From the NCBI GenBank assembly GCA_963706835.1, contig CAVPOB010000016.1, positions 132,093-196,092 on the forward strand: 64,000 nucleotides of DNA, read 5' to 3'. Position 1 is the first letter of the stretch, and each line of letters begins with the position of its first letter. Positions 1 to 64,000 of this stretch are shown here, in pieces. The notes beneath the pieces were generated by a model. The model saw only the letters and a program-made list of their open reading frames with translations, was not told the origin of the DNA and searched no databases. This stretch comes from an uncultured Actinomycetota bacterium (GTDB lineage: Bacteria > Actinomycetota > Actinomycetes > S36-B12 > GCA-2699445). Both the position numbers and the translations under genes were made by a program.

Positions 1-908
1 TTGGTGAGCTCGAAGGAGCGCAGCTCGTCCGGCAGGTAGGGGTAGACGGAGAACTTGTCCTTGTCGATCATCGTCATGGCGGTGTCGAGGTGCATGAAGG
101 CGCGGGTCTTCGGCAGCTCCACGACGATCACCTTGGTGATCTCGTTGTTGGGGTTGCTGAAGTACTTGGTCGCCAGCATGCCGACGCCCTGCGGCGTCGT
201 GCGCTCGCCCATGCCGATCATGACCGCGCCGTTGCCGATGACGAGGATGTCGCCGCCCTCGACGGTTGCCGGCTCGTGCGGATCGTCGTCGTTGCCGTAG
301 TAGAAGTTCAGGCCCTCGTCCTTGAACAGCGGATGGTAGTTCCAGATCGCCCGGCTGTGCAGGGTCTCGCGCTTGCGGGCGGGCTTCGCCATCGGGTTCA
401 CCGACAGGCCGTGGTAGACGAAGGCCGTGTTGTCGCGCTGGAACAGGTGGTTCGGCAGCGGCGTGAGCACGAAGTCGTAGTCCTCGAGGTACTCCCACAG
501 CAGGGAATGCGTTCCTGCGGGCAGGTCGAGGTCCTTCTTCAGGATGCCGCCGATGAAGTACTGGGCCAGGGTCTGGCCGTCGACGCTCTCGGCGAGCTCG
601 CGCAGCGGCTGCACCAGCTGCGGGCCCACGGTGTGGGGGTTGGCCAGCCGTGCCAGCACGAACTCGCGCGCCTCGGGGATCTCCAGTGCTTCTCCCAGCA
701 ACTGGGAGAAGTAGTGCACGATCACACCCTTCTCGCGCAGCTGGTCGGCGAAGGCGCGGTGCTCCTCGCGGGCCATGCGCGCCCACATCACATCGTCGAA
801 GAGGAGGTCGTCCACGTTGGCCGGCGTCAGGCGTGAGAGCTCCAGCCCGGGCTCGTGGATGATCACCTGCTTCAGCTGGCCGACCTCTGAATCGACATGC
901 AGCGTCAT
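1..908 (-). CDS. arcA: arginine deiminase, N-terminal ~302 codons (3' end lies beyond window start)
   Basis: Minus-strand frame is open from ATG at 908-906 (AAAGGAA about 6 nt upstream) to the window edge, so it is absent from the ORF track. My translation MTLHVDSEVGQLKQVIIHEPGLEL ... KTRAFMHLDTAMTMIDKDKFSVYPYL matches the arginine deiminase family. Confidence 0.9.
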   Translation of the reverse strand, partial: MTLHVDSEVGQLKQVIIHEPGLELSRLTPANVDDLLFDDVMWARMAREEHRAFADQLREKGVIVHYFSQLLGEALEIPEAREFVLARLANPHTVGPQLVQPLRELAESVDGQTLAQYFIGGILKKDLDLPAGTHSLLWEYLEDYDFVLTPLPNHLFQRDNTAFVYHGLSVNPMAKPARKRETLHSRAIWNYHPLFKDEGLNFYYGNDDDPHEPATVEGGDILVIGNGAVMIGMGERTTPQGVGMLATKYFSNPNNEITKVIVVELPKTRAFMHLDTAMTMIDKDKFSVYPYLPDELRSFELT

Positions 909-1171
909 AGGGTTTCCTTTCGTAGTGCGCTCTTCTGCGCGGCACCGCCATCCAATACGACCGGCGACGCGGGATGCCACCCAAACCGCGGAAAACCTTG
1001 CCGTGTTTGGCCCGCGTTCACCCGGCCCCTGGCGCGCCGGCGCGGTCATCGACTCGACTGCAAGAAATGCTGCTCGATATCGGCGAAGTGCCGCGCATAC
1101 GGGCACCTGTTGCGCTAGAACTCAAGTGATCAAGATCCACCACCAGGTGGGCGCCGACTTCGGGAGACGCC

Positions 1172-2857
1172 ATGGCAACGGAGAGTCCTGCTCCGCAAGC
1201 CCCGGTCGAAGATGAGCCGGAACAGAAGGGCCTCAAGTTCCCCACAGCCTTCACTGTGCTGTTCTTCGTCCTCATCATCGTTTGGGTACTCAGTTTCATC
1301 ATTCCCCCAGGTGCATACGACTACGTCGACTGTGGCGACGGCACCGCCAAACCTGTGCCCGGCTCTTACCACGATGTAGAAGTCGAGACCACATGGTCGG
1401 AGAAGTTCTACGACCTGTGGCTGGCGCCCGTCAATGGCCTGTATGGCCAGCAGGCGCCGCAGGATCAGACCGACTCGCTGGTCGCCGCAACCAGCGAGGA
1501 CGTGCAATCGGCCTGCGCGTCGGTGGTGGCGGACCTCACCGGCACCTCTGAGGACGACCTGACCCAGGCCGAATTCGACGCCAACGTCGTCTTCCTCGGC
1601 GACAATCAGCCGATCGGTCCGTACGAGTCCGGCGACATGATCGGCGCCATTCAGGTGTTCTTCTTCGTGCTGGCGATCGGCGCGTTCATCACGGTGACGA
1701 TCAACACCGGCGCCCTCGATGTCGGCATCGCGCGACTCGTCCACCGGTTCAAGGCCAACTCCACGGTGCTGATCGTGCTGCTCATGATCATCTTCTCGCT
1801 GGGCGGTACCTCGTACGGCATGGCGGAGGAGACGTTGGGCTTCTACGCATTGATTGTGCCGATCATGGTGGCGCTGGGCTATGACCGAATGACTGGCGCA
1901 GTGGTCATCCTGCTCGGTGCCGGCATCGGTACGCTCGCATCGACGGTGAATCCGTTCGCCACGGGCGTGGCTTCCGACGCGGCCGGGATCGACCTGGGCG
2001 ACGGCATCGTGCTGCGCGCGATCATGTACGTGGTCCTCACGACGGTGTCGATCCTGTATGTGCTGCGCTACGCCCGCAAGGTCAAGAAGAATCCGGCCGC
2101 ATCCCTCTCGGTGCCGCAGGACGGGGACGACTTGCTGGCCGCGGAGACCGACGCCGAGCCCCCGGAGATGTCGGGTGGCCAGAGGGCGGTCATCTGGATC
2201 TTCATGTTCACCTTCTTGCTGATGATCTTCTCGGTGATCCCCTGGAGTTCCTTCAGCGACGGGTTGGCCAACATCGAGCTGGGCTGGTACTTCCCAGAAC
2301 TGGCGGCACTGTTCCTCGTCGGCAGCGTCATCATCGGCCTGATCGGTCGACTCGGCGAAGAGGGCATGGTCAACAGCATCGTGTCCGGCATGGGCGACTT
2401 CATCGGTGCGGCGTTCATCATCGCGCTGGCCCGTGGCGTCACCGTCGTCATGAACAACGCCAGCATCACCGACACCGTGCTGAACGCGCTGGAAGGCGTC
2501 GTCAGCGGGTTGACCTCCGGGGTGTTCGCCGTCGTGATGTTCGTCGTGAACATCCCGATCGCGTTCCTGGTGCCGTCGTCCTCCGGCCACGCCACCCTGG
2601 CGATGCCGATCATGGCCCCGCTGGCGGACTTCGCTGATGTCTCGCGCGCCATGGTCGTGACCGGCTTCCAGTCGGCCTCCGGCTGGGTGAACCTGTTCAC
2701 GCCGACCTCCGCGATCGTCATGGGTGGTCTGACACTGGCCAAGGTGGGGTACGACCGGTACCTGCGGTTCGTGACGCCGCTGCTGGTCGTGCTGTTCGTG
2801 CTGATCTGTGTGTTCATGTTCTTCGGATCATCGACATCGATCGGCGGGACGACCTGA
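1172..2857 (+). CDS. YfcC-family (C4-dicarboxylate anaerobic carrier-like) membrane transporter, putative arginine/ornithine exchanger
   Basis: 561-aa ORF with many hydrophobic spans (FTVLFFVLIIVWVLSFII, GAIQVFFFVLAIGAFITV etc.). Resembles YfcC-type permeases that are frequently paired with arcA. Divergently arranged with arcA. Confidence 0.75.
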   Translation: MATESPAPQAPVEDEPEQKGLKFPTAFTVLFFVLIIVWVLSFIIPPGAYDYVDCGDGTAKPVPGSYHDVEVETTWSEKFYDLWLAPVNGLYGQQAPQDQTDSLVAATSEDVQSACASVVADLTGTSEDDLTQAEFDANVVFLGDNQPIGPYESGDMIGAIQVFFFVLAIGAFITVTINTGALDVGIARLVHRFKANSTVLIVLLMIIFSLGGTSYGMAEETLGFYALIVPIMVALGYDRMTGAVVILLGAGIGTLASTVNPFATGVASDAAGIDLGDGIVLRAIMYVVLTTVSILYVLRYARKVKKNPAASLSVPQDGDDLLAAETDAEPPEMSGGQRAVIWIFMFTFLLMIFSVIPWSSFSDGLANIELGWYFPELAALFLVGSVIIGLIGRLGEEGMVNSIVSGMGDFIGAAFIIALARGVTVVMNNASITDTVLNALEGVVSGLTSGVFAVVMFVVNIPIAFLVPSSSGHATLAMPIMAPLADFADVSRAMVVTGFQSASGWVNLFTPTSAIVMGGLTLAKVGYDRYLRFVTPLLVVLFVLICVFMFFGSSTSIGGTT

Positions 2858-2875
2858 CCCAGCACCGCTGGCAAG

Positions 2876-2913
2876 GAGCGGCCCCCGCAGCCTTCGGGCA
2901 GCGGGGGCCGCTC
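2876..2913 (+). terminator. GC-rich stem-loop downstream of the transporter gene (intrinsic-terminator-like, no U tract)
   Basis: GAGCGGCCCCCGCAGCC-TTCG-GGCAGCGGGGGCCGCTC forms a 17-bp stem with one mismatch, 19 nt after the stop at 2857. Confidence 0.55.
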
Positions 2914-3099
2914 CGCGTCGCGGGGGGGCCTGCCGGGAAGGCTCATCTTTCTGGGGATGCCCGAAGAACCCGCGCGGGGATGACGAGGCACCCCTGCAGG
3001 ACTTGCGTCTACCGGCGAGTAGCCGAGTGAAGCGGCAATCCAGGATCACTGGCTTCGGACGGGTCAATGCTCAGGACATCGTGCTCAGGGCGGTGGCCG

Positions 3100-3570
3100 G
3101 GTGGGCGCCGTTTCGCGGGGATGGGGATCTGCGACTGTTCTGGGCGGGGTGGTTCACTGCGCTTCCTGGGGGCGCCGGCGCCCCGTGCGGGTGGGGGCGG
3201 CGCTCAGTAGAGCGACGGTGCACCCGTTTCGGGGGTTTGGGCCCGGGACGTCCTGCGAGCGGCTCTGGGGCAGCACCGTGCACCGGAATGCCGGTCCGCG
3301 CCTGGGACCGTGATGCGAGGGCGCCCGGTGGAGCGACTGCCCACCCATTGCGGCGGCATGCACCCGCGACGGTGGGGTCCAGCGCCTCCGGGGCGGCAAC
3401 TGTGCACCCGGCATGGGGGTCTGCACCCGGAACGGGGGCTGTGAGGCCTGATCTGGCCGTCTCCACCCCCGCGCCGGGTGCAAACCCCCGAACCGGGTGC
3501 AGAGATGCCCCGCATACCGGACTTTCCACCCCCGCGCCGGGTGCAAACCCCCGAATCGGGTGCAGTCGGG
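3100..3570. repeat. GC-rich composite repeat cluster A (forward units - 25-nt spacer - reverse units)
   Basis: Degenerate forward units GTGCACCCG-N3-5-GGGGGTYTGCACCCG lie at about 3218, 3278, 3340 and 3402. The spacer is at 3440-3464. Near-perfect reverse units CCACCCCCGCGCCGGGTGCAAACCCCCGAAnCGGGTGCAG lie at 3463-3502 and 3526-3565 (63-bp period). The same family occurs at 30.2, 42.3 and 52.5 kb. Confidence 0.85.
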
Positions 3571-3826
3571 CCCGGCGCATCCGACCTGTACGGCCCCCAC
3601 GCCCGTTCCCGGCGCAGAGGGCTGAAGCCGCTGCCGACGTAGCTGGACCCGCCGCGCACCAGGGGACGTGCCCCCCGCCGGCCCGCCCGCTCCGCCGCCG
3701 CCCGCAGGACCGGAACCCACCACACTCCCGATTGCGATGAGTATGCGTGGCCGAGTGTCGCAATGATCCAGATACGACGACCGCCGACCCGTAGTGTCCG
3801 GGCCGGCGGTGGTTGAGCAGGCGAGG

Positions 3827-4198
3827 TCAGGCGATCCCGAGGGCGCCCGGCGAGATCGCGGCGTTGATCTGGTCGGCGCAGCGCTTGGCGCCCTCGCCTC
3901 TGGCGCGCGGGTAGACGGCGATCGGGATTCGCGTATAGATGGCCTCGCGGTCCTCCTCGGTGAGGCCGCCCCAGACGCCGTACGGCTCCCGGGAGCGGAT
4001 GGCATAGTCTGCGCACTCGATGCGCACCGGGCAGGTCGCGCAGACCGCCTTGGCGGCACGGTCCCGCCGTGCTCGTGCCAGCCCCCGCTCGTTCTGAGGG
4101 TGGAAGAACAGTGTGGGATCGGCTTCGCGGCAGGCCCCCTGCTCCTGCCAATTCCACACGACGTCCGACGGAACCTGAGCCAGTGGCTGCTGCGGCAT
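3827..4198 (-). CDS. WhiB-family (Wbl) transcriptional regulator
   Basis: 123-aa ORF with four conserved Cys (GACREAD ... VCATCPVRIEC) and the GVWGG turn motif typical of Wbl proteins. Confidence 0.9.
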   Translation of the reverse strand: MPQQPLAQVPSDVVWNWQEQGACREADPTLFFHPQNERGLARARRDRAAKAVCATCPVRIECADYAIRSREPYGVWGGLTEEDREAIYTRIPIAVYPRARGEGAKRCADQINAAISPGALGIA

Positions 4199-4397
4199 CT
4201 TCGCGCCTTTCTCGTCACCAGACGATGCGAGATCACGCTACTGCGAAGATCAACTCCCTGTCACTACCTTCGTCGAATCCGTTCTCTCCATCAGGGTCGA
4301 GGTTGACCCATGTGGGGGAATCGCCCGAATTTTCACAGCCGAAACATGCCCGAAACGTTTCAAGGAGGGGTTGAAGGCCCTACCGTTGGGCTCCCGA

Positions 4398-4781
4398 TCA
4401 CTGCTCGTGCTGGTGCTGGCCGGCCTGCTCCTCGGCGATCTGCCGCCGGACGTCGTCCATGTCCACCTCGCGCACTGCGCTGATGAGCTGCTCCAGGGAC
4501 GGCGCCGGCAGCGCGCCGGGCTTGGCGTACAGGACCACGCCCTCGCGAATGGCCATCAGCGTCGGGATGCTGGTGATCTGGAAGCCCGCGGCCAGGTCGG
4601 GCTGAGCCTCGGTGTCCACCTTGGCGAAGGTGATGTCGCCATGCTCCTCCGACGCCTTCTCGAACACGGGGGCGAACATGCGGCACGGTCCGCACCAGGC
4701 GGCCCAGAAATCCACCAGGACGATGTCGTTGCCCGTCACCGTGGAGTTGAAGGTCTCCGCCGTCAGTTCGATGGTGGCCAT
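4398..4781 (-). CDS. trxA: thioredoxin
   Basis: WCGPC active site in FWAAWCGPCRMFAPVFE. Start taken at MATIELT (ATG 4781, GAGAGG upstream) rather than the longer ORF start at 4823. Confidence 0.9.
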   Translation of the reverse strand: MATIELTAETFNSTVTGNDIVLVDFWAAWCGPCRMFAPVFEKASEEHGDITFAKVDTEAQPDLAAGFQITSIPTLMAIREGVVLYAKPGALPAPSLEQLISAVREVDMDDVRRQIAEEQAGQHQHEQ

Positions 4782-4907
4782 GGTCCGCCTCTCTGTCGCT
4801 GTTTCGGGGTTCGCTCCTTGCATACCCTGTGGGGTATCAACTCATGCCTGGACCGACCTATTCCCGCCGGCCGCGGTGGTTCGTGCTAGCGGCACGGAGT
4901 CCGTACG

Positions 4908-5192
4908 ATGAAGGTATGTCGGACGCCTTCGCCCCTGGAGACCCCACAGACCGGCGGCACGCTGCTGGAAGAGCCGGAGACGCGGCTGCAGGAGCCGGGC
5001 GATCAGGAGCGCTTCTCGCACTACGTCCGCAAGGAGAAGATCCTGCAGAGCGCCATGACCGGCGAGCCGGTCGTCGCGCTGTGCGGAAAGGTGTGGACGC
5101 CCGGCCGAGACCCGCAGAAGTTTCCGATCTGCCCGGAGTGCAAGGAGATCTACGAGGGTATGCCGCAGGGTTCCGGCGACCAGGATTCCTGA
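4908..5192 (+). CDS. DUF3039 domain-containing protein
   Basis: 94-aa ORF. The segment ERFSHYVRKEKILQSAMTGEPVVALCGKVWTPGRDPQKFPICPECKEIY matches the conserved actinobacterial DUF3039 pattern. Confidence 0.8.
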   Translation: MKVCRTPSPLETPQTGGTLLEEPETRLQEPGDQERFSHYVRKEKILQSAMTGEPVVALCGKVWTPGRDPQKFPICPECKEIYEGMPQGSGDQDS

Positions 5193-5203
5193 GCGTAGGG
5201 GAG

Positions 5204-5849
5204 ATGGGCACAGAGACCAGCCAGACCCTGGACCGCGGCCTGCGTGTCCTGGAGTTGCTCTCGGCGTACCCCGAGGGCCTCAGCGTGACCGATATCGCCC
5301 AGGAGTTGGGCGTTGGCCGCACCGTGGTCTACCGGCTGGTGGCCACGCTGGACCAGCACGGCTTCCTGCGGCGCTCGGCGGACGGCCGGTGCCGACTTGG
5401 CGTGGCCGCCCTGTCGCTGGCCCGGCAGATCCAACCGATGCTGCGCGACTCTGCGCTGCCGGTGCTGCGACGGCTGGCCGACACGCTCGGGCGCGACCGC
5501 GCATCTGACCCTGCTTGACGGCACCGACGGCCTGGTCGTGGCGGTCATGGAGCCGGCGCGGACTGACGTGCACGTGGCGCTGCGCGTCGGGGCCCGGCAC
5601 CCGGCGGAGCGAAGCATCGCCGGCCGGGCGGCCTTGTTGAGCCGCACGTCGGGCCGCACGGTCGATCCCCAGCAGTTCGTATCCGGGGCCGACCCGCAAC
5701 TGGGCGGCTACTCGGTGGCCGCCCCGGTGCACGGCGTGCCGTGGTTGGAGTCCGCGGTCGGCGTGGTCAGCCTGGTGGACCTGGACCCGGGGCGCGCCGG
5801 GTCGATCGTGGTTGCCGCCGCGCACGATACCGCCCGGCTGCTGCGCTAG
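5204..5849 (+). pseudogene. IclR-family transcriptional regulator, one frameshift near 5489-5493
   Basis: The N-terminal wHTH (MGTETSQTLDRGLRVLELLSAYPEGLSVTDIAQELGVGRTVVYRLV) is in the frame of ORF 4829-5518. The effector domain (ATAHLTLLDGTDGLVVAVMEPARTDVHVALRVGARHPAERSIAGRA...) is in the frame of ORF 5313-5849. Deleting one C in CTCGGGCGCGACC joins them as LADTLGATAHLT. Confidence 0.8.
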
Positions 5850-5859
5850 GCCGAGTCGG

Positions 5860-7578
5860 TCACCCGGGCGGCAGGCTCGCAAGGGGGAGTTCGAACCAGC
5901 GCAGATCGCCGAATGTCGCGGGCTCGGTGACCGTCGAGGGGGCAGGGGGGAGATCGGCCAGCAACTGCGCCGCGCGGTCGAGCGTGGCGGCCAGCGACGG
6001 CGCAGCGGCGACGGTAGCCCGGGGCCAATGCATCCGACCCTCCTCATCGAAGCGTACGTCGGTGAGGCGCAGCGGTGCGGCCGGCTCGGCACCGCGATGC
6101 CGCCACAATCCGGAGCCCGGGTCGAACAGGTAGTACGGGAGCAGTCGCTCGGCATGGTCGGCGAGGAGCCAGACGGCGTCGACCAGGTAGCCGAACTCCT
6201 CCTCGGTGAGGAAGTAGTTGCAGTTCACCCGCACCCACCCGGGTTTGATGCCCTCTCGGCCCTGACCGATCTGCTCGTCGATGTCGTGGCTGCGGTCTGG
6301 GTCGATCCCGAGCAGGAGGTGGCCGTACGGCCCTGCGCAGGAGCAGCCGCCCCTGGCCTGGATGCCGAACATGTCGTTGAGCATCGCCACCACGGCGTTG
6401 TGGTGCAGATAGGGGTAGCGGCGACCGCGCAGGAGGAAGGACACGATCGACAGCCGGTCGGCGTCCGGGTTGCCGAGCACGGCGATGTTGGGGTGCTGCC
6501 GCCAGGTGTGGATCGCGCGGGTGGCGAAGTCGCATTCGTGCGCAGCGATGACGTCGGTGCCGACCGCGTCCTTCAGCGCGAACACCAGCCCGGTCCGGAT
6601 CGACTCCACGATGGCGGGCGTCCCGGCCTCCTCGCGGTGCGCCGGGTCGGCCACATAGTGGTGCTCGGTAGCGCTGACGAAGCTGACGGTGCCACCGCCG
6701 ACAACCGCCGGCACGCTGTTGCGCAGCAACTCCCGCCGCACCGCCAGCACACCGGTCGTGCCGGGCCCGCCGACGAACTTGTGCGGGCTGAGGAAGACCG
6801 CGTCCTTGCCGGTGAGCGGGTTGTCCGGCCGGGCGGCCATGCGGATCGGCACATAGGGGCCGGCTGCGGCGTAGTCCCAGCAGGCCAGGGCGCCGTGCTC
6901 GTGCAGCAGGGCGGAGATGGCGTCGGCATCGGTGAGGATGCCGGTGACATTGCTGGCGGCGCTGAACGAGCCGATCTTCAGCGGTCGATCGGCGTGCTGC
7001 TCCAGGGCCTCCTGCAGCGCCGCGGCGTCGATGTGGCCGTCCGCCGATTCCGGGATCACGACCACGTCGGCGATGCTCTCCCGCCACGGCAGTTCGTTGC
7101 TGTGGTGCTCATACGGACCGATGAACACCACCGGGCGCTCCTCGGCGGGGATCTGGCCGGTCCAGCCGTAGCGCTCATCGAGGTCGGCCGGCAGGCGCAG
7201 GTTCAGGCAAGCGATGAGCTTGTCGATGGCCGCGGTCGATCCGGACCCGGTGAAGATGACCACGGTGTCGGCGTCGCCCCCGAGACTGCCGTGGACGATG
7301 GCTCGCGCGTCCTCCCGCAGCGCAGTGGTCTGTCGGCCCGTGCTGCTGCTCTCGCTGTGCGTATTGGCGTACGTCGGCAGCACGGCCTCGCGGATGAAGT
7401 CCTCGATGAACGCCAGCGACCGTCCGCTGGCGGTGTAGTCGGCGTACACGATGCGACGCGGGCCGAAGGGGCCGGACACGGCGGTCTCGGCGCCGATGAT
7501 GCCCTCGCGAATGCGGGCCAGGATCGGCGGTTGCGGGAGGTGCGCCCCCGGTGGCGGCAGCGGCGCCCAGCGTGCCAT
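5860..7578 (-). CDS. aminotransferase class V-fold PLP-dependent enzyme (cysteine desulfurase-like, long form)
   Basis: 572-aa ORF with YADYTASGRSL, ANTHSESSSTGRQTT, SFSAASNVTG and SPHKFVGGPGTTGVL (Lys-containing PLP site) motifs. Confidence 0.85.
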   Translation of the reverse strand: MARWAPLPPPGAHLPQPPILARIREGIIGAETAVSGPFGPRRIVYADYTASGRSLAFIEDFIREAVLPTYANTHSESSSTGRQTTALREDARAIVHGSLGGDADTVVIFTGSGSTAAIDKLIACLNLRLPADLDERYGWTGQIPAEERPVVFIGPYEHHSNELPWRESIADVVVIPESADGHIDAAALQEALEQHADRPLKIGSFSAASNVTGILTDADAISALLHEHGALACWDYAAAGPYVPIRMAARPDNPLTGKDAVFLSPHKFVGGPGTTGVLAVRRELLRNSVPAVVGGGTVSFVSATEHHYVADPAHREEAGTPAIVESIRTGLVFALKDAVGTDVIAAHECDFATRAIHTWRQHPNIAVLGNPDADRLSIVSFLLRGRRYPYLHHNAVVAMLNDMFGIQARGGCSCAGPYGHLLLGIDPDRSHDIDEQIGQGREGIKPGWVRVNCNYFLTEEEFGYLVDAVWLLADHAERLLPYYLFDPGSGLWRHRGAEPAAPLRLTDVRFDEEGRMHWPRATVAAAPSLAATLDRAAQLLADLPPAPSTVTEPATFGDLRWFELPLASLPPG

Positions 7579-7649
7579 GGCACCAGCCTACGATGCAGCC
7601 GCCAGGCAGTTCCCGTCGTCGTGTCGGCGCTGCGTGAGAACATGGCTTC

Positions 7650-7946
7650 GTGCCTATCGCCCCCGTCGACGTTCCCGCGGAGGCAGCGCAGGCGGACTCC
7701 GACGTCCGTCCGGATCGGCCCTGGATCACGATCGTCTGGAACGACCCCATCAACCTCATGACCTACGTCACCTACGTGTTCATGTCCTACTTCCACTACC
7801 CGCGCCAGAAGGCGGAGCAGTTGATGCTGGCGGTGCACGAGGAGGGCCGGGCGGTGGTGAGCAGCGGCACCCGTGAGGAGATGGAGATCGACGCCGCCGC
7901 CATGCACTCCTACGGCCTGTGGGCGACGATCCAGAAGGACGACTGA
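7650..7946 (+). CDS. clpS: ATP-dependent Clp protease adaptor ClpS
   Basis: 98-aa [49 protein letters not shown] is typical ClpS. Confidence 0.9.
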
Positions 7947-7948
7947 GC

Positions 7949-8534
7949 ATGGCGCGACGGGGATTCCTCAGGCGGCGCGACCGATGTCGAGCTGCGCCTG
8001 GCAGAAGCCGAGCGGCAGGTGTTGGCCGACCTGCTCACCGAGTTGGCCGACTGGCTGCAGCCCGCCGATGAGCCGGGCCCGACGGCGGACCCGCTCTCGC
8101 AGTTGATCGACATACCCCAGACCGCGGAGCGCCCGACAGATCCGGCGATGCTGCGGCTGCTCCCCGATGCCTACGCCGACGAGGAAGAGGCCGCAGATTT
8201 CCGCAGGTTCACCGAACTGGACCTGCGGCAGGGCCGGGCGCAGCGGGCCCGGCGCGCTCGGGCCACGCTCAGCCGAGTGGCCGGCAACGGAAGAATCCCG
8301 CTGGACGCCGAGGAGGCGCAGGAATGGCTCACTGCACTGAACGACGTCCGGCTCGTGCTCGGCACGCGGCTGGGGATCGAGGAGGATTCCGACCCCGCGG
8401 AGCCAGCGCGCAGCCAGGCTCACATGGTCTATGACTGGCTGACGTGGCTGCAGGCAACGCTGGTGGAGGCGCTCCTGCCCGATCGGCCGAGGGCTACCGT
8501 AGTCGCATGCTGCGCATCCGTGCCGACCTGGTGA
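7949..8534 (+). CDS. DUF2017 domain-containing protein (probable frameshift near 7975-7990, or alternative GTG start at 8019)
   Basis: ORF 8019-8534 (LLPDAYADEEEAADFRRFTELDLR ... VYDWLTWLQATLVEAL) is DUF2017-like and follows clpS as in other actinobacteria. The family-typical N-terminus MARRGFLRRRD starts at ATG 7949 in a different frame. Confidence 0.7.
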
Positions 8535-8929
8535 CCGCCATGGTCGCCCATGCGCGTCGCGACCACCCGGACGAAGCCTGCGGGGTTATCGCAGGACCGG
8601 CCGGCAGCGACGCCCCCGACCGCTTCATCCCGATGCTGAACGCGGCCCGCTCGCCCACCTTCTACGAGTTCGACTCCCTGGATCTGCTGCGGCTGTACCG
8701 CGAGATGGATACGCGCGACGAGGAGCCGATCGTCATCTACCACTCGCACACCGCCACCGAGGCGTATCCGTCCCCGACGGACGTGGCGTACGCCAGCGAG
8801 CCCGGCGCCCACTATGTCGTGATCTCCACCCGCGCCACCGGCAGCGATCCGGGACCCTACGAATTGCGATCGTTCCGCATCATCGACGCCGTGGTGGAGG
8901 AGGAGCCGGTGGAGGTGCTGGCGGACTGA
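8507..8929 (+). CDS. mec: JAMM/MPN+ metalloprotease (Mec-like CysO-cysteine peptidase)
   Basis: MLRIRADLVTAMVAHARRDHPDEACGV ... IVIYHSHTATEAYPSPTDV contains the E...HxH...S..D JAMM motif. Lies directly upstream of cysO-cysM. Confidence 0.85.
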   Translation: MLRIRADLVTAMVAHARRDHPDEACGVIAGPAGSDAPDRFIPMLNAARSPTFYEFDSLDLLRLYREMDTRDEEPIVIYHSHTATEAYPSPTDVAYASEPGAHYVVISTRATGSDPGPYELRSFRIIDAVVEEEPVEVLAD

Positions 8930-9055
8930 CGGGCCGTTCTGGGCGATTCGCCGGTGGGCCGCGCCGGTGCGTACCCTTGTGCTGCACAGCAATGACCACT
9001 CGCTGCGGCTGGCGTCGTCCGGTCCGGCGTCCCAGAGCCCCTCAGGAGAACCCCG

Positions 9056-10299
<1,244 letters not shown>

Positions 10300-10349
10300 C
10301 GGAACTCCGCTCAGCCCCGGCTGCCTTGCTCAGCCCCGGCTGCTTGTGC

Positions 10350-11417
10350 TCAGCCCCCACGGCCCTCCGCGCCGGCCAGGAAGTCGTCGATGATCGGCCA
10401 GGTCGTGGTGGCCGCCCGCGGCCCGGTGAGCACACCCATGTGGCCGCCCGGCGCCTCGCGCAGCGTGACCAGATGCTCGGGCACCAGGGTGCCGAGGTGA
10501 TGGGTGGCGGCCTTCGGGGCAAAAATGTTGTCCGCGGTGCCGGCGATGTTCAACACGGGCACGGCCAGGCCCTCCAGCGTCACCTTCCGCCCGCCCCGCA
10601 GCGCCATGGTGCCCTCGCGGAGGTTGGAGGTGCGGATGAAGTTCTCGTAGATCTGCCGGATCGTGCGCCCCGGGTAGGCCTCCATCGCGTCCATCATGGC
10701 GTCGACCGCCTCGATCTGGGCCAGCACTTCGGGGCTGCCGGACTTCTTCACCAGGAAGTAGGGCTTCTTCGCCAACCGGATCGGGTCGGCGAGCTTGAAC
10801 GCCAGGGTGTTGACCCTTCCCGGCACGCCGCCGGTCACCCGGAACACGGTGTGCTCCAGGGTGCCTCCGGTCACCTTGCCCAGCAGTCGGATGGGCTCGA
10901 ACTTGCCCAGGGCGGTGAAGTCCCACGGTGAGGCGATCATGGCGACCGACGCGATCGGCAGGTCGGTGTGCTCGGCAGCAGTGAACGTGGCCAAGATGCC
11001 GCCCAGGCACCAACCCACCAGGTGCACCGGCCGTGCGTCGTTGCGGCGCGAGACCTCCCGGATCGCTGCGGGCAGGATGTCATCGAGCCAGGTGCTCAGA
11101 TCCAGTTCCGCGTGCTGGCGGGTGGAGATCTCGCCGTAGTCGACCAGGTAGGTCGGCCGTCCCTGCAGCATCAGGTGCTCGGCGAGCGAATTGCCGCGCC
11201 GCAGATCCATCGTCGACGACGCGGTATTGACCGGCGGCACCAGCAGGGCCGGCAGCTGCGCCTCGGGTCGACGCTGGTCTGCGGGCACGTAGTGCAGCAC
11301 CGTGGTGTGCGGCTCGTCGAGGACGACCTCCGAGGGGGTTCGCGTCAGGTCTGCCAGGCCACCGCCGACGAGGTGCCTGTAGAGCGTCCGGGCCCGCGCA
11401 ATCACGTCGTCCACCAC
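10350..11417 (-). CDS. class III PHA-synthase (PhaC)-like alpha/beta hydrolase with Cys nucleophile box
   Basis: 355 aa, the size of class III/IV PhaC. Has a G-x-C-x-G-G box (VGWCLGG), VPVLNIAGTADNIFAP (Asp) and APGGHMGVLTG (His), co-linear with my recollection of Allochromatium PhaC (LGICQGG ... PVLNIFALQDHLVPP ... FPGGHIGIYVSG). Confidence 0.65.
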   Translation of the reverse strand: MVDDVIARARTLYRHLVGGGLADLTRTPSEVVLDEPHTTVLHYVPADQRRPEAQLPALLVPPVNTASSTMDLRRGNSLAEHLMLQGRPTYLVDYGEISTRQHAELDLSTWLDDILPAAIREVSRRNDARPVHLVGWCLGGILATFTAAEHTDLPIASVAMIASPWDFTALGKFEPIRLLGKVTGGTLEHTVFRVTGGVPGRVNTLAFKLADPIRLAKKPYFLVKKSGSPEVLAQIEAVDAMMDAMEAYPGRTIRQIYENFIRTSNLREGTMALRGGRKVTLEGLAVPVLNIAGTADNIFAPKAATHHLGTLVPEHLVTLREAPGGHMGVLTGPRAATTTWPIIDDFLAGAEGRGG

Positions 11418-11577
11418 GCCCGCCGGCAGCCGGGGCAGGTCGGTGGGCGGGCCAGTACCCGGTCCGGCCGGCGGTCCGGGCTCCTGGATCGTGAGCGCAC
11501 CCTAACCAGTCCCCGGCCGCGACGCGACGCTGACAGCGGGGTGTCCGGCGTCGCGGGTCGGTAGCCTGGCGCCCACC

Positions 11578-12387
11578 ATGACAGACGCACCGATCGGCAT
11601 CTTCGACTCCGGCGTCGGCGGCCTCACGGTGGCCCGCGCGATCCTGGACCAGCTGCCCAACGAGCCGCTGGTCTACATCGGCGACACCGCGCGCGGCCCG
11701 TACGGCCCCAAGCCGATCGCACAGGTGCGCGGCTATGCCCTCGACATCATGGATCACCTCGTCGAGCGGGGGGTGAAGATGCTCGTCATCGCCTGCAACT
11801 CCGCCAGCGCCGCCGTGCTGCGCGATGCCCGGGAGCGCTACCACGGCATCCCGCTGGTCGAGGTCATCTATCCCGCGGTGCGACGCGCGGTCCGCGCGAC
11901 GCGCAACGATCGCGTCGGCGTGATCGGCACTCGGGCCACCATCACCTCCCGCGCCTACGACGACGCCTTCGCCGCGGCCACGCATCTGCGCATCCACAGC
12001 GCCGCGTGCCCGCGGTTCGTCGAGTTCGTCGAGGCGGGCATCACCAGCGGGCCGGAGTTGCTGGAGGTGGCCCGCAGCTACCTCAAGCCGCTGGTCGCCG
12101 CGGATGTGGACACGCTGGTGCTCGGCTGCACGCACTATCCGCTGCTGACCGGCGTGCTCTCCTACGTCATGGGCGAGGGCGTCACCCTGGTCAGCAGCGC
12201 CGAGGAGACCGGCAAGGACGTCTACCGGACGCTGCTGGAGTTCGGCCTGCTGCGCGGCCCCGACCTTCCCCCGCCGCGGCATCACTTCCTCGCGACGGGC
12301 GATCCGGACTCGTTCGCGGCGCTCGGTCGACGCTTCCTCGGCCCCGAGATCGTGACGGTCGAGCCGGCCCGCGGCGTGGCCAGCTGA
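11578..12387 (+). CDS. murI: glutamate racemase
   Basis: [23 protein letters not shown] and [11 protein letters not shown] motifs; 269 aa. Confidence 0.92.
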
Positions 12388-12472
12388 TCGTCGGCGCCTG
12401 CTGCAGTTGCGGTGGTCACACGCCGGGCCGCCGTGGTCGTGGCGCGGGCGTTCGCTGGTCTACGCTCGCTGT

Positions 12473-13218
12473 GTGGAACTCGTCGTCGTTGGCTGTTCCG
12501 GATCGTTTCCCGGGCCCGGATTCGCCCGCCTCGTGCTACCTGCTGGAGCATGAGGGCACCCGGATCCTGCTGGACATGGGCAATGGCTCGCTCGGCTCGC
12601 TGGCCCGCTTCGTCGACATCTACGACATCGACGCGGTGCTCGTCAGCCACCTGCACGTCGATCACTTCATCGACCTGTGCTCCTACTACGTCGCCCTGCG
12701 CTATCGGCCCGCCGGCAGCATGGGGCCCGTCGCCGTGTGGGGCCCTTCCGATACCGGGCGTCGACTGGTTGCTGCCTACGGGTTGCGCGGGGATGAGACC
12801 GTGACCGGGGAGTTCGAGATCCGGGACATGGAACCGCAGTTCTCGGTCGGTCCCTTCACGGTCAGCACCACCAGGGTGGTCCATCCGGTGGAGGCATACG
12901 GCATCCGCGTCGAGGCTGGTGGCCGCGTTCTGGCCTATTCCGGGGACACCGGGCCCACCGACCGCCTCGTGGACCTCGCGCGCGACGCCGATGTCGCGCT
13001 GTTCGAGGCGTCGTTCCTGGAGGCGGCCCAACAACCCGATCGACCTGCATCTGACGGCCCAGCAGGCCGCCGAGCACGCGGCCCGAGCCGGCGCAGACCG
13101 GCTCGTGCTGACGCATCTGGTGCCATGGAACGACCGGGAGCTCACGCGGGAGCAGGCCGATGGGCATTTCCCGGGCGAGATCACGCTGGCCAGCACCGGC
13201 CTGCGCATGACGGTCTAG
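12473..13218 (+). pseudogene. MBL-fold metallo-hydrolase (Rv1339-like), two frameshifts (about 12505-12520 and 13021-13035)
   Basis: [15 protein letters not shown] (GTG 12473, frame 2), then [24 protein letters not shown] ... [12 protein letters not shown] ... ALFEASFLE (frame 3), then [33 protein letters not shown] ... (frame 1, ORF 12919-13218). Confidence 0.8.
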
Positions 13219-13226
13219 GGGGGACC

Positions 13227-13959
13227 ATGACGCGATCCGACGGCCGGCAGGCCGATGAGCTGCGACCCGTCGCCTTCGAGCGAGGCTGGCTGGACCACGC
13301 CGAAGGCTCGGTGCTGGTGAGCTTCGGCAGGACCCGTGTGCTGTGCGCGGCATCCTTCACACCGGGTGTCCCGCGCTGGCGCCGCGATTCCGGATTGGGA
13401 TGGGTCACCGCCGAATACGCGATGCTGCCTCGGGCCACGCACACCCGGTCCGACCGGGAGTCGGTGCGGGGCCGGATCGGTGGCAGGACGCACGAGATCA
13501 GCCGGCTGATCGGACGCTCGCTGCGGGCGGTCGTGGACGACCGGCAGCTGGGTGAGAACACCATCGCCGTGGACTGCGATGTGCTGCAGGCCGACGGCGG
13601 GACCCGGACCGCGGCGATCACCGGCGCGTATCGTCGCCCTCGCCGACGCCGTGGCCACCGGGCAGCGCCGCGGTCTGATCCCCGACCGGGCGCAGGTGCT
13701 CACCGACTCGGTGGCGGCCGTGAGTGTCGGCATCGTGGCCGGCGAGCCGCGACTGGACCTGCACTACGACGATGATGTCGCCGCCGAGGTCGACATGAAC
13801 GTCGTGATGACTGGGGATGGGCGCTACGTCGAGGTGCAGGGGACGGCCGAGGGGGACCCGTTCGACCGCGCCCTGCTCGACGGTTTGCTCGACCTGGCAG
13901 CCAGCGGCTGCGGGCGGCTGCGGGACTTGCAGACGGCGGCGCTGGAGTCCCAGCGATGA
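13227..13959 (+). pseudogene. rph: ribonuclease PH, one frameshift near 13631
   Basis: [15 protein letters not shown] ... [22 protein letters not shown] ... [20 protein letters not shown] is followed in another frame (ORF 13552-13959) by VALADAV ... AAVSVGIV ... [20 protein letters not shown]. One extra C in GCGTATCGTCGCC. Confidence 0.9.
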
Positions 13960-14576
13960 CGCGCCGCATCGTGCTGGCGACCCGCAACGCCGGCAAGATC
14001 GCCGAGCTGCAACGCATCCTCGCCGACGCCGCACTCGATGTCGCATTGGCCGGAACCGAGGCGTTCGCCGACCTGCCCGATGTTGCCGAAACCGGCACGA
14101 CGTTCGCGGCGAACGCGCTGTTGAAAGCGCGGGCGGTGGCCGAGCACACCGGGCTGCCCGCGGTCGCCGATGATTCTGGGCTGTGTGTGGACGCGCTGAA
14201 CGGGATGCCGGGCATCTTCTCTGCGCGCTGGGCGGGCCGTCACGGCGACGATCAGGCCAATCTCGATCTCGTCCTGGGGCAGTTGTCGGACGTATCGGAC
14301 GAGCGCCGCGGGGCCCGCTTCGTGTGCGCAGCTGCGGCTGTGCTGCCGCAGGGCGGGGAGCGAGTCGTGGAGGGAGAACTGGCCGGAACCCTGCTGCGGG
14401 AGCGCCGCGGCAGGAACGGATTCGGCTACGATCCCATCTTCGTGCCCCATGGCGAGCAGCGGACGACGGCGCAGATGTCGGCTGCGGAGAAGGACGCGAT
14501 CAGCCACCGCGGGCAGGCCTTCCGCGCACTGGTGCCGCAGTTGGCCGACCTGCTGGGCGCCGAGGTCACGGCTTGA
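13956..14576 (+). CDS. rdgB: non-canonical purine NTP pyrophosphatase (RdgB/HAM1 family)
   Basis: [15 protein letters not shown] ... [24 protein letters not shown] ... GFGYDPIF ... ISHRGQA; 206 aa. ATGA overlap with rph. Confidence 0.9.
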
Positions 14577-15762
14577 CGTAGCGGGAGGCCGCGATCGCGC
14601 GCCGCCGGGAATCCACCAGCAGCGCGGCGGCCAGTCCGGTCGTGATGGGAACGGCGGCGATGATGCCCAGGCCGCCCACCATCGATCGCAGGATCTCCGC
14701 GGCGATCGCTTCGCTGTTGATGGACTGCAGCATGGGCGCATCGGACAGCGTGATGAGGAGGAACAGCGGCAAGGCGGCACCGACATAGGCCAGCACGAGG
14801 GTGTTGACGACGGCGGCCACGTGGTCGCGCCCCACGCGCATTCCCGCAGCCCACAGTGAGCGCAGCGAGACCCGTTCATCGGCGCCGTAGACCTCCCAGA
14901 CGGTGGCCGCCTGCGTGACCGTGACGTCGTCCAGCACACCGAGGGCGCCGATCACCAGCCCAGCCAGCAGCAGCCCGCGCAGGTCGAGCACGTTGCCCGA
15001 AACGGCGTACAGATAGGCGGCGTCGTCGGTGGCCACACCAGTGAAGTTCATGATGCCGGTGAACAGTCCGCCCAACAGCGTCGTGATGATGAGTGCCACC
15101 AGCGTGCCGATCAGGGCGACCCCGGTCCTCACGTTGAAGCCGTGCGCCAGACCCATCGACACGATCGCGATCGCCGAGGCGCCGATGGCGGCCACGACAA
15201 CCGGCGGTCGCCCCTCGAGCAGGGCCGGCAAGACGTAGATCGCCAGGATCAGCATGGATGCGGCCAGGCCGATCAGGGCGCTGACGCCCTTCCATCTCGC
15301 CAGCACCACCACCGCAGCCGCGAACAGCAGCGATAGCACCAGCAGCGGCAGCGTGCGGTCCACGTCGGCGAGCGCATAGGCAGGGTCGGTGCCCTCCGGC
15401 AGCGGCTGCAGATACACGCGCGTGCCGGGATCGAGCTCCGGCGACGTCGGGCCGACAGTGAGATTCAGGGAGACGGTCGAGGCCTCATCCGCGCCCTCAT
15501 CGATGCTGATTACTGCCACCGCGCAGGTCTCGTCGGCGTTGTCGCACGGCTCGACGGTCTGCACCGTGCCCCGGACGAAGTCGCCGACCTCGATGACCGG
15601 CAGCGCCCCGCGGTCCGGCCAGGTGACCACCATGCCGATGATCGTGAGCGCCACCAGCGGAGCCAGGGCGTACACGACGATCCGCTTCAGGCCCTGCGGC
15701 GCCTCGAAACCTCCGCCGCGGTCATGACTATGGCTATGGCCGGCGCCCATGTGATCTTGCAT
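14566..15762 (-). CDS. YibE/F-family integral membrane protein
   Basis: His-rich N-terminus MQDHMGAGHSHSHD, an extracytoplasmic loop, then multiple TM helices. Real start chosen inside the long ORF 14566-16344 (alternative ATG at 15750). Confidence 0.75.
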   Translation of the reverse strand: MQDHMGAGHSHSHDRGGGFEAPQGLKRIVVYALAPLVALTIIGMVVTWPDRGALPVIEVGDFVRGTVQTVEPCDNADETCAVAVISIDEGADEASTVSLNLTVGPTSPELDPGTRVYLQPLPEGTDPAYALADVDRTLPLLVLSLLFAAAVVVLARWKGVSALIGLAASMLILAIYVLPALLEGRPPVVVAAIGASAIAIVSMGLAHGFNVRTGVALIGTLVALIITTLLGGLFTGIMNFTGVATDDAAYLYAVSGNVLDLRGLLLAGLVIGALGVLDDVTVTQAATVWEVYGADERVSLRSLWAAGMRVGRDHVAAVVNTLVLAYVGAALPLFLLITLSDAPMLQSINSEAIAAEILRSMVGGLGIIAAVPITTGLAAALLVDSRRRAIAASRYVKP

Positions 15763-15780
15763 ACCCGTTCTGCCCCCGCG

Positions 15781-16575
15781 ATGGGCTATCACAGCCCAGG
15801 AAACAGCATCGATAGCGTGGCAGGTGTGGACATCGCTGCCGTCGCTGATGAGGTCCGCGCGGGTCTGCGTTCGGCGGCCGACCCGGAGCGGGCAGTCCAG
15901 CATCGCCGGTATCTGCGGTCCTCTGCCGAGCACTGGGGCGTCCCGGTGCCGGCCGCTCGCAAGGCCATCCGCACCGCAGGACGAACCATGGGCCCCGACG
16001 ATCTGATCGGGCTCGTAGAGCAGTTGTGGGCTTCGGGAGTCTTCGACCAGCGGCTGGCGGCGGCGCTGCTGCTGGATCGCCACGCCCGGGTAATCCGCGC
16101 AACCGATCTGCCCTGGCTGACCAGCCTCATCCGCGACGCGGGTACCTGGGCCCTGGTGGATCTGCTGGTGCCGCGGCCGTTGGCGGCAGCCGATGCAGAC
16201 GATCCGGTGAAGACCACGGAAGTGCTGGACGGCTGGTCGCGGGACGAGGACTTCTGGTTGCGGCGAGCAGCGATCCTGGCGCACCTGGTGGGTCTGAGGG
16301 CGGGGGCCGGGGACTGGGAGCGCTTCGCCCGGTACGCCGATCAACTGCTGGCAGACCGCGAGTTCTTCGTGCGCAAGGCGATTGGCTGGGTGCTACGGGA
16401 TGCCGGGCGGAGGGATCCGAAGCGGGTGGCTGCTTGGGTGGCCGCTCGCACGGATCGGATCAGCGCAGTGGCATTGCGGGAAGCGGTGAAGCCACTGGAT
16501 CAGGCAACGGCCAGTGCGCTTCGGGCGGCACACGCGGAGGGTGAACCGGCGACGCTCACACCGGGACCGCGGTGA
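15781..16575 (+). CDS. DNA alkylation repair protein (AlkD-like HEAT-repeat)
   Basis: ...RAVQHRRYLRSSAEHWGVPVP ... LWASGVFDQRLAAALLL ... DFWLRRAAILA ... EFFVRKAIGWVLRD pattern. Start uncertain (ATG 15781 or GTG 15818/15827). Confidence 0.7.
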   Translation: MGYHSPGNSIDSVAGVDIAAVADEVRAGLRSAADPERAVQHRRYLRSSAEHWGVPVPAARKAIRTAGRTMGPDDLIGLVEQLWASGVFDQRLAAALLLDRHARVIRATDLPWLTSLIRDAGTWALVDLLVPRPLAAADADDPVKTTEVLDGWSRDEDFWLRRAAILAHLVGLRAGAGDWERFARYADQLLADREFFVRKAIGWVLRDAGRRDPKRVAAWVAARTDRISAVALREAVKPLDQATASALRAAHAEGEPATLTPGPR

Positions 16576-17206
16576 GGACCACGTTGTCGAGGTACCCGCC
16601 CTGCTCCTTGATGTAGGCGCCGCCGCACGAGATCACGATCAGACGCGGGGGGCCGCTGCGCTCGAAGAGGTCGGCCAGTGGGACGACCTGCTTGGAGATG
16701 CTCTCATTGCGTTCCACGCGGTAGGTGTGGGGAACGCCCTCGGCGTCGGCCACGACGATGGTGGAACCCACCGCGACGGTAGGCAGGTCGAACAATGCGC
16801 CCTTGACGCCGACGCCGTCGCGATGGCCCATCAGCACGACGGAGCCCTCGCCGTCGCCGGGCGCCGACCCGAACTCGTACCAGCCCACGCGCGACACGTC
16901 CTGCGGGACCTCGGCCTGGCCATCGGCGGTCACGCCGACCGGCTGCACCTCGATGCTGCCCAGCCCGGGGATGTCGGCACGGACGGGGTCGGCGCCATCG
17001 ACCGGTTGCGGCACCACCCGAATGGCTGCGGGGTCGGGACTGGAGCCGGTCGCAGGGCTCGCAGGCGGTGGGGCGAACTGGACCTCGACTCGTTCGGAGA
17101 CCGGGACCGGCGGGTTCGACGGCTGATCGCCAGCAAGCCCCGCCGCGCATCCGGTGAACACCAGAGAGGCCGCGATGGCCGACCCGATGAGGAATCGACG
17201 CATCAC
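16556..17206 (-). CDS. class F sortase (lipoprotein-type signal)
   Basis: The N-terminal peptide has a lipobox-like LVFTGCAA. Catalytic-domain motifs include VVLMGHRD and LIVISCGG (Cys) near the C-terminus. Lies directly downstream of the DUF4397 gene. Confidence 0.85.
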   Translation of the reverse strand: MMRRFLIGSAIAASLVFTGCAAGLAGDQPSNPPVPVSERVEVQFAPPPASPATGSSPDPAAIRVVPQPVDGADPVRADIPGLGSIEVQPVGVTADGQAEVPQDVSRVGWYEFGSAPGDGEGSVVLMGHRDGVGVKGALFDLPTVAVGSTIVVADAEGVPHTYRVERNESISKQVVPLADLFERSGPPRLIVISCGGAYIKEQGGYLDNVVLTAVPV

Positions 17207-17235
17207 GGCCTCCAGGATTGGTGGGGAAGGGACGA

Positions 17236-18057
17236 TCAGGCCTTGGTGGCGGCCATGCGGCGGGTCGCCATGGCAGCACCGAGCAGGACGGCAGCGCCGA
17301 TGCCCAGGGCGAGCGTGGAGTTGCCGGTGGATCCGGCCAGGCTGCCGTCTCCGGCCGGGACGCCGGACGGCGCGCTGTGCATGCCCTCGATGACCTGCAC
17401 GGCGAGAGCCAGGCTCTCGCCCTCAGCCGAGCCCCAGGCGTACACGATGGTGTTGGCGCCTTCCTTCACCTCGACATCGGCCGGGCCGAGGGCGACGGTG
17501 GTCGTGCCGGCGAGCACGACATCGGCCGACAAGGTGCCGGCGGGCAGATCCGCCGTGGCCTCGTTCGGGTTGGTGAGGTTGCTGAAGGCCACGTCACCGT
17601 TGGCGCGCACATCGACGGCCGGAGCCGCTGCGATGTGGCGCACGGTCAGCCGACCCTGACCCGCGGCGACCATGCTGGTGTCGTTGACGAACACATTCAG
17701 GGTCGGATCCCCAGCCTCGGTGAGGTTGGCCGTGACGGTGGCATTGGCGCCGGCCGGAACGGCGGTGCCGGGGGCCTCCAGCACGGCCGTGCCGCTGCCG
17801 GGGGCCTCGCCGTCGGCGTAGACGGCCAGATCGTAGGTGCCGGCCGGTACCTCGAGGGTCTCCAGCGTGCCGGGGGTGAAGTTGTCGATGAGCAGCGTCT
17901 CGCCGGCGTACACGTCGACGACATCGGCTCCGGCGCCGGCCGGGATGCCGTGCAGGACCGAGACGGTGGCCTCATCGGCGGCGTTGGCGGGCAGCGCCAT
18001 CGCCAGGACGGGCAGGGAGGCGGCCGCGCCGGCCGCGGCAACTCGCTGGAGCTTCAT
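17236..18057 (-). CDS. DUF4397 domain-containing secreted protein with C-terminal cell-wall-sorting-like signal
   Basis: ATG 18057 with AAAGGAA upstream. Signal peptide MKLQRVAAAGAAASLPVLAMALPANA, then repeated DUF4397-like segments (VSVLHGIP..., LTVRHIAAAP...). C-terminus is ...GSLAGSTGNSTLALGIGAAVLLGAAMATRRMAATKA (hydrophobic span plus basic tail). Confidence 0.75.
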   Translation of the reverse strand: MKLQRVAAAGAAASLPVLAMALPANAADEATVSVLHGIPAGAGADVVDVYAGETLLIDNFTPGTLETLEVPAGTYDLAVYADGEAPGSGTAVLEAPGTAVPAGANATVTANLTEAGDPTLNVFVNDTSMVAAGQGRLTVRHIAAAPAVDVRANGDVAFSNLTNPNEATADLPAGTLSADVVLAGTTTVALGPADVEVKEGANTIVYAWGSAEGESLALAVQVIEGMHSAPSGVPAGDGSLAGSTGNSTLALGIGAAVLLGAAMATRRMAATKA

Positions 18058-18238
18058 GGTGTTCCTTTCAACAGGATGTGCGGTACACCCATAACTTCCG
18101 CCCCAGTGCTCGGGATGGATGCACGGTCGGCAAGAAAGTTGTGCAGAAGTTGGGCGTAGTGGTTCGGCCCAGCAACGGGTGCGCCGCTCTCGCGAGCGCT
18201 CGCGCCATGCCGCGTTCGGATCTAGGCTGAGGCACAGC

Positions 18239-20077
18239 ATGGCCCAGGGAGGCGCTGTGGAACCCCTCGAAGTACTGGCCGAGAGGCTCGACGGACTGCT
18301 CGCCGATATTGATGCCGCCGAGCAGGACCGGGCGGAGGCGATCGCGGCCGTCGCCCCCGAGCACCGCCTCGGTGCGGCCAATCTGGTCCACTACACCGCG
18401 CTGCGGCGGCGGGACCTACGGGACCTGCAGAATGACCTGTTGGATATCGGCGCCACGTCGCTGGCCACGACGGAGGCGGACGTCCGCGCCAAGATCCGCG
18501 CGGCGCGCAACGTTGTCGGTGCCTTGGCCGGCGAGCAGCGCACCTGGGACATCGAGGCCATCAATGCGGCCATCGATCAGGGCGATGAAGTCCTGGAGTA
18601 CAACGTCCTGCAGACCCTGGGCCCGCTGCGGGAGGGCGGCACGACCCGCATCATGGTCACCCTGCCCAGCGAGGCCGCCACCGACCCGGGACTCGTAGCG
18701 GCAGCAGTCGCCGCGGGCATGGACATCGCACGCATCAACTGTGCTCACGACGACCCCGAGGCGTGGGCCGCCATGGCCGCCCACGTCCGCGCGGCCGCCG
18801 CTGCAGCGGGTCGTCCGGTGCTGGTGTCCATGGACGTGCCGGGGCCGAAACTGCGCACCGGGCCGATCGCAGATGGACCGCCGGTGGGGCGGGCCCGTGT
18901 GACCCGCAACGACATCGGCGCGGTGATCGCACCGGCCCGGATCTGGTTGACCGACGAAACCGCGCCGACCGAGCCCCCGGATGCCCCGCAGCCGGCGAAG
19001 CGCCCCACTCTGGCGGTGCCCGTAGCGGCGGCGTGGTTGTCGCGGCGCTCAGTCGGCGACCCGATCGCGTTGATTGATGCGCGCGGCCGCAAGCGGCGCT
19101 ACACCGTCGTGAGGGTGAGCAGTGGAGGCATCCTGGCCGAGGGTGAGCGCAATGCCTTCATCGCCGACGGAACGCTCATCTGGTCGGACGACGACACCAC
19201 GGCCGTTCGCGGCATGCCCCCGGTGCCGCAGCGGCTCTCCCTGTACCCCGGAGATGCGCTCGTCCTCACCAGCGACCTCACTGCGGTGGACCTCCCCGAA
19301 CCGGGCGAGGTTGCCCGTATCGGATGCACGCTGCCGGAGGCCATCGCCGCCATGCGCGTCGGCGACACCGTCCTGATCGATGACGGCGCCATCCTGGCGC
19401 GGGTCGCCACGGTCGCCCCGGACGAGGTCACGCTCACCGTGGAGCACACCAAGCCCGGTGGGCAGCGACTCGGCGCCGAGAAGGGCATCAACCTGCCCGA
19501 CACCGACCTGCCGCTGCCGGCCCTGACCGATGAGGACGAGCAGTTGCTGCCCTTCATCGCCGAACATGCCGACCTCGTTGCGGTGTCCTTCATCCGGCAC
19601 GCCGACGATGTGCAGCAGATTCTTGCTGCGATGGTCGCGGCGGGTGGTGCCGACCTCGGACTGATCCTGAAGATCGAGACCCGGCAGGGATTCGAGAACC
19701 TCCCTTCGATCCTGTTGGAAGGGATGCGCCACCAGAAGATCGGCGTGATGATCGCGCGCGGCGACCTTGCGGTGGAGGTGGGTTTCGAGCGGCTCTCGGA
19801 GGTGCCGCGGCAGATCCTCGCGCTGTGCGAGGCGGGCCACATCCCGACCATCTGGGCCACGCAGGTGCTGGAATCGCTGGCCAAGACCGGTCAACCCTCG
19901 CGCGCCGAGATCACCGATGCCGCAGCCGGGCAGCGGGCCGACTGCGTCATGCTCAACAAGGGGCCGCACATCGTGCATGCGATCCAGACGCTGGACGACA
20001 TCGTGAACCGGATGGCCGAGGTGCAGATCAAGAGCCGCACCCTGATGCGCCGCATCCGTTCCTGGGACGAGCAGTGA
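18239..20077 (+). CDS. pyruvate kinase-family protein, atypical long form (~612 aa)
   Basis: PK barrel motifs TRIMVTLPSEA, MDIARINCAHD, VSMDVPGPKLRTG, ILKIETRQGFENL, MIARGDLAVEVG and IWATQVLESL, plus a ~130-aa N-terminal extension and a ~200-aa insert. Start ATG 18239 inside ORF 18119-20077. Confidence 0.75.
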   Translation: MAQGGAVEPLEVLAERLDGLLADIDAAEQDRAEAIAAVAPEHRLGAANLVHYTALRRRDLRDLQNDLLDIGATSLATTEADVRAKIRAARNVVGALAGEQRTWDIEAINAAIDQGDEVLEYNVLQTLGPLREGGTTRIMVTLPSEAATDPGLVAAAVAAGMDIARINCAHDDPEAWAAMAAHVRAAAAAAGRPVLVSMDVPGPKLRTGPIADGPPVGRARVTRNDIGAVIAPARIWLTDETAPTEPPDAPQPAKRPTLAVPVAAAWLSRRSVGDPIALIDARGRKRRYTVVRVSSGGILAEGERNAFIADGTLIWSDDDTTAVRGMPPVPQRLSLYPGDALVLTSDLTAVDLPEPGEVARIGCTLPEAIAAMRVGDTVLIDDGAILARVATVAPDEVTLTVEHTKPGGQRLGAEKGINLPDTDLPLPALTDEDEQLLPFIAEHADLVAVSFIRHADDVQQILAAMVAAGGADLGLILKIETRQGFENLPSILLEGMRHQKIGVMIARGDLAVEVGFERLSEVPRQILALCEAGHIPTIWATQVLESLAKTGQPSRAEITDAAAGQRADCVMLNKGPHIVHAIQTLDDIVNRMAEVQIKSRTLMRRIRSWDEQ

Positions 20078-20324
20078 CGTGGTGACCTGAGGCATCAGCG
20101 CTGCAGGCCAGGCCCGCCGGGAGGCGACAGCCCGAGCGCCGGTCACCGCCGCCCGATGGTCCGTACCGCCTCCGCCGGGTCTCGAATGGCCGGCGGCGCA
20201 CGTCTGGCCTGCGAAGTTGCCGGGAAGCCTCACGGATTTTGCCATGCCAGGACGGCTGAGCGTGCGTCTGGCGGACCATCGCCACAGAAATGCGCCTTCG
20301 CGGCAGATTCGGCCGCATGCAGCG

Positions 20325-22280
20325 CTAGACCAACTCCGGATCGGCCGCGATCTCCACCAGCGCAGGCCCGGGGTGTGCGATGGCTCGGCCCAGTGCGCTC
20401 GCCAGCTCCTCCCGCCGGTCGACCCGCAGCCCGAGCGCCCCGCAGGAGGTGGCGTAGGCGGCGAAGTCCGGGTTGACCAGCGATGTCTGCCAGACCTGGT
20501 ACTGCTCGGCCCGCTGTTCCTTGGAGATCTTGCCCAGCTGTTGGTTGTTGAGCACGACGTGGGTGACATCCATGCCGTACTTCACCAGCGTCGAGACCTC
20601 GGCCAGGTATTGCCCAAGGCCCCCATCGCCGCTCACCGATACGACCTTGCGGGCCCGTCGGCCGTCCGCGATGTCGTCCTGGACCGCCGCCCAGGCGCCC
20701 ATGGCCGCAGGCAGGGCGAATCCGATGGACCCCAGGTAACCGCTCATGACGATGTCCTGCTGCTCAGTCTCGACATAGCGGCCGAAGGAGTAGGTGTTGT
20801 TCCCGACATCCAGGGCCACGACGGCGTCGTGCGGGAGGGCGTCCTGCAACGCGGCGAAGATCGCCGCGGAGGCGATCCCGTTGCCGCGGTCATCCGCCGC
20901 GCGCCGCTGCTTCTCATCACGCCAGATCCGCCACCGTTCTGCGACATCGGCCCGCTGGTCCTCCCGGACGACATCGCCCGCTGAGGCCAGCAGCGCTCGA
21001 CAGGTGTGGCCGATGTCGCCCAGGACGGGAACCTCCACCGCATGGAATCGACCCAGAGTCATCGGATCGGCATCAACCTGCACCGTCGGGGTGTAGGGCG
21101 TGATCCCGGTGTGGTGGGCGAATGAGGCGCCGAGGACGACGAGCAGGTCGGCCTCGTTCATCAGCCAGGAGGCCACCGGAGTCCCGGAACGCCCGAGCAC
21201 GCCCCCCGCCAACGGGTGGTGATCGGCGATGATGCCCTTGGCGCGGAACGTCGTGATCATGGGCGCCCCGGCCGCCTCGGCGAGGGCCACCACATCTGCG
21301 ATGCCGGCGCGCGCACCGTTGCCCAGGACGAACACCGGCCGACGCGCAGCAGCGAGCGCGGCTCGCGCCCGATCCAGCGCCGCCGTCGTGGGGGGCGGAT
21401 GCTCGGGCAACCATCGACCCTCGGGAGCGGCGGGGGGCTGTTCGCTTGGCCGTACCTGCACCTCGTCGGGGAGGACGAGGTGTCCGACGCCGCGGCGGAC
21501 CAGCGCGTTCTTGCAGGCGCGAGCCATCAACTCGGCGTGATCGGACTGCGGCAGCACGGTGGCCGAGTAGGCCGCCACATCTGCGAAAGCTGCCCGCAGA
21601 TCGAGGTCCTGGAAGGCGCCCTGCCCCAGCGCCTTGCTCGGCACCTGCCCGGAGATCGCCACAACGGGTGCGCCATCACAGCGGGCGTCGTAGAGGCCGG
21701 TCATCAGGTTCGTGGAGCCGGGCCCGGCGATGGCGAAGCAGGCGGCGACACGCCCGGTCAGCTTGCCGTAGGCGGAGGCCGCGAACGATGCGGCGCCCTC
21801 GTGGCGGATGCCGACGTAGCGCAGCGCGCCGGCATCCTCGGCCCGGTGCAGCGCCTCGGCGAAGCCCAGGTTGGAATGGCCGACCATGCCGAATACATGT
21901 CGCACGCCCCAGGCGCTCATGGTGGCGACCAGCACGTCGGAGACCGTCCGCTGCACCTCGGCTCGCTGCGGCACCGCCACGTAGACGCCGTCGGCCTCGT
22001 CCTGCACGGCGTACGAATCCGGTCGGTCGGTGAACGGGGGCGGGGGCTCGCCGGTGACGGGGTCGTAGTCGTACCCGTGCCATGGGCAGCGCAGCAGCCC
22101 CTTCTCGATCGAGCCCTCGCCGAGCGGCCCGCCCTGATGGGGGCAGCGGTTGTCGAGCGCTCCGACGCGGCCCTGGTAGCGGGTCAGGCATACCGCGGTG
22201 TCGCCGGCCATGACAGTGCGGACTCTGCCCTCCGCAGGCTCGCCCGCCTCGGCAACGCGATGCCACACTTCTGCGCCCAC
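20325..22280 (-). CDS. Rieske [2Fe-2S] domain fused to a thiamine-pyrophosphate enzyme (pyruvate oxidase/acetolactate synthase-like)
   Basis: 651 aa. N-terminus has CPHQGGPLGEG ... CPWHGYDYD (Rieske CxH ... CxxH). The remainder has TPP-enzyme N, middle and C domains, including the GDGG TPP/Mg motif (VSGDGGLGQYLAEVSTLVKYGMDVTHVVLNN). Confidence 0.85.
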   Translation of the reverse strand: MGAEVWHRVAEAGEPAEGRVRTVMAGDTAVCLTRYQGRVGALDNRCPHQGGPLGEGSIEKGLLRCPWHGYDYDPVTGEPPPPFTDRPDSYAVQDEADGVYVAVPQRAEVQRTVSDVLVATMSAWGVRHVFGMVGHSNLGFAEALHRAEDAGALRYVGIRHEGAASFAASAYGKLTGRVAACFAIAGPGSTNLMTGLYDARCDGAPVVAISGQVPSKALGQGAFQDLDLRAAFADVAAYSATVLPQSDHAELMARACKNALVRRGVGHLVLPDEVQVRPSEQPPAAPEGRWLPEHPPPTTAALDRARAALAAARRPVFVLGNGARAGIADVVALAEAAGAPMITTFRAKGIIADHHPLAGGVLGRSGTPVASWLMNEADLLVVLGASFAHHTGITPYTPTVQVDADPMTLGRFHAVEVPVLGDIGHTCRALLASAGDVVREDQRADVAERWRIWRDEKQRRAADDRGNGIASAAIFAALQDALPHDAVVALDVGNNTYSFGRYVETEQQDIVMSGYLGSIGFALPAAMGAWAAVQDDIADGRRARKVVSVSGDGGLGQYLAEVSTLVKYGMDVTHVVLNNQQLGKISKEQRAEQYQVWQTSLVNPDFAAYATSCGALGLRVDRREELASALGRAIAHPGPALVEIAADPELV

Positions 22281-22335
22281 GAGGCCATGCTCTCGCAGGC
22301 GCCGACGGGTGTCATGCTGCTGTCGGAGGTGCCCG

Positions 22336-22731
22336 ATGACCGCGACCCGGTATCCGTTCCATTTCGACGCCCGCTACCGGCCGCTGCTGGCCCTGCTCGG
22401 CGTGCGGCCCTCGACCGCGTGGGTCGATGTCGATGAGGATCGCGTGCTGGCCCGTTTCGGGCACTGGCGAGTGTCGATCGGGGCGGGCAATATCGCCGAC
22501 GTCTGCCCGTCCGGTCCCTACTTGGCGGTCAAAGCGATCGGCGCCCGGCTTTCGCGTACCGACAGCGGCCTGACTTTCGGCAGCACGACTCGGGGCGGCG
22601 TCTGCCTGCTGCTGCGTGAGCCGGTGGCGGGCATCGAGCCGTTCGGCGCGGTCCGTCACCCAGGGCTGACGCTGACGGTTGCCGACCCGGAGGCCTTCGC
22701 CGCCCACGTCAGGAGGATGGCGGGCCTATGA
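22336..22731 (+). CDS. hypothetical protein
   Basis: 131-aa frame with GGAGG 5 nt upstream of ATG 22336 and GC3-rich codon usage. No recognisable motif. Confidence 0.5.
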   Translation: MTATRYPFHFDARYRPLLALLGVRPSTAWVDVDEDRVLARFGHWRVSIGAGNIADVCPSGPYLAVKAIGARLSRTDSGLTFGSTTRGGVCLLLREPVAGIEPFGAVRHPGLTLTVADPEAFAAHVRRMAGL

Positions 22732-23646
22732 CGGGACGTCCGGGGACGGTTCCGCATCGGCGTCGGCCCGTGCTGCCAGCGCCGTGATCTCCGAGACGAA
22801 CTCCGGCCAGAGCGCCCGAGGCAGGTCGTGGCCCATGCCCGAATAGCCCACGAACTTGGCGTTGCGCAGGTTCCGGGCTGCCGCGAGTCCGCCCGAGGGA
22901 GCCACCAGTGGGTCGTGCAGCCCGTGGATGACCAGCGTCGGTGCAGCGATCCGGCGCAGTCCCGATGTCCGGTTCGGCTGCGCTGCGATGGCGGCCAGTT
23001 GACGCAGGTAGCCGCCGGGGTCGTAGGCGCGATCGTAGGCGCGCCCCGCGAGATCGCTGAGGTACTCCTCATCGAAGGCGTAGCCCCGGGATCCGATAAT
23101 TCGGAACGTCTCCAGCGCATTGGCCTGGACCTCGGTGCGGTCGGCGGCCACGCGCCGTCTGGTGAGTCGTGCGAACAGCGACGGCTTGGGATAGCCGACG
23201 AGCAGCGAACCTGTGGAGGTCATCATGAGCGTGAGGCTGCGCAGCCGGTCGGGATACTGCAGCGCAACCGTCTGGGCGATGAATCCGCCCATCGATGCCC
23301 CGACCACATGGGCATCGTCCAGGCCCAGCGCGTCCATGAGGCCGATCGCGTCGGCAGCCATGTCCGCCAAGGTGTACGGCGGCTGCGCTCGCCGCAGCAC
23401 GACGTCGAGGACCGACGGCGCCTTGACCTCGCGCAGGTGCGTCGACAGTCCCACGTCGCGGTTGTCGTAGCGCACGATGAAGTAGCCGCGCTCGGCGAGG
23501 TCCCGGCACAACGGGTCCGGCCACGCGATCATCTGCGTGCCCAGCCCCATGATCAGCAAGATCGGCGGGTCCTCGGGGTTGCCGAAGGTCTCGTAGGCGA
23601 CCTCGATGCCGTTGGCCTGCACCGTGCGTACGTTCATGGGCGACAC
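22726..23646 (-). CDS. alpha/beta fold hydrolase
   Basis: 306 aa. PPILLIMGLG, the nucleophile elbow VVGASMGG and a C-terminal GMGHDLP His motif. Confidence 0.85.
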   Translation of the reverse strand: MSPMNVRTVQANGIEVAYETFGNPEDPPILLIMGLGTQMIAWPDPLCRDLAERGYFIVRYDNRDVGLSTHLREVKAPSVLDVVLRRAQPPYTLADMAADAIGLMDALGLDDAHVVGASMGGFIAQTVALQYPDRLRSLTLMMTSTGSLLVGYPKPSLFARLTRRRVAADRTEVQANALETFRIIGSRGYAFDEEYLSDLAGRAYDRAYDPGGYLRQLAAIAAQPNRTSGLRRIAAPTLVIHGLHDPLVAPSGGLAAARNLRNAKFVGYSGMGHDLPRALWPEFVSEITALAARADADAEPSPDVPS

Positions 23647-23661
23647 GGTAACGCGCCGCCC

Positions 23662-24390
23662 TCACTCCTGGTGCGACCCGCTGGCAGGAGCGCGTGTTCG
23701 CCGGGAGATCCAGTCCCTGCCCAACGGATCCCAGAGGACCAGCGCGCAGGCCAGCACGACTGCCGAACCGAAGGCCCAGCCGCCGATGACGTCGGTCGGC
23801 CAGTGCGCGCCGACGATGATGCGCGTCAGCCCGAGTAGTGGCCCGAAGGCGATGAGGGTCCAGCCCAGGATGACCATCCAGCGCCGGTTGTTGGCCTGTC
23901 CGATGCGCAGGACGATCAGGCCGGTGGCCAGGTACAGGTAGATCCCGACCATGGTGTGCCCGGACGGGAAGGAGTCGGTGAGGACCTCTTCGTACCGCTG
24001 CGCGCCGGGAGGGCGCTGGCGGGCGACGAGTTCCTTGAAGGCGAGGCCGATCAGACCGCCGAGGAAGGCGGAGGCGAGCAGGAATGCGCCGGCCGCCCAG
24101 CGTCGCCGTGCCAAGAGGAACAGTGCGAAGAGTCCGGCGATGAAGGACGACCAGATGACCCCGGTCTTGTTCGCGATCTCATGCGTGAGGGTGACCGGCC
24201 ACTCCAGCGGATCGGCCCAGTCACGGGTGAAGGAGACGATCGCCTCGTCGAAACCGGACAGAAGCTGCGACTGCGTCGCCATGACGGCCGTGAGGCCGGC
24301 GGCCACGGTGATCGCTACGGCGAGGCCGATCAGTGCCACCCGGTGTCCGCGGGTGCTGTCGGGCGAGCGCCCAGCCCGGGTTGGCGACAT
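23662..24390 (-). CDS. PAP2-family phosphatase (membrane)
   Basis: KELVARQRPP ... SFPSGHTM ... RIIVGAHWPTDV are the three PAP2 acid-phosphatase motifs. Start ATG 24390 inside the long ORF 23662-25068. Confidence 0.85.
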   Translation of the reverse strand: MSPTRAGRSPDSTRGHRVALIGLAVAITVAAGLTAVMATQSQLLSGFDEAIVSFTRDWADPLEWPVTLTHEIANKTGVIWSSFIAGLFALFLLARRRWAAGAFLLASAFLGGLIGLAFKELVARQRPPGAQRYEEVLTDSFPSGHTMVGIYLYLATGLIVLRIGQANNRRWMVILGWTLIAFGPLLGLTRIIVGAHWPTDVIGGWAFGSAVVLACALVLWDPLGRDWISRRTRAPASGSHQE

Positions 24391-24452
24391 GAGCCGACGG
24401 TAGCGACCAGGACCGCACCTGTCGCGCGCGGACGGCCGAGACGCGGCCCAGG

Positions 24453-25439
24453 CTAGTCCCGGTCGCGGCGGTCGTCCCGGTCGCGATCGTCGTCCCGGTC
24501 GCGGCGATCGTCCCCGGCGTCCCGGTCGCGATCGTCGTCCCGGTCGCGGCGGTCGTCCCGGTCGTCCCGGTCCTCCCGGCCCCGATCCTGTCCGCGGGTC
24601 GCGGCAGTGATGCGTTCGACCGCCCGTTGGACGGTAGTGGCGTGCTGCTGCGGCTTCTGCATCTGCGTCCGCGGCGGTTCCGGCTGCTGAACCGGCCGAA
24701 CCACGGGTGCCGTTGCGGGTGCCGCTGGCGCCGGCCGCACAGGTGCTGGCGGTGCCGGAGGCCTGGCAACTGCAGGTGCCGCAGGTGCGGCGGGTGGTGC
24801 GACGGGCGCGGGTGGTGCAACGGGTGCGGGTGGCGGTACGGCGCTGTCGGTCTGCGGGGGAGTGGGGGACGGTGCTGCCGGGGCGAGGGGCACTGAGGGG
24901 GGAGTTACCGGTGCATCCGCGGCGGGACCTGGCGTTGCGGGGGATGTCGGTGCCGGGCGACTGTCGCGTGCCGGGCGGCTGTCGCTGACCGGGCGGCGGG
25001 TCGCGGCCGACGGCGAGGAGGGGGTATCGACGAGCGCCGCCGAGCGTGTGGTCAGCGACCCCGGCCAACGCTGGGCCGGACCAAGGCGCAGCGCTGCCGA
25101 GGCAGTGGCCGACGGCGAGCCCTTTTCGGCCGTCGCTGTTACTGCGATCAGTGGTCGGGGGACTCGAGCAGGCTCGAGGGTAGCCGCTGCGCCTGATGTG
25201 GCAGCGACCGCCGTCCCGCGGTCCACGGCCAACGGTGTGGGCACCGTTGCGCGCGGAGGGGCGACCGCAGTTGCGGCAGCGGCGGTGCCGAACAAGAGGA
25301 GTGCCGCGGCACCGATGCGCACTGCCGGGCTGTGCAGCGCCCCTGACCGCGTCGGGATGGAGTCATGCGGGACGACCTTGTCCACGAGTTGCCAGTCCTC
25401 GATGTCGCCGCCTGTCTGGTCCGGCTCCTGGCCCGCCAT
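24453..25439 (-). CDS. membrane-anchored Pro/Ala-rich protein with C-terminal Arg/Asp (RD) repeat tail
   Basis: ATG 25439 with GAGGGGG upstream. One TM span (VRIGAAALLLFGTAAAATAVA), a long P/A-rich region and a terminal RGREDRDDRDDRRDRDDDRDRDAGDDRRDRDDDRDRDDRRDRD. Lies immediately downstream of the anti-sigma gene. Confidence 0.55.
   Translation of the reverse strand: MAGQEPDQTGGDIEDWQLVDKVVPHDSIPTRSGALHSPAVRIGAAALLLFGTAAAATAVAPPRATVPTPLAVDRGTAVAATSGAAATLEPARVPRPLIAVTATAEKGSPSATASAALRLGPAQRWPGSLTTRSAALVDTPSSPSAATRRPVSDSRPARDSRPAPTSPATPGPAADAPVTPPSVPLAPAAPSPTPPQTDSAVPPPAPVAPPAPVAPPAAPAAPAVARPPAPPAPVRPAPAAPATAPVVRPVQQPEPPRTQMQKPQQHATTVQRAVERITAATRGQDRGREDRDDRDDRRDRDDDRDRDAGDDRRDRDDDRDRDDRRDRD
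24456..24578. repeat. 18-nt (hexapeptide) tandem repeat encoding the RD tail
   Basis: About 6 tandem units of GTCCCGGTCGCGNNNGTC, plus shorter GTCCCGGTC units. Confidence 0.8.
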
Positions 25440-25514
25440 GTTTGCCCCCTCGCGCCCGAAATGCACCATTTGGCTGCCATGTGATGCTACATCGGGTGCG
25501 GAGGGCCGCCGATC

Positions 25515-26285
25515 TTAGGCCTGGATGGTCCCGCGGAGCAGGCTCTGCTTGGAGTGCGTGGGATCGCCGTCCAGGGACTCCACCGAGACATCGACAATCG
25601 TGAACTCGGTCAGATCGGTTCCCGCAGGTATCGCGAAACGGCCCTGCGATCCGGCGGTCAGGGCGCCCAGCGAGAGCATCCCGGACAGGTCGGACCTGAT
25701 CAGCCAGACTTCGTAGTAGCCATCGACATCAGGCAGGCCGCGGGCATCGACCTCGGCGTAGTCCTGCCCGTCGCTGTCCACAATCCGCGTCGTTCCGGTG
25801 GCGTTGGCAGGAGTCAGGAGTGATCCGCCGGCATCGATGGGCACGGCGGTGAGCTCGGACTGCGCGATCACCGTTCCCGCGGGCTCGCTGGTCAGTGCGG
25901 TGGCCCCGAGCGCGCCCAGAGCGACGCCGACCACGGAGGCCGCGGCGGCGAACCGGGTCGTGCGCCTGCGGTTCGCCTGACGCTGCTGGCGGCGCTCTGC
26001 CAGGGCGATGACGCCGGCCCGCTCAGCCTGATCATCAGCGTCGGGGACGAAAGGGCGCAGATCGGAGGCGAGCCCGAGTTCACTGGAGACCGCTGCCCAC
26101 ACTGCTGCCGGGGGTTCCTGCGGAGCGTCGGCTGGCTCCACGCGCCGACCGGTCGTCACCACGGCTCGGTTCTGGTCGAGCTCAGACTGGCACCTGGCGC
26201 ATACCCCGAGGTGGCGCCGCTCATCGTCGTCCAGTGGGTCGCCGAGGGCGACCAGCGCAAGGGTCTCTGCGTCACAGTGCAGCAT
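25515..26285 (-). CDS. anti-sigma factor (zf-HC2 N-terminus, RskA-like C-terminal domain)
   Basis: N-terminal H..C..C motif (RRHLGVCARCQSEL), a central TM span (FAAAASVVGVALGALGATAL) and an extracytoplasmic RskA-like domain (YEVWLI ... L...G). Overlaps the sigma gene stop. Confidence 0.8.
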   Translation of the reverse strand: MLHCDAETLALVALGDPLDDDERRHLGVCARCQSELDQNRAVVTTGRRVEPADAPQEPPAAVWAAVSSELGLASDLRPFVPDADDQAERAGVIALAERRQQRQANRRRTTRFAAAASVVGVALGALGATALTSEPAGTVIAQSELTAVPIDAGGSLLTPANATGTTRIVDSDGQDYAEVDARGLPDVDGYYEVWLIRSDLSGMLSLGALTAGSQGRFAIPAGTDLTEFTIVDVSVESLDGDPTHSKQSLLRGTIQA

Positions 26286-26871
26286 GATCCACCTCCAATC
26301 GATGACGAAGTTTGTTGAGGGACCGCCTGATGTGGCTCTTGACCGTGCCCAGCGGCACGCCCGTCAAACTGGCGATCTGGTTGTGGGTGAGGTCCTGGTA
26401 GAACGCCAGTTCCATGATCCGGCGCTGGGGCTGGCCAAGGTTGGCGATCTCGTCTGCGATGAGGACGCGGTCGGTCACCGCATCTACCGGCGAGTCCACC
26501 GGGTTGGTCTCGGCGTACTGCGTGGCCTGGTCGAGGATTCGCCGTTGGCGAGCGTTGGACGCGTGCAAGTCGGCGATGCGCCGCCTCGTGATGGCGATCA
26601 ACCAGCCGGAGAGGCTGCCCTGATCCGGCCGGTAGGTGTGCCGTGATCGCCACGCCGACACGAAGACGGCCTGGGTGATGTCATCGGCTGCATCGTCGTC
26701 ACCGCCGAGGGATCGCAGCGCGATGGTGCGCACCAGCCGGGCCCAGCGTCCGTACGCCTCGGCCAGAGCGGTCTCGTCGCCGTCGGAGAAGCGCTGTTGG
26801 AGTTCCTCGATCGCAGGGTCGACGCTGGTCGACTCATCAATGTCTACGGCTGCGCGTTGCCGAGGAGCCAC
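26272..26871 (-). CDS. ECF (sigma-70 group 4) RNA polymerase sigma factor, SigK-like
   Basis: Region 2 (DITQAVFVSAWRSRHTY) and region 4 HTH (RRIMELAFYQDLTHNQIASLTGVPLGTVKSHIRRSLNKLR). GTG 26871 chosen inside the long ORF 26272-27381. Confidence 0.85.
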   Translation of the reverse strand: MAPRQRAAVDIDESTSVDPAIEELQQRFSDGDETALAEAYGRWARLVRTIALRSLGGDDDAADDITQAVFVSAWRSRHTYRPDQGSLSGWLIAITRRRIADLHASNARQRRILDQATQYAETNPVDSPVDAVTDRVLIADEIANLGQPQRRIMELAFYQDLTHNQIASLTGVPLGTVKSHIRRSLNKLRHRLEVDHAAL

Positions 26872-27029
26872 GTGCCCCCCTTCCCAGGTCTCGCCCACTG
26901 TCCAGCGTGCAGAGGGTACCGCGGCCATGCCACTTGGGGGTGCCCCCCGCAGGTGAATGGCCCTCGTCGCAACTGTGCTCACACCCGGTATTCGCGCCGA
27001 AGGCTGGTCTTGGATGCATGTGGTCGGCG

Positions 27030-27788
27030 CTACTCCCAGCGGAAGGTGCGGGAGGCGATTGTCCCGCCGATCGCTGCCCACGCGCTCAGGACCACGAAGG
27101 ACTCGGCAGGCACCGATCCGTCGATGAGCACCAGGCGCAGGCCTTCGCCGAGAGCGCCGGAGGGGAGCAGGGCCGCTACCGCAGCGACCGGGTCGGGCAG
27201 CACGGACAGTGGGATGACCACACCGCCACCGAGGAGGAGGAGCAGGTAGATCCCGTTGGCGGCGGCCAGGGTCGCCTCGGCGCGCAGGACGCCAGCCAGG
27301 GCGACCCCTAGTGTGGCGAAGGCGACACAGCCCAGGACTGCCAGGGCCAGGGCCAGCGGCACTGAGCCCGCGGGTTGCCACCCGAGGGCGAAGGCCAGCG
27401 GAAGCAGCACCAGCAGTTGTACTGCGACCATCGCGAACACCGCGAGCACGCGTGACCAGACCAGGCCGGAGCGCATCAGCGGAGTCGCGCCGAGGAACTT
27501 CAGCACGCCGGACCTGCGGTCGAAACCGGTGGCGATCGCCAGCGAGGTGAAGGCGGTCGACATGATCGCCAGGGCGAGGATGCCGGGAACCACCACGTCG
27601 ATGCGAGCGGCGGTCGTGTCGCCCACCGAGACCAGTGATGTCCGCCCCAGCCCGATCAGCAGGACCACCGGGATCAGGATCGTCAGCAGCAGCTGTTCGC
27701 CGTTGCGCAGCAGCAGCCGCAGGTCGAACAGCGCCTGACGTGCCACCACGGCGGCACGGGAGGGCGCGGGCGGGGCTGCCAGGCTCAT
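27030..27788 (-). CDS. ABC-2 type transporter permease
   Basis: About 250 aa with six hydrophobic spans. Start MSLAAPP (ATG 27788) overlaps the ATPase stop in an ATGA-type junction. Confidence 0.8.
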   Translation of the reverse strand: MSLAAPPAPSRAAVVARQALFDLRLLLRNGEQLLLTILIPVVLLIGLGRTSLVSVGDTTAARIDVVVPGILALAIMSTAFTSLAIATGFDRRSGVLKFLGATPLMRSGLVWSRVLAVFAMVAVQLLVLLPLAFALGWQPAGSVPLALALAVLGCVAFATLGVALAGVLRAEATLAAANGIYLLLLLGGGVVIPLSVLPDPVAAVAALLPSGALGEGLRLVLIDGSVPAESFVVLSAWAAIGGTIASRTFRWE

Positions 27789-28702
27789 GCTGCTCCCTCG
27801 GTGAGTGAGAGGAACACGTCCTCCAGGGATCGCCGCTCGATACTGATCGCGTGCTGGGGAATGTCCCGGTCGGCGCACCAGGCGCTCACCGCGGCCAGGA
27901 CGGTCGGCGAGACCGGGGCGCGGATGGCGTACCTGCCGGGCTGCAGTTCCTCGACGGTGGAGCCGGCCGGCAGCGCCGTGGCGAGATCATCGGTGTCCAC
28001 CCGCACGCCGGGGGCGAGGATGACCTGATCGGAATGCTCGGCGGCGGTGAGTTCGGCTGGACTGCCCTCACCGACGACGCGACCACGGTGCACGATCACG
28101 ATGCGGTCGGCGAGGCGCTCCGCCTCGTCCATCAGGTGGGTGCTCAGCACGACGGCCGCGCCGCGATCGCGCTCCTCGACAACCAGCTCCCACACGGCTC
28201 GGCGGGCGTGCGGGTCCAGGCCGGCGGTGGGCTCGTCCAGGAACAGCAGGTCTGGTCGGCCGACAAGTGCGCAGGCGAGTTTCACGCGCTGCTGCTCGCC
28301 CCCCGACAGGCGTCGATAGGGGGTGCGTGCCACACGCGCCAGTGACAGCCGCTCGAGCAGCTCCGACGGATCCCGCGGGTCGGCGTAGAAGGATGCGACG
28401 TGCCGGATCGTCTCGGCCGGCCGCGCCATCGACCACACCCCGCCGGACTGCAGCATGATGCCCACCCGTGCCCGCTGCCTGGAGGTGAAGCGCGAAGGAT
28501 CCCGACCGAAGACCCGCACACGCCCCGAATCAGGGGAGCGGAATCCCTCGCAGATCTCCAACGACGTCGTCTTGCCGGCGCCGTTCGGGCCCAGCACCGC
28601 CGTGATCCGGGCGGCCGGGATGCACAGTGAGACGTCGTCCACCGCAACGATGTCGCCGTAGCGCTTGCCGATGGACTCGGCGACCACGACGCATTCGCTC
28701 AT
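27785..28702 (-). CDS. ABC transporter ATP-binding protein (DrrA-like)
   Basis: Walker A GPNGAGKTT, signature LSGGEQQRV and Walker B LLFLDEPTAGLD. Confidence 0.9.
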   Translation of the reverse strand: MSECVVVAESIGKRYGDIVAVDDVSLCIPAARITAVLGPNGAGKTTSLEICEGFRSPDSGRVRVFGRDPSRFTSRQRARVGIMLQSGGVWSMARPAETIRHVASFYADPRDPSELLERLSLARVARTPYRRLSGGEQQRVKLACALVGRPDLLFLDEPTAGLDPHARRAVWELVVEERDRGAAVVLSTHLMDEAERLADRIVIVHRGRVVGEGSPAELTAAEHSDQVILAPGVRVDTDDLATALPAGSTVEELQPGRYAIRAPVSPTVLAAVSAWCADRDIPQHAISIERRSLEDVFLSLTEGAA

Positions 28703-28817
28703 GCGTCAATGCTAGGTCTTCCCAAGACGGGTCTTGTGGGCCGCTGGGTCGCGGCACAAGTCGCGGCACAATAGGAATGGTGTGCATGGTCGAAGTGCAC
28801 GGTAGCGGGGGTTATGC

Positions 28818-30161
28818 GTGGGAACTGTACGGGCGGGCACGGCTGCGGCCGCGCTGGTGATGGCGGTGTGCCTCGGGGTCCTGCCTGCGGCGGCAGTGGA
28901 GTCAGAGGACCCCGCCACGCCTGCACAAACCGAACCGGACCCGGTCGAGCCTGCGCAGACCGACCCGGAGCCGACCGAGCCTGAGCTGGCCGACCCCGCG
29001 CCGGGCGACCCGTATGAGGAAGGCTTGCCCGATCCGTACGAGATCGAGTCGCCCGAGCCCTTCCGGGCGCCAGGTGCGGATGGCTCGGCGGAACCCGACA
29101 CCGACGAGGATCCGGAGGCACTGTCCGAGGCCGAGGCGGAGGCAGCGGCGCGGCTGGACGCCGAGCGCACCCGAGTCGCACGCCTGGCCCGTGCCGAGCT
29201 GGAGCGGGCCCAGGCCCGGCTGGCGCAGGCGGCATCTGCCCGGGAAGCAGCGCTGTCGGAGCAGGTCGCTGCCCGCGCCGAGCAGGAGGCCCTGGCGAAG
29301 GCTCACGGTGCTGCGGTGCTCGCTGGACAGGATGCGCGCCGCGACCTGGGCAACCTGGTGCGGCAGGCGTACACCTCCGGGCCGAGCGAGTGGACGCTCA
29401 TCGCGAGCTTCCTGGATGCCGATGGGCCCACCGATGCCCTGCGCCGGGCATCGTTGTCGACGCTGCTCGCCGAGCGGCAGGACTCCGTTTGGGACGCCGC
29501 AGTTGCCACAGTTGATGAGCTCGCCGCGCAGCAGCAGGCGGCCGGGAAACGACTTGCGCAGGCGGAGGCCGCGGCTCTGACGGCTCAGGAGCAGTACGAG
29601 ACCGCCGCGGATCAGGTGGCGGGGATCCAGGCTGCCCTCGAGGAGGGCGGCATCACCGGAACGGACGGGGCGGCTGAGGTGCAGCGGATCTGCGGCGATG
29701 CCGACACGCCGCTGTGCCAGCCGAGCGGCTGGGGAGAATCCCAGCTCACCCGCGATGCGGTGTGGCTGATGCGGACCGTGCGGCAGGAGTGGCCGCAGAT
29801 CGAGGATGTCGGCGGGTATCGTCCCGTCGATGCCTACCCGGATCACCCCACCGGGCGGGCGGTGGACGTCATGGTGCCCGATGCTGGCAGGTCGGAGGCG
29901 GGCGCAGCCGTCGGCGACGAGATCGCCGCCTACTTCATGGAGCATGCCGACGAGTACGGCGTGATGTACATCATCTGGGACCAGAAGATCTGGGGGGTGG
30001 GCCGGGACCCCATCGTCCCGGTCGACCAGTGGCGGCAGATGTCCGACCGCGGGGACTGGACGTCCAACCATATGGACCACGTGCACATCACCGTGTCCAC
30101 CGGTGTCTCCGGCAGCAACATCTACTCCGTCATCGACGAGGCGCGCTCGCAAGCGGGCTGA
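28818..30161 (+). CDS. secreted coiled-coil protein with C-terminal LAS-type (H-x6-D ... H-x-H) putative zinc peptidase domain
   Basis: Signal peptide (AAAALVMAVCLGVLPAAAVE), an acidic/Pro-rich linker, a long Ala/Glu/Gln-rich coiled-coil, then GGYRPVDAYPDHPTGRAVDVMVP ... YIIWDQKIW ... WTSNHMDHVHITV. Confidence 0.6.
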   Translation: MGTVRAGTAAAALVMAVCLGVLPAAAVESEDPATPAQTEPDPVEPAQTDPEPTEPELADPAPGDPYEEGLPDPYEIESPEPFRAPGADGSAEPDTDEDPEALSEAEAEAAARLDAERTRVARLARAELERAQARLAQAASAREAALSEQVAARAEQEALAKAHGAAVLAGQDARRDLGNLVRQAYTSGPSEWTLIASFLDADGPTDALRRASLSTLLAERQDSVWDAAVATVDELAAQQQAAGKRLAQAEAAALTAQEQYETAADQVAGIQAALEEGGITGTDGAAEVQRICGDADTPLCQPSGWGESQLTRDAVWLMRTVRQEWPQIEDVGGYRPVDAYPDHPTGRAVDVMVPDAGRSEAGAAVGDEIAAYFMEHADEYGVMYIIWDQKIWGVGRDPIVPVDQWRQMSDRGDWTSNHMDHVHITVSTGVSGSNIYSVIDEARSQAG

Positions 30162-30177
30162 GGGTCGGCGCCGGGTT

Positions 30178-30470
30178 GATGGCACCCCTTGCGGGGGTGT
30201 TGCGCCCGGGTCGGGGATTGCGGGCACCCGGTGAAGCGACTGTGCACCCGTTGCGGGGGTTTGCGCCCGGGATGGATGCTCAGAGCGACTCAGGGGCGGC
30301 AACTGCGCACCCGGCATCGGGGTTTGCACCCCGGACGGTGGCTGCGAGCCCCGATCCGGCAGGTTCCGCCCCCGCGGCGGGTGCAAACCCCCGAATCGGG
30401 TGCAGACCTGGCCCCCACACCGACCGATTCCGCCCCCGCGGAGGGTGCGAACCCCCGAATCGGGTGCAGG
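30178..30470. repeat. GC-rich composite repeat cluster B
   Basis: Forward units at about 30181, 30241 and 30301, a 25-nt spacer at 30343-30367, and reverse units at 30368-30405 and 30432-30469 (64-bp period). Same family as clusters A, C and D. Confidence 0.85.
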
Positions 30471-30623
30471 ACCGCCCCGCAGCCGGATGCGCCGCGCGCC
30501 GCGCGGGTGCCCACCCCGCTACCGGCGGGTACCAGGCCGAGGGCAGGTTCCAGGACCTGCGCCAGGGGCAAGCGGCGCGCGCCCGACCCCGACCCCGGCG
30601 TCTTGCATCTGCAGGTATTTCCG

Positions 30624-30637
30624 CAACAATGGTGTTG
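30624..30637. promoter_or_regulatory. candidate SufR operator, CAAC-N6-GTTG inverted repeat
   Basis: CAACAATGGTGTTG lies in a locally AT-richer stretch at or just upstream of the sufR start. To my recollection the motif form equals the operator reported for cyanobacterial SufR. Confidence 0.4.
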
Positions 30638-31317
30638 TGCAAATCGAGGCGTCTGGGACCGCGGGTGTCACCGAAGGTGGCGCCCGGGTGGCCCGCGTGC
30701 TGCTCCAGGAGGGGCCGACGACTGCGCCGGCCCTCGCTGAGCGGCTCGGGCTGACGGCGCAGGCCGTGCGCCGGCACCTCGACCAACTGGCGGCGGACGG
30801 ACTCATCGAGTCCGGCGAGCGGGCGCCGTACGGCCCGGCACCCGCGCGCGGCAGGGGCAGGCCCCCGAGGGTCTACTACCTCACCGAGGCGGGACGGGAC
30901 GTGTTCGACAAGGCCTACGACGACCTCGCGGTCGCGGCGCTGCGCTTCATGGCCGAGCACGGAGGCGACGGGCAGATCGAGGCGTTCGCTCAGGCCCGGG
31001 CGGCCACGATGGTGTCGCGGTACCGCGGCAGCGACCTTGCGAGTCTGGCCCAGCGGATGACGGCCGACGGCTATGCGGCCTCCGCCGTCCAGGGGGCCGC
31101 CGACCAGCCTGCCCAGCTGTGCCAGCACCATTGCCCGGTCGGCCACGTCGCCGAAGAGTTCCCGCAACTGTGCGAGGCGGAGACCGAAGCCATCGGTCGG
31201 ATTCTGGGCCGCAACGTCATTCGATTGGCGACCATCGCGCACGGCGACGGCGTCTGCACCACCGCGATCGCACCCGAAACACCTGCGACTCCCACCACCA
31301 GGAAGGCGGCACGATGA
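30637..31317 (+). CDS. sufR: SufR-type (ArsR/DeoR-like wHTH) transcriptional regulator of the suf operon
   Basis: w[42 protein letters not shown] and a C-terminal Cys cluster ([22 protein letters not shown] ... GDGVCT). ATGA overlap with sufB. Start uncertain (GTG 30637, or GTG 30688 which has a better SD). Confidence 0.8.
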
Positions 31318-32723
31318 GCACATCGACTGATCAGCTCGAGGGCCTCGGCAACTATGAGTACGGCTGGCACGACTCCGATGCAGCGGGCGCCATCGCCAAG
31401 CGAGGCCTGTCGGAGGCCGTCGTGCGCGAGATCAGCGCGCTGAAGAACGAGCCCGAGTGGATGCTGAATCTGCGGCTGAAGGGGCTGCGGCTCTTTCAGA
31501 AGCAGCCGATGCCGACCTGGGGCGCCGATCTGACCGGCATCGACTTCGACACCATCAAGTACTTCGTCCGCTCCACCGAGAAGCAGGCCGCCAGTTGGGA
31601 GGACCTGCCGGCGGACATCAAGAACACCTATGACCGGCTCGGCATCCCGGAAGCGGAGAAGCAGCGCCTCGTCGCCGGCGTCGCCGCCCAGTACGAGTCC
31701 GAGGTGGTCTACCACAAGATCCGTGAGGACCTCGAGGAGCAGGGCGTCATCTTCCTCGACACCGATACCGGGTTGAAGGAGCACGAGGACCTCTTCAAGG
31801 AGTACTTCACCTCGGTCATCCCGGCCGGGGACAACAAGTTCGCGGCGCTCAACACCGCAGTGTGGTCCGGCGGATCCTTCATCTACGTGCCCAAGGGTGT
31901 GCATGTAGAGATTCCGCTGCAGGCCTACTTCCGCATCAACACCGAGAACATGGGCCAGTTCGAGCGGACCCTGATCATCGTGGATGAGGACGCCTACGTG
32001 CACTACGTCGAGGGCTGCACCGCCCCGATCTACTCCACCGACTCACTGCACTCTGCAGTGGTGGAGATCGTCGTGAAGAAGGGCGCCCGCTGCCGCTACA
32101 CGACCATCCAGAACTGGTCGACCAACGTGTACAACCTGGTCACCAAGCGCGCCTTCGCCCACGAGGGCGCCACGATGGAGTGGATCGACGGCAACCTCGG
32201 CTCCAAGGTGACCATGAAGTACCCGGCCGTCTGGCTGATGGGGCCCCACGCCAAGGGCGAGACGCTGTCGATCGCGTTCGCCGGTCCGGATCAGCATCAG
32301 GACGCCGGCTCCAAGATGGTGCACGCCGCGCCGCACACCTCCAGCTCGATCATCAGCAAGTCGGTGGCGCGCGGTGGCGGTCGGTCCTCCTACCGGGGAC
32401 TGGTGCAGATCCAGAAGGGCGCCCACCACTCGGCCAGCACCGTCCGCTGCGACGCGCTGCTGGTGGACAGCGTCTCCCGATCCGACACCTATCCCTACGT
32501 GGACGTGCGCGAGGACGACGTGTCGATGGGCCACGAGGCGACGGTGAGCAAGGTCAGCGAGGACCAGTTGTTCTACCTGATGAGCCGCGGGGTGCCCGAG
32601 GACGAGGCGATGGCGATGATCGTGCGCGGGTTCATCGAGCCCATCGCGCGGGAGCTGCCGATGGAGTACGCGCTGGAGCTCAACCGGCTCATCGAACTGC
32701 AGATGGAAGGGGCGGTCGGCTGA
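31314..32723 (+). CDS. sufB: Fe-S cluster assembly protein SufB
   Basis: [20 protein letters not shown] ... highly conserved SufB sequence through ...[30 protein letters not shown]. Confidence 0.95.
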
Positions 32724-32724
32724 C

Positions 32725-33927
32725 ATGGGGGTTTCCCACAACCCGGTGACCACGCAGCACCTGGTCACCAAACGATCCTTCGATATCGCGGATTTCCCGG
32801 AACCGTCTGGGCGCGAGGAGGCATGGCGGTTCACGCCGAAGACGCGCTTCAAGCGGCTCTTCGACGATGCCCCCGGCGACGGACGCCTCACCTGGTCGGC
32901 GGATGTGCCGGCCGGCGTCACGGTCGAGACCCTCGACGCCGCCGCGGCGCAGGCGCGGGCCGCGAGCGCGCCGGTGGACCGAGTGGCGGTGCTGGCCGCC
33001 GCGCATGCCGCCGAGCGCACGCTGGTGTCGGTGCCCGCCGACGCCGACGTGGCCGAGCCGGTGGTCCTGCGGCTGCACGGCACCGACGCCGAGCAGGTCG
33101 CCTGGGGCAGCCTGCTGGTGGAGGTGGGGACCAACGCCCGCGCCACGGTCGTGGTCGAGCACTCCGGCAGCGCCACCTACGGCAGCCATGTGTCGGTGGT
33201 GGCCGGCGATGGCGCGCACGTGGATTTCGTGTCGGTGCAGAACTGGGCCGACGACGCCGTCCACGGCGGTCACCTGGCGGTCCGGGTGGGCCGCGACGCT
33301 GTGGTGCGAGGGATCGTGGCCACGCTGAACGGAGGCGCGGTTCGACTGGTGCAAACCGTCGACTACGACGGCCCGGGCGGGGATGCCGAACTCATCGGCG
33401 CCTACCTCGCCGAGGCCGGCCAGCACATCGAGCACCGCATCCTGGTCGATCACGCCGAGCCGCACTGCCGCAGCAACGTCGCCTACAAGGGGGCCCTTGC
33501 CGGAGACGGCGCCCGCGCGGTATGGATCGGGGACGTGGTCATCCGCCCCGAGGCGGTGGGGACCGATACCTACGAACTGAACCGCAACCTGCTGCTCACC
33601 GATGGCGCGCGGGCCGATTCGGTGCCGAACCTGGAGATCGAGACCGGCGACGTGGTGGGTGCCGGCCATGCCTCAGCGACTGGTCGCTTCGATGACGACC
33701 AGTTGTTCTACCTGCAGGCTCGCGGCGTGCCGCCGGCGGTCGCCCGGCGCCTGGTGGTCCGCGGATTCTTCGCCGATGTGGTGCGGCGCATCGCATCGGA
33801 GCAGATCCGCTCGGAGGTGCTGCAGGCCATCGATGCCGAACTGGCCACCCTCAGCGCGGGTGAGGATCACTCCGTCATGGAGCAGTACGCGGAGATCTTC
33901 GCCCCGGTCCCGCAGGACGAGGCGTGA
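32725..33927 (+). CDS. sufD: Fe-S cluster assembly protein SufD
   Basis: 400 aa. EEAWRFTP and the C-terminal LFYLQARGVPPAVARRLVVRGFF motif. Confidence 0.9.
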   Translation: MGVSHNPVTTQHLVTKRSFDIADFPEPSGREEAWRFTPKTRFKRLFDDAPGDGRLTWSADVPAGVTVETLDAAAAQARAASAPVDRVAVLAAAHAAERTLVSVPADADVAEPVVLRLHGTDAEQVAWGSLLVEVGTNARATVVVEHSGSATYGSHVSVVAGDGAHVDFVSVQNWADDAVHGGHLAVRVGRDAVVRGIVATLNGGAVRLVQTVDYDGPGGDAELIGAYLAEAGQHIEHRILVDHAEPHCRSNVAYKGALAGDGARAVWIGDVVIRPEAVGTDTYELNRNLLLTDGARADSVPNLEIETGDVVGAGHASATGRFDDDQLFYLQARGVPPAVARRLVVRGFFADVVRRIASEQIRSEVLQAIDAELATLSAGEDHSVMEQYAEIFAPVPQDEA

Positions 33928-34238
33928 GCGCCGCCCAGCCGGTCTGCCGGCTCAGCGAGCTGTCGGAGGCCAAGCCGCATCTGGTGCAAGTAGCTGGCGA
34001 GGACATCGTCCTGGTGCGGCAGGGCGAGCAGGTGTTCGCGCTGTCCGACGTGTGCAGCCACGCGGAGGTGTCGCTGTCCGCCGGCGACGTCGCCGACGGC
34101 GCCATCGAGTGCTGGCTGCACGGCAGCAGGTTCGACCTGCGGACCGGCGAACCGTCCGGACCGCCGGCCTGGGAGCCGGTGCCGACCTACCCGACCACGG
34201 TGGCCGAGGACGGCACGGTTGCCGTGACGTTGGCCTGA
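33924..34238 (+). CDS. Rieske-type [2Fe-2S] ferredoxin subunit within the suf operon
   Basis: 104 aa with CSHAEVSL ... CWLHGSRFDLRTG (CxH ... CxxH). Confidence 0.85.
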   Translation: MSAAQPVCRLSELSEAKPHLVQVAGEDIVLVRQGEQVFALSDVCSHAEVSLSAGDVADGAIECWLHGSRFDLRTGEPSGPPAWEPVPTYPTTVAEDGTVAVTLA

Positions 34239-34259
34239 CGAGAACTGAGAAGGAGAACG

Positions 34260-36300
<2,041 letters not shown>

Positions 36301-36301
<1 letters not shown>

Positions 36302-36781
36302 TGACGATGCGATTGGAGTGCGCTGTACCAGGAGATCATCCTGGACCACTACCGCAACTCCGCACGGCAAGGGGCTGCGGGAGCCGTATCGACGCCGAGG
36401 TTCATCACGTCAATCCCGACCTGCGGCGACGAGATCACGCTGCGGGTGGCACTGGGCGAGGGCCCGGATCCCGTGCTGCGAGGACATCAGCTACGACGGC
36501 GCCGGCTGCTCGATCTCCCAGGCATCGGTCAGCGTGCTGGCCGAACTGGCGACCGGGGAGCGGCTCAGTCGAGCTGCGCAGCAGCACGAGGCGTTCCTGG
36601 CACTGATGCACGGCCGGGGCTCGGTGACGCCGGACGAGGACGTGCTCGGGGACGCGGTGGCGTTCGCCGGGGTGGCGCAGTACCCCGCACGAGTGAAGTG
36701 CGCGCTGCTGGGATGGATGGCCTGCAGGACGCGATCGCCCAGTCGCTGGGCGCGCCCGTCGAGGAACGGGAGGACGCATGA
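36301..36781 (+). pseudogene. sufU: SUF scaffold protein SufU, at least six frame changes in 480 bp
   Basis: Conserved segments are found in alternating frames: MTMRLE / ALYQEIILDHYRN / HGKGLREPY / DAEVHHVNP / TCGDEITLRVALGEGPDPVL / EDISYDGAGCSISQASVSVL ... ARVKCALLGWMA / LQDAIAQSLGAPVEEREDA. Confidence 0.85.
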
Positions 36782-37143
36782 CCGACGCCGTGCGAGACGC
36801 GAGACGCTGTCCGAGGACGGCATTCCCGATCAGCGGCCCGGCCGCGGCTGACGTCCTGGAGCGGCTGCGCGACGTGGTTGACCCGGAGCTGGGCATCAAC
36901 GTGGTCGACCTCGGCCTGGTCTACGGGGTCCACATCGACGACGCCAACACGGCCGTGCTGGACATGACGCTGACATCGGCGGCCTGCCCGCTGACCGACG
37001 TCATCGAGGATCAGACCCGGGCCGCGCTGGACGGCGGCGGTGGCCGACTTCGCCATCAACTGGGTCTGGATGCCGCCGTGGGGCCCGGACAAGATCACCG
37101 ACGACGGCCGCGAGATGCTGCGGGCGCTGGGCTTCAACGTCTG
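36778..37143 (+). pseudogene. DUF59 (SufT-like) Fe-S assembly protein, frameshift near 37030-37040
   Basis: LRDVVDPELGINVVDLGLVYGV ... MTLTSAACPLTDVIEDQ is followed in another frame by VADFAINWVWMPPWGPDKITDDGREMLRALGFNV and a stop at 37141-37143. Confidence 0.8.
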
Positions 37144-37238
37144 AATCCCGCTGCAGCGCCGCGGCCCGGGTCGGCCCGAGCAGCGTGCGCGGCGGCACGT
37201 TTTCCGATCGGTCGCCACCGCCAGGCATCCTGGAGCAC

Positions 37239-38840
37239 GTGCTGACAGCCCAGGGCGTGGAACTGCGGGTCGGAGCCCGGCTGCTGCTGCAGCCGACGAG
37301 CTTCCGGGTCGGGCCCGGCGACCGAGTCGGTCTCGTCGGTCGCAACGGCGCCGGCAAGACCACGCTGACCCGGGTGCTGGCCGGCGAGGGCCAGGCGGCC
37401 GCGGGCACGGTGACGCGCAGCGGCGAGGTCGGCTACCTGCCGCAGGACCCGCGCACCGGCGACCTCGACATGCTGGCGCGCGACCGGATCCTCAGCGCTC
37501 GCGATCTGGTGGAGATCGACCGCCGCCTGCGCGTGGCGGCCGAGCGGATGGCCTCCGCGGATGCCGCCACCCGGGACAAGGCGATGCGCCGCTACCAGAA
37601 CGCCGAGACCGAGTTCCTTGCCCGCGACGGCTACGCGGCCACTCGCAGGCCGCCACGCATCGCCGCCAGCCTCGGCCTGCCGGAGCGGGTACTGCAGCAG
37701 CCGCTGGGCACGCTGTCCGGCGGTCAGCGGCGCCGGGTGGAGCTGGCCCGGATCCTGTTCTCCGCAGGCCACGACGCTGCTGCTGGACGAGCCGACCAAC
37801 CACCTCGACGCCGACTCCATCATCTGGCTGCGCGACTACCTGAAGGCCTACAGCGGCGGCCTGATCGTCATCAGCCACGACGCTGCGCTGCTGGAACAGG
37901 TCGTGAACCGGGTCTTCCACCTCGACGCCAACCGGGCCGAGCTCGACGCCTACAACCTGGGCTGGCAGCGCCTACCTGCAGCAGCGCGAGACCGACGAGC
38001 GCCGCCGTCACCGGGAACGGGCCAACGCGGCGAAGCAGGCCGAGGCGCTGCGCGACCAGGCCGAGCGGATGCGGGCGAAGGCGACCAAGGCCAAGGCAGC
38101 GCAGTCGATGTTCAAGCGCGCCGACCGGCTGATGGCGGGACTAGAGGCGGAGCGCGCCGCCGACCGGGTCGCCAAGATCCGATTCCCGCAGCCGGCCCCG
38201 TGCGGCAAGACGCCGCTGACCGCGCAGGGCCTGTCGAAGTCGTACGGATCGCTGGAGGTGTTCACCGACGTCGACCTGGCCATCGACAAGGGTTCCCAGG
38301 TGGTCGTCCTGGGGCTGAACGGCGCTGGGAAGACGACGCTGCTGCGGCTGCTGGCCAAGGTGGAGGACGCCGACACCGGAGCCGTTCAGCCCGGTCACGG
38401 CCTTCGTCTGGGCTACTACGCCCAGGAGCACGAGACGCTCGACACCGCCCGCACCGTGCTGGCCAACCTGCAGTCGGCCGCCCCGGATCTGCCGGAGGTC
38501 GACGTGCGCAAGATCCTCGGATCCTTCCTGTTCACCGGTGACGACGTCGACAAGCCCGCGGGCGTGCTGTCCGGCGGGGAGAAGACCCGGCTGGCCCTGG
38601 CCACGCTGGTGGTCTCCGGCGCCAACGTGCTGCTGCTGGACGAGCCGACGAACAACCTCGATCCCGGCCTCGCGGGAGGAGATCCTGGCGGCGCTGCGGC
38701 GCTACGCGGGCGCCGTCGTGCTGGTGACCCACGACGAAGGTGCGGTGGCGGCGCTGGAACCGGAGCGGGTGCTCATCCTCCCGGACGGCGTGGAGGACCT
38801 GTGGAGCGCCGACTACGCAGACCTCGTCGCTCTGGCCTGA
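37239..38840 (+). pseudogene. ABC-F family ATPase (tandem NBDs, Rv1473-like), at least three frameshifts (about 37768, 37971, 38664)
   Basis: NBD1 has GRNGAGKTT, LSGGQRRRVELARILF and then, in a shifted frame, TTLLLDEPTNHLD. The linker YLQQRETDERRR ... MRAKATKAKAAQS is in a third frame. NBD2 has GLNGAGKTT, LSGGEKTRLALA and LLLDEPTNNLD, then shifts to ASREEILAALRRYAGAVVLVTHD. Confidence 0.85.
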
Positions 38841-38988
38841 AATCTCCTGCCGGAGCACGGGGTCGCGAACTGCGGCGGTGGGACCGACTGTGTCGATCCA
38901 ACGGGCCTCACCGCGCATCCGGCCGGTAGCAGCAGCACGATGGACTTCGTTCCCGATCCTCGGATCGGCAAGGCGCGGAGGTGTAGTC

Positions 38989-39192
38989 GTGGAGATCGCG
39001 AAGGGGCAGCGGATCACCGGGGAGGCCCGGGCTCAGCTCAGCGATGAACTGCGGGAGAAGTACGTCGCGGGGGCGAGCATCCGCGATCTGGCGAATGAGA
39101 CCGGCCGTTCCTACGGCTTCGTCCACCGCCTGCTCGTCGACGCCGGGGTCGAATTGCGGGGACGCGGGGGAGCGACCGTACGCAAGCACTAG
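38989..39192 (+). CDS. small helix-turn-helix domain protein (Rv1473A-like)
   Basis: GTG 38989 with GGAGG 7 nt upstream; 67 aa. ...LREKYVAGASIRDLANETGRSYGFVHRLLVDAGVELRGRGG. Confidence 0.7.
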   Translation: MEIAKGQRITGEARAQLSDELREKYVAGASIRDLANETGRSYGFVHRLLVDAGVELRGRGGATVRKH

Positions 39193-39244
39193 CAGCACCG
39201 ATCCGCCGCAGGGCGCGGCTCACCGGTGCAGTAGCGTCGATGAT

Positions 39245-40048
39245 ATGAGCGGATTGCCTTTCGACGAGTCGCTGTTGGCGGCTGGCAGCGTCCGGGTCGA
39301 GCGCGACGGGGCTGTGCTATCGGTCACCCTCCACGACCCGGATCGCCGCAACGCCCAGACCCCCGCTACTTGGCAGGCGCTGGCCCACATCGGTGACGCG
39401 CTGCCCCGCGACATCGCCGTTGTTGTGGTCGGCGGTGCCGGGTCGTCGTTCTCCGCCGGCATGGACCGCAGGATGTTCACCCCGCAGGGCATCCCGGGGC
39501 ACCCGTCGCTGGGCGACATCGCAGCAGCCGATGATGCTGGCGGCGCCGCGATCATCGCCGAGTTCCAGCGCGCCTTCGGCTGGTGGCGCGACGTGCCGGC
39601 CATCACCGTCAGCGCCGTGCAGGGCTACGCGGTGGGTGCCGGCTTCCAACTCGCCCTGGCGACGGATCTCATGCTGGTCGCCGACGACGTGCAGTTGGTG
39701 ATGAAGGAGTCAGCGTTCGGGCTCGTCCCCGATCTGGGCGGTACGCACCCGCTCGCCGCGGCCGTGGGGTACCGGCGGGCCCTGGAAATCTGCCTGACGC
39801 AACGTCCGGTCGGTGCTGCGGAGGCGGTGGCCAGCGGGCTGGCGGTGCGGTCGGCGCCGGCAGCGGATCTCGCGTCGGCCGCGCACGGGTTCGCCGAATC
39901 GATCGCCGCCCTGGCGCCGGGCACCGCGGCGGCCACCAAGGAAGTCCTGTCCGGCCACCACCTGCGCACGCACCAGGAGCAGCGAGCGGTGGAGCGGGAG
40001 GCGCAGATGGGACGGATCAGGGCGCTGATGGGCGCACTGCCCGGCTGA
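39245..40048 (+). CDS. enoyl-CoA hydratase/isomerase family protein
   Basis: 267 aa. SFSAGMD, AVQGYAVGAGFQLALATDL and FGLVPDLGGT crotonase-fold motifs. Confidence 0.85.
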   Translation: MSGLPFDESLLAAGSVRVERDGAVLSVTLHDPDRRNAQTPATWQALAHIGDALPRDIAVVVVGGAGSSFSAGMDRRMFTPQGIPGHPSLGDIAAADDAGGAAIIAEFQRAFGWWRDVPAITVSAVQGYAVGAGFQLALATDLMLVADDVQLVMKESAFGLVPDLGGTHPLAAAVGYRRALEICLTQRPVGAAEAVASGLAVRSAPAADLASAAHGFAESIAALAPGTAAATKEVLSGHHLRTHQEQRAVEREAQMGRIRALMGALPG

Positions 40049-40148
40049 GGCGCGTTCGCTGCCGGCGGACGCCTGGCCGCTCCTGGAATCTCTGATCGCT
40101 GCGCAGCGTTGCGCTGTCGGTGACGCTGGTATCCGAGTCGGAGGACCC

Positions 40149-42053
40149 ATGACGATGCACGGCATGCCCCCGGGGCCGTATGCGAGCCTGCGCTCGTTCT
40201 CCCGGGATTCTTCGATCGCCAAGCGGCGCGTGTCCCGCGAGACCGTGCGCAGGATTCTGGGGTATGCGCGCCCCTGGCGTCGGGAGGTCGTCGTCTTCCT
40301 GGTGCTGCTGGTTTTCACCTCGCTGCTCACCGTCGCCCAACCCTTGCTGTTCAAGCGCATCGTCGATGACGGGATCGCCGTCGGCGACACCGGTGTGGTG
40401 ACCAGTTCCGCGCTGGCGGTCGCAGGCTTGGCAGTGCTGCTGGCTGTGATCGGCCTGGTGTCGCGGTTCCTGTCGGCGAGGATCGGCGAGGGCTTGATCT
40501 TCCGACTGCGGACCGAGGTCTACGACCACGTCCAGGAGCAGCCGATCGCGTTCTTCACGCGCGCCCAGACCGGTGCCCTGGTCTCCCGGCTCAACAGCGA
40601 CGTGATCGGTGCCCAGCAGGCGTTCACCTCGACGCTGTCCGGGGTGGTGGGCAATCTCATCTCCGTCGTCGTGGTGCTGGCGACCATGTTCCTGCTGTCT
40701 CCCACCATCACCGCGCTGGCGCTGGTCCTGGTGCCGATCTTCCTCCTACCCGCCCGTTGGATGGGCCGCCGGCTGCAGGGGCTGACCCGGGAGCAGATGG
40801 TGCTCAACGCCGAGTTGGGCAATCAGATGACCGAGCGCTTCGGGGTTGCCGGGGCGCTGCTGGTGAAGCTGTTCGGCCGCCCGCCGGAGGAACACGCCGA
40901 CTTCTCGCAGAAGGCGGGCCGAGTGCGCGACATCGGCATCCGGATCGCGATGGCCAACCGCTACTTCCTGACCGCCCTCACGCTGGTCGCTGCGCTGGCC
41001 ACCGCTATCACCTACGGCGTGGGCGGCAACTTGGTGATCTCGGGAGCGCTGTCACTGGGAACGCTGCTGGCGCTGGTCGGTCTGCTGGCCCAGCTCTACG
41101 GCCCGCTGACCGCGCTGTCCAACGTACGCGTGGACGTCATGACCGCGCTGGTGAGTTTCGAGCGGGTCTTCGAGGTGCTGGATCTGCCCCCGCTCATCAC
41201 CGACCGGCCCGATGCGGTCGCACTTCCCAAGGGCCCGGCGACGGTGGAGTTCCAGGATGTGCACTTCACCTATCCGACAGCGGATCAGGTCTCGTTGGCC
41301 AGCCTGGAATCCTTGGCGCGCAGTGATGTGCAGTCCGGGGGCGCACCGATCCTGCAAGGCGTGTCCTTCGAAGTCCAGCCGGGACGGATGACCGCTCTGG
41401 TCGGTCCCTCGGGGGCGGGCAAGACCACCATCACCTCGCTGGTCAGCAGGCTCTACGACGTCACCGAAGGGACGGTTCGCGTGGGCGGCCACGACGTCCG
41501 GGAGGTGACGCAGGCATCCCTGCACGATGCGGTCGGGGTGGTCAGCCAGGATCCCCACATGTTCCACGACACCATCCGGGCCAACCTCGCCTACGCCGAT
41601 CCGGGCGCGGGGGAGCAGCAGATGCTCACCGCCCTGGCCGACGCCCAGATCCTGCACCTGGTGCAGACACTGCCGGCCGGGTTGGACACCGTCGTGGGCG
41701 AGCGCGGATACCGCCTGTCCGGTGGCGAGAAGCAGCGCCTGGCACTGGCACGCCTGCTGCTGAAGAGCCCGGACGTGGTGGTGCTGGACGAGGCGACGGC
41801 ACACCTGGACTCCGAGAGCGAGGCCGCGGTACAGCGCGCCCTGGCGACCGCGCTGCAAGGCCGAACGTCGCTGGTGATCGCCCACCGGCTGTCCACGATC
41901 CGCGCCGCCGACGAGATCCTGGTCATCGACGGCGGCCGCGTCGCGGAACGCGGCACCCACGACGAGTTGCTGGCCGCAGGCGGGATGTACGCCGATCTGT
42001 ATGCGACCCAGTTCTCCCAGCATCCAGCCAGCGAGACGGAGCCTGTCGGCTGA
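40149..42053 (+). CDS. ABC transporter, fused permease/ATP-binding exporter (MsbA/MdlB-like)
   Basis: 634 aa with six N-terminal TM spans. Walker A GPSGAGKTT, signature LSGGEKQRLALAR and Walker B VVVLDEATAHLD. Confidence 0.9.
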   Translation: MTMHGMPPGPYASLRSFSRDSSIAKRRVSRETVRRILGYARPWRREVVVFLVLLVFTSLLTVAQPLLFKRIVDDGIAVGDTGVVTSSALAVAGLAVLLAVIGLVSRFLSARIGEGLIFRLRTEVYDHVQEQPIAFFTRAQTGALVSRLNSDVIGAQQAFTSTLSGVVGNLISVVVVLATMFLLSPTITALALVLVPIFLLPARWMGRRLQGLTREQMVLNAELGNQMTERFGVAGALLVKLFGRPPEEHADFSQKAGRVRDIGIRIAMANRYFLTALTLVAALATAITYGVGGNLVISGALSLGTLLALVGLLAQLYGPLTALSNVRVDVMTALVSFERVFEVLDLPPLITDRPDAVALPKGPATVEFQDVHFTYPTADQVSLASLESLARSDVQSGGAPILQGVSFEVQPGRMTALVGPSGAGKTTITSLVSRLYDVTEGTVRVGGHDVREVTQASLHDAVGVVSQDPHMFHDTIRANLAYADPGAGEQQMLTALADAQILHLVQTLPAGLDTVVGERGYRLSGGEKQRLALARLLLKSPDVVVLDEATAHLDSESEAAVQRALATALQGRTSLVIAHRLSTIRAADEILVIDGGRVAERGTHDELLAAGGMYADLYATQFSQHPASETEPVG

Positions 42054-42174
42054 GCGCTTGCGGTGCGGTAGGCGCGCGTGCGTCTGACCCGAGACCGGTC
42101 GGAAGACATCCATCGCGGTGCCGGGGTCTGCGGGGTCGGCTGGGCGAAGGGCTGCCAGGCAGCGCCAGTAGCTC

Positions 42175-42695
42175 GGGTTGGCGGGCGTTGGCGGGCGTTG
42201 GCGGTGGGGTTGCGCCGGCGTTGGCGGTGGGGTTGCGCCGGCGTTGGCGGGCGTTGCGCCGTGTTGCTGAGGGAAGGTCTGCACCCGGAATGGGGGTTTG
42301 CACCCGCGGCGGGGGCTGGCGGGCCTCCCGGTTGGGCAGGTGTGCACCCGGAATGGGGGTTTGCACCCGGGGCGGGGGCTGTCGGCCGGGAATTCGGCGT
42401 TCTGGCCCCCGCCCCGGGTGCAAACCCCCATCGTGGGTGCAGAGTTCGCCGGGAATTCGGCGTTCTGGCCCCCATTTCGGGTGCAGACCCCCATTCCGGG
42501 TGCAGCGTTGGCCCGGCGAGTCGGGCCCCGGCTGGTCGGTGGCCCCCATTCCGGGTGCAGCGTTGGCCGGCAGCGGCCCTGGCCGCGGCAGCCCCCGTTC
42601 GGGTGCAGACCCCCGTTCCGGGTGCAGCGTTGGCCCGGCAGCGGGCCCTGCAGACCACCCGGCTAGCGGGGTGCCTGCCCCCGCCCCGGGTGCAG
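42175..42695. repeat. GC-rich composite repeat cluster C (preceded by a short GCGTTGGCGG-type tandem)
   Basis: Tandem at 42175-42262. Forward units at 42279 and 42343. 25-nt spacer at 42380-42404 (contains GAATTC). Reverse units at 42405-42441, about 42466-42505 and about 42592-42630, plus half units. The linker GGGAATTCGGCGTTCTGGCC is duplicated at 42388 and 42451. Confidence 0.85.
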
Positions 42696-42750
42696 GCACC
42701 GCCCGGCAGCAGGTGCTCGCCGCATGGTCCGCGCAGACGAGGTACGGCCG

Positions 42751-43530
42751 CTACGGCCCGGTCGAGGCGACGAGCGGACCATCGCCGGAGGTTTCAGCGT
42801 TCTCCCTGGCTTCGCGGCGCAGGAAGTACCACCACCCACCGATGGTGATGGCGGCGAACAGCAGCCATTGCCCGGCGTAGGAGTAGTTCTGGGCGCTATC
42901 GGCGGGCGGTAGGGGCAGCGCGGTGAGGCTCCCCGGATCGGCGGGGTCCAGCGCGGTTGCCTCGAGGTACGGCACGAGGACCGGGCCGTCGAGGCCCGCA
43001 GCCGTCGACAGCGCTGCGGTGTCGAGGTTGGTCGCCTGTCCCGGCGGCAGATCCGTTGGGATCGTTGCCGGTCCGGACTCCGACATGCGAAGGCGCCCGG
43101 TCACCAGGACCGGCCCGCTCGACCACGAAGGCATGTCGACCGTCGCGGTAGCGGGACCCGGCGCGGGCAGCCAGCCCCGATTCACCCAGATCCATGAGCC
43201 TGCTGCGGTCTGCAGCGGACACGCCGCCCACAAGCCATTGGTCGAGGAGAGCGGTCGATTGCGGATCAGGTACCCGCGGTCGCAGGCCAATACCCCGTTG
43301 ACCGTCACCGGCCGCCACTCGTCTTGCGGCGCGAGGGGGGTGCCCGCCGCGACGACCTCGGTCAACGGCACCGGGTCGGCGCCTGCGCCGGCCGCGACGG
43401 CTGCTGACTTGGCCTCCTCCTCCTGCGCCCGCAGCCACTGCCAGTTGCTGAGCACGCCGAAGGCCGCGATCGCCAGGATCCCGGCAAGCGTGAACGACAG
43501 CCACCGTCTCGTCTGCAGCAGGCCCCACAC
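42751..43530 (-). CDS. SURF1-family cytochrome oxidase assembly protein
   Basis: 259 aa. N-terminal RRWLSFTLAGILAIAAFGVLSNWQWLR, a periplasmic domain and a C-terminal TM (YAGQWLLFAAITIGGWWYFL). Confidence 0.8.
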   Translation of the reverse strand: MWGLLQTRRWLSFTLAGILAIAAFGVLSNWQWLRAQEEEAKSAAVAAGAGADPVPLTEVVAAGTPLAPQDEWRPVTVNGVLACDRGYLIRNRPLSSTNGLWAACPLQTAAGSWIWVNRGWLPAPGPATATVDMPSWSSGPVLVTGRLRMSESGPATIPTDLPPGQATNLDTAALSTAAGLDGPVLVPYLEATALDPADPGSLTALPLPPADSAQNYSYAGQWLLFAAITIGGWWYFLRREARENAETSGDGPLVASTGP

Positions 43531-43636
43531 ACCCCTATCGTGACAAACATCGACTCATCCAGCGCAATCGGTGGCGTGGCGGTGGGCCAGGCAATACCGT
43601 TCCAGTGAGAGTTGGGCCCCTAGTCAAGGAGCGGTC

Positions 43637-43762
43637 ATGGCCGACGAGCAGCAGTCACTGGGCATCATTTCCCTTATCGTGATCATCTTCATGGCACTGC
43701 TCGTGCTTGGCGTGATGCTCGGCACGTTCTTCCCCGACTCCTTCTTCAACAACCCGATCTGA
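43637..43762 (+). CDS. small hydrophobic protein (41 aa), hypothetical
   Basis: ATG 43637 is preceded by AAGGAG at 6-nt spacing. MADEQQSLGIISLIVIIFMALLVLGVMLGTFFPDSFFNNPI has a single TM span. Locally lower GC. Confidence 0.45.
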   Translation: MADEQQSLGIISLIVIIFMALLVLGVMLGTFFPDSFFNNPI

Positions 43763-43805
43763 TAGCGCGGCCATCTGATTCTCAGCCGAGTTGCGTCTGC
43801 CCGAC

Positions 43806-44153
43806 TCAATCGCGGTCTGCTTGCCCTCCGCGGATGACGCGGGTGGCCGTTGCCGAGAGTTCGGTTGTGCTGGCAGGTGCGACGGGCTCGTTGGCGAATC
43901 GATCGTTTTCACGTCCCGCGTTCGCGGCGATCACGGCCAGATAGGGCAGGACAACTGCTCCGGCGACCAATGCCCACTGCAGCCATCCGCTGGCAAGTAC
44001 CGCTGCGATGAAGCAGACAGTCCTGATGGTCATGGAGATCAGGTAGCGTCTCGCGCGCCGGCTCTGCCCCTCGGTGAGCGACTCCTGGGCAGACGTCACC
44101 CGGTGGACCGTTGGTGGCGGACTACTCGCGCGACGCCTGCTCTGCAATGCCAT
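43806..44153 (-). CDS. DUF3099 domain-containing membrane protein
   Basis: ATG 44153 with AAGGAGG upstream. ...ITSAQESLTEGQSRRARRYLISMTIRTVCFIAAVLASGWLQWALVAGAVVLPYLAVIAANAG matches the DUF3099 pattern. Confidence 0.75.
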   Translation of the reverse strand: MALQSRRRASSPPPTVHRVTSAQESLTEGQSRRARRYLISMTIRTVCFIAAVLASGWLQWALVAGAVVLPYLAVIAANAGRENDRFANEPVAPASTTELSATATRVIRGGQADRD

Positions 44154-44203
44154 CGCCCTCCTTGGATCGCCTCCAGTATGAACCCGGCGCCGCGGCCCAG
44201 CAC

Positions 44204-45583
44204 CTACACGGCGTCGCTCGCTGAGGAGAAGTTGAAGCCGGACACGGCCAAGGCCGGCATCACCGTGCGAGGGAAGTAGTCGGCCACCTCGCGGCCCAGT
44301 GCCGGCACCGCCGCAGAGGCGTCGCTGATCCGGGCCAGCAGGCTGACCGGAGATTCGTTGAACCGATAGTTGCCGGCCCGTCCTACGACCTCTCCGGATC
44401 GCACGAGGTAGACGCCGTCGCGGGTGAGGCCGGTGATGAGGTGGGTCTGCGGATCGACCATGCGGTTGTACCAGGTGCACGTGACGAGCAGGCCGTCCTC
44501 GGTGCGGGTGATGAGATCATCCAGACTGCCGCTGCCCGCGCCATCGAGGGCCAGGTTGTCCGGCGCCATCTGCGCCGGAAGTCCGCTGCGGTCGGCCAGC
44601 GCCCGTGGCGTGACCAAGCCGGCGAGCCGACCGTCACGGACCCAATCGGTGGGGCCGATCGGCAGCCCGTTGTCGAAGACGCTGGTGGCATCGTCGGACA
44701 TCGCTGCCACGACGAAGGGCGCACTGGGGGCCTGGGGCAGCGCGGGTGAGCTGTACAAGCGCACGGGCCGTTGGCTGAGCTGCTCACCGAGGGCCGTGGA
44801 TCCGCCGGCCCGGCTGAACGCGCTGCGACCCTCTAACGCAGCCCGGGCATCGGATCCCCACATCAGGTCCACCATGAGGTCCGCGACAGCCGATGGACTC
44901 AGCAGGGCCGTGCGGCGGCCCGGCGGCACAGGGAACGAGCGGGCCTGCCAGGCCAGCTCGGTACGGGCGCGCCGCGCCAGTCCCGCCACGTCCGCATCCC
45001 CGAGATCGGTGCCGGCGAATGACTGCCAGGTGGATCGCGTGCGTTGCTGCGACTGGACCGTCATCTCCAGCCGGGCCGAGGGCTGATCATGCCGCAGGGC
45101 GAGCCCGGCGCTGGTCGCCAACCAGGTACTGGTTCGCGTGAACTCGACGTAGCCGAAGTGCTCGCGACCGGCATCGGCGTCCTCGGCGACCTCGGCGCCC
45201 AATGCCGCGATGGTGGGGGCCAGATCGGTGGCCGCGACGCCCTGCGGCCCGCGCTTCCAGTCCCCGGGCGCGTCACCGGTCCCGCCGGCCAGGTCGGCGG
45301 CATCCCAAGCAGGAGCAGCGCGGCGGGCCGAAGCGAGTGCGGCCGCCGTCACAGCGGCCGGATCCAGCCCCGCGACCGGGCGGGACAGGGCTCCTACTTG
45401 GGGGCCGTCCGGTCCGTCGTGGATCGCGATCACGGTGACCTCGGCGGTGGCGGTATCGCCGTTGGTCGTCAGCTCGTTGCCCGCCCACCGGGTGTTGACC
45501 ATTGCCGAGGACGTGACGATGGCGACGGTCCGTGAGGCGCGGCTGGCGTCCAGCACTGCTTCAGCGACGTCGTGGCAGCGCAT
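44204..45583 (-). CDS. TldD/PmbA-family metallopeptidase, PmbA(TldE)-like subunit
   Basis: About 459 aa starting MRCHDVAEAVLDASRA. The start overlaps the stop of the upstream tldD-like gene. Lacks an HExxxH motif, as expected for PmbA-type partners. Confidence 0.8.
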   Translation of the reverse strand: MRCHDVAEAVLDASRASRTVAIVTSSAMVNTRWAGNELTTNGDTATAEVTVIAIHDGPDGPQVGALSRPVAGLDPAAVTAAALASARRAAPAWDAADLAGGTGDAPGDWKRGPQGVAATDLAPTIAALGAEVAEDADAGREHFGYVEFTRTSTWLATSAGLALRHDQPSARLEMTVQSQQRTRSTWQSFAGTDLGDADVAGLARRARTELAWQARSFPVPPGRRTALLSPSAVADLMVDLMWGSDARAALEGRSAFSRAGGSTALGEQLSQRPVRLYSSPALPQAPSAPFVVAAMSDDATSVFDNGLPIGPTDWVRDGRLAGLVTPRALADRSGLPAQMAPDNLALDGAGSGSLDDLITRTEDGLLVTCTWYNRMVDPQTHLITGLTRDGVYLVRSGEVVGRAGNYRFNESPVSLLARISDASAAVPALGREVADYFPRTVMPALAVSGFNFSSASDAV

Positions 45584-47181
45584 CAGTGGGACCCCTCTTC
45601 GTTGGTGTTGAGCACCTGGATCGCGCTGAAGACCGCAGCCGGGCAGCCGTGCGAGACCGGTGCTGCCTGGCCGGGCTGCCCTTTGCCGCAGTTGATCGCG
45701 CCGCCGAGTTGGTAGCTGGGGGCGCCTCCGAGCTCGGTCAGGGCATGCCAGAACTGCGGCGTGCTCGACTGGTACGCCACATCGCGGACCTGACCGGCTG
45801 CCCGGCCGTCCTTGATGCGCCACGCGCGCTGCGGCGTGAACTGGAAGTTGTAGCGCTGCATGTCGATCGACCATGAGTTGTCGCCGAGCAGCAGCAGCCC
45901 ATCGTCGACGCCGGCGACCAGATCGTCCAGCGACGTCTGCGAGGCGGCCGGCTGCAGACTGACGTTGGGCATCCGCTGGATGGGCACATGGGCGAAGGAG
46001 TCAGCGTAGGCGCAGCCGTTGCTGCGCATCCGTCCAAACGCTGCGGCCATGGCCCGGTCGAGCTGGAAGTCCACCAGCGTGCCGTCGGCGATGATGTCCC
46101 ACTGCTGCGCCGCGACCCCCTCATCGTCGAATGCAGTCGTGGCCAGTCCGTGCGGCGCGAGCCGATCGCCCGTGACGCGCATCAGGCTGCTGCCGTAGGA
46201 CAGGTGGCCCGGCGCATCCGCGGTGGCGAACGTGGTGCCGGCGTAGTTCGCTTCGTATCCGAGCGCGCGGTCCAGTTCGGTGGCGTGGCCGACCGACTCG
46301 TGAATCGTCAGCCACAGATGGGTGGGGTCCAGGATCAGCGTGGTGGCGCCCGGCTCGACGCTGGGGGAGCAAGCCTTCTCAGCGAGCAGCTCGGGCATCG
46401 CCTCGATCTCTGCCGCCCAGTCCCAGCCGGGAGCGGCACCGTGCGGCGCCACCGGTCCGGACAGATACTCCCAGCCCCGAGCCGTCGGTGGCGCCAGGGT
46501 CCGCATGCTCTGCATGCCATCCTCGCCGAGCGCGAAGGCCGTCCACTCACCGTGGACGCGGATGCGCTGCTGCTGGACCCGGGTTCCGGCCAGGTCGGCG
46601 TAGTGGGTCCGCTCCCGAACCGCATGGCTGTCGGCCTGCGTGTGCGCGACGGCGGGGTGCCGCAACAGGTCGGCGCTGCGGTCGACCAGCAGTGCCATGC
46701 GTTCGTGCGGCGGCACATCCAAAGGGTCCGCAACCGCCGGACCCGACCACCAGCCCTGATGCACAGGCTCGGCGGCCAGTTGCACCCGTCGCCTCCCGAG
46801 CGCGGCGCTCGCCCTGGCCATGGCGACGGCTCGCCGCGCGACCGCGATCGCACCTGCGGGGCTGCAGTCATCTCCGGCGGCGAAGCCCCACCTGCCAGCG
46901 AGGATCACGCGCACGCCGATGCCACGGTCCAGACCGCTGGCCTGTCCGCTGGCGACAGCGTCGCGGGCGGTGTCGATTGCCCACTCGGTATTGGTGATGC
47001 GCACGGCCGCTGCCTCGCACCCGGCAGCCTCGGCAACGGCCAGGGCAGCCTCGCTGAGTACGTCCACTGCCATCCCTGCGAACCACTCATCCCGAGCGCC
47101 GGATCCGATGACATGCGGCTGCAACGGTTCGGCCTGACCCAGCAGGCGGCCGGGGACCCAGCGATCGCGGATGGCATCCAT
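45583..47181 (-). CDS. tldD: TldD-family zinc metallopeptidase
   Basis: HESVGHATELD (HExxxH) and the C-terminal GxC motif region (AINCGKGQPGQAAPVSHGCPA). Start uncertain (ATG 47181 or 47073). Confidence 0.8.
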   Translation of the reverse strand: MDAIRDRWVPGRLLGQAEPLQPHVIGSGARDEWFAGMAVDVLSEAALAVAEAAGCEAAAVRITNTEWAIDTARDAVASGQASGLDRGIGVRVILAGRWGFAAGDDCSPAGAIAVARRAVAMARASAALGRRRVQLAAEPVHQGWWSGPAVADPLDVPPHERMALLVDRSADLLRHPAVAHTQADSHAVRERTHYADLAGTRVQQQRIRVHGEWTAFALGEDGMQSMRTLAPPTARGWEYLSGPVAPHGAAPGWDWAAEIEAMPELLAEKACSPSVEPGATTLILDPTHLWLTIHESVGHATELDRALGYEANYAGTTFATADAPGHLSYGSSLMRVTGDRLAPHGLATTAFDDEGVAAQQWDIIADGTLVDFQLDRAMAAAFGRMRSNGCAYADSFAHVPIQRMPNVSLQPAASQTSLDDLVAGVDDGLLLLGDNSWSIDMQRYNFQFTPQRAWRIKDGRAAGQVRDVAYQSSTPQFWHALTELGGAPSYQLGGAINCGKGQPGQAAPVSHGCPAAVFSAIQVLNTNEEGSH

Positions 47182-47228
47182 CCGCCCATCTTGGCCCACC
47201 GGCTGCTGCGAGCGGCCAGGATGGAGCC

Positions 47229-47747
47229 GTGACACCTCCGGGCCGGCAGTTGCTCATCGTGCGGCACGCCAAGAGCGACTGGGCGCAGCCCCTCGCGGAC
47301 TTCGATCGTCCGCTCAACCGGAGGGGCAGGAGGGACGGCCCTGCCATCGGCCGGTGGATCGCCGATCGGCAACTCCCGGTGGACGCAGCGGTGATATCGC
47401 CGTCGGCGCGGACCAGGGCCACCTGGCAGTTGCTGTCCGAGGCCGCTGGTCTGACCGTCGCGCCGGGCCTCGACCGAGGTATCTACCTCGGCGGCGCGGA
47501 GGACCTCGCCGATGCCGTGCGGAGCCTCGACGAATCCGCCCGGTGCGCCGTTCTGGTCGGTCATGCCCCCGGCTGCGGGGAGTTCGTGGAATGGGCCGCC
47601 GAAGGTCGGGGGGAGGCACCGGACTATGCCGCGATGCGCACGAAGTACCCGACGGCGGCGGTTGCGCTGCTTGCGATCGAGGGCCCCTGGATGAACCTGG
47701 CCCCCGGCTGCGGCCGCCTGCTGTCCTTCGCCGTGTGCCGCGGCTGA
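47229..47747 (+). CDS. histidine phosphatase family protein (SixA-like)
   Basis: LLIVRHAKSDW (RHG-type motif) ... SPSARTRAT ... LVGHAP; 172 aa. Confidence 0.8.
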   Translation: MTPPGRQLLIVRHAKSDWAQPLADFDRPLNRRGRRDGPAIGRWIADRQLPVDAAVISPSARTRATWQLLSEAAGLTVAPGLDRGIYLGGAEDLADAVRSLDESARCAVLVGHAPGCGEFVEWAAEGRGEAPDYAAMRTKYPTAAVALLAIEGPWMNLAPGCGRLLSFAVCRG

Positions 47748-47750
47748 GCC

Positions 47751-48947
47751 CTACTGGCCGTTCGCTGCTGACTCCGCCGCCTCGACCTCCTCTCGGCTGA
47801 AGCCGAGCAGGTAGAGCACGGAGTCCAGGTAGGGCACGTTCACCGAGGCATCGGCGTGCGCCCGCACGATGGGCTTGGCGTTGAAGGCGATGCCCAGGCC
47901 GGCCGCCGCCAGCATGTCGAGGTCGTTGGCGCCGTCGCCGATCGCCACGGTGCGCCGCATCGGGATGCCCAGCTCGGCGGCGAAATCGCGCAGCGCTGTG
48001 GCTTTGCCCGGCCGGTCCACGATAGGGCCGGCCAAGCGCCCGGTGAGTCTGCCGTCGGCCACCTCGAGCCGGTTCGCCCGCACATGGCGGACCCCCAGTT
48101 CGCTGGCGAGCGGCTCTACTACCTCGGCGAAGCCGCCGCTGACCAGGGCGACCCGATACCCCAGGCCATGCAGTGTGCGGACCAGCGTCCGGGCGCCGGG
48201 GGTGAACCGCACCTCGGCGCGGACCTCCTCGAGGGTCTCCACCGGCAGCCCCGCCAGCAGCGCGGTGCGGGCCACGAGCGACTGCGCGAAATCCAAGTCC
48301 CCAGCCATCGCCGCCGCAGTCACGGCCGCTACCTCGTCCTCGCATCCGGCATGCGCGGCGATCAGTTCGATCACCTCATCGCGGATGAGCGTGGAGTCCA
48401 CGTCCATGACCACGAGGCGCTGGCCGTGCAGGTCGAGGTCGCTGCGCTGCACGGCGACATCCACCTGCCGGGCCGCGGCCTCCTCGGCGAGCCCGGTGCG
48501 CAGGGCCACCGGGTCGGTGGTGCACACCTGCAAGGCGAGCGCCGTGACGGGGTACTCGGCGGTGCGAGTGATCCGCTCGATGTTGCCGCCGGCAGCCGCG
48601 ACGCGTCGGCTGATCCCTGCGATCGCGGCCGGTTGCAGCGGTTCGGCCAGAACCGTCACCAGGTGCCGGGCCCTGCGCCGGTCCACGACTTGCCGGCCGC
48701 CGGGCGCCACATCCACCTGAAGGTCCAGCCGCTGCGCAGCTTGGCGGATCCGATCGGAGATGGCCGCCGCGTCGTCGGTTGGGGACAGCCCGATCAGCGT
48801 CACCTGGATCAGTCGACCGGCGACCACGACCTGTTCGATGTCCAGCACGCGGCCGCCGAGCACGTCGAACAGTTCCGCGGTCACGCCGGGCCGGTCGCGG
48901 CCCGTGATCGTGACCAGCAGAGAACGGGCCGCCGCCTCGACCGTCAT
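47751..48947 (-). CDS. serB: phosphoserine phosphatase SerB (N-terminal ACT domains plus HAD domain)
   Basis: 398 aa. LLVTITGRDRPGVTAELF (ACT), and HAD motifs VMDVDSTLI, SGGF and GDGANDLDML. Confidence 0.9.
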   Translation of the reverse strand: MTVEAAARSLLVTITGRDRPGVTAELFDVLGGRVLDIEQVVVAGRLIQVTLIGLSPTDDAAAISDRIRQAAQRLDLQVDVAPGGRQVVDRRRARHLVTVLAEPLQPAAIAGISRRVAAAGGNIERITRTAEYPVTALALQVCTTDPVALRTGLAEEAAARQVDVAVQRSDLDLHGQRLVVMDVDSTLIRDEVIELIAAHAGCEDEVAAVTAAAMAGDLDFAQSLVARTALLAGLPVETLEEVRAEVRFTPGARTLVRTLHGLGYRVALVSGGFAEVVEPLASELGVRHVRANRLEVADGRLTGRLAGPIVDRPGKATALRDFAAELGIPMRRTVAIGDGANDLDMLAAAGLGIAFNAKPIVRAHADASVNVPYLDSVLYLLGFSREEVEAAESAANGQ

Positions 48948-49705
48948 GTCGTGCTCCCGGCAGTCGCGATGGCCCGCCGGGCGATGCCCGCCAGTGCGCG
49001 CAGGTGCGCTGCCCGCGACGAGGCTTCGGCCGCCGACACCGCCGCGCCGTCATCGGTGACCGCGGTCGCCGCAAGCACGGCAACCATCCGCGCCCGCCCC
49101 AGCAACTCGCGGCGCTCGCTGTCCCAACGGGGCGGCAACGCCGGCAGCGGCTGCCCGTCCTCATCCACGACGACCTGGCGCAGGCCGGTGGCGTCGGCAG
49201 CGACATCGAGGTCGGCCAGGGCTGCGGCGTGGCCGACCACGGCAGCGGCGAACTCGGATCGCGCCTGGCGGAGGGTGGGCCAGGCGGAGTGGACGGCCGG
49301 CGAGACGTCGACGATCTCCAGGTGCGCGTCCCCTTCGATGGAGGGGATCAGCACGGCCGCCCTGGTTGGGGCGTCCCCCGTGGGCAGGAAGGCAATCGCC
49401 GTACCGGAGTCGAGGGCCCGCCGCTGCAGCGCCGGTGGCCCCGGCACCCCGAGGACATCTCCCGGCGCTGGCAGCAGCAGCCTGGCGCCTCGATAGCCCT
49501 CTTTGCGCAGCCGTGCCAGCGCCCAGAGCACGGACTCGGCCTCGGCTGCTGTCCGGATCCGCGCGATCCCGGCGGCACGGGCAGCATCGGTCACATCGTC
49601 GGCGCTGGCCCCGCCTTCCAGCGATGCGGCCCCCCATGCGCCGAACGCGGCCGCGGCGACGGCGCGGCGAACCGCCAACAGCGGCGCGGAGACGGACGCG
49701 GTCAC
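48944..49705 (-). CDS. hypothetical Ala-rich protein, translationally coupled to serB
   Basis: 253-aa ORF whose stop overlaps the serB start. GC3-rich codon usage and no motif recognised. Confidence 0.5.
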   Translation of the reverse strand: MTASVSAPLLAVRRAVAAAAFGAWGAASLEGGASADDVTDAARAAGIARIRTAAEAESVLWALARLRKEGYRGARLLLPAPGDVLGVPGPPALQRRALDSGTAIAFLPTGDAPTRAAVLIPSIEGDAHLEIVDVSPAVHSAWPTLRQARSEFAAAVVGHAAALADLDVAADATGLRQVVVDEDGQPLPALPPRWDSERRELLGRARMVAVLAATAVTDDGAAVSAAEASSRAAHLRALAGIARRAIATAGSTT

Positions 49706-49727
49706 CGGACCAGCGTAGCCTCAGCAC

Positions 49728-50565
49728 GTGGGAATGCAGACCGACCAGCCGCCCGGCCCGGACGTCGTCGTGGACTGCCGTGCAGTGGACGTGGTGAAGG
49801 GCGGCAACCCCGTGGTGCGCGGGGTGGATTGGACCGTGCGGGCCGGTGATCGATGGGTCGTGATCGGCCCCAACGGAGCCGGCAAGTCGTCGTTGCTGAA
49901 CGTGATCTCGGCGCGCGCGCAGCCGACGGCGGGCGAGGCGTGGGTGCTCGGGGAGCGGCTCGGGCTGGTTGACGTGTTCCAGTTGCGGCCGCGCATCGGA
50001 GTCGTCGGGCCGGCGGTGGCCGCCGCCATCGCGCCGCGGGAGCGGGTGCGCGATGTGGTGCTGACTGCCGCGTGGGGCAGTACGGGCCACTGGCGGGAGG
50101 AGTACGCGGCCATCGACCTCGAACGGGCGCACGCGCTGCTGGACTGGCTGGGCGCCGGGTCGCTGCGCGATCGCGCCTTCGGCACGCTGTCCGACGGGGA
50201 GCGCAAGCGGGTCCTGGTAGCACGGGCGATGATGCCGGACCCGGAGTTGCTCGTCCTCGACGAACCGGCCGCGGGACTGGATCTGGGTGCCAGGGAGAGC
50301 GTGGTGGCGATGCTGGCGGCCCTGGCCGCGGACCGCAGCGCCCCCGCCATCGTGCTCGTCACCCACCACGTCGAGGAGATCCCGCAGCAGTTCAGCCACG
50401 CGATGCTGCTGTCGCCACGGCGAGGTCGTCGCAGCGGGGCCGTTGGCGGAGGTGGTGACCGGTGCCGCTTTGGGCCGCACCTTCGGCATGCCGATCCAAG
50501 TCGGCCGATACGCCGGCCGGTACTTCGCCGTCGCGACCCGATCCGAGCAGCGTCACATCCCCTAG
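49728..50565 (+). pseudogene. ABC transporter ATP-binding protein, one frameshift near 50415
   Basis: GPNGAGKSS, LSDGERKRVLVARA, LLVLDEPAAGLD and VTHHVEE ... HAMLL, then in another frame (ORF 50287-50565) HGEVVAAGPLAEVVTGAALGRTFGMPIQV ... The frameshift makes ORF 49728-51029 read through into the next gene. Confidence 0.8.
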
Positions 50566-50603
50566 CACGTGTGGGGACTGCTCGGCGGCCGTACAGTGGA
50601 GAC

Positions 50604-51029
50604 GTGGATCCGTGGTTGGCTTGGCTGTTGGCTGCCCTCGTCCTCGGTGCGCTGGAGTTGCTCACCGGTGGGACGCTGGTGCTGTTCATGCTGGCCGGGG
50701 GAGCGGTGGCCGGCGGCCTGACGGCGGCGCTGACCGACAACGCGTTCCTGCCTTGGGTGGTGTTCTCGATCGTCAGTGTGGGGCTGCTGGTCGTTGTGCG
50801 GCCGGTGGCCAAGAATCACGCGCGTCAGCCCCTTGAGCTGCGCAGTGGCGTTGCACGGCTGGTCGGGGAGTCGGCCGAGGTCATCTCCGAGGTGAACGGG
50901 CGCGATGGACGCGTGAAGCTGCACGGCGAGATTTGGTCGGCCAGGGCGTTCGACGGCGCCACGACGTTCGCCCCCGGCCAGTCGGTACAGGTGTTGGAGA
51001 TCGAAGGCGCAACCGCATTGGTGGGATGA
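50604..51029 (+). CDS. NfeD-family membrane protein
   Basis: GTG 50604. Two TM spans, then an OB-fold C-terminus (GESAEVISEVNGRDGRVKLHGEIWSARA ... VQVLEIEGATALV). Immediately precedes the SPFH gene. Confidence 0.8.
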   Translation: MDPWLAWLLAALVLGALELLTGGTLVLFMLAGGAVAGGLTAALTDNAFLPWVVFSIVSVGLLVVVRPVAKNHARQPLELRSGVARLVGESAEVISEVNGRDGRVKLHGEIWSARAFDGATTFAPGQSVQVLEIEGATALVG

Positions 51030-51030
51030 C

Positions 51031-51987
51031 ATGGATATCGAGGCCGGCACGATTCAAGCGCTCGTCGTGGGACTGATTCTTTTCCTCACGGTGCTGGTGC
51101 TGCTGGTGAAGACGGTTCGGATCGTGCCGCAGGCGCATGCCGGGATCGTGGAGCGGCTCGGCCGCTACCAGCGGACACTGACACCCGGGCTGGCGTTGAT
51201 CATCCCGTTCATCGACCGGGTGCGACCGCTGATCGATCAGCGCGAACAGGTGGTCTCCTTCCCGCCCCAGTCGGTGATCACGCTGGACAACCTCGTGGTC
51301 AACATCGATTCGGTCATCTACTTCCAGGTCACCGACCCCAAAGACGCCTCCTACGAGATCGCCGACTACATCACCGGCGTTGAGCAGTTGACGGTCACAA
51401 CGCTGCGCAATGTGGTGGGCGGTATGGATCTGGAGCGCACCTTGACCTCGCGCGAGGAAATCAACATGGCGCTGCGCGGCGTCCTCGACGAGGCCACCGG
51501 ACGCTGGGGGATTCGGGTGAATCGAGTAGAGCTGAAGGCGATCGATCCGCCTCCCTCCATCAAGGATTCGATGGAGAAGCAGATGCGGGCCGAGCGCGAC
51601 AAGCGCGCCGCGATCCTGAACGCCGAGGGCAACCGGCAGGCGTCGATCCTCAACGCCGAGGGCAACCGGCAGGCGTCGATCCTCAACGCCGAGGGCGACG
51701 CGAAGGCCGAGGTGCTGCGGGCCGAGGCGAAGGCAAGGGCCGAGAGCCTGCGCGCGGACGGCCAGGCCCAGGCGATCCAAACGATCAACGCTGCGCTGCG
51801 CGAGGGTCGGGTGGACTCCACGATGCTCACCTATCAGTACTTGCGGCAGCTGCCGGAGATCGCCAAGGGCGACGCCAACAAGGTGTGGCTCATCCCGGCA
51901 GAGTTCGGGCAGGCGATGGCCAAGATGAGCGCCGTCCTGGGCTCGGCCGGTCAACTGAGCGACGCCCCGGAGGAGCCCGAGCAGTAG
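51031..51987 (+). CDS. SPFH/band-7 (stomatin/prohibitin-like) protein
   Basis: 318 aa. N-terminal TM, RIVPQAHAGIVERLGRY, and a coiled-coil AEG repeat region containing a perfect 33-bp duplication. Confidence 0.9.
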   Translation: MDIEAGTIQALVVGLILFLTVLVLLVKTVRIVPQAHAGIVERLGRYQRTLTPGLALIIPFIDRVRPLIDQREQVVSFPPQSVITLDNLVVNIDSVIYFQVTDPKDASYEIADYITGVEQLTVTTLRNVVGGMDLERTLTSREEINMALRGVLDEATGRWGIRVNRVELKAIDPPPSIKDSMEKQMRAERDKRAAILNAEGNRQASILNAEGNRQASILNAEGDAKAEVLRAEAKARAESLRADGQAQAIQTINAALREGRVDSTMLTYQYLRQLPEIAKGDANKVWLIPAEFGQAMAKMSAVLGSAGQLSDAPEEPEQ

Positions 51988-52270
51988 CCGCCTCGGCCGG
52001 GGCCGGTGGGCGGTGACCGGACCGGCCCGGCGCCTCGGCTTCGCGGTTTCTGGCGCCTCGGTTCCGGCCTGGTGCCGTTGGCCCGCGGCGCGGTGCTCGC
52101 GCGGCGGAGAGAGGCTAGCTGCCGGGTTGGCCCACGCTGCAGGGCCCGGTTGCTCGAGGGTTGCGCAGCTTGGCGGCTCGCGGCTGATCCTCGGTGGCAG
52201 GTTCACCGCGTTGCCCGTCCCTCGCCTCCACCAGTCGCAGGTGCGCACCACTCCAGGGAGGTCCGCCGGG

Positions 52271-53072
52271 TCTGCAACCGGGACGGGGGTCTGCACCCGT
52301 TCTGGGGGTTTGCACCCGGCGCAGGGGGGCGGATGGCGGAGACGCCCCTTCTCGGGCCAAATGACCCCCGCCCCGGGTGCACACCGGCTCATCGCGATCG
52401 GGAGTGTGGTGCGCTCGCGTGTCCGCGGGTGGAGCGAGCGGGCGCCGGGGCTCGAGCGTCTGGTGCGCGGGGCGAGTCTGCACCCGGTTCGGGGGTTTGC
52501 ACCCGCCGCGGGGGCGGAATCGGCCGGTGCGCGGGGCGAGTCTGCACCCGGTTCGGGGGTTTGCACCCGCCGCGGGGGCGGAATCGGCCGGATCAGGGCT
52601 CACAGCCCCCGCGCCGGGTGCAAACCCCCATACCGGGTGCACAGTTGCCGTCCCGGAGGCGCTCTCAGCCCCCGTCCCAGGTGCAAACCCCCGCAACGGG
52701 TGCACCGTCGCTTCGTGGGGCTGCCTGCAAACCCCCGCAACGGGTGCACCGTCGCTTCGTGGGGCTGCCTGCAAACCCCCGCAACGGGTGCACCGTCGCT
52801 TCGTGGGGCTGCCTCCAAACCCCCGCAACGGGTGCACAGTCGCTTCGTGAGGCTGCTCCCCATCCCCCCGCAACGGGTGCAGTCGCGCTACCGGTGGTGC
52901 CCTTAGCCCCTGCACGGGGCGCCGACACCCGCAGGAAGCGCAGTTCCGTCCCCGCCCTGAATGAGCCGCTTCGCCCCCACATTCCCCGCGGAAACGGCGC
53001 CCACCCCCAGTCACCGCCCGAACCAGTACACCCAGAGTCGCGATGAGCGTGCAAGCCCCGTTTCGGGTGCAC
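52271..53072. repeat. GC-rich composite repeat cluster D (largest)
   Basis: Forward units from 52271, including a 64-bp direct repeat x2 at 52462-52589. 25-nt spacer at 52580-52604, the inverse complement of the cluster A spacer at about 20/25 identity. Reverse units run from 52605 to about 53072. Confidence 0.9.
52682..52900. repeat. 44-bp tandem array (about 5 copies) inside cluster D
   Basis: TGCAAACCCCCGCAACGGGTGCACCGTCGCTTCGTGGGGCTGCC starts at 52682, 52726, 52770, 52814 and (degenerate) 52858. Confidence 0.9.
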
Positions 53073-53100
53073 ACATGCCACGCGCAGCGCGCAGCAGGGC

Positions 53101-53154
53101 GGGCGCGGCAGCAGCGGCGGGCGCGGCAGCAGCGGCGGGCGCGGCAGCAGCGGC
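53101..53154. repeat. 18-bp tandem repeat x3
   Basis: GGGCGCGGCAGCAGCGGC is repeated three times exactly. Confidence 0.9.
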
Positions 53155-53175
53155 CCCGCCGCCGCTGAACGATCC

Positions 53176-53922
53176 CTACCCCTGGCTCCGCAGCGGCAGC
53201 CGCGCCGACAACGGGGCGATCGCTAGCCCATCGAGCAGTCGCTGGTCGTCGGCGCGGTCGTGCGTGATCTCGATCGGCCAGTCGCGATCCAGTGACTCGG
53301 CGATCGCGGCGACGATCTGCGGATACGACCACGCCTCGTCTGCATTGGCATCCAGATGGTGCAGACCCGGCCGAGGGTTCGCCACCTGGTCCAGCAGCAC
53401 CTGCGCGGTGTCGTCCAGCAGGGAGGTGGCCGGAATCCAGTCGGCGCTGGCACGGATCGGTCCGCTTCCTGCCTGCTCGCGCAGATGCGCCGCCATATTG
53501 TTGCCCCCGCGCACCAGATCGATCTGGTAGCCCAGGCGCACGATGACCGCGGCACTGCTGGCCGCTCCCACCCGATCCTCGCATTCGGCCTTGTAGCGGC
53601 CGTAGTCGTCGGTGGCCGTCCGGGCATCGCCGGGCTGGTGCGGTCCGGGCGCGGCGAAGACCGAGGCGGTGCTGGTGAAGACGAAGGGGATCGCGGCCCG
53701 ACCGGCGAGTTCGGCCAGCTGCCCGGCCCAGGACGGCGCACCCATCGCGAGATGGAGGATGGCGTCCGGCGCGGTCCGGCCGACCATGCGCTCGATCGCC
53801 CTGGGATCGTCGGGCGATGCCGCGCCGCGGTCCCACGGCGTGACCGTCCAACCCGTTGCCCGGGCGGCATCGGCGACCGCCCCTCCCACCGTGCCCGTCG
53901 ATCCGGTCAACAGCAGATGCAT
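53176..53922 (-). CDS. NAD(P)-dependent sugar-nucleotide reductase/epimerase-like protein (RmlD substrate-binding domain-like)
   Basis: MHLLLTGSTGTVGGAV Rossmann motif and YGRYK (YxxxK); 248 aa. Confidence 0.7.
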   Translation of the reverse strand: MHLLLTGSTGTVGGAVADAARATGWTVTPWDRGAASPDDPRAIERMVGRTAPDAILHLAMGAPSWAGQLAELAGRAAIPFVFTSTASVFAAPGPHQPGDARTATDDYGRYKAECEDRVGAASSAAVIVRLGYQIDLVRGGNNMAAHLREQAGSGPIRASADWIPATSLLDDTAQVLLDQVANPRPGLHHLDANADEAWSYPQIVAAIAESLDRDWPIEITHDRADDQRLLDGLAIAPLSARLPLRSQG

Positions 53923-53969
53923 CGGCCGAGTATCGCACCTGAGACGCTGGACGGGTGGCCGTTGAACGG

Positions 53970-54834
53970 GTGACTGAGCTGGCCGATGCGCGGCTGGCCG
54001 ACTACACCAACCTGACCGACGTGGCGCTGCGGCGGGTGCTGGAGCCGCGGAACGGCCTGTACATGGCCGAGGGCGGACAGGTCATCAGCAGGGCGCTGGC
54101 CGTTGGTCACAGCCCCCGCTCCCTCCTTGTGGAGGACAAGCGGCTGCCCCAGGCGCTGGCCCTGCTGGCCGAGGCGGGCTGTGATGCCGCCGCACCCGAC
54201 ATGCCGGTCTACGTCGCGCCGGAGGCACTGATCCGCTCGGTGACCGGATACCGGGTGCATCGGGGATTCCTGGCGGCAATGGGCCGCCCAGCACCCCGAA
54301 CCGATGACGAGGTGCGCGCAGGCGCCTCCCGCATCCTGGTCCTGGCCGACCTGGTGGACCACACCAACGTCGGCGCGGCCTTCCGCAGTGCGGCGGCCCT
54401 CGGCTTCGACGCAGTGCTGGTGTCGCCGCAGCTGCGCCGACCCGCTCTACCGCCGCAGCGTCAAGGTCTCCATGGGGGCAGTGTTGTCGATGCCCTGGGC
54501 GGTGACGGCGCCCTGGCCGCAGGCACTGGATCGCCTGCGCGAGGACGGCTATCGCGTGGCAGCGCTGACCCCGGGCGAATCCGCGGTCGACCTCGCGACG
54601 GTGGCCGCCGATGCCCCACCGCGGATCGCACTGGTCGTGGGAACAGAGGGAGACGGGCTCGGACCGGACGCGATCGCCCGCGCCGACCTGGCGGTTCGCA
54701 TCCCGATGTTCGCCGGCATCGACTCGCTGAACGTGGCAGCCGCCACCGCGGTCGCCTGCTACGCCTTGGGCCCGGCTTCAGCCTCCGCCACTGGTGCGGC
54801 CGGCGAATCGGCGGAGCCACCGATCTTCCCCTGA
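53970..54834 (+). pseudogene. TrmH/SpoU-family RNA methyltransferase, one frameshift near 54430
   Basis: VTELADARLADYTNLTDVALRR ... LADLVDHTNVGAAFRSAAALGFDAVLVSPQ, then in the frame of ORF 54304-54834 CADPLYRRSVKVSMGAV ... ALVVGTEGDGL ... IPMFAGIDSLNVAAATAVACY. Confidence 0.8.
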
Positions 54835-56171
54835 CGGCTCCAGAGGATGAAGATGTAGAGGGGCACGCCGATCACGATGAGCATCCACAGCCAGTAGATC
54901 TCCTCGGTACCACCGCCGAGGAAGGCCAGGATGCAGAAGAGCAGGGCCAGCCCGGCCACGATCATCTTGCGCACGATGTGCTTGATCGGCGACCTTCCCG
55001 TGGTCCAGCACGAGCCACTTGATCTGGGCGGCGGCGCTGAAGGCATAGGACACCATGGTGGCCACCGCCGACACCAGCACGAGCGTGGCGACCGCGTCGC
55101 CGAGGTTGCCGCTGGAGTTCTGCAGCCACAGCACCAGCGACGCCAGCGCCCCGGAGATCCACAGCCCGGAACCGGGCGCGTGGTTGATGTTGAGCTTGCC
55201 GAAGACCCGCGGTGCCAGGCCGTCGAACTCCGCGGCCATCGGGATCTGGCCGGACAGCAGGATCAGTCCGTTCATCGCGCCGAGGCAGGAGATGCAGGCG
55301 ACCACCGCCACTGCGGTCCCGGCCCAACTGCCGAACATGTTCTCCGCTGCGACGGAGAATGCCGCATCGTTGGACTGCAACTCCTCGTTGGGCACTGCGC
55401 CGAAGACCGCGGTGGTGCTGAGCAGGTAGACCAGCGCGGCGGCGGAGGTGCCGATGAGCGTCGCGCGAGGGATCGTCTTGTCGGGCTCGTGGACGTCCCC
55501 CGCCGGAATCGTGGCTGCTTCCACGCCGATGAAGGCGAAGACGGTGAAGGCCATGACCTGGGTCAGCACGTCGAGGTCGAACAGCACCGATCGCCGGTGG
55601 CGTTCCACGGCCCGAGGTTGGCGGCGTCGAAGGCGATGAAGCCGAGCGTGCCGATGAGCAGCAGTGGGACGACCTTCAGGATGGTCAGCACGAACGACAG
55701 CATGCCGCCGGCCACCACGCCCTTGGTGTTGGTCATGGTGAGCAGCCCGATGATGACCACGGCGATGATCACCTGGATCCCGGTCTGGCCCTCCAGGTCC
55801 GGTATCAGCACCTTCAGGTACACCAGGAGCGACGAGGCGATGGCGCCGACACCGACCCAGGCCCCGATCCAGTAGGTCCAGGCCGACTGGAAGCCGATGA
55901 AGTCGCCGAAGCCCTGGCGCGAGAAGGCGTACGGTCCACCCACATCCGGCGTCCTGCGGGCCAGCGACGCGAAGACCAGGGCCAGCATGATCGACCCGCT
56001 CGCGGTGAGCAGGAAGCCGAGCAGGCTGATCGGGCCCCACTGCGCCAGCCAGGTCGGCTGGGTGAAGATGCCGGCGCCGATGATCGTTCCGGTGACCAGG
56101 GTCGTGGCCGGCCACAGCGTCAGCCCGCGTGCCTGAGCCTCGGTCTCCTGCGCTGGTTGCGGCGTGGTCAT
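54759..56171 (-). pseudogene. APC-superfamily amino acid permease, two frameshifts (about 55590 and 55015)
   Basis: Three pieces: MTTPQPAQE ... GTIIGAGIF ... NLGPWNATG (ORF 55563-56795); VMAFTVFAFIGVEAATIPAGDVHEPDKTIPRA ... AAQIKW (ORF 54778-56115); GRSPIKHIVRKMIVAGLALLF ... (ORF 54759-55046). The 3' end overlaps the convergent trmH-like gene by 76 bp. Confidence 0.85.
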
Positions 56172-56257
56172 CGTAGACTCCAGCAGTAGTCGATCACGGT
56201 CCTGTGAGCACACGCTATTGCCAACGCGCGGCCGGGGTGGGGAAATGGAGGACCTTG

Positions 56258-56813
56258 GTGTCCAGTTCGACGGATCTGCCGCAGACCTCAAGCCGTTCCG
56301 GGTGGCTGACCTCCGGTGAACTCGAAGCGGTGCGCGCTCACCTGCCGGTGGTCTATGTCGAAGTCGTGCCGGTGCGGCAGGACGGGAGCCGGTCGGGTGA
56401 CTGCGGTCGGGCTGCTGCTGGCGCCGACCCCGGACGGGGCCATCGCGCGGACCTTGGTGTCCGGTCGGGTGCTGCACGGGGAGCAGGTGCGCGACGCCAT
56501 CCTGCGCCACGTCGCCAAGGACCTCGGTCGGATGGCGATGCCGCGACTGCCGGTGAATCCGGCGCCCTTCACCGTGGTCGAGTACTTCCCGGATCCGACG
56601 GTCTCCGGTTTCCACGACCCGCGGCAGCACGCCATCGCGCTGGCGTTCGTCGTTCCCGTCGATGGCGACTGCCAGCCGTCCCAGGCAGACGCTGGACCTG
56701 GCGTGGGTGGCGCCGCGGCGAGGCGGTGTCGGCGGCGGTCGCCGAGGAGATGAGCGGCGGGCCGGGATCGGCTGGTGCGCATGGCGCTGGCCCATGCCGG
56801 CGTCCTGCCCTGA
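56258..56813 (+). pseudogene. DUF4916 (NUDIX-like) domain protein, about four frameshifts
   Basis: Segments in alternating frames: GELEAVRAHLPVVYVEVVPVRQDGSG / VTAVGLLLAPTPDGAIARTLVSGRVLHGEQVRDAILRHVAKDLG ... FHDPRQHAIALAFVVPVDGDCQPS / QTLDLAWVAP / GEAVSAAVAEEMSGG / RDRLVRMALAHAGVLP-stop. Confidence 0.65.
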
Positions 56814-56942
56814 GCGGAGTCGGGAGCCGCGACGCGGGGCCGGTCCGGCGGGGTCGGCACGCGCGAAATGGCCGCTCGAACGGCGATTGGTGGGCTGCGC
56901 GCGCTAAGTTGGCCGCGTCGCAGTCGCGACCCAGGGGGTGTC

Positions 56943-59055
56943 ATGGCTACGCCGGTCTACCTGATGTCGTTGGAGCCCAACAGCGGCAAGTCGCTTGGTC
57001 TCGCTGGGCGTGCTCGAGGTCGCGGCGAGCCAGGTCGATCGGATCGGGTACTTCCGCCCGGTGGTCCGCGCCGGCGACGGCCGGGACTCGTTGATCGAGA
57101 CCGTCCGCTCCGCCTATCAGCTGCACCAGGAGTACGACGAGTCCTACGGGGTGACCACCGATCAGACCCGTGGGCATGGGCGAGACGGTCCCGGCCAGCC
57201 TGCTGCACCAGATTCTGTCGCGCTACGAGGCGCTGGCCGATCAGTGCGACCTCGTGGTCATCGAGGGGACCGACTACACCGGGGCATCCGCGGCCTTCGA
57301 GTTCGCGCTGAACGCGGAGATCGCCTCGCAGTTCGGGCGCCGTCACGGTGCTGCGTGGAGCGCGCCCACCAGCACACGGTGGAGCAGGTGCGCGGCGCCA
57401 TCTCTGCCGCCGTCGCCAGCCTGCGCGACCGGAAGGTCTCGGTGGCCGCGGTCTTCGTCAACCGGGTCAGCGACAGATCAGCGCGAGGCGTACCAGCGAC
57501 TGGCGCAAGGAGTCGACGGCTACCCGGTTCGACTCATCGCCGACGCCCCGGACCTGAGCACCGCCCACGCTGGCGGAGGTGGCCGAGGCCACCGATGCGA
57601 CCCTCCTGCTCGGCACGGAGGAGGACCTGCGGCGGCCGGTGGGGGCCACCAAGATCGCCGCCATGACGCTGCCGCATTTCCTGACCCGGCTGGAGCCGGG
57701 TTCGCTCGTCATCTCCCCGGGGGATCGCGCCGATATCTTCCTGGCGTCCATGGCGACGCCGTTCGCCGCCGGGTTCCCCTCCGTGAGCGGACTGCTGCTG
57801 AGCGGCGGCTTCACACCGGACGATGTCGTGATGCGCTTCGCCGAGGCGCTGCGCGAGCAGCGCCTGCCGGTGCTGGCGACTCGGCTGGACACCTTCCAGA
57901 CCGCCGCGGCCGTGGCGCGAGGTCCGGGGCCGGATCGAGCACGGGGACGAGCGGCGGATCGCGGAGGCGCTGCGACTGTTCGAAGCGGCTGTCGATGGTG
58001 ACCAGTTGTGGCGGTGGCTGCACGCCGAGCGATCGGCCGTGACGACGCCGCTGATGTTCGAGCGCCGACTGGTAGCGGCGGCCAAGGCCGTCAAGCAGCG
58101 CATCGTGCTGCCGGAGGGTGAGGACGACCGGATCCTGCAGGCGGCCGACCTGCTGCTGCGGCGCGACGTCGTGAACTGGTGATCCTGGGCGACGGCCGGA
58201 CATCGCCGAGCGGTGCGACGTGCTCGGCGCTGGACCTGACGGGCGCCGAGATCATCGACCCGATGCGACCAGCCCCCTGCGCGACGAGTTCGCCGACTTG
58301 CTCTACGAGCTTCGCAAGCACAAGGGCATGACGCGCGATGTCGCCTACGACCAGGTCGCCGACGTGTCCTGGTTCGGCACCATGCTGGTGCACACCGGCC
58401 GCGTTGACGGCATGGTCAGCGGCGCCGCCCACACCACGGCCGACACCGTGCGCCCGGCACTGCAGATCATCCGCACCTCAGCCGGAGGTCTCGGTGGTGT
58501 CCTCGGTGTTCCTGATGGCGCTGCCGGACAAGGTGCTGGTCTACGGCGACTGCGCCGTGGTGCCCGACCCCGACTCCACGCAGCTGGCCGATATCGCGAT
58601 CTCCGTCGGCAGCCACCGCACAGCGTTCGGCATCGATCCCTACGTCGCCCTGCTGTCCTACAGCACCGGGTCCTCCGGCAGCGGGGCCGACGTGGAGAAG
58701 GTCGCCGCGGCGACCGCGCTGGTCCGGGAGCGGCGACCGGATCTGCTGGTCGAGGGCCCGATCCAGTACGACGCTGCGGTGGTGCCGTCGGTGGCCGCGT
58801 CGAAGCTGCCCGGTTCGCCGGTGGCGGGCCGGGCCACCGTGCTGGTGTTCCCCGACCTCAACACCGGCAACAACACCTACAAGGCGGTGCAGCGCTCGGC
58901 CGGCGCATTGGCGATCGGCCCGATCCTGCAGGGCCTGCGGCTGCCGGTCAACGACCTGTCGCGGGGCGCCACCGTCGACGACATCGTCAACACCGTGGTC
59001 ATCACGGCGCTGCAGGCGGTGTCCCCAGCGGCCGCCGACCGGCGAGGAGGCATGA
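56943..59055 (+). pseudogene. pta: phosphate acetyltransferase (long form with N-terminal DRTGG/CobB-like region), at least eight frameshifts
   Basis: MATPVYLMSLEPNSGKS / VSLGVLEVAASQVDRIGYFRPV ... / ... GSLVISPGDRADIFLA ... / QRIVLPEGEDDRILQAADLLLRRDV / ... [50 protein letters not shown] / [23 protein letters not shown] ... [15 protein letters not shown] ... are spread over all three frames. The 3' end is uncertain (59055 via one more shift, or 59102). Confidence 0.85.
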
Positions 59056-59058
59056 GGC

Positions 59059-60264
59059 ATGGCATCGGTGCTGGTGATCAACTCAGGCTCTTCCTCGCTT
59101 GAAGTACGCGCTGATCGATCCTGCACGAGGCCGAACCGCTCGCCGAGCGGCCTCGTCGAGCGCATCGGGGAGCGGGATGGGCCGAATCACCCACCAGGTG
59201 GCGGGCCAGCGGGAGGTCGGTCGAGGAGCCGGTGGCGGACCACGCCGTCTGCGTTCGAGCGCGTGCAGCAGTTGCTCGCCGGCAGCGACGTCATGGCGGC
59301 GGCGGGCGCCCTGGCGGCGGTCGGCCACCGCGTGGTGCACGGCGGGCCACGCTTCTCCGCAGCCGGCGATCGTGACGACGAGGTCCTGGCCGCCATCGAG
59401 GATGTCGTGCCGCTGGCGCCCGCTGCACAACCCCGCCAACCTGCTCGGGATTCGCGCCGCCATGCTGGCCTACCCCGACGCCCCGCACGTCGCGGTGTTC
59501 GACACCGCCTTCCACCAGACGATGCCTCCGGCGGCCTACACCTACGCCATCGACCGGTCGGTCGCCGAGGCCCACCAGTTCCGCCGGCTACGGCTTCCAC
59601 GGCACCAGCCACCGCTACGTGACCGCGCGCGACCGCCGACTACCTGGACATCTCGGCGGATCGACTGGATCTGGTGTCCCTGCACCTGGGCAACGGGGCC
59701 AGTGCGGCGGCGATCTCCGGCGGCCGCAGCATCGAGACCAGCATGGGCGTCGGCCCGCTGGAGGGTCTGGTGATGGGCACCCGCAGCGGCGACATCGATC
59801 CGACGATCATCTTCACGACTGCTGGAGTCGCGGGCATGTCGGCTGGCTGAGGTCGACTGCCCTGCTCAACCGCGGGTCCGGGATGAAGGGCCTGTGCGGC
59901 GACAACGACCTGCGCGTCGTGCAGGCAGCGCGCCGACGCCGGTGACGAGGCCGCCAACACCGCTCGACGGGTCTACGTGCACCGGATCAAGAAGTACCTG
60001 GGCGCCTACCTGGCCGTGCTCGGTCGCGCCGACGCGGTGGTCTTCACCGCCGGGGTGGGGGAGAACGATTGGTGGATTCGTCAGCAGGTCTGCGATGGCC
60101 TGCAGATGTTCGGCATCGCCATCGACCGCACCGCCAACCATGATCTGCGCGCCCGGGGCGAGATCCGCGACATCACGGCCGCTGGGGCCCCGGTGCGCGT
60201 GCTCGTCGTCCCCACCGATGAGGAACGGGAGATCGCCCAACAGGCGGTGGACCTTGTCACCTAG
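59059..60264 (+). pseudogene. ackA: acetate kinase, at least seven frameshifts
   Basis: [14 protein letters not shown] / KYALIDPA ... / [13 protein letters not shown] / [45 protein letters not shown] / [13 protein letters not shown] / [24 protein letters not shown] ... [16 protein letters not shown] / ... VHRIKKYLGAYLAVLGRADAVVFTAGVGEN ... VLVVPTDEEREIAQQ are in alternating frames. Confidence 0.85.
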
Positions 60265-60859
60265 CTCGGCCGATCCGGCACCGGCCGCGCCCGGACCGGC
60301 CCCGCTGTCCTCCGGGCCACTGCCACTGAGCCGAGCGGCCGCCTGGGTTTGGGCGCTGGCAATCCTGGTCACCACGCTCTTCCTGGGATTCGGCCTGACG
60401 GCGATCGCTGAGCGTGTTGCGGAGGTCATCGTGCCGCCGGGCGCGATCACCTTCGGATCTGCCGCCATCCTGCCCGCCCCGGGTTGGGCGCTCACGGAGC
60501 GCACCTCGACCTCTGTCACGCTCGACAAGGACGGTGTGGTGGCGCGGTTCCGCTCAGTTGCGGCGCAAGGCGCCTCGGCCGCGGCCCGCACCTTGGACCT
60601 GGCCGAGGACATGATGCAGCAATACCCCTCGCTCACCGTCGCCAGCCAGCCCTATAGTTTCGCTACACCCACCGCGGATCAGGGACAACTGATCGCGGTG
60701 GCCGGGGTGAACCGGACCTCGGTCGTCGCCTCGGTGGTCGCCGGAGACGAGGCGGTCGACGTGCGGTCGCTGGGAGAGTCGGCACTGTTCGGCGAAGCGA
60801 TCGCCGACATCGAGGCCATGATCGAGAGCATCCGCATCCAGGAGCCCGGCAGTGGCTGA
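60218..60859 (+). CDS. hypothetical membrane-anchored protein
   Basis: Continuous frame after ackA with one TM span (AAAWVWALAILVTTLFLGFGLTAI) and GC3-rich codons. The start is very uncertain (ATG 60218 overlaps the ackA end, and no ATG/GTG lies between the ackA stop and the TM). Confidence 0.4.
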   Translation: MRNGRSPNRRWTLSPSSADPAPAAPGPAPLSSGPLPLSRAAAWVWALAILVTTLFLGFGLTAIAERVAEVIVPPGAITFGSAAILPAPGWALTERTSTSVTLDKDGVVARFRSVAAQGASAAARTLDLAEDMMQQYPSLTVASQPYSFATPTADQGQLIAVAGVNRTSVVASVVAGDEAVDVRSLGESALFGEAIADIEAMIESIRIQEPGSG

Positions 60860-62345
60860 TCCGAGCCCTCCGGCGCCTCCGAACCAGGCCCAGCCGGCCG
60901 CATCCCCCTACGGGCCGGCAACCGTCGATCCCGAACTGGTGCTGGCCTCGGCAGCCGTGGCCGAACCGGTTGCGATGGCGCCCGCTCCCTCGACCTACAA
61001 ATGGCAGGCCCTGCGCTCGAGGTGGCTGACGACGCGATACCCGCTGGTTGCGGTGAGCCTGATCCTGCTGATCGTGTCGGTCCCGCGGGTCACGGCGTCG
61101 GTGGTGGATGTGGTGGGGCGATCCCCGGCGGCCGGCACCGTGGCGCTCCTCGTCTGGGCCGCCTATGCGTTTCCGCTGATCTGGATCATCAACCGCTTCG
61201 ATTTCTTCGAGCGGGAGCCGACCACGCTGCTTGCGATGGGACTTGCCTGGGGCGGGGTGATCGCCTCCAGCATGGCCGTGCCGGCGAATCAGGCCCTGTT
61301 CAGCATGCTCACCTCGTTCTTCGGCGAGGAGTTCTCCCAGCGCTGGGGGCCAGCGCTGGTAGCGCCGACCACCGAGGAACTGCTCAAGGGCGTCGGCATC
61401 ATCGCCGTCATCCTGCTTGCCCTGCGGGGGATCCGCAGCGCCATCGACGGCTTCGTCGTGGGAGCCATGGTCGGCCTCGGCTTCCAGGTGGTCGAGAACT
61501 TCGTCTACACGGGCAACCTCCTGCTTGCCGCCGGCGACTCGCCCGCCTCGGTGAGCACCGTGTTCGAGGTCTTCCTGGTGCGTGGGATCGGCGCGGGGCT
61601 GTGGAGCCATGCCGTCTACTCCGGCGTCGTCGGCCTCGGCGTGGGCTATGCGCTGACCCGGACCGACCGCACGCGCGCGCGGCGGCTCGCCGTCGCGCTG
61701 GGCATGCTCGCCGTGGCGTGGTTCATGCACTTCCTCTGGAACCTGCCGGCGCTGGTGGACGGCGCGGCTGCGCTGGCGTCGATGGGGAAGGCTGCCATCA
61801 TCCTGGCGCTGCTGACGATCGTGGTCGTGCGCAACCAGCGTCGGCATTCCACCATCTACACCGCCTATCTCGCCGCATTGGAGGATCCCGATCTGGCGAC
61901 GGCGGAGGAGATCGAGCACCTGCGCACGTATCGCAGCAGGGAGGCCGCCGTGCAGGAGGCCGGGGAGCGGGGCGGGGAGAAGAGCGCGGACGCGGCACGC
62001 CAACTGCAGCGTGCGCAAGCAGACCTGTCGGTGGCGCTGGCGACCGGCGACCTGGCAGGCGTCGCCGCGGGCAAGCGGCGCATCCGGCAGGTTCGCGCCC
62101 GCAGGGCCGAGGCCGAACTCCTGCCGCCGGACCTCGGCTACCGCTGGGGCGTGGCATCGATCTGGATGTCCATCGTCGGTGTCGTGATTCCGATCATCGG
62201 CCCGCTGGTTGCGGCGATCCTGGCCTGGGTCGGAACCCACGAGGCACACAGCAGGGGTGCTGGCATGGCGAGCACACTGCGGGCGGCCTGGCCGGTGGCC
62301 GGGCTCTCCCTGGTGGCCGGATTGGTCCTCCTCCTCATCATCTGA
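60852..62345 (+). CDS. PrsW-family intramembrane metalloprotease
   Basis: 497 aa, polytopic. [10 protein letters not shown] (EExxK), [10 protein letters not shown] and LWSHAVYSG motifs characteristic of PrsW, plus a cytoplasmic helical region and a C-terminal TM pair. Confidence 0.8.
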
Positions 62346-62404
62346 GGCTGCGGCCAACGCGCAGGTGGGGATGCGGTCCGGGCGGGCTTTACCCTGGAAG
62401 CCTG

Positions 62405-63862
62405 ATGGACAGCGCACCGACCACCGCCCGTACTTTCGCCATCCGCACCCTCGGCTGCCAGATGAACGTGCACGACTCCGAGCGGATGGCGGGTCTGCTC
62501 ATGGCCGATGGGATGGTCCGTGCTCAGGACCCCGCCGATGCCGACGTGGTGGTCTTCAACACCTGTGCGGTGCGGGAGAACGCCGACAACCGCCTCTACG
62601 GCAATCTGGGTCTGCTGGCGCCGAGCAAGCGTGCCAATCCCCAGTTGCAGATCGCGGTCGGCGGATGCCTGGCGCAGAAGGATCGCGCGGAGATCGTGCG
62701 GCGGGCGCCCTGGGTGGACGTGGTGTTCGGCACGCACAACATCGACGCGCTGCCCGTCCTCCTGCGGCGGGCCGCCGTCGCGCAGCGGGCGCAAGTCGAG
62801 ATCGCCGAGTCGCTGGAAGTGTTCCCCTCGACGCTGCCGGCGTCGCGCGACGCCGACTACGCGGCGTGGGTCGCCGTCAGCGTCGGCTGCAACAACACCT
62901 GCACTTTCTGCATCGTGCCGGCGCTGCGGGGCCGCGAACGGGACCGCCGGGCGGGCGAGATTCTCGACGAAGTGCAGGCGCTCGCCGCGCAAGGCGTTCT
63001 GGAGGTGACGCTGCTCGGGCAGAACGTGAACGCCTACGGGGTCGAGTTCGGCGAGCGCGGCGCCTTCGCCCGACTGCTGCGCGAAGTCGGCGCCGTGCCC
63101 GGGATTCGCCGGGTCCGATTCACCAGCCCTCATCCGCGCGACTTCACCCCGGACGTCATCGAGGCGATGGCGCAGACGCCGACGGTCATGCCCCACCTGC
63201 ACATGCCGCTGCAGAGCGGCTCGGACACCGTCCTGCGCCGAATGCGGCGGTCCTATCGCAGCGGCAAGTTCATCGACATCGCAGCTCGGGTGCGCGAGGC
63301 GATGCCGGAGGCGGCCATCACCACCGACATCATCGTGGGATTCCCCGGTGAGACCGAGTCCGACTTCGCCGCGACGATGGATGTCGTGCGGGAGGTGCGC
63401 TTCGCAGGGGCGTTCACCTTCCAGTACTCCAAGCGGCCCGGGACACCGGCGGCGGAAATGCCTGACCAGGTGCCCGCGGACGTGGTGGCCGACCGGTACC
63501 GACGATTGCAGGCGCTGATCGAGGAGATCGCCTGGCAGGAAAACCAGGCGATGCAAGGGCGCCCGGTGGAAGTGCTCCTGACCGCGGGAGACGGTCGCAA
63601 GGACCACCGCACGGACCGGCACAGCGGCCGGGCCAGGGACAACCGCCTGGTGCATGTGGCGCTGCCTGCCGGCACGGTGGCGCGCCCCGGCGATCTCGTG
63701 ACGGCGATGGTGACCTACGCGGCTCCCCACCACCTGATCGCCGACGACTTCGTTGCCGTTGAGACCACTCGCCGGTCCGCCGCCGAACACAGTTGTGGAC
63801 CCGCGGCACCGGGCCCGGGTCCACAACCAGTGGTGCTGGGACTGCCAACCGTGCGAGGCTGA
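62405..63862 (+). CDS. miaB: tRNA (N6-isopentenyl adenosine(37)-C2)-methylthiotransferase MiaB
   Basis: [26 protein letters not shown] and the radical-SAM CNNTCTFC cluster, with a TRAM-like C-terminus. ATG 62405 inside the long ORF 61001-63862. Confidence 0.95.
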
Positions 63863-63872
63863 CGAGTCCGGA

Positions 63873-64000
63873 TCAGGAGGACGACGAGCCGCCCATGGCG
63901 TCGCTGGCCTTGGCGGCCGCATCCCGAGCGGCCTGCTCCAGCCTGACCAGCCATCGCTGCGGCCTTGGCCTTTGCGGACTCGGCGCCGCCCCCGCTGCGC
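63873..64000 (-). CDS. 3' end of an unidentified Ala-rich protein gene (runs off window)
   Basis: Minus-strand frame open to the window edge, reading ...LEQAARDAAAKASDAMGGSSSS-stop (stop complement at 63873-63875). Too short to assign. Confidence 0.3.
   Translation of the reverse strand, partial: AAGAAPSPQRPRPQRWLVRLEQAARDAAAKASDAMGGSSSS

Follow-up and report, generated by a model that had tools for sequence, protein, structure and literature searches.

Most of what is known of interspersed palindromic repeats (REP, BIME, REPIN, BOX, ERIC and TRIT) concerns Proteobacteria, Firmicutes and mycobacteria. The BOX elements of Streptococcus pneumoniae are built of three distinct modules in the order boxA-boxB(n)-boxC, mycobacterial MIRU and intergenic VNTRs are direct arrays of tandem 40–100-nt modules that vary in copy number, and the foldback elements of eukaryotes have long inverted arms of tandem sub-repeats around a short loop, with defined termini. 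We know of no sequence relationship between BOX or foldback elements and the repeat family described here. REPINs are inverted REP doublets that are mobilised by RAYT transposases (Bertels and Rainey 2011, PMC3116915); in the literature searched we found no report of REPIN-RAYT systems from Actinobacteria. The actinobacterial TRIT is a palindromic repeat of conserved sequence found at the ends of genes; it is mostly bidirectional, forms a single hairpin around −8 relative to stop codons and occurs in Mycobacterium only (RNIE paper, PMC3152330).

The repeats analysed here lie in a 64-kb stretch of DNA from an uncultured actinomycete genome (the window), which has a G+C content of 69.9%. Its genes are actinomycete housekeeping genes (among them those for arginine deiminase, a DcuC/YfcC carrier, WhiB, thioredoxin, the suf operon, an ABC exporter, SURF1, TldD/PmbA and Band_7), and the closest homologues of its proteins are labelled “Candidatus Nanopelagicales” or Frankiales MAGs; a tRNA/tmRNA scan found none. 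In all, the DNA surveyed comprises about 64 kb of the source genome and about 60 kb of other carriers (loci L001–L007, L008 and L016).

The smallest repeated element is a half-unit of 19 nt, RRC-CCCC-(G)NNN(C)-GGGTGCA-RA, which when doubled gives a 41-nt unit; such units and a linker of about 22 nt make up 63-nt modules, and the repeat periods are regular at 19, 38 and 63 nt. GGGTGCA and CCCCC are nearly invariant across 126 half-unit copies and the 5 nt between them are free, with more sharing of these variable 5-mers within one cluster than between clusters. The core CGGGTGCARACCCCC has 16 matches in the window at no more than one mismatch, against 0.10 expected, a number reached by none of 100 shuffles. 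The half-unit CCCC-N5-GGGTGCA occurs there in 37 copies without a mismatch, every one of them within four non-coding gaps (2858–3826, 30162–30639, 42054–42750 and 51988–53175) that together make up 5% of the window. A profile of the 41-nt unit, run over the whole window, gave 29 matches with E<0.2, all 29 in these gaps and none in coding sequence. With four clusters per 64 kb, and all 37 half-units and 29 profile matches intergenic, the family has the high copy number and extragenic location of REP sequences, and the alternative raised in the initial annotation, that the motif is a product of base composition and as frequent inside genes as outside, fails for the window. The arrays create spurious long ORFs of 230–600 aa. 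In ORFs that cross them G+C is flat over the codon positions (GC1=GC2=GC3, at about 0.7–0.78), unlike the real genes of the window, with 0.87–0.89 at codon position 3 and 0.40–0.46 at position 2; this rules out a coding reading of these ORFs, and the arrays are therefore non-coding.

The initial annotation, made from the letters of the window, had described one cluster of such units between a YfcC-like transporter gene and whiB and its recurrence at 30.3, 42.4 and 52.6 kb; all its coordinates were borne out, and the recurrence was confirmed by motif and profile matches. We refer to the four clusters as A–D. Each consists of minus-strand units on the left, a centre, and plus-strand units on the right, with the motif always directed away from the middle, and the innermost CCCC blocks are exactly 29 nt apart in all four. 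The centre has a consensus, GCGGAAtcgGCCGGATCnGGGCtCaCAGC, and an orientation, which is the same in A, B and C and opposite in D. It is made of an L-type and an R-type head joined at a mini-palindrome centred on GATC or AATT. R-type units have the head CCGGCCGATTCCG-CCCCC and the tail GGGTGCAG-ACTCGCCCCGCG, and L-type units the head GGGCTCACAG-CCCCC and the tail GGGTGCAC-AGTTGCCGCCCCG.

The L-type arm of cluster A (3219–3438, minus strand) has an inner unit at 3403–3438 and degenerate outer units at 3342–3372 and 3219–3239, recognised by alignment and by profile (E of 2.8e-9, 1.7e-3 and 7.5e-4, respectively). It meets the 29-nt centre GCTGTGAGGCCTGATCTGGCCGTCTCCAC (3438–3466), which reads L-head reverse complement, GATC-centred apex, R-head, and inside which lies the 25-nt spacer drawn in the initial annotation at 3440–3464. 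The R-type arm (3466–3565, plus strand) has units at 3466–3502 and 3529–3565 (profile E about 1e-10) with a 63-nt period; the two near-perfect reverse copies described earlier are indeed 97.6% identical when taken as 3462–3502 and 3525–3565. Units thus occur from about 3219 to 3565, and the gap of about 970 nt is not “filled” with them as had been claimed, its remainder consisting of two modules shared with cluster D and of native terminator hairpins. The left-flank module (3099–3191) is common to D (53006–52909), with 77% identity over 99 nt. The right-flank module, 59 nt (3684–3741, plus strand), has its D counterpart at 52444–52388 and ends in a 24-nt box, CACCACACTCCCGATTGCGATGAG, whose reported positions (3718–3741 on the plus strand and 52388–52411 on the minus strand) are correct, with 0 occurrences expected by chance. 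Each module has the same orientation relative to the element in A and in D.

In cluster B the L-type arm (30182–30340, minus strand) has units at 30307–30338, 30243–30274 and 30182–30210 (motif and profile matches, and alignment), the 29-nt centre (30341–30369) is oriented as in A, and the R-type arm (30369–30469, plus strand) has units at 30369–30405 and 30433–30469, with a decayed third unit to about 30535. Cluster C has a left arm of two units (42279–42378, minus strand; motif and profile matches), a 29-nt centre with a GAATTC-centred apex (42378–42406), and a right arm (42406–42695, plus strand) with two full units and then partial or full units at 63–68-nt periods. Cluster D as a whole is inverted with respect to A and B: its R-type arm (52478–52578, minus strand) is a 64-nt unit present 2.0 times at 100% identity, its 29-nt centre (52578–52606) is the reverse complement of the A/B centre, and its L-type arm (52606–52882, plus strand) has two units and then 4.5 copies of a 44-nt sub-repeat (95%). 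Near D lies a small degenerate second cluster (52268–52381) with three half-units on the minus strand, a 39-nt centre and one half-unit on the plus strand, which adjoins the inverted 24-nt box at 52388–52411. On the other side are the D copy of the left-flank module (52909–53006, from the shared-module alignment), beside it a box-like sequence, CACCCAGAGTCGCGATGAG (53029–53047), and a lone half-unit (53051–53071; profile match).

Self-comparison and alignment show that A (3319–3579), B (30222–30480) and D (52464–52714, reversed) are copies of one composite of about 250 nt, with 80–86% identity, the linkers between units included. A MITE has defined terminal inverted repeats with a target-site duplication on either side. 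The array ends here are ragged and no target-site duplication was found, the flanks being too diverged to align with those of relatives (L017 and L021) or between A and D.

Folding of 3400–3505 in cluster A, proposed as a check in the initial annotation, gave −82.6 kcal/mol with RNA parameters (z = −9.1) and −43.7 kcal/mol with DNA parameters (z = −7.4). Segments of about 250 nt gave −156.8 kcal/mol for A (z = −6.2), −144.8 for B (z = −4.0), −204.7 for C (42270–42520; z = −13.4) and −188.4 for D (52462–52720; z = −9.1). Each cluster is one long imperfect palindrome, the arms of which are predicted to pair as a very long hairpin. The further claim that each half of the unit folds as a CCCG-N3-CGGG mini-hairpin did not hold up. 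In comparison with shuffles, neither the 41-nt unit by itself (z = −0.66) nor its 19-nt halves (−4.6 kcal/mol; z = 0.05 and −0.81) stand out as hairpins, and across the 126 half-units the variable positions next to the proposed CCCG-N3-CGGG stem gave 67 pairs against 68.1 expected, with no covariation in a formal pair count for the 4-bp mini-stem. In the arm-to-arm helix of 11 clusters from five assemblies, 86.3% of the cells are paired as compared with 84.3% when partners are shuffled between clusters (3/500), and the covariation score is 0.104 as compared with 0.078 for shuffled partners (4/500), with 8 pairs changing on both sides. The excess over the shuffled control indicates that the arms of one cluster are more alike than the arms of different clusters; this weak co-variation could have its source in selection for pairing or, equally, in inverted duplication or gene conversion.

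The arms hold from 1 to about 12 units, often in very unequal numbers within one cluster. In addition to the duplicated 64-nt module (100% identity) and the 4.5 copies of the 44-nt sub-repeat in D, a related cluster at L001 has a 63-nt module 8.8 times on one side and twice on the other, and one at L003 has a linker-less 38-nt version 12.2 times opposite an arm of 2.5 units. This range of unit number and the 100% identity of some copies show that the arrays grow in place and in several registers, by tandem duplication of modules. A model of growth by nested self-insertion fits the composite linkers, but as the sole mechanism it is ruled out by the very unequal arms (2 vs 8.8 and 2.5 vs 12.2).

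The same grammar is found outside the window, in at least three other assemblies, so that the restriction to this stretch that would have counted against a repeat family does not apply. A pattern scan of species-representative genomes found the motif in at least three MAGs, two of which carry bona fide clusters: CAVXYG01 (“uncultured Actinomycetota”) at L001, L003 and L004, and CAZECO01 (“uncultured Actinomycetes”) at L002, L005 and L007. These have the minus/centre/plus arrangement, centres of 29–31 nt and recognisable L and R heads. One further cluster is present on a JGI metagenome contig (L016), and the general-pattern scan also gave one chance match in coding sequence; the R-unit specific to the window had 0 matches in the JGI metagenomes. 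Altogether the arrangement is constant in 14 clusters from five assemblies, with a centre of 29–31 nt in 11 and of 39–50 nt in the other three, two of these long centres being explained by a decayed innermost half-unit. The L- and R-type heads are kept across genomes whose linkers have diverged. These matches show the family to be present, with diverged consensus sequences, in several related uncultured actinomycete genomes.

The family could not be placed among named ones, as the initial annotation had also reported. The whole window gave 0 Rfam matches at the gathering threshold and, at E<=1, only spurious matches to miRNA-type hairpins; the 250-nt composite had no BLAST match among plasmids and phages, the IMG/VR pattern scan gave 0 matches, and in the literature the core sequence led to nothing but human and mouse primers that are unrelated. 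These results support the view that the repeat family was previously uncatalogued.

Like REPINs, the family has a short conserved extragenic motif in many copies, and its functional entity is a hairpin formed by two inverted units, here around a 29–31-nt centre in 11 clusters and with z = −9.1 for 3400–3505. Clusters of both kinds arise by tandem repetition with flanking sequence included, and both show turnover of individual sites within a family that the lineage inherits. The differences lie in the design and in the company of the repeats. A REP is itself a palindrome of 20–40 nt, whereas the unit here is two direct 19-nt repeats; the arms are direct-repeat arrays nested around one centre rather than tandem hairpins; the unit ends are CCCCC and GGGTGCA rather than the GTAG/CGTC tag of the REP super-families (Di Nocera et al. 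2013); and, unlike in REPIN-RAYT systems, where the repeats flank a single-copy RAYT gene for a Y1 HUH transposase, no RAYT was seen in the window or beside the related clusters. Enterobacterial BIMEs, mosaics of Y and Z REPs, resemble the clusters in having two unit types (here L and R) with conserved type-specific linkers, variable copy number and a location mostly at the 3′ ends of genes, but REPs alternate in orientation in BIMEs, whereas the units of one arm are all direct here and the arms face each other once. By general description, BOX and foldback elements share the variable internal tandem modules and the complementary ends or arms that give a long stem-loop, but the present arrays are mirrored rather than made of three modules, and the host is bacterial; MIRU, again by general description, share tandem intergenic modules of variable copy number and differ from the mirrored-arm palindrome and conserved centre found here. 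Compared with TRIT by position and architecture only, the clusters are multi-unit arrays of 200–600 nt that lie about 20–360 nt from stop codons. The foldback design, in which direct sub-repeat arms are nested around one oriented centre, is peculiar to this repeat family.

All four clusters are missing at the orthologous sites of syntenic relatives, and the unit profile has 0 significant matches in 157 kb of syntenic DNA from these relatives. At site A, the convergent DcuC and WhiB genes are separated by 969 nt in the window and by 286 nt (L017, with a DcuC 92% identical) and 313 nt (L021) in relatives. At site B, between the tandem VldE-like and SufR genes, 478 nt correspond to 43 nt (L022). 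At site C, the convergent ABC exporter and SURF1 genes are 697 nt apart in the window, and in relatives they overlap by 8–16 nt (L008, L010 and L013) or are separated by 61 nt (L011 and L012) or 201 nt (L009). At site D, between the convergent Band_7 and RmlD-like genes, 1188 nt correspond to an overlap (L013) and 34 nt (L009). L008 is part of the CAZECO MAG, which has the family at L002, L005 and L007 and not at site C, so the difference is one of gain or loss at the site and not simply of whether a genome has the family. In principle, the absence in relatives could stem from repeated loss instead of gain. Together with the alignment of A, B and D, these comparisons show a composite of about 250 nt that appears to have been dispersed within the source genome, in intergenic DNA only, by insertion at sites that are empty in relatives.

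In the window, the neighbouring genes are convergent for three of the four clusters and tandem for the fourth, and all four clusters are downstream of at least one gene. They start about 20–360 nt after stop codons, and clusters also occur upstream of genes; of the related clusters, one has convergent neighbours, one has tandem neighbours and one (L004 cluster 1) has clearly divergent neighbours, a minus-strand gene at 1189–2184 and a plus-strand gene from 2689. Cluster A is flanked by a hairpin directly after the DcuC stop codon (2875–2914), which is kept in relatives with stem changes, and by a second hairpin after the whiB stop codon (3777–3813); these native terminator hairpins are conserved in relatives without cluster A. 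Cluster B lies upstream of the sufR promoter, and the operator-like sequence just upstream of sufR is conserved. Since these hairpins and the operator-like sequence are retained beside the insertions, the clusters appear not to be required by the neighbouring genes.

What, then, are the clusters? They are probably a new REPIN/BIME-like, foldback-type family of non-autonomous repeats in an uncultured actinomycete lineage, which spread and expand as selfish DNA and do not serve as a gene signal that is required. Among the candidate roles listed in the initial annotation it is the REP-like or non-autonomous mobile element that is favoured, since syntenic relatives lack the clusters at the orthologous sites and the family is nevertheless present at other places in other genomes; the bidirectional terminator is unsupported as a primary role, and a structured RNA has no support beyond the palindrome itself. 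The terminator reading, in which clusters are host-selected bidirectional terminators, insulators or 3′-end mRNA stabilisers whose hairpin in read-through RNA stops polymerase or 3′-exonucleases, would suit their position (between convergent genes in three of the four window cases, and downstream of a gene in all), the extreme stability of the hairpins on either strand, an arm complementarity slightly above the shuffled control, and the precedent of the mycobacterial TRIT, a conserved palindromic repeat at gene ends. It is nonetheless unlikely. Cluster A contains no canonical hairpin with U-tract (the two matches in 2700–4300 are both outside the units) and no sigma-70-like promoter, DcuC and whiB keep post-stop hairpins of their own, conserved in cluster-free relatives, and relatives with overlapping convergent genes do without a cluster. 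The positions of cluster B, upstream of the conserved sufR operator and promoter, and of L004 cluster 1, between divergent genes, do not suit a terminator either, nor would a terminator need arms that vary from 1 to 12 copies. Retained native terminators, cluster-free relatives, promoter-side positions and the missing U-tract therefore disfavour termination as the primary role, and any effect on mRNA ends or read-through is probably secondary. A CRISPR-like array or a structured non-coding RNA with its own function is very improbable: a 63-nt repeat-spacer periodicity and strong predicted folds recall such loci, but no Rfam family matches, no promoter-like sites were found, and covariation is weak beyond the trivial palindrome and absent for the local hairpins. 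The “spacers” are conserved between clusters and not unique, the arms are inverted, and no cas or other associated genes are present; conserved linkers, inverted arms and missing cas genes rule out a CRISPR array.

The 19-nt motifs might instead be iterated sites for a DNA-binding protein (nucleoid-associated, gyrase-like, a partition protein or a domesticated transposase), and the clusters sites that organise the chromosome or its topology, a role that has been proposed for BIMEs. Conservation at the level of sequence and not of structure, the regular periods of 19, 38 and 63 nt, and the persistence of the motif across genomes with diverged linkers all speak for protein binding. We nevertheless consider an organising role quite unlikely, given that no candidate protein was found and that the clusters are missing from the orthologous sites of close relatives, so that no single site is individually required; protein binding as such agrees with, and leaves room for, a transposase that binds the same motif. 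Mis-joined or collapsed repeats in a metagenome-assembled genome would be another explanation. The units are rich in C5/G5 homopolymers, and pta, ackA and an amino-acid permease gene are frameshifted as is typical of error-prone long-read assemblies; these genes are split across frames by apparent long-read indel errors, so exact homopolymer lengths in the units may be unreliable. An artefact is extremely improbable, however, as an account of the clusters, since independent assemblies, made by different projects with different technologies (CAVXYG, CAZECO and the JGI contig), show the same architecture and the flanking genes are intact and syntenic.

For the favoured REPIN/BIME-like spread, the conservation of GGGTGCA and CCCCC at the sequence level, with a free 5-nt gap, indicates recognition by a protein, and the palindromic whole indicates a hairpin or single-stranded intermediate. 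New copies would then be made by an enzyme acting in trans that recognises the GGGTGCA/CCCCC motif on hairpin or single-stranded DNA, most plausibly an HUH/Y1 transposase of the RAYT or IS200/IS605 kind. A search of the window and of the surroundings of the related clusters turned up only housekeeping genes, and no transposase or other candidate for mobilisation. Copies would be retained where their insertion does no harm, namely behind terminators and between the ends of genes, and once transcribed their stable hairpin may secondarily block 3′-exonucleases or read-through. A more specific version, which we put forward only tentatively and regard as rather doubtful, would make the family a foldback replicator that propagates itself and is confined to an uncultured clade of high-GC actinomycetes; its 19-nt iterons would bind a dedicated, vertically inherited and possibly domesticated transposase or HUH endonuclease. 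If true, it would be the first REPIN-RAYT-like intragenomic “symbiont” outside Proteobacteria, and its direct-repeat arms around an oriented centre would mean that copying follows another mechanism, for example with the GATC-centred apex as the place of insertion or template switching.

A well-defined family, clearly gained at orthologous sites, extends the known range of such repeats to an uncultured actinomycete clade, and its distinct architecture is an opening to ask how such DNA gets copied; if the cognate enzyme is found, the motif-enzyme pair would offer a new system for the persistence of vertically inherited mobile DNA. The clusters also lengthen intergenic regions by 0.4–1.1 kb and are likely to be places where metagenome assemblies break or go wrong, and strains could be distinguished by their variable number of modules.

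Two GC-rich hairpins flank cluster A, the repeat array between the DcuC and whiB genes, one lying directly 3' of the DcuC stop (2875-2914) and the other directly 3' of the whiB stop (3777-3813), and these are probably the two genes' own terminators, of a kind that lacks a U-tract. The DcuC hairpin has the sequence GGAGCGGCCCCCGC-AGCCTTCGGGC-AGCGGGGGCCGCTCC and is kept, with changes in the stem, in three relatives (L017, L019 and L021).

The intergenic site 3' of DcuC seems to gather repeats in more than one lineage. In another relative, whose DcuC is 85% identical, a different tandem repeat of about 20 nt, GGCGTGGCCCGTGCGGCG, sits past the DcuC terminator (L019 10350-10462 and L020 3420-3520). 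L018, L019 and L020 are three independent contigs that end 170-350 nt past DcuC, and only the latter two carry the GGCGTGGCCCGTGCGGCG repeat; the L018 gap is repeat-free and continues into whiB.

A 24-nt box, CACCACACTCCCGATYGCGATGAG, accompanies clusters A and D and has two exact copies in the window, at 3718-3741 and 52388-52411. A degenerate inverted copy, CACCCAGAGTCGCGATGAG, lies at 53029-53047, beyond cluster D as seen from the exact box at 52388-52411. The two enclose about 660 nt; one lone 19-nt half-unit of the palindromic repeat adjoins the exact box and another adjoins the box-like copy. Such bracketing of cluster D could have arisen by insertion of a larger composite into a unit that was already there. 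The related loci yielded no copy of the box.

Adjoining cluster B, just 5' of sufR, is a conserved and still intact sequence, probably the SufR operator/promoter, which reads TTTCCGCAACAATGGTGTTGTGCAAATCG in the window (30600-30640) and TTTCTGCAACGATGGAGTTGTGGAAATCG in its counterpart at the corresponding locus of a relative (L022 5085-5127).

Other intergenic tandem repeats occur in the window. Immediately to the left of cluster C is a G/T-rich repeat of 23 nt in 3.4 copies, GTTGCGCCGGCGTTGGCGGTGGG (42177-42261), which also shows 10-nt and 6-nt periods; relatives are without it, and their genes overlap at the cluster C site. Two further repeats both lie at gene 3' ends, one of 18 nt in 3.9 copies, GCGCGGCAGCAGCGGCGG, 3' of the RmlD-like gene (53087-53154), and one of 19 nt in 2.5 copies between the convergent genes at 10.3 kb (10309-10357).

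Within genes, the Band_7/SPFH gene contains an in-frame 33-nt tandem repeat (51611-51696; 2.6 copies, 98%) that codes for (A)ILNAEGNRQAS three times. Dense 9-, 18- and 45-nt tandem repeats at 24456-25009, upstream of the anti-sigma-K (RskA) gene, involve ORFs (23942-24896) that gave no Pfam match and possibly encode a repetitive low-complexity protein. The amino-acid permease, phosphate acetyltransferase and acetate kinase genes (54778-56903 and 56995-60264) match Pfam only piecewise, with the pieces in different frames, and indel errors of long-read MAG assembly are a likelier explanation of these splits than pseudogenes. Finally, SufB of the CAZECO relative, a MAG that carries the repeat family at other loci, contains an intein with Intein_splicing and LAGLIDADG matches (L008 1-1608).

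Follow-up and report, generated by a model that had tools for sequence, protein, structure and literature searches.

Small palindromic repeats are well studied in Proteobacteria and Firmicutes and poorly in high-GC Actinomycetota. The BIMEs of Escherichia coli, including BIME-2, are mosaics of oriented units joined by conserved linkers, which sit at the 3' ends of genes, alternate the orientation of their REP units (Y, Z2, Y, Z2 and so on) and grow by tandem amplification of a unit together with its linker. REPINs, known from Pseudomonas and Enterobacteria, consist of two REPs in inverted arrangement and are mobilised by RAYT tyrosine transposases. They are extragenic, abundant and clustered elements of defined polarity, found in both orientations, in which conserved inverted arms flank a short, variable spacer (PMC3116915, PMC3337134). 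In a survey of RAYTs the term Actinobacteria is absent and the example genera are proteobacterial (PMC5581495), and our literature search returned nothing specific on REPIN/RAYT or MITE families in Actinobacteria. In pneumococcus, mobile small repeats are enriched between convergent genes, and the longer arrays of the BOX element (boxA-boxB(n)-boxC) vary more between strains (PMC3049150). In Mycobacterium, 147 copies of the conserved TRIT palindrome occur at gene ends; each is one short hairpin whose centre lies about 8 nt ahead of the stop codon, and a role in terminating transcription in both directions has been proposed for it (PMC3152330).

The window analysed here is a 64-kb stretch of DNA from an uncultured actinobacterium of about 70% GC. 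Its cluster D occupies a non-coding gap of 1188 bp (51988-53175) between convergent SPFH and RmlD/epimerase-like genes. The gene on the left (51031-51987, plus strand) encodes an SPFH/Band_7 protein (Pfam PF01145, E = 2.8e-42; GC3 0.88) that shows 100% identity with P0001, and the gene on the right (53176-53922, minus strand) encodes an RmlD substrate-binding/NAD-epimerase-like protein (PF04321, E = 3.4e-16; PF01370, E = 2.3e-8) that is 73% identical over its full length to the orthologue in the relative L004. Across the gap, any codon-position GC signal or GC3 periodicity is absent, and the long ORFs that cross it gave no Pfam match, bearing out the first-pass annotation of this DNA, which had placed the block between these two convergent genes. 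A protein-coding repeat was rejected given the lack of GC3 periodicity, and recognising the family in annotation prevents spurious calls of ORFs of 300-600 codons that cross the repeats. Among the four cluster-bearing intergenic gaps in the window that of D is the longest, as had been claimed (1188 bp against 969, 957 and 697 bp). All four are long because the repeat family fills them, and the family takes up about 1.9 kb, or roughly 3%, of the window.

The family is built from a 19-nt subunit, TGCACCCG-N4-GGGGG-TY, of which the window holds 50 copies, 18 of them in cluster D. All 50 are intergenic and fall into four clusters, in agreement with the earlier view of the block as part of a dispersed repeat family. 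Thirteen consensus positions are each kept in at least 88% of the subunits, and in both arms a conserved 15-nt sequence motif recurs every 19 nt. The 15-mer GGGGGTTTGCACCCG (up to 3 mismatches) occurs 32 times, as compared to 4.0 +/- 2.0 times in shuffled sequence, an eightfold excess that none of 100 shuffles reached, and within the window it is found solely in clusters A-D. Two subunits make up one module, and forward modules, a loop of about 25 nt and reverse modules make up a hairpin-forming element; the order forward units, loop, reverse units holds for four of four clusters. The resulting elements are multi-unit, fully intergenic and 110-575 bp long. Their arm subunits are self-complementary only at a 4-bp core, GGGT/ACCC, and at the N4 positions, in each of A, B and D, the two arms do not complement each other. 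Three other interpretations were rejected: a CRISPR array because the spacers are copies of one another and the units stand in both orientations (Pfam scans of about 61 window proteins, and of 14 encoded near copies elsewhere, found no Cas domain), a canonical G-quadruplex array because the G5 runs lie 14 nt apart and the opposite arm holds a complementary C5 run for each of them, and an uptake-signal-like motif because of its confinement to the clusters.

The features named in the first pass were all recovered, exactly where given or a few bases away. Read along the window, the gap begins with a stretch that lacks recognisable family units (51988-52267). It shows no nhmmer match to the core profile, holds only a 15-nt direct repeat (D7) and may represent decayed family copies. 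A short family copy follows (52268-52390; nhmmer 34.8 bits), composed of three forward 19-nt subunits, its own 34-nt loop and one reverse subunit, with a fold that is weakly better than that of shuffled sequence (z = -1.9); its forward units, reported to start at 52271, were found at 52270-52273. The long composite copy (52444-53019, minus strand), defined by blastn, alignments and nhmmer, is inverted relative to A and B and reads, in minus-strand order, degenerate units, 44-bp array, F module, loop and two R modules. It contains an exact 64-bp x2 tandem duplication (52462-52589, plus strand; TRF 52462-52591, period 64, 2.0 copies, 100%), whose strings are identical, just as described before, and whose unit comprises one two-subunit module and the first half of the loop. 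The core hairpin (52530-52655; inverted repeat I2) is formed by a module, the loop and an inverted module, with 45-nt arms that are 87% complementary around 25 unpaired nucleotides. This central loop or spacer (52580-52604, minus strand) is the source of the element's polarity: its reverse complement matches the spacers of A (3440-3464) and of B at 21 of 25 positions each, whereas the same-strand comparison gives 8 of 25. The spacer inversion seen in the first pass is thus real, but it extends to the whole composite of about 255-575 bp, for which nhmmer scores 257 bits on the minus strand and 88 bits on the plus strand.

Next to the core lies a 44-bp x4.5 array (52682-52881; TRF, 95%), whose unit is one subunit plus a 25-nt spacer. 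Copies 1-3 are identical and copy 4 carries four changes, but the supposed fifth (52858-52901) is only about 66% alike, reducing the previous count of about five copies over 52682-52900 to 4.5. A 44-nt spacing is also present in A (3359 to 3403) and B (30262 to 30306). The period is therefore native to the element, and the array can be understood as an unequal-alignment product of pre-existing subunits rather than as a new unit. Degenerate forward units common to the left end of cluster A (3089-3200) were aligned at 52905-53019 on the minus strand, and the homology between A and D ends at about D 53019 / A 3089. Further on, at the place where a degenerate unit had been marked (53051-53072), we found a lone relic reverse unit (53051-53079; a D3 family copy, 78%), with TGCACCCG on the minus strand at 53064-53071. 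The last feature is an 18-bp x3.9 tandem array (53087-53154; TRF) that lies 22 nt past the stop codon of the epimerase gene. Its three exact copies at 53101-53154 had been recorded correctly, but it is not nested in the family: comparison with the family profile by nhmmer returned marginal noise only, and the array constitutes a microsatellite-like duplication of independent origin in the 3' flank of the epimerase gene. Cluster D is no single element but a pile-up of a short copy, a long inverted composite and a relic unit.

The sister clusters share this architecture to different extents. Cluster A (3089-3589, plus strand; nhmmer 248 bits) is a composite copy between convergent DcuC and WhiB genes, and cluster B (30168-30490, plus strand; 258 bits) begins 7 nt past a stop codon, with sufB following on the same strand some 630 bp downstream. 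Cluster C (42273-42695), located between convergent ABC transporter and SURF1 genes, represents a divergent subfamily with a different loop and with 63-bp and 68-bp tandem units. A, B and the inverted D have a common composite core of about 255-316 bp, spacers included, at 78-81% identity (blastn: A 3318-3608 against D 52726-52436, 80%; B 30168-30480 against D 52782-52467, 81%), and separating the nhmmer matches by orientation gave 248-258 bits on the matching strand versus 50-88 bits on the opposite one. Composites of 255-500 bp are shown to have been copied as units into several gene-3' gaps, in either orientation. All four clusters of the window start after stop codons and three of them lie between convergent genes, as do the copies in the relatives L014 and (by eye) L013. 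One copy in the CAZECO MAG has a different setting, lying on the same strand upstream of secY, within the ribosomal spc gene block.

Compared with the known systems, the family resembles REPINs in being extragenic, multi-copy, clustered and polar, and in having inverted arms that are conserved around a variable spacer, together forming a hairpin. It differs in that each arm consists of at least two direct 19-nt subunits instead of a single imperfect palindrome of about 20-25 nt, in that composites of up to about 500 bp are copied as a unit, in the absence of a GTAG/CTAC end motif from the window family, and in its host, an actinobacterium with no RAYT within the 64 kb. Like BIMEs, it is a mosaic of oriented units at gene 3' ends with tandem growth of unit plus linker, but instead of alternating orientations all four clusters present a forward block and then a reverse block around a single loop. 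Modularity, variable tandem internal modules, stable predicted stem-loops and an excess in convergent gaps are shared with BOX and with other MITE-like small repeats (RUP, Correia, ERIC). There is, however, no sequence similarity to them, BOX amplifies its middle module whereas the present family amplifies the arms, and no matching insertion-sequence terminal repeat or target-site duplication was found. Two general marks of MITEs are present: the element is short, non-coding and bounded by terminal inverted repeats, and orthologous sites (C and D) differ in its presence or absence. With TRIT, the family has in common an actinobacterial host, restriction to a lineage, a sequence-conserved bidirectional palindrome at gene ends and the lack of a canonical U-tract; going by its description, TRIT is nevertheless set apart as a single short hairpin placed ahead of the stop codon, whereas the present elements are 110-575 bp long, multi-unit, fully intergenic and variably present among relatives. 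The intergenic tandem arrays, with units of 40-65 bp and identical neighbouring copies, recall MIRU/VNTR loci, but here they arose secondarily, by duplication within a palindromic element that is itself dispersed. Cluster D is real and tidy, but as genomic "junk" it is of a rather ordinary sort, and it probably represents a pile-up of copies from a lineage-specific, non-coding, modular family of palindromic repeats, similar to REPIN/BIME/MITE elements, that was or is mobile and has expanded locally.

In relatives (SPFH identity 88% for L004, 82% for L014 and 76% for L015) the orthologous sites differ in both presence and length. The ABC transporter and SURF1 genes overlap in all three of these, and site C holds no element there. 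Site D is likewise empty in L004 and L015, whose SPFH and epimerase genes either overlap or have 53 bp between them; L014 is devoid of the epimerase gene. L014 carries a copy in the convergent gap between SpoU and permease genes, and the same gap in the window has no family match. The closest relatives (91-93%) bear versions of 260-314 bp at site D, and the contig of a 92% relative stops inside repeat units. Among these genomes, the gap at site D ranges from overlapping genes or 53 bp, through 260, 314 and at least 340 bp, to the 1188 bp of the window. The length of site D thus differs greatly among species-level relatives, and, as the first-pass annotation suggested, the locus may be hypervariable. 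Within populations of other lineages, the pairs L005/L006 and L011/L012 had equal intergenic lengths and at most one mismatch. Should copy-number polymorphism be confirmed, the 44-bp and 64-bp arrays could serve as strain markers. Throughout the lineages the arms are near-invariant and the loops unalignable, and conserved arms with drifting loops point to a sequence-specific partner protein. Scans of public data turned up few further carriers, which counts against a mobile family: a scan of genome contigs with a 23-base pattern gave at least three loci, those listed coming from one MAG, and a metagenome scan gave one contig with the family pattern. A viral contig scan and a distant blastn search against plasmids yielded no match, nor did one 21-kb locus of Jiangella gansuensis contain a family copy.

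We propose that the family is a selfish, non-autonomous element whose spread lies in the past or is still under way, and that a sequence-specific enzyme encoded elsewhere would recognise the arm motif and mobilise it, as in the REPIN/RAYT or MITE/transposase pairs. Copies would persist mainly where their insertion is harmless, that is, downstream of stop codons and especially in convergent gaps. At site D, an insertion ancestral to the closest relatives presumably came first and would then have grown by slipped-strand or unequal recombination among its own 19-nt subunits, giving rise to the 44-bp x4.5 array and the exact 64-bp x2 duplication; beside it lie another, short copy and a relic unit. 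Transcripts entering from either gene would form very stable hairpins, which could block 3' exonucleases or hinder read-through. The earlier suggestion of an actively expanding family applies locally, to the very recent, 100%-identical 64-bp and 44-bp copies, but not to the dispersed copies A, B and D, whose divergence of about 20% gives no sign of recent transposition; the family may also have spread by recombination or gene conversion. Pfam scans that covered about 61 window proteins, as well as 14 encoded beside copies elsewhere in neighbourhoods that included those of L001-L003 and L013, revealed no transposase, integrase or Y1 (Y1_Tnp) domain. An autonomous parent element sharing these terminal repeats was likewise absent from the DNA analysed. 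No target-site duplication of 5 bp or more was found at the boundaries of A or D, which are fuzzy, and those of cluster B are flanked only by a chance-level GC-rich 6-mer as a direct repeat. As 64 kb of the host genome were read, any genome-wide copy number is an extrapolation.

A different, rather unlikely reading holds that the hairpins serve the host, as bidirectional terminators or insulators or as stabilisers of mRNA 3' ends, and that their repetition reflects the recruitment of one successful structure. The stability of the hairpins, on which the preferred reading also draws, would suit such a role: the core folds into a 38-bp hairpin of -96.7 kcal/mol, as compared to -61.7 +/- 4.2 kcal/mol for shuffles (z = -8.3, RNA fold), and a 451-nt block still reaches z = -6.0. 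The placement just past stop codons and mostly between convergent genes, in the window as in L013 and L014, would also fit, with TRIT as a precedent. In an intrinsic terminator, however, a U-tract comes directly behind the GC-rich hairpin. Neither a T-run or U-tract after the hairpins nor a terminator-like site on either strand of 51700-53500 was detected, and hairpins lacking a U-tract cause no termination by purified mycobacterial RNA polymerase (PMC3993855). A strong terminator would moreover be harmful upstream of secY in the spc block, where one CAZECO copy resides. The same convergent gene pairs in relatives overlap or are 53 bp apart and free of the element, which must therefore be dispensable there, and where a single hairpin would suffice, D has 18 subunits over about 800 bp. 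Finally, sequence is kept beyond what pairing demands, as seen from the non-complementary N4 arm positions in A, B and D. In the covariation test across lineages nearly all paired columns are invariant; both sides change only at the fifth G (G-C to C-G), a pattern that inverted copies of one altered motif would produce with or without selection for pairing. Searches for a known RNA family or a promoter were equally negative: Rfam 15 gave no match at gathering score in the whole window, a permissive search gave sub-threshold matches only, among which microRNA precursor hairpins prevailed and every one of which involved the generic long stem, and a sigma-70 consensus scan gave no match.

That sequence, and not only pairing, is conserved could instead indicate clustered 19-bp iteron-like putative sites for a host DNA-binding protein, nucleoid-associated or chromosome-organising, with the inverted layout reflecting protein assembly. 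E. coli BIMEs are bound by gyrase or IHF, and the 15-nt motif with its fixed 19-nt period in both arms, the conservation of the arms across lineages next to loops that are free to vary, and the lack of maintained complementarity at N4 would all be compatible with such a protein. We nonetheless regard this explanation as improbable. No candidate protein is known, the sites are missing at syntenic positions in relatives, the clusters keep to gene-3' gaps and are not distributed at intervals along the chromosome, and a 19-bp period does not align sites on the same helix face; the forward-loop-reverse order, and the fact that composites were copied whole, spacers included, fit the propagation of an element better. 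It is more improbable still, indeed very hard to credit, that the block, or at least its array lengths, arose as a metagenome assembly artefact. Consensus quality is imperfect, as seen in the many frame changes in conserved and housekeeping genes between 49.7 and 59 kb and elsewhere, so base-level accuracy, and hence the exact array lengths, are not guaranteed; in addition, the short-read contigs of related genomes break within the repeats, which is a consequence of the repeat family itself. Yet the same architecture recurs in independent assemblies and samples, comprising L001-L003 and L014 (one MAG), L005/L006 (identical in two samples), L013 and L018. The four window clusters are mutually diverged, with no collapsed copies, and the 418,772-bp contig, with its frequent indel-type frame changes, looks like the product of long-read assembly; long reads would bridge a block of 1.2 kb.

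Within the preferred reading of a dispersed palindromic element, a more specific version is conceivable, if tentative. By analogy, the family could be an actinobacterial counterpart of REPINs, in which the arms are arrays of 19-nt putative protein-binding sites, arranged as in the multi-site ends of Tn7, Mu or IS21-type transposons, and a dedicated, possibly domesticated enzyme mobilises or maintains them. If true, the genome would host a long-lived population of replicators, with an enzyme specificity for TGCACCCG-N4-GGGGG that has outlasted the divergence of neutral DNA beyond alignment. With respect to the termini, the arms of the window family end in CTGTGCA or GTCTGCA. The CAZECO variant of the family reads GTAGATGCA, which is a lead only as regards a GTAG/CTAC-type end.

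Cluster D (52271-53160) is a genuine and clearly delimited pile-up of copies from a palindromic repeat family specific to its lineage, with recent local tandem expansion. The four clusters of the family in the window, A (3089..3589, +), B (30168..30490, +), C (42273..42695) and D, contain 50 subunits, 18 of them in D, when the octamer TGCACCCG is mapped with one mismatch allowed. The subunit is a 19-nt block of the form TGCACCCG-N4-GGGGG-TY, in which 13 positions are each kept in at least 88% of subunits, and two subunits make up a module. Modules are spaced by 63-64 nt, or by 44 nt where only a single subunit is present, and all four clusters follow the same order of forward units, a loop of about 25 nt and reverse units. 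Searching the window for the core 15-mer with up to three mismatches returned 32 matches, as compared to 4.0 ± 2.0 in shuffled sequence; save for a few scattered weak ones with three mismatches, these matches fall in the four clusters. The central module-loop-module of D is predicted to form a near-perfect 38-bp stem of -96.7 kcal/mol (shuffles, -61.7 ± 4.2; z = -8.3), and a 451-nt block of D yielded a fold z of -6.0. Cluster C has diverged further and represents a subfamily whose loop is not that of the other clusters.

The first-pass annotation had described D as nested 64-, 44- and 18-bp tandem arrays around an inverted spacer, and every feature that it listed is present. Tandem Repeats Finder recovered the 64-bp repeat (x2.0, 100%, 52462-52591), the 44-bp array (x4.5, 95%, 52682-52881) and the 18-bp array (x3.9, 53087-53154), and direct string comparison revealed that the two 64-bp copies, copies 1-3 of the 44-bp array and three of the 18-bp copies are identical. 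Within D, a short copy at 52268-52390, in which three forward subunits and one reverse subunit flank a loop of its own, is followed by a long composite in inverted orientation (about 52444-53019), which holds both the 64-bp duplication, each unit being one module plus half of the loop, and the 44-bp array, each unit being one subunit plus spacer. A relic unit lies at 53051-53079, and the 18-bp array, the unit of which has no similarity to the repeat family, begins 22 nt past the stop codon of the epimerase-like gene. Because the 44-nt period is also native to A (3359->3403) and B (30262->30306), the 44-bp array should be a product of unequal alignment of the element's own subunits. The proposal of an actively expanding family that may form a hypervariable locus was right in part, namely for a dispersed family with recent local tandem expansion.

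The inversion of D proved to be broader than proposed. In reverse complement, the spacer at 52580-52604 matches the cluster A and B spacers at 21/25 positions each, as compared to 8/25 on the same strand, confirming that it is inverted. The inversion is, however, not limited to the spacer: a core profile scored 248-258 bits on the better strand and 50-88 bits on the opposite one, the better strand being plus in A and B but minus in D, which indicates that the whole D element is inverted. Consistently, the opposite strand of D aligns with A (3318-3608 to 52726-52436; 292 bp, 80% identity) and with B (30168-30480 to 52782-52467; 316 bp, 81%), and A and B align with each other on the same strand (78%). 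The three-way alignment of A, B and D defines a common core of ~255 bp in which two module-spacer-module halves flank the loop; its spacers are conserved too. A and inverted D share a further ~110 bases of degenerate units outside this core, with homology ending near A 3089 and D 53019, suggesting that composites of ~500 bp were copied as units.

The D block occupies a gap (51988-53175) flanked by two genes that converge on it, Band_7/SPFH (51031-51987, +) on the left and RmlD/epimerase-like (53922->53176, -) on the right. The window has a G+C content of 69.9%, and the codon-position G+C signal, present in both flanking genes, is absent in the gap, where long ORFs gave no Pfam match. By its SPFH protein, the nearest named relatives are Jiangellaceae (~70% identity), which marks the host as an uncultured actinobacterium. 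The SPFH gene carries an in-frame 33-bp tandem (51611-51696, x2.6, 98% identity) encoding a repeated 11-residue stretch. Compared to the syntenic locus L004, frame changes occur in the ABC ATPase (~50404-50414), SpoU (~54433-54443), the amino-acid permease (two), DUF4916 and PTA (at least four), and the conserved SufC, SufS and RNase PH genes are fragmented; the affected genes lie in 49700-59100, 34486-35549 and 13552-13959, and no frame change against the syntenic relative was seen from 40 to 49.7 kb. These changes resemble the indel errors found in long-read assemblies, although gene decay may also account for them. They lower confidence in single bases of the window but not in the existence of the D block, for which independent assemblies provide corroboration.

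We next compared loci fetched around orthologous SPFH genes. In the closest relatives site D carries the family in other sizes: L005/L006 (SPFH 93% identical) hold a 314-bp version in which two forward modules and two reverse ones are present, L011/L012 (91%) a 260-bp version with decayed units, and the short-read contig of L018 (92%) terminates within forward units. The L005 copy shows only ~65% identity to D in either orientation. Across these relatives, site D thus appears to have been occupied since early in this sub-clade, with quick turnover of its content. Within both available same-population pairs (L005/L006 and L011/L012), the intergenic regions are equal in length. In L004 (88%), 53 bp separate SPFH from the epimerase gene, and at the cluster C site the ABC gene overlaps SURF1; the latter pair overlaps in L014 (82%) as well, and L015 (76%) has overlaps at both gene pairs. 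Since relatives do with overlapping convergent genes, the element should be dispensable at these sites. L014 carries a family copy of its own between the convergent SpoU and permease genes, a gap in which the core profile found no family match in the window; other sites thus seem to have been occupied independently in different lineages. The epimerase-like gene is missing at the syntenic position in L007-L010 and L014, two related lineages in which the SpoU methylase directly follows SPFH, making the right-hand neighbour of D itself a variable gene.

In an alignment of eleven core elements, taken from the window and from L005, L013 and the CAZECO MAG, the arm motifs show little or no variation, and the loops are unalignable between lineages. 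In A, B and D, the N4 stretches of the two arms consistently fail to complement each other (GCAT/GCAT/GTAT vs GTTC/ATTC/GTTC), which argues that constraint acts on the sequence itself and not on perfect pairing and suggests that a sequence-specific protein may recognize it. Like REPINs, BIMEs and MITE-like repeats such as BOX, the family is extragenic, hairpin-forming, oriented, clustered and enriched at convergent gene ends, with internal tandem modules variable in number (PMC3116915, PMC3049150), and among actinobacteria, TRIT of Mycobacterium is an earlier example of a palindrome of conserved sequence located at the ends of genes (PMC3152330). In contrast to the single palindrome arms of REP, the arms here are arrays of direct 19-nt subunits, and orientation is block-wise rather than alternating as in BIMEs. 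No RAYT gene, parent insertion sequence or other partner enzyme was found among the ~61 proteins of the 64-kb window and 14 proteins adjoining copies elsewhere, which showed housekeeping domains only, and no target-site duplication of 5 bp or more was seen at the A or D boundaries. In the CAZECO variant, the outer arm ends read GTAGATGCA, or TGCATCTAC on the other strand (L001 459-559, L001 5812-5830, L002 3430-3475), and include the GTAG/CTAC tetranucleotide typical of RAYT-associated REPs, which is absent from the window's family. Few carriers turned up in the public collections scanned: the genome scan gave, among the matches listed, one MAG, that of L014, the metagenome scan gave one contig, and viral and plasmid collections and Rfam yielded nothing.

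A stop codon lies just before the start of every window cluster (4/4). A, C and D sit between convergent genes, as do the copies in L013 (judged by eye) and L014, and B, L001b and L002 lie between same-strand genes. Convergent placement in 5/8 cases, against ~23% of the window's intergenic gaps by our own count, is suggestive of a preference for convergent gaps, although the sample of eight placements is small. Such a location might imply transcription termination; however, scanning the cluster D region found neither a U-tract terminator nor a sigma-70-like promoter, and intrinsic termination at the D hairpins is unlikely because hairpins that lack a U-tract do not make purified mycobacterial RNA polymerase terminate (PMC3993855). 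A CAZECO copy (L001 5760-5950) that sits upstream of secY, among the same-strand genes of the spc ribosomal block, also argues against strong termination. This copy lies in a 1.4-kb non-coding gap (L001 5225-6631) between secY and the next upstream ORF, which encodes 137 residues and is located between rplO and secY. As a candidate role, the element may act as a 3' exonuclease barrier or a factor-dependent pause site.

Further tandem repeats were observed in the window. Immediately left of cluster C, an array of 23 bp x3.4 (alternatively 10 bp x7.4), GTTGCGCCGGCGTTGGCGGTGGG, spans 42177-42261 and resembles the 18-bp array beside D in being a simple tandem repeat adjoining a family cluster. A 15/30-bp array (28919-29012) lies within a 447-residue ORF (28818-30161) that has no Pfam match and the stop codon of which is 7 nt before cluster B. 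A 19-bp tandem (x2.5, 93% identity, 10309-10357), unrelated to the family, fills the 50-bp gap between convergent PALP-enzyme (9352-10299) and hydrolase (10350-11417) genes, and dense 9-, 18- and 45-bp arrays at 24456-25009 (24456-24579, 24790-24833, 24945-25009) lie just past the 3' end of a minus-strand anti-sigma-K RskA-like gene (25515-26285).
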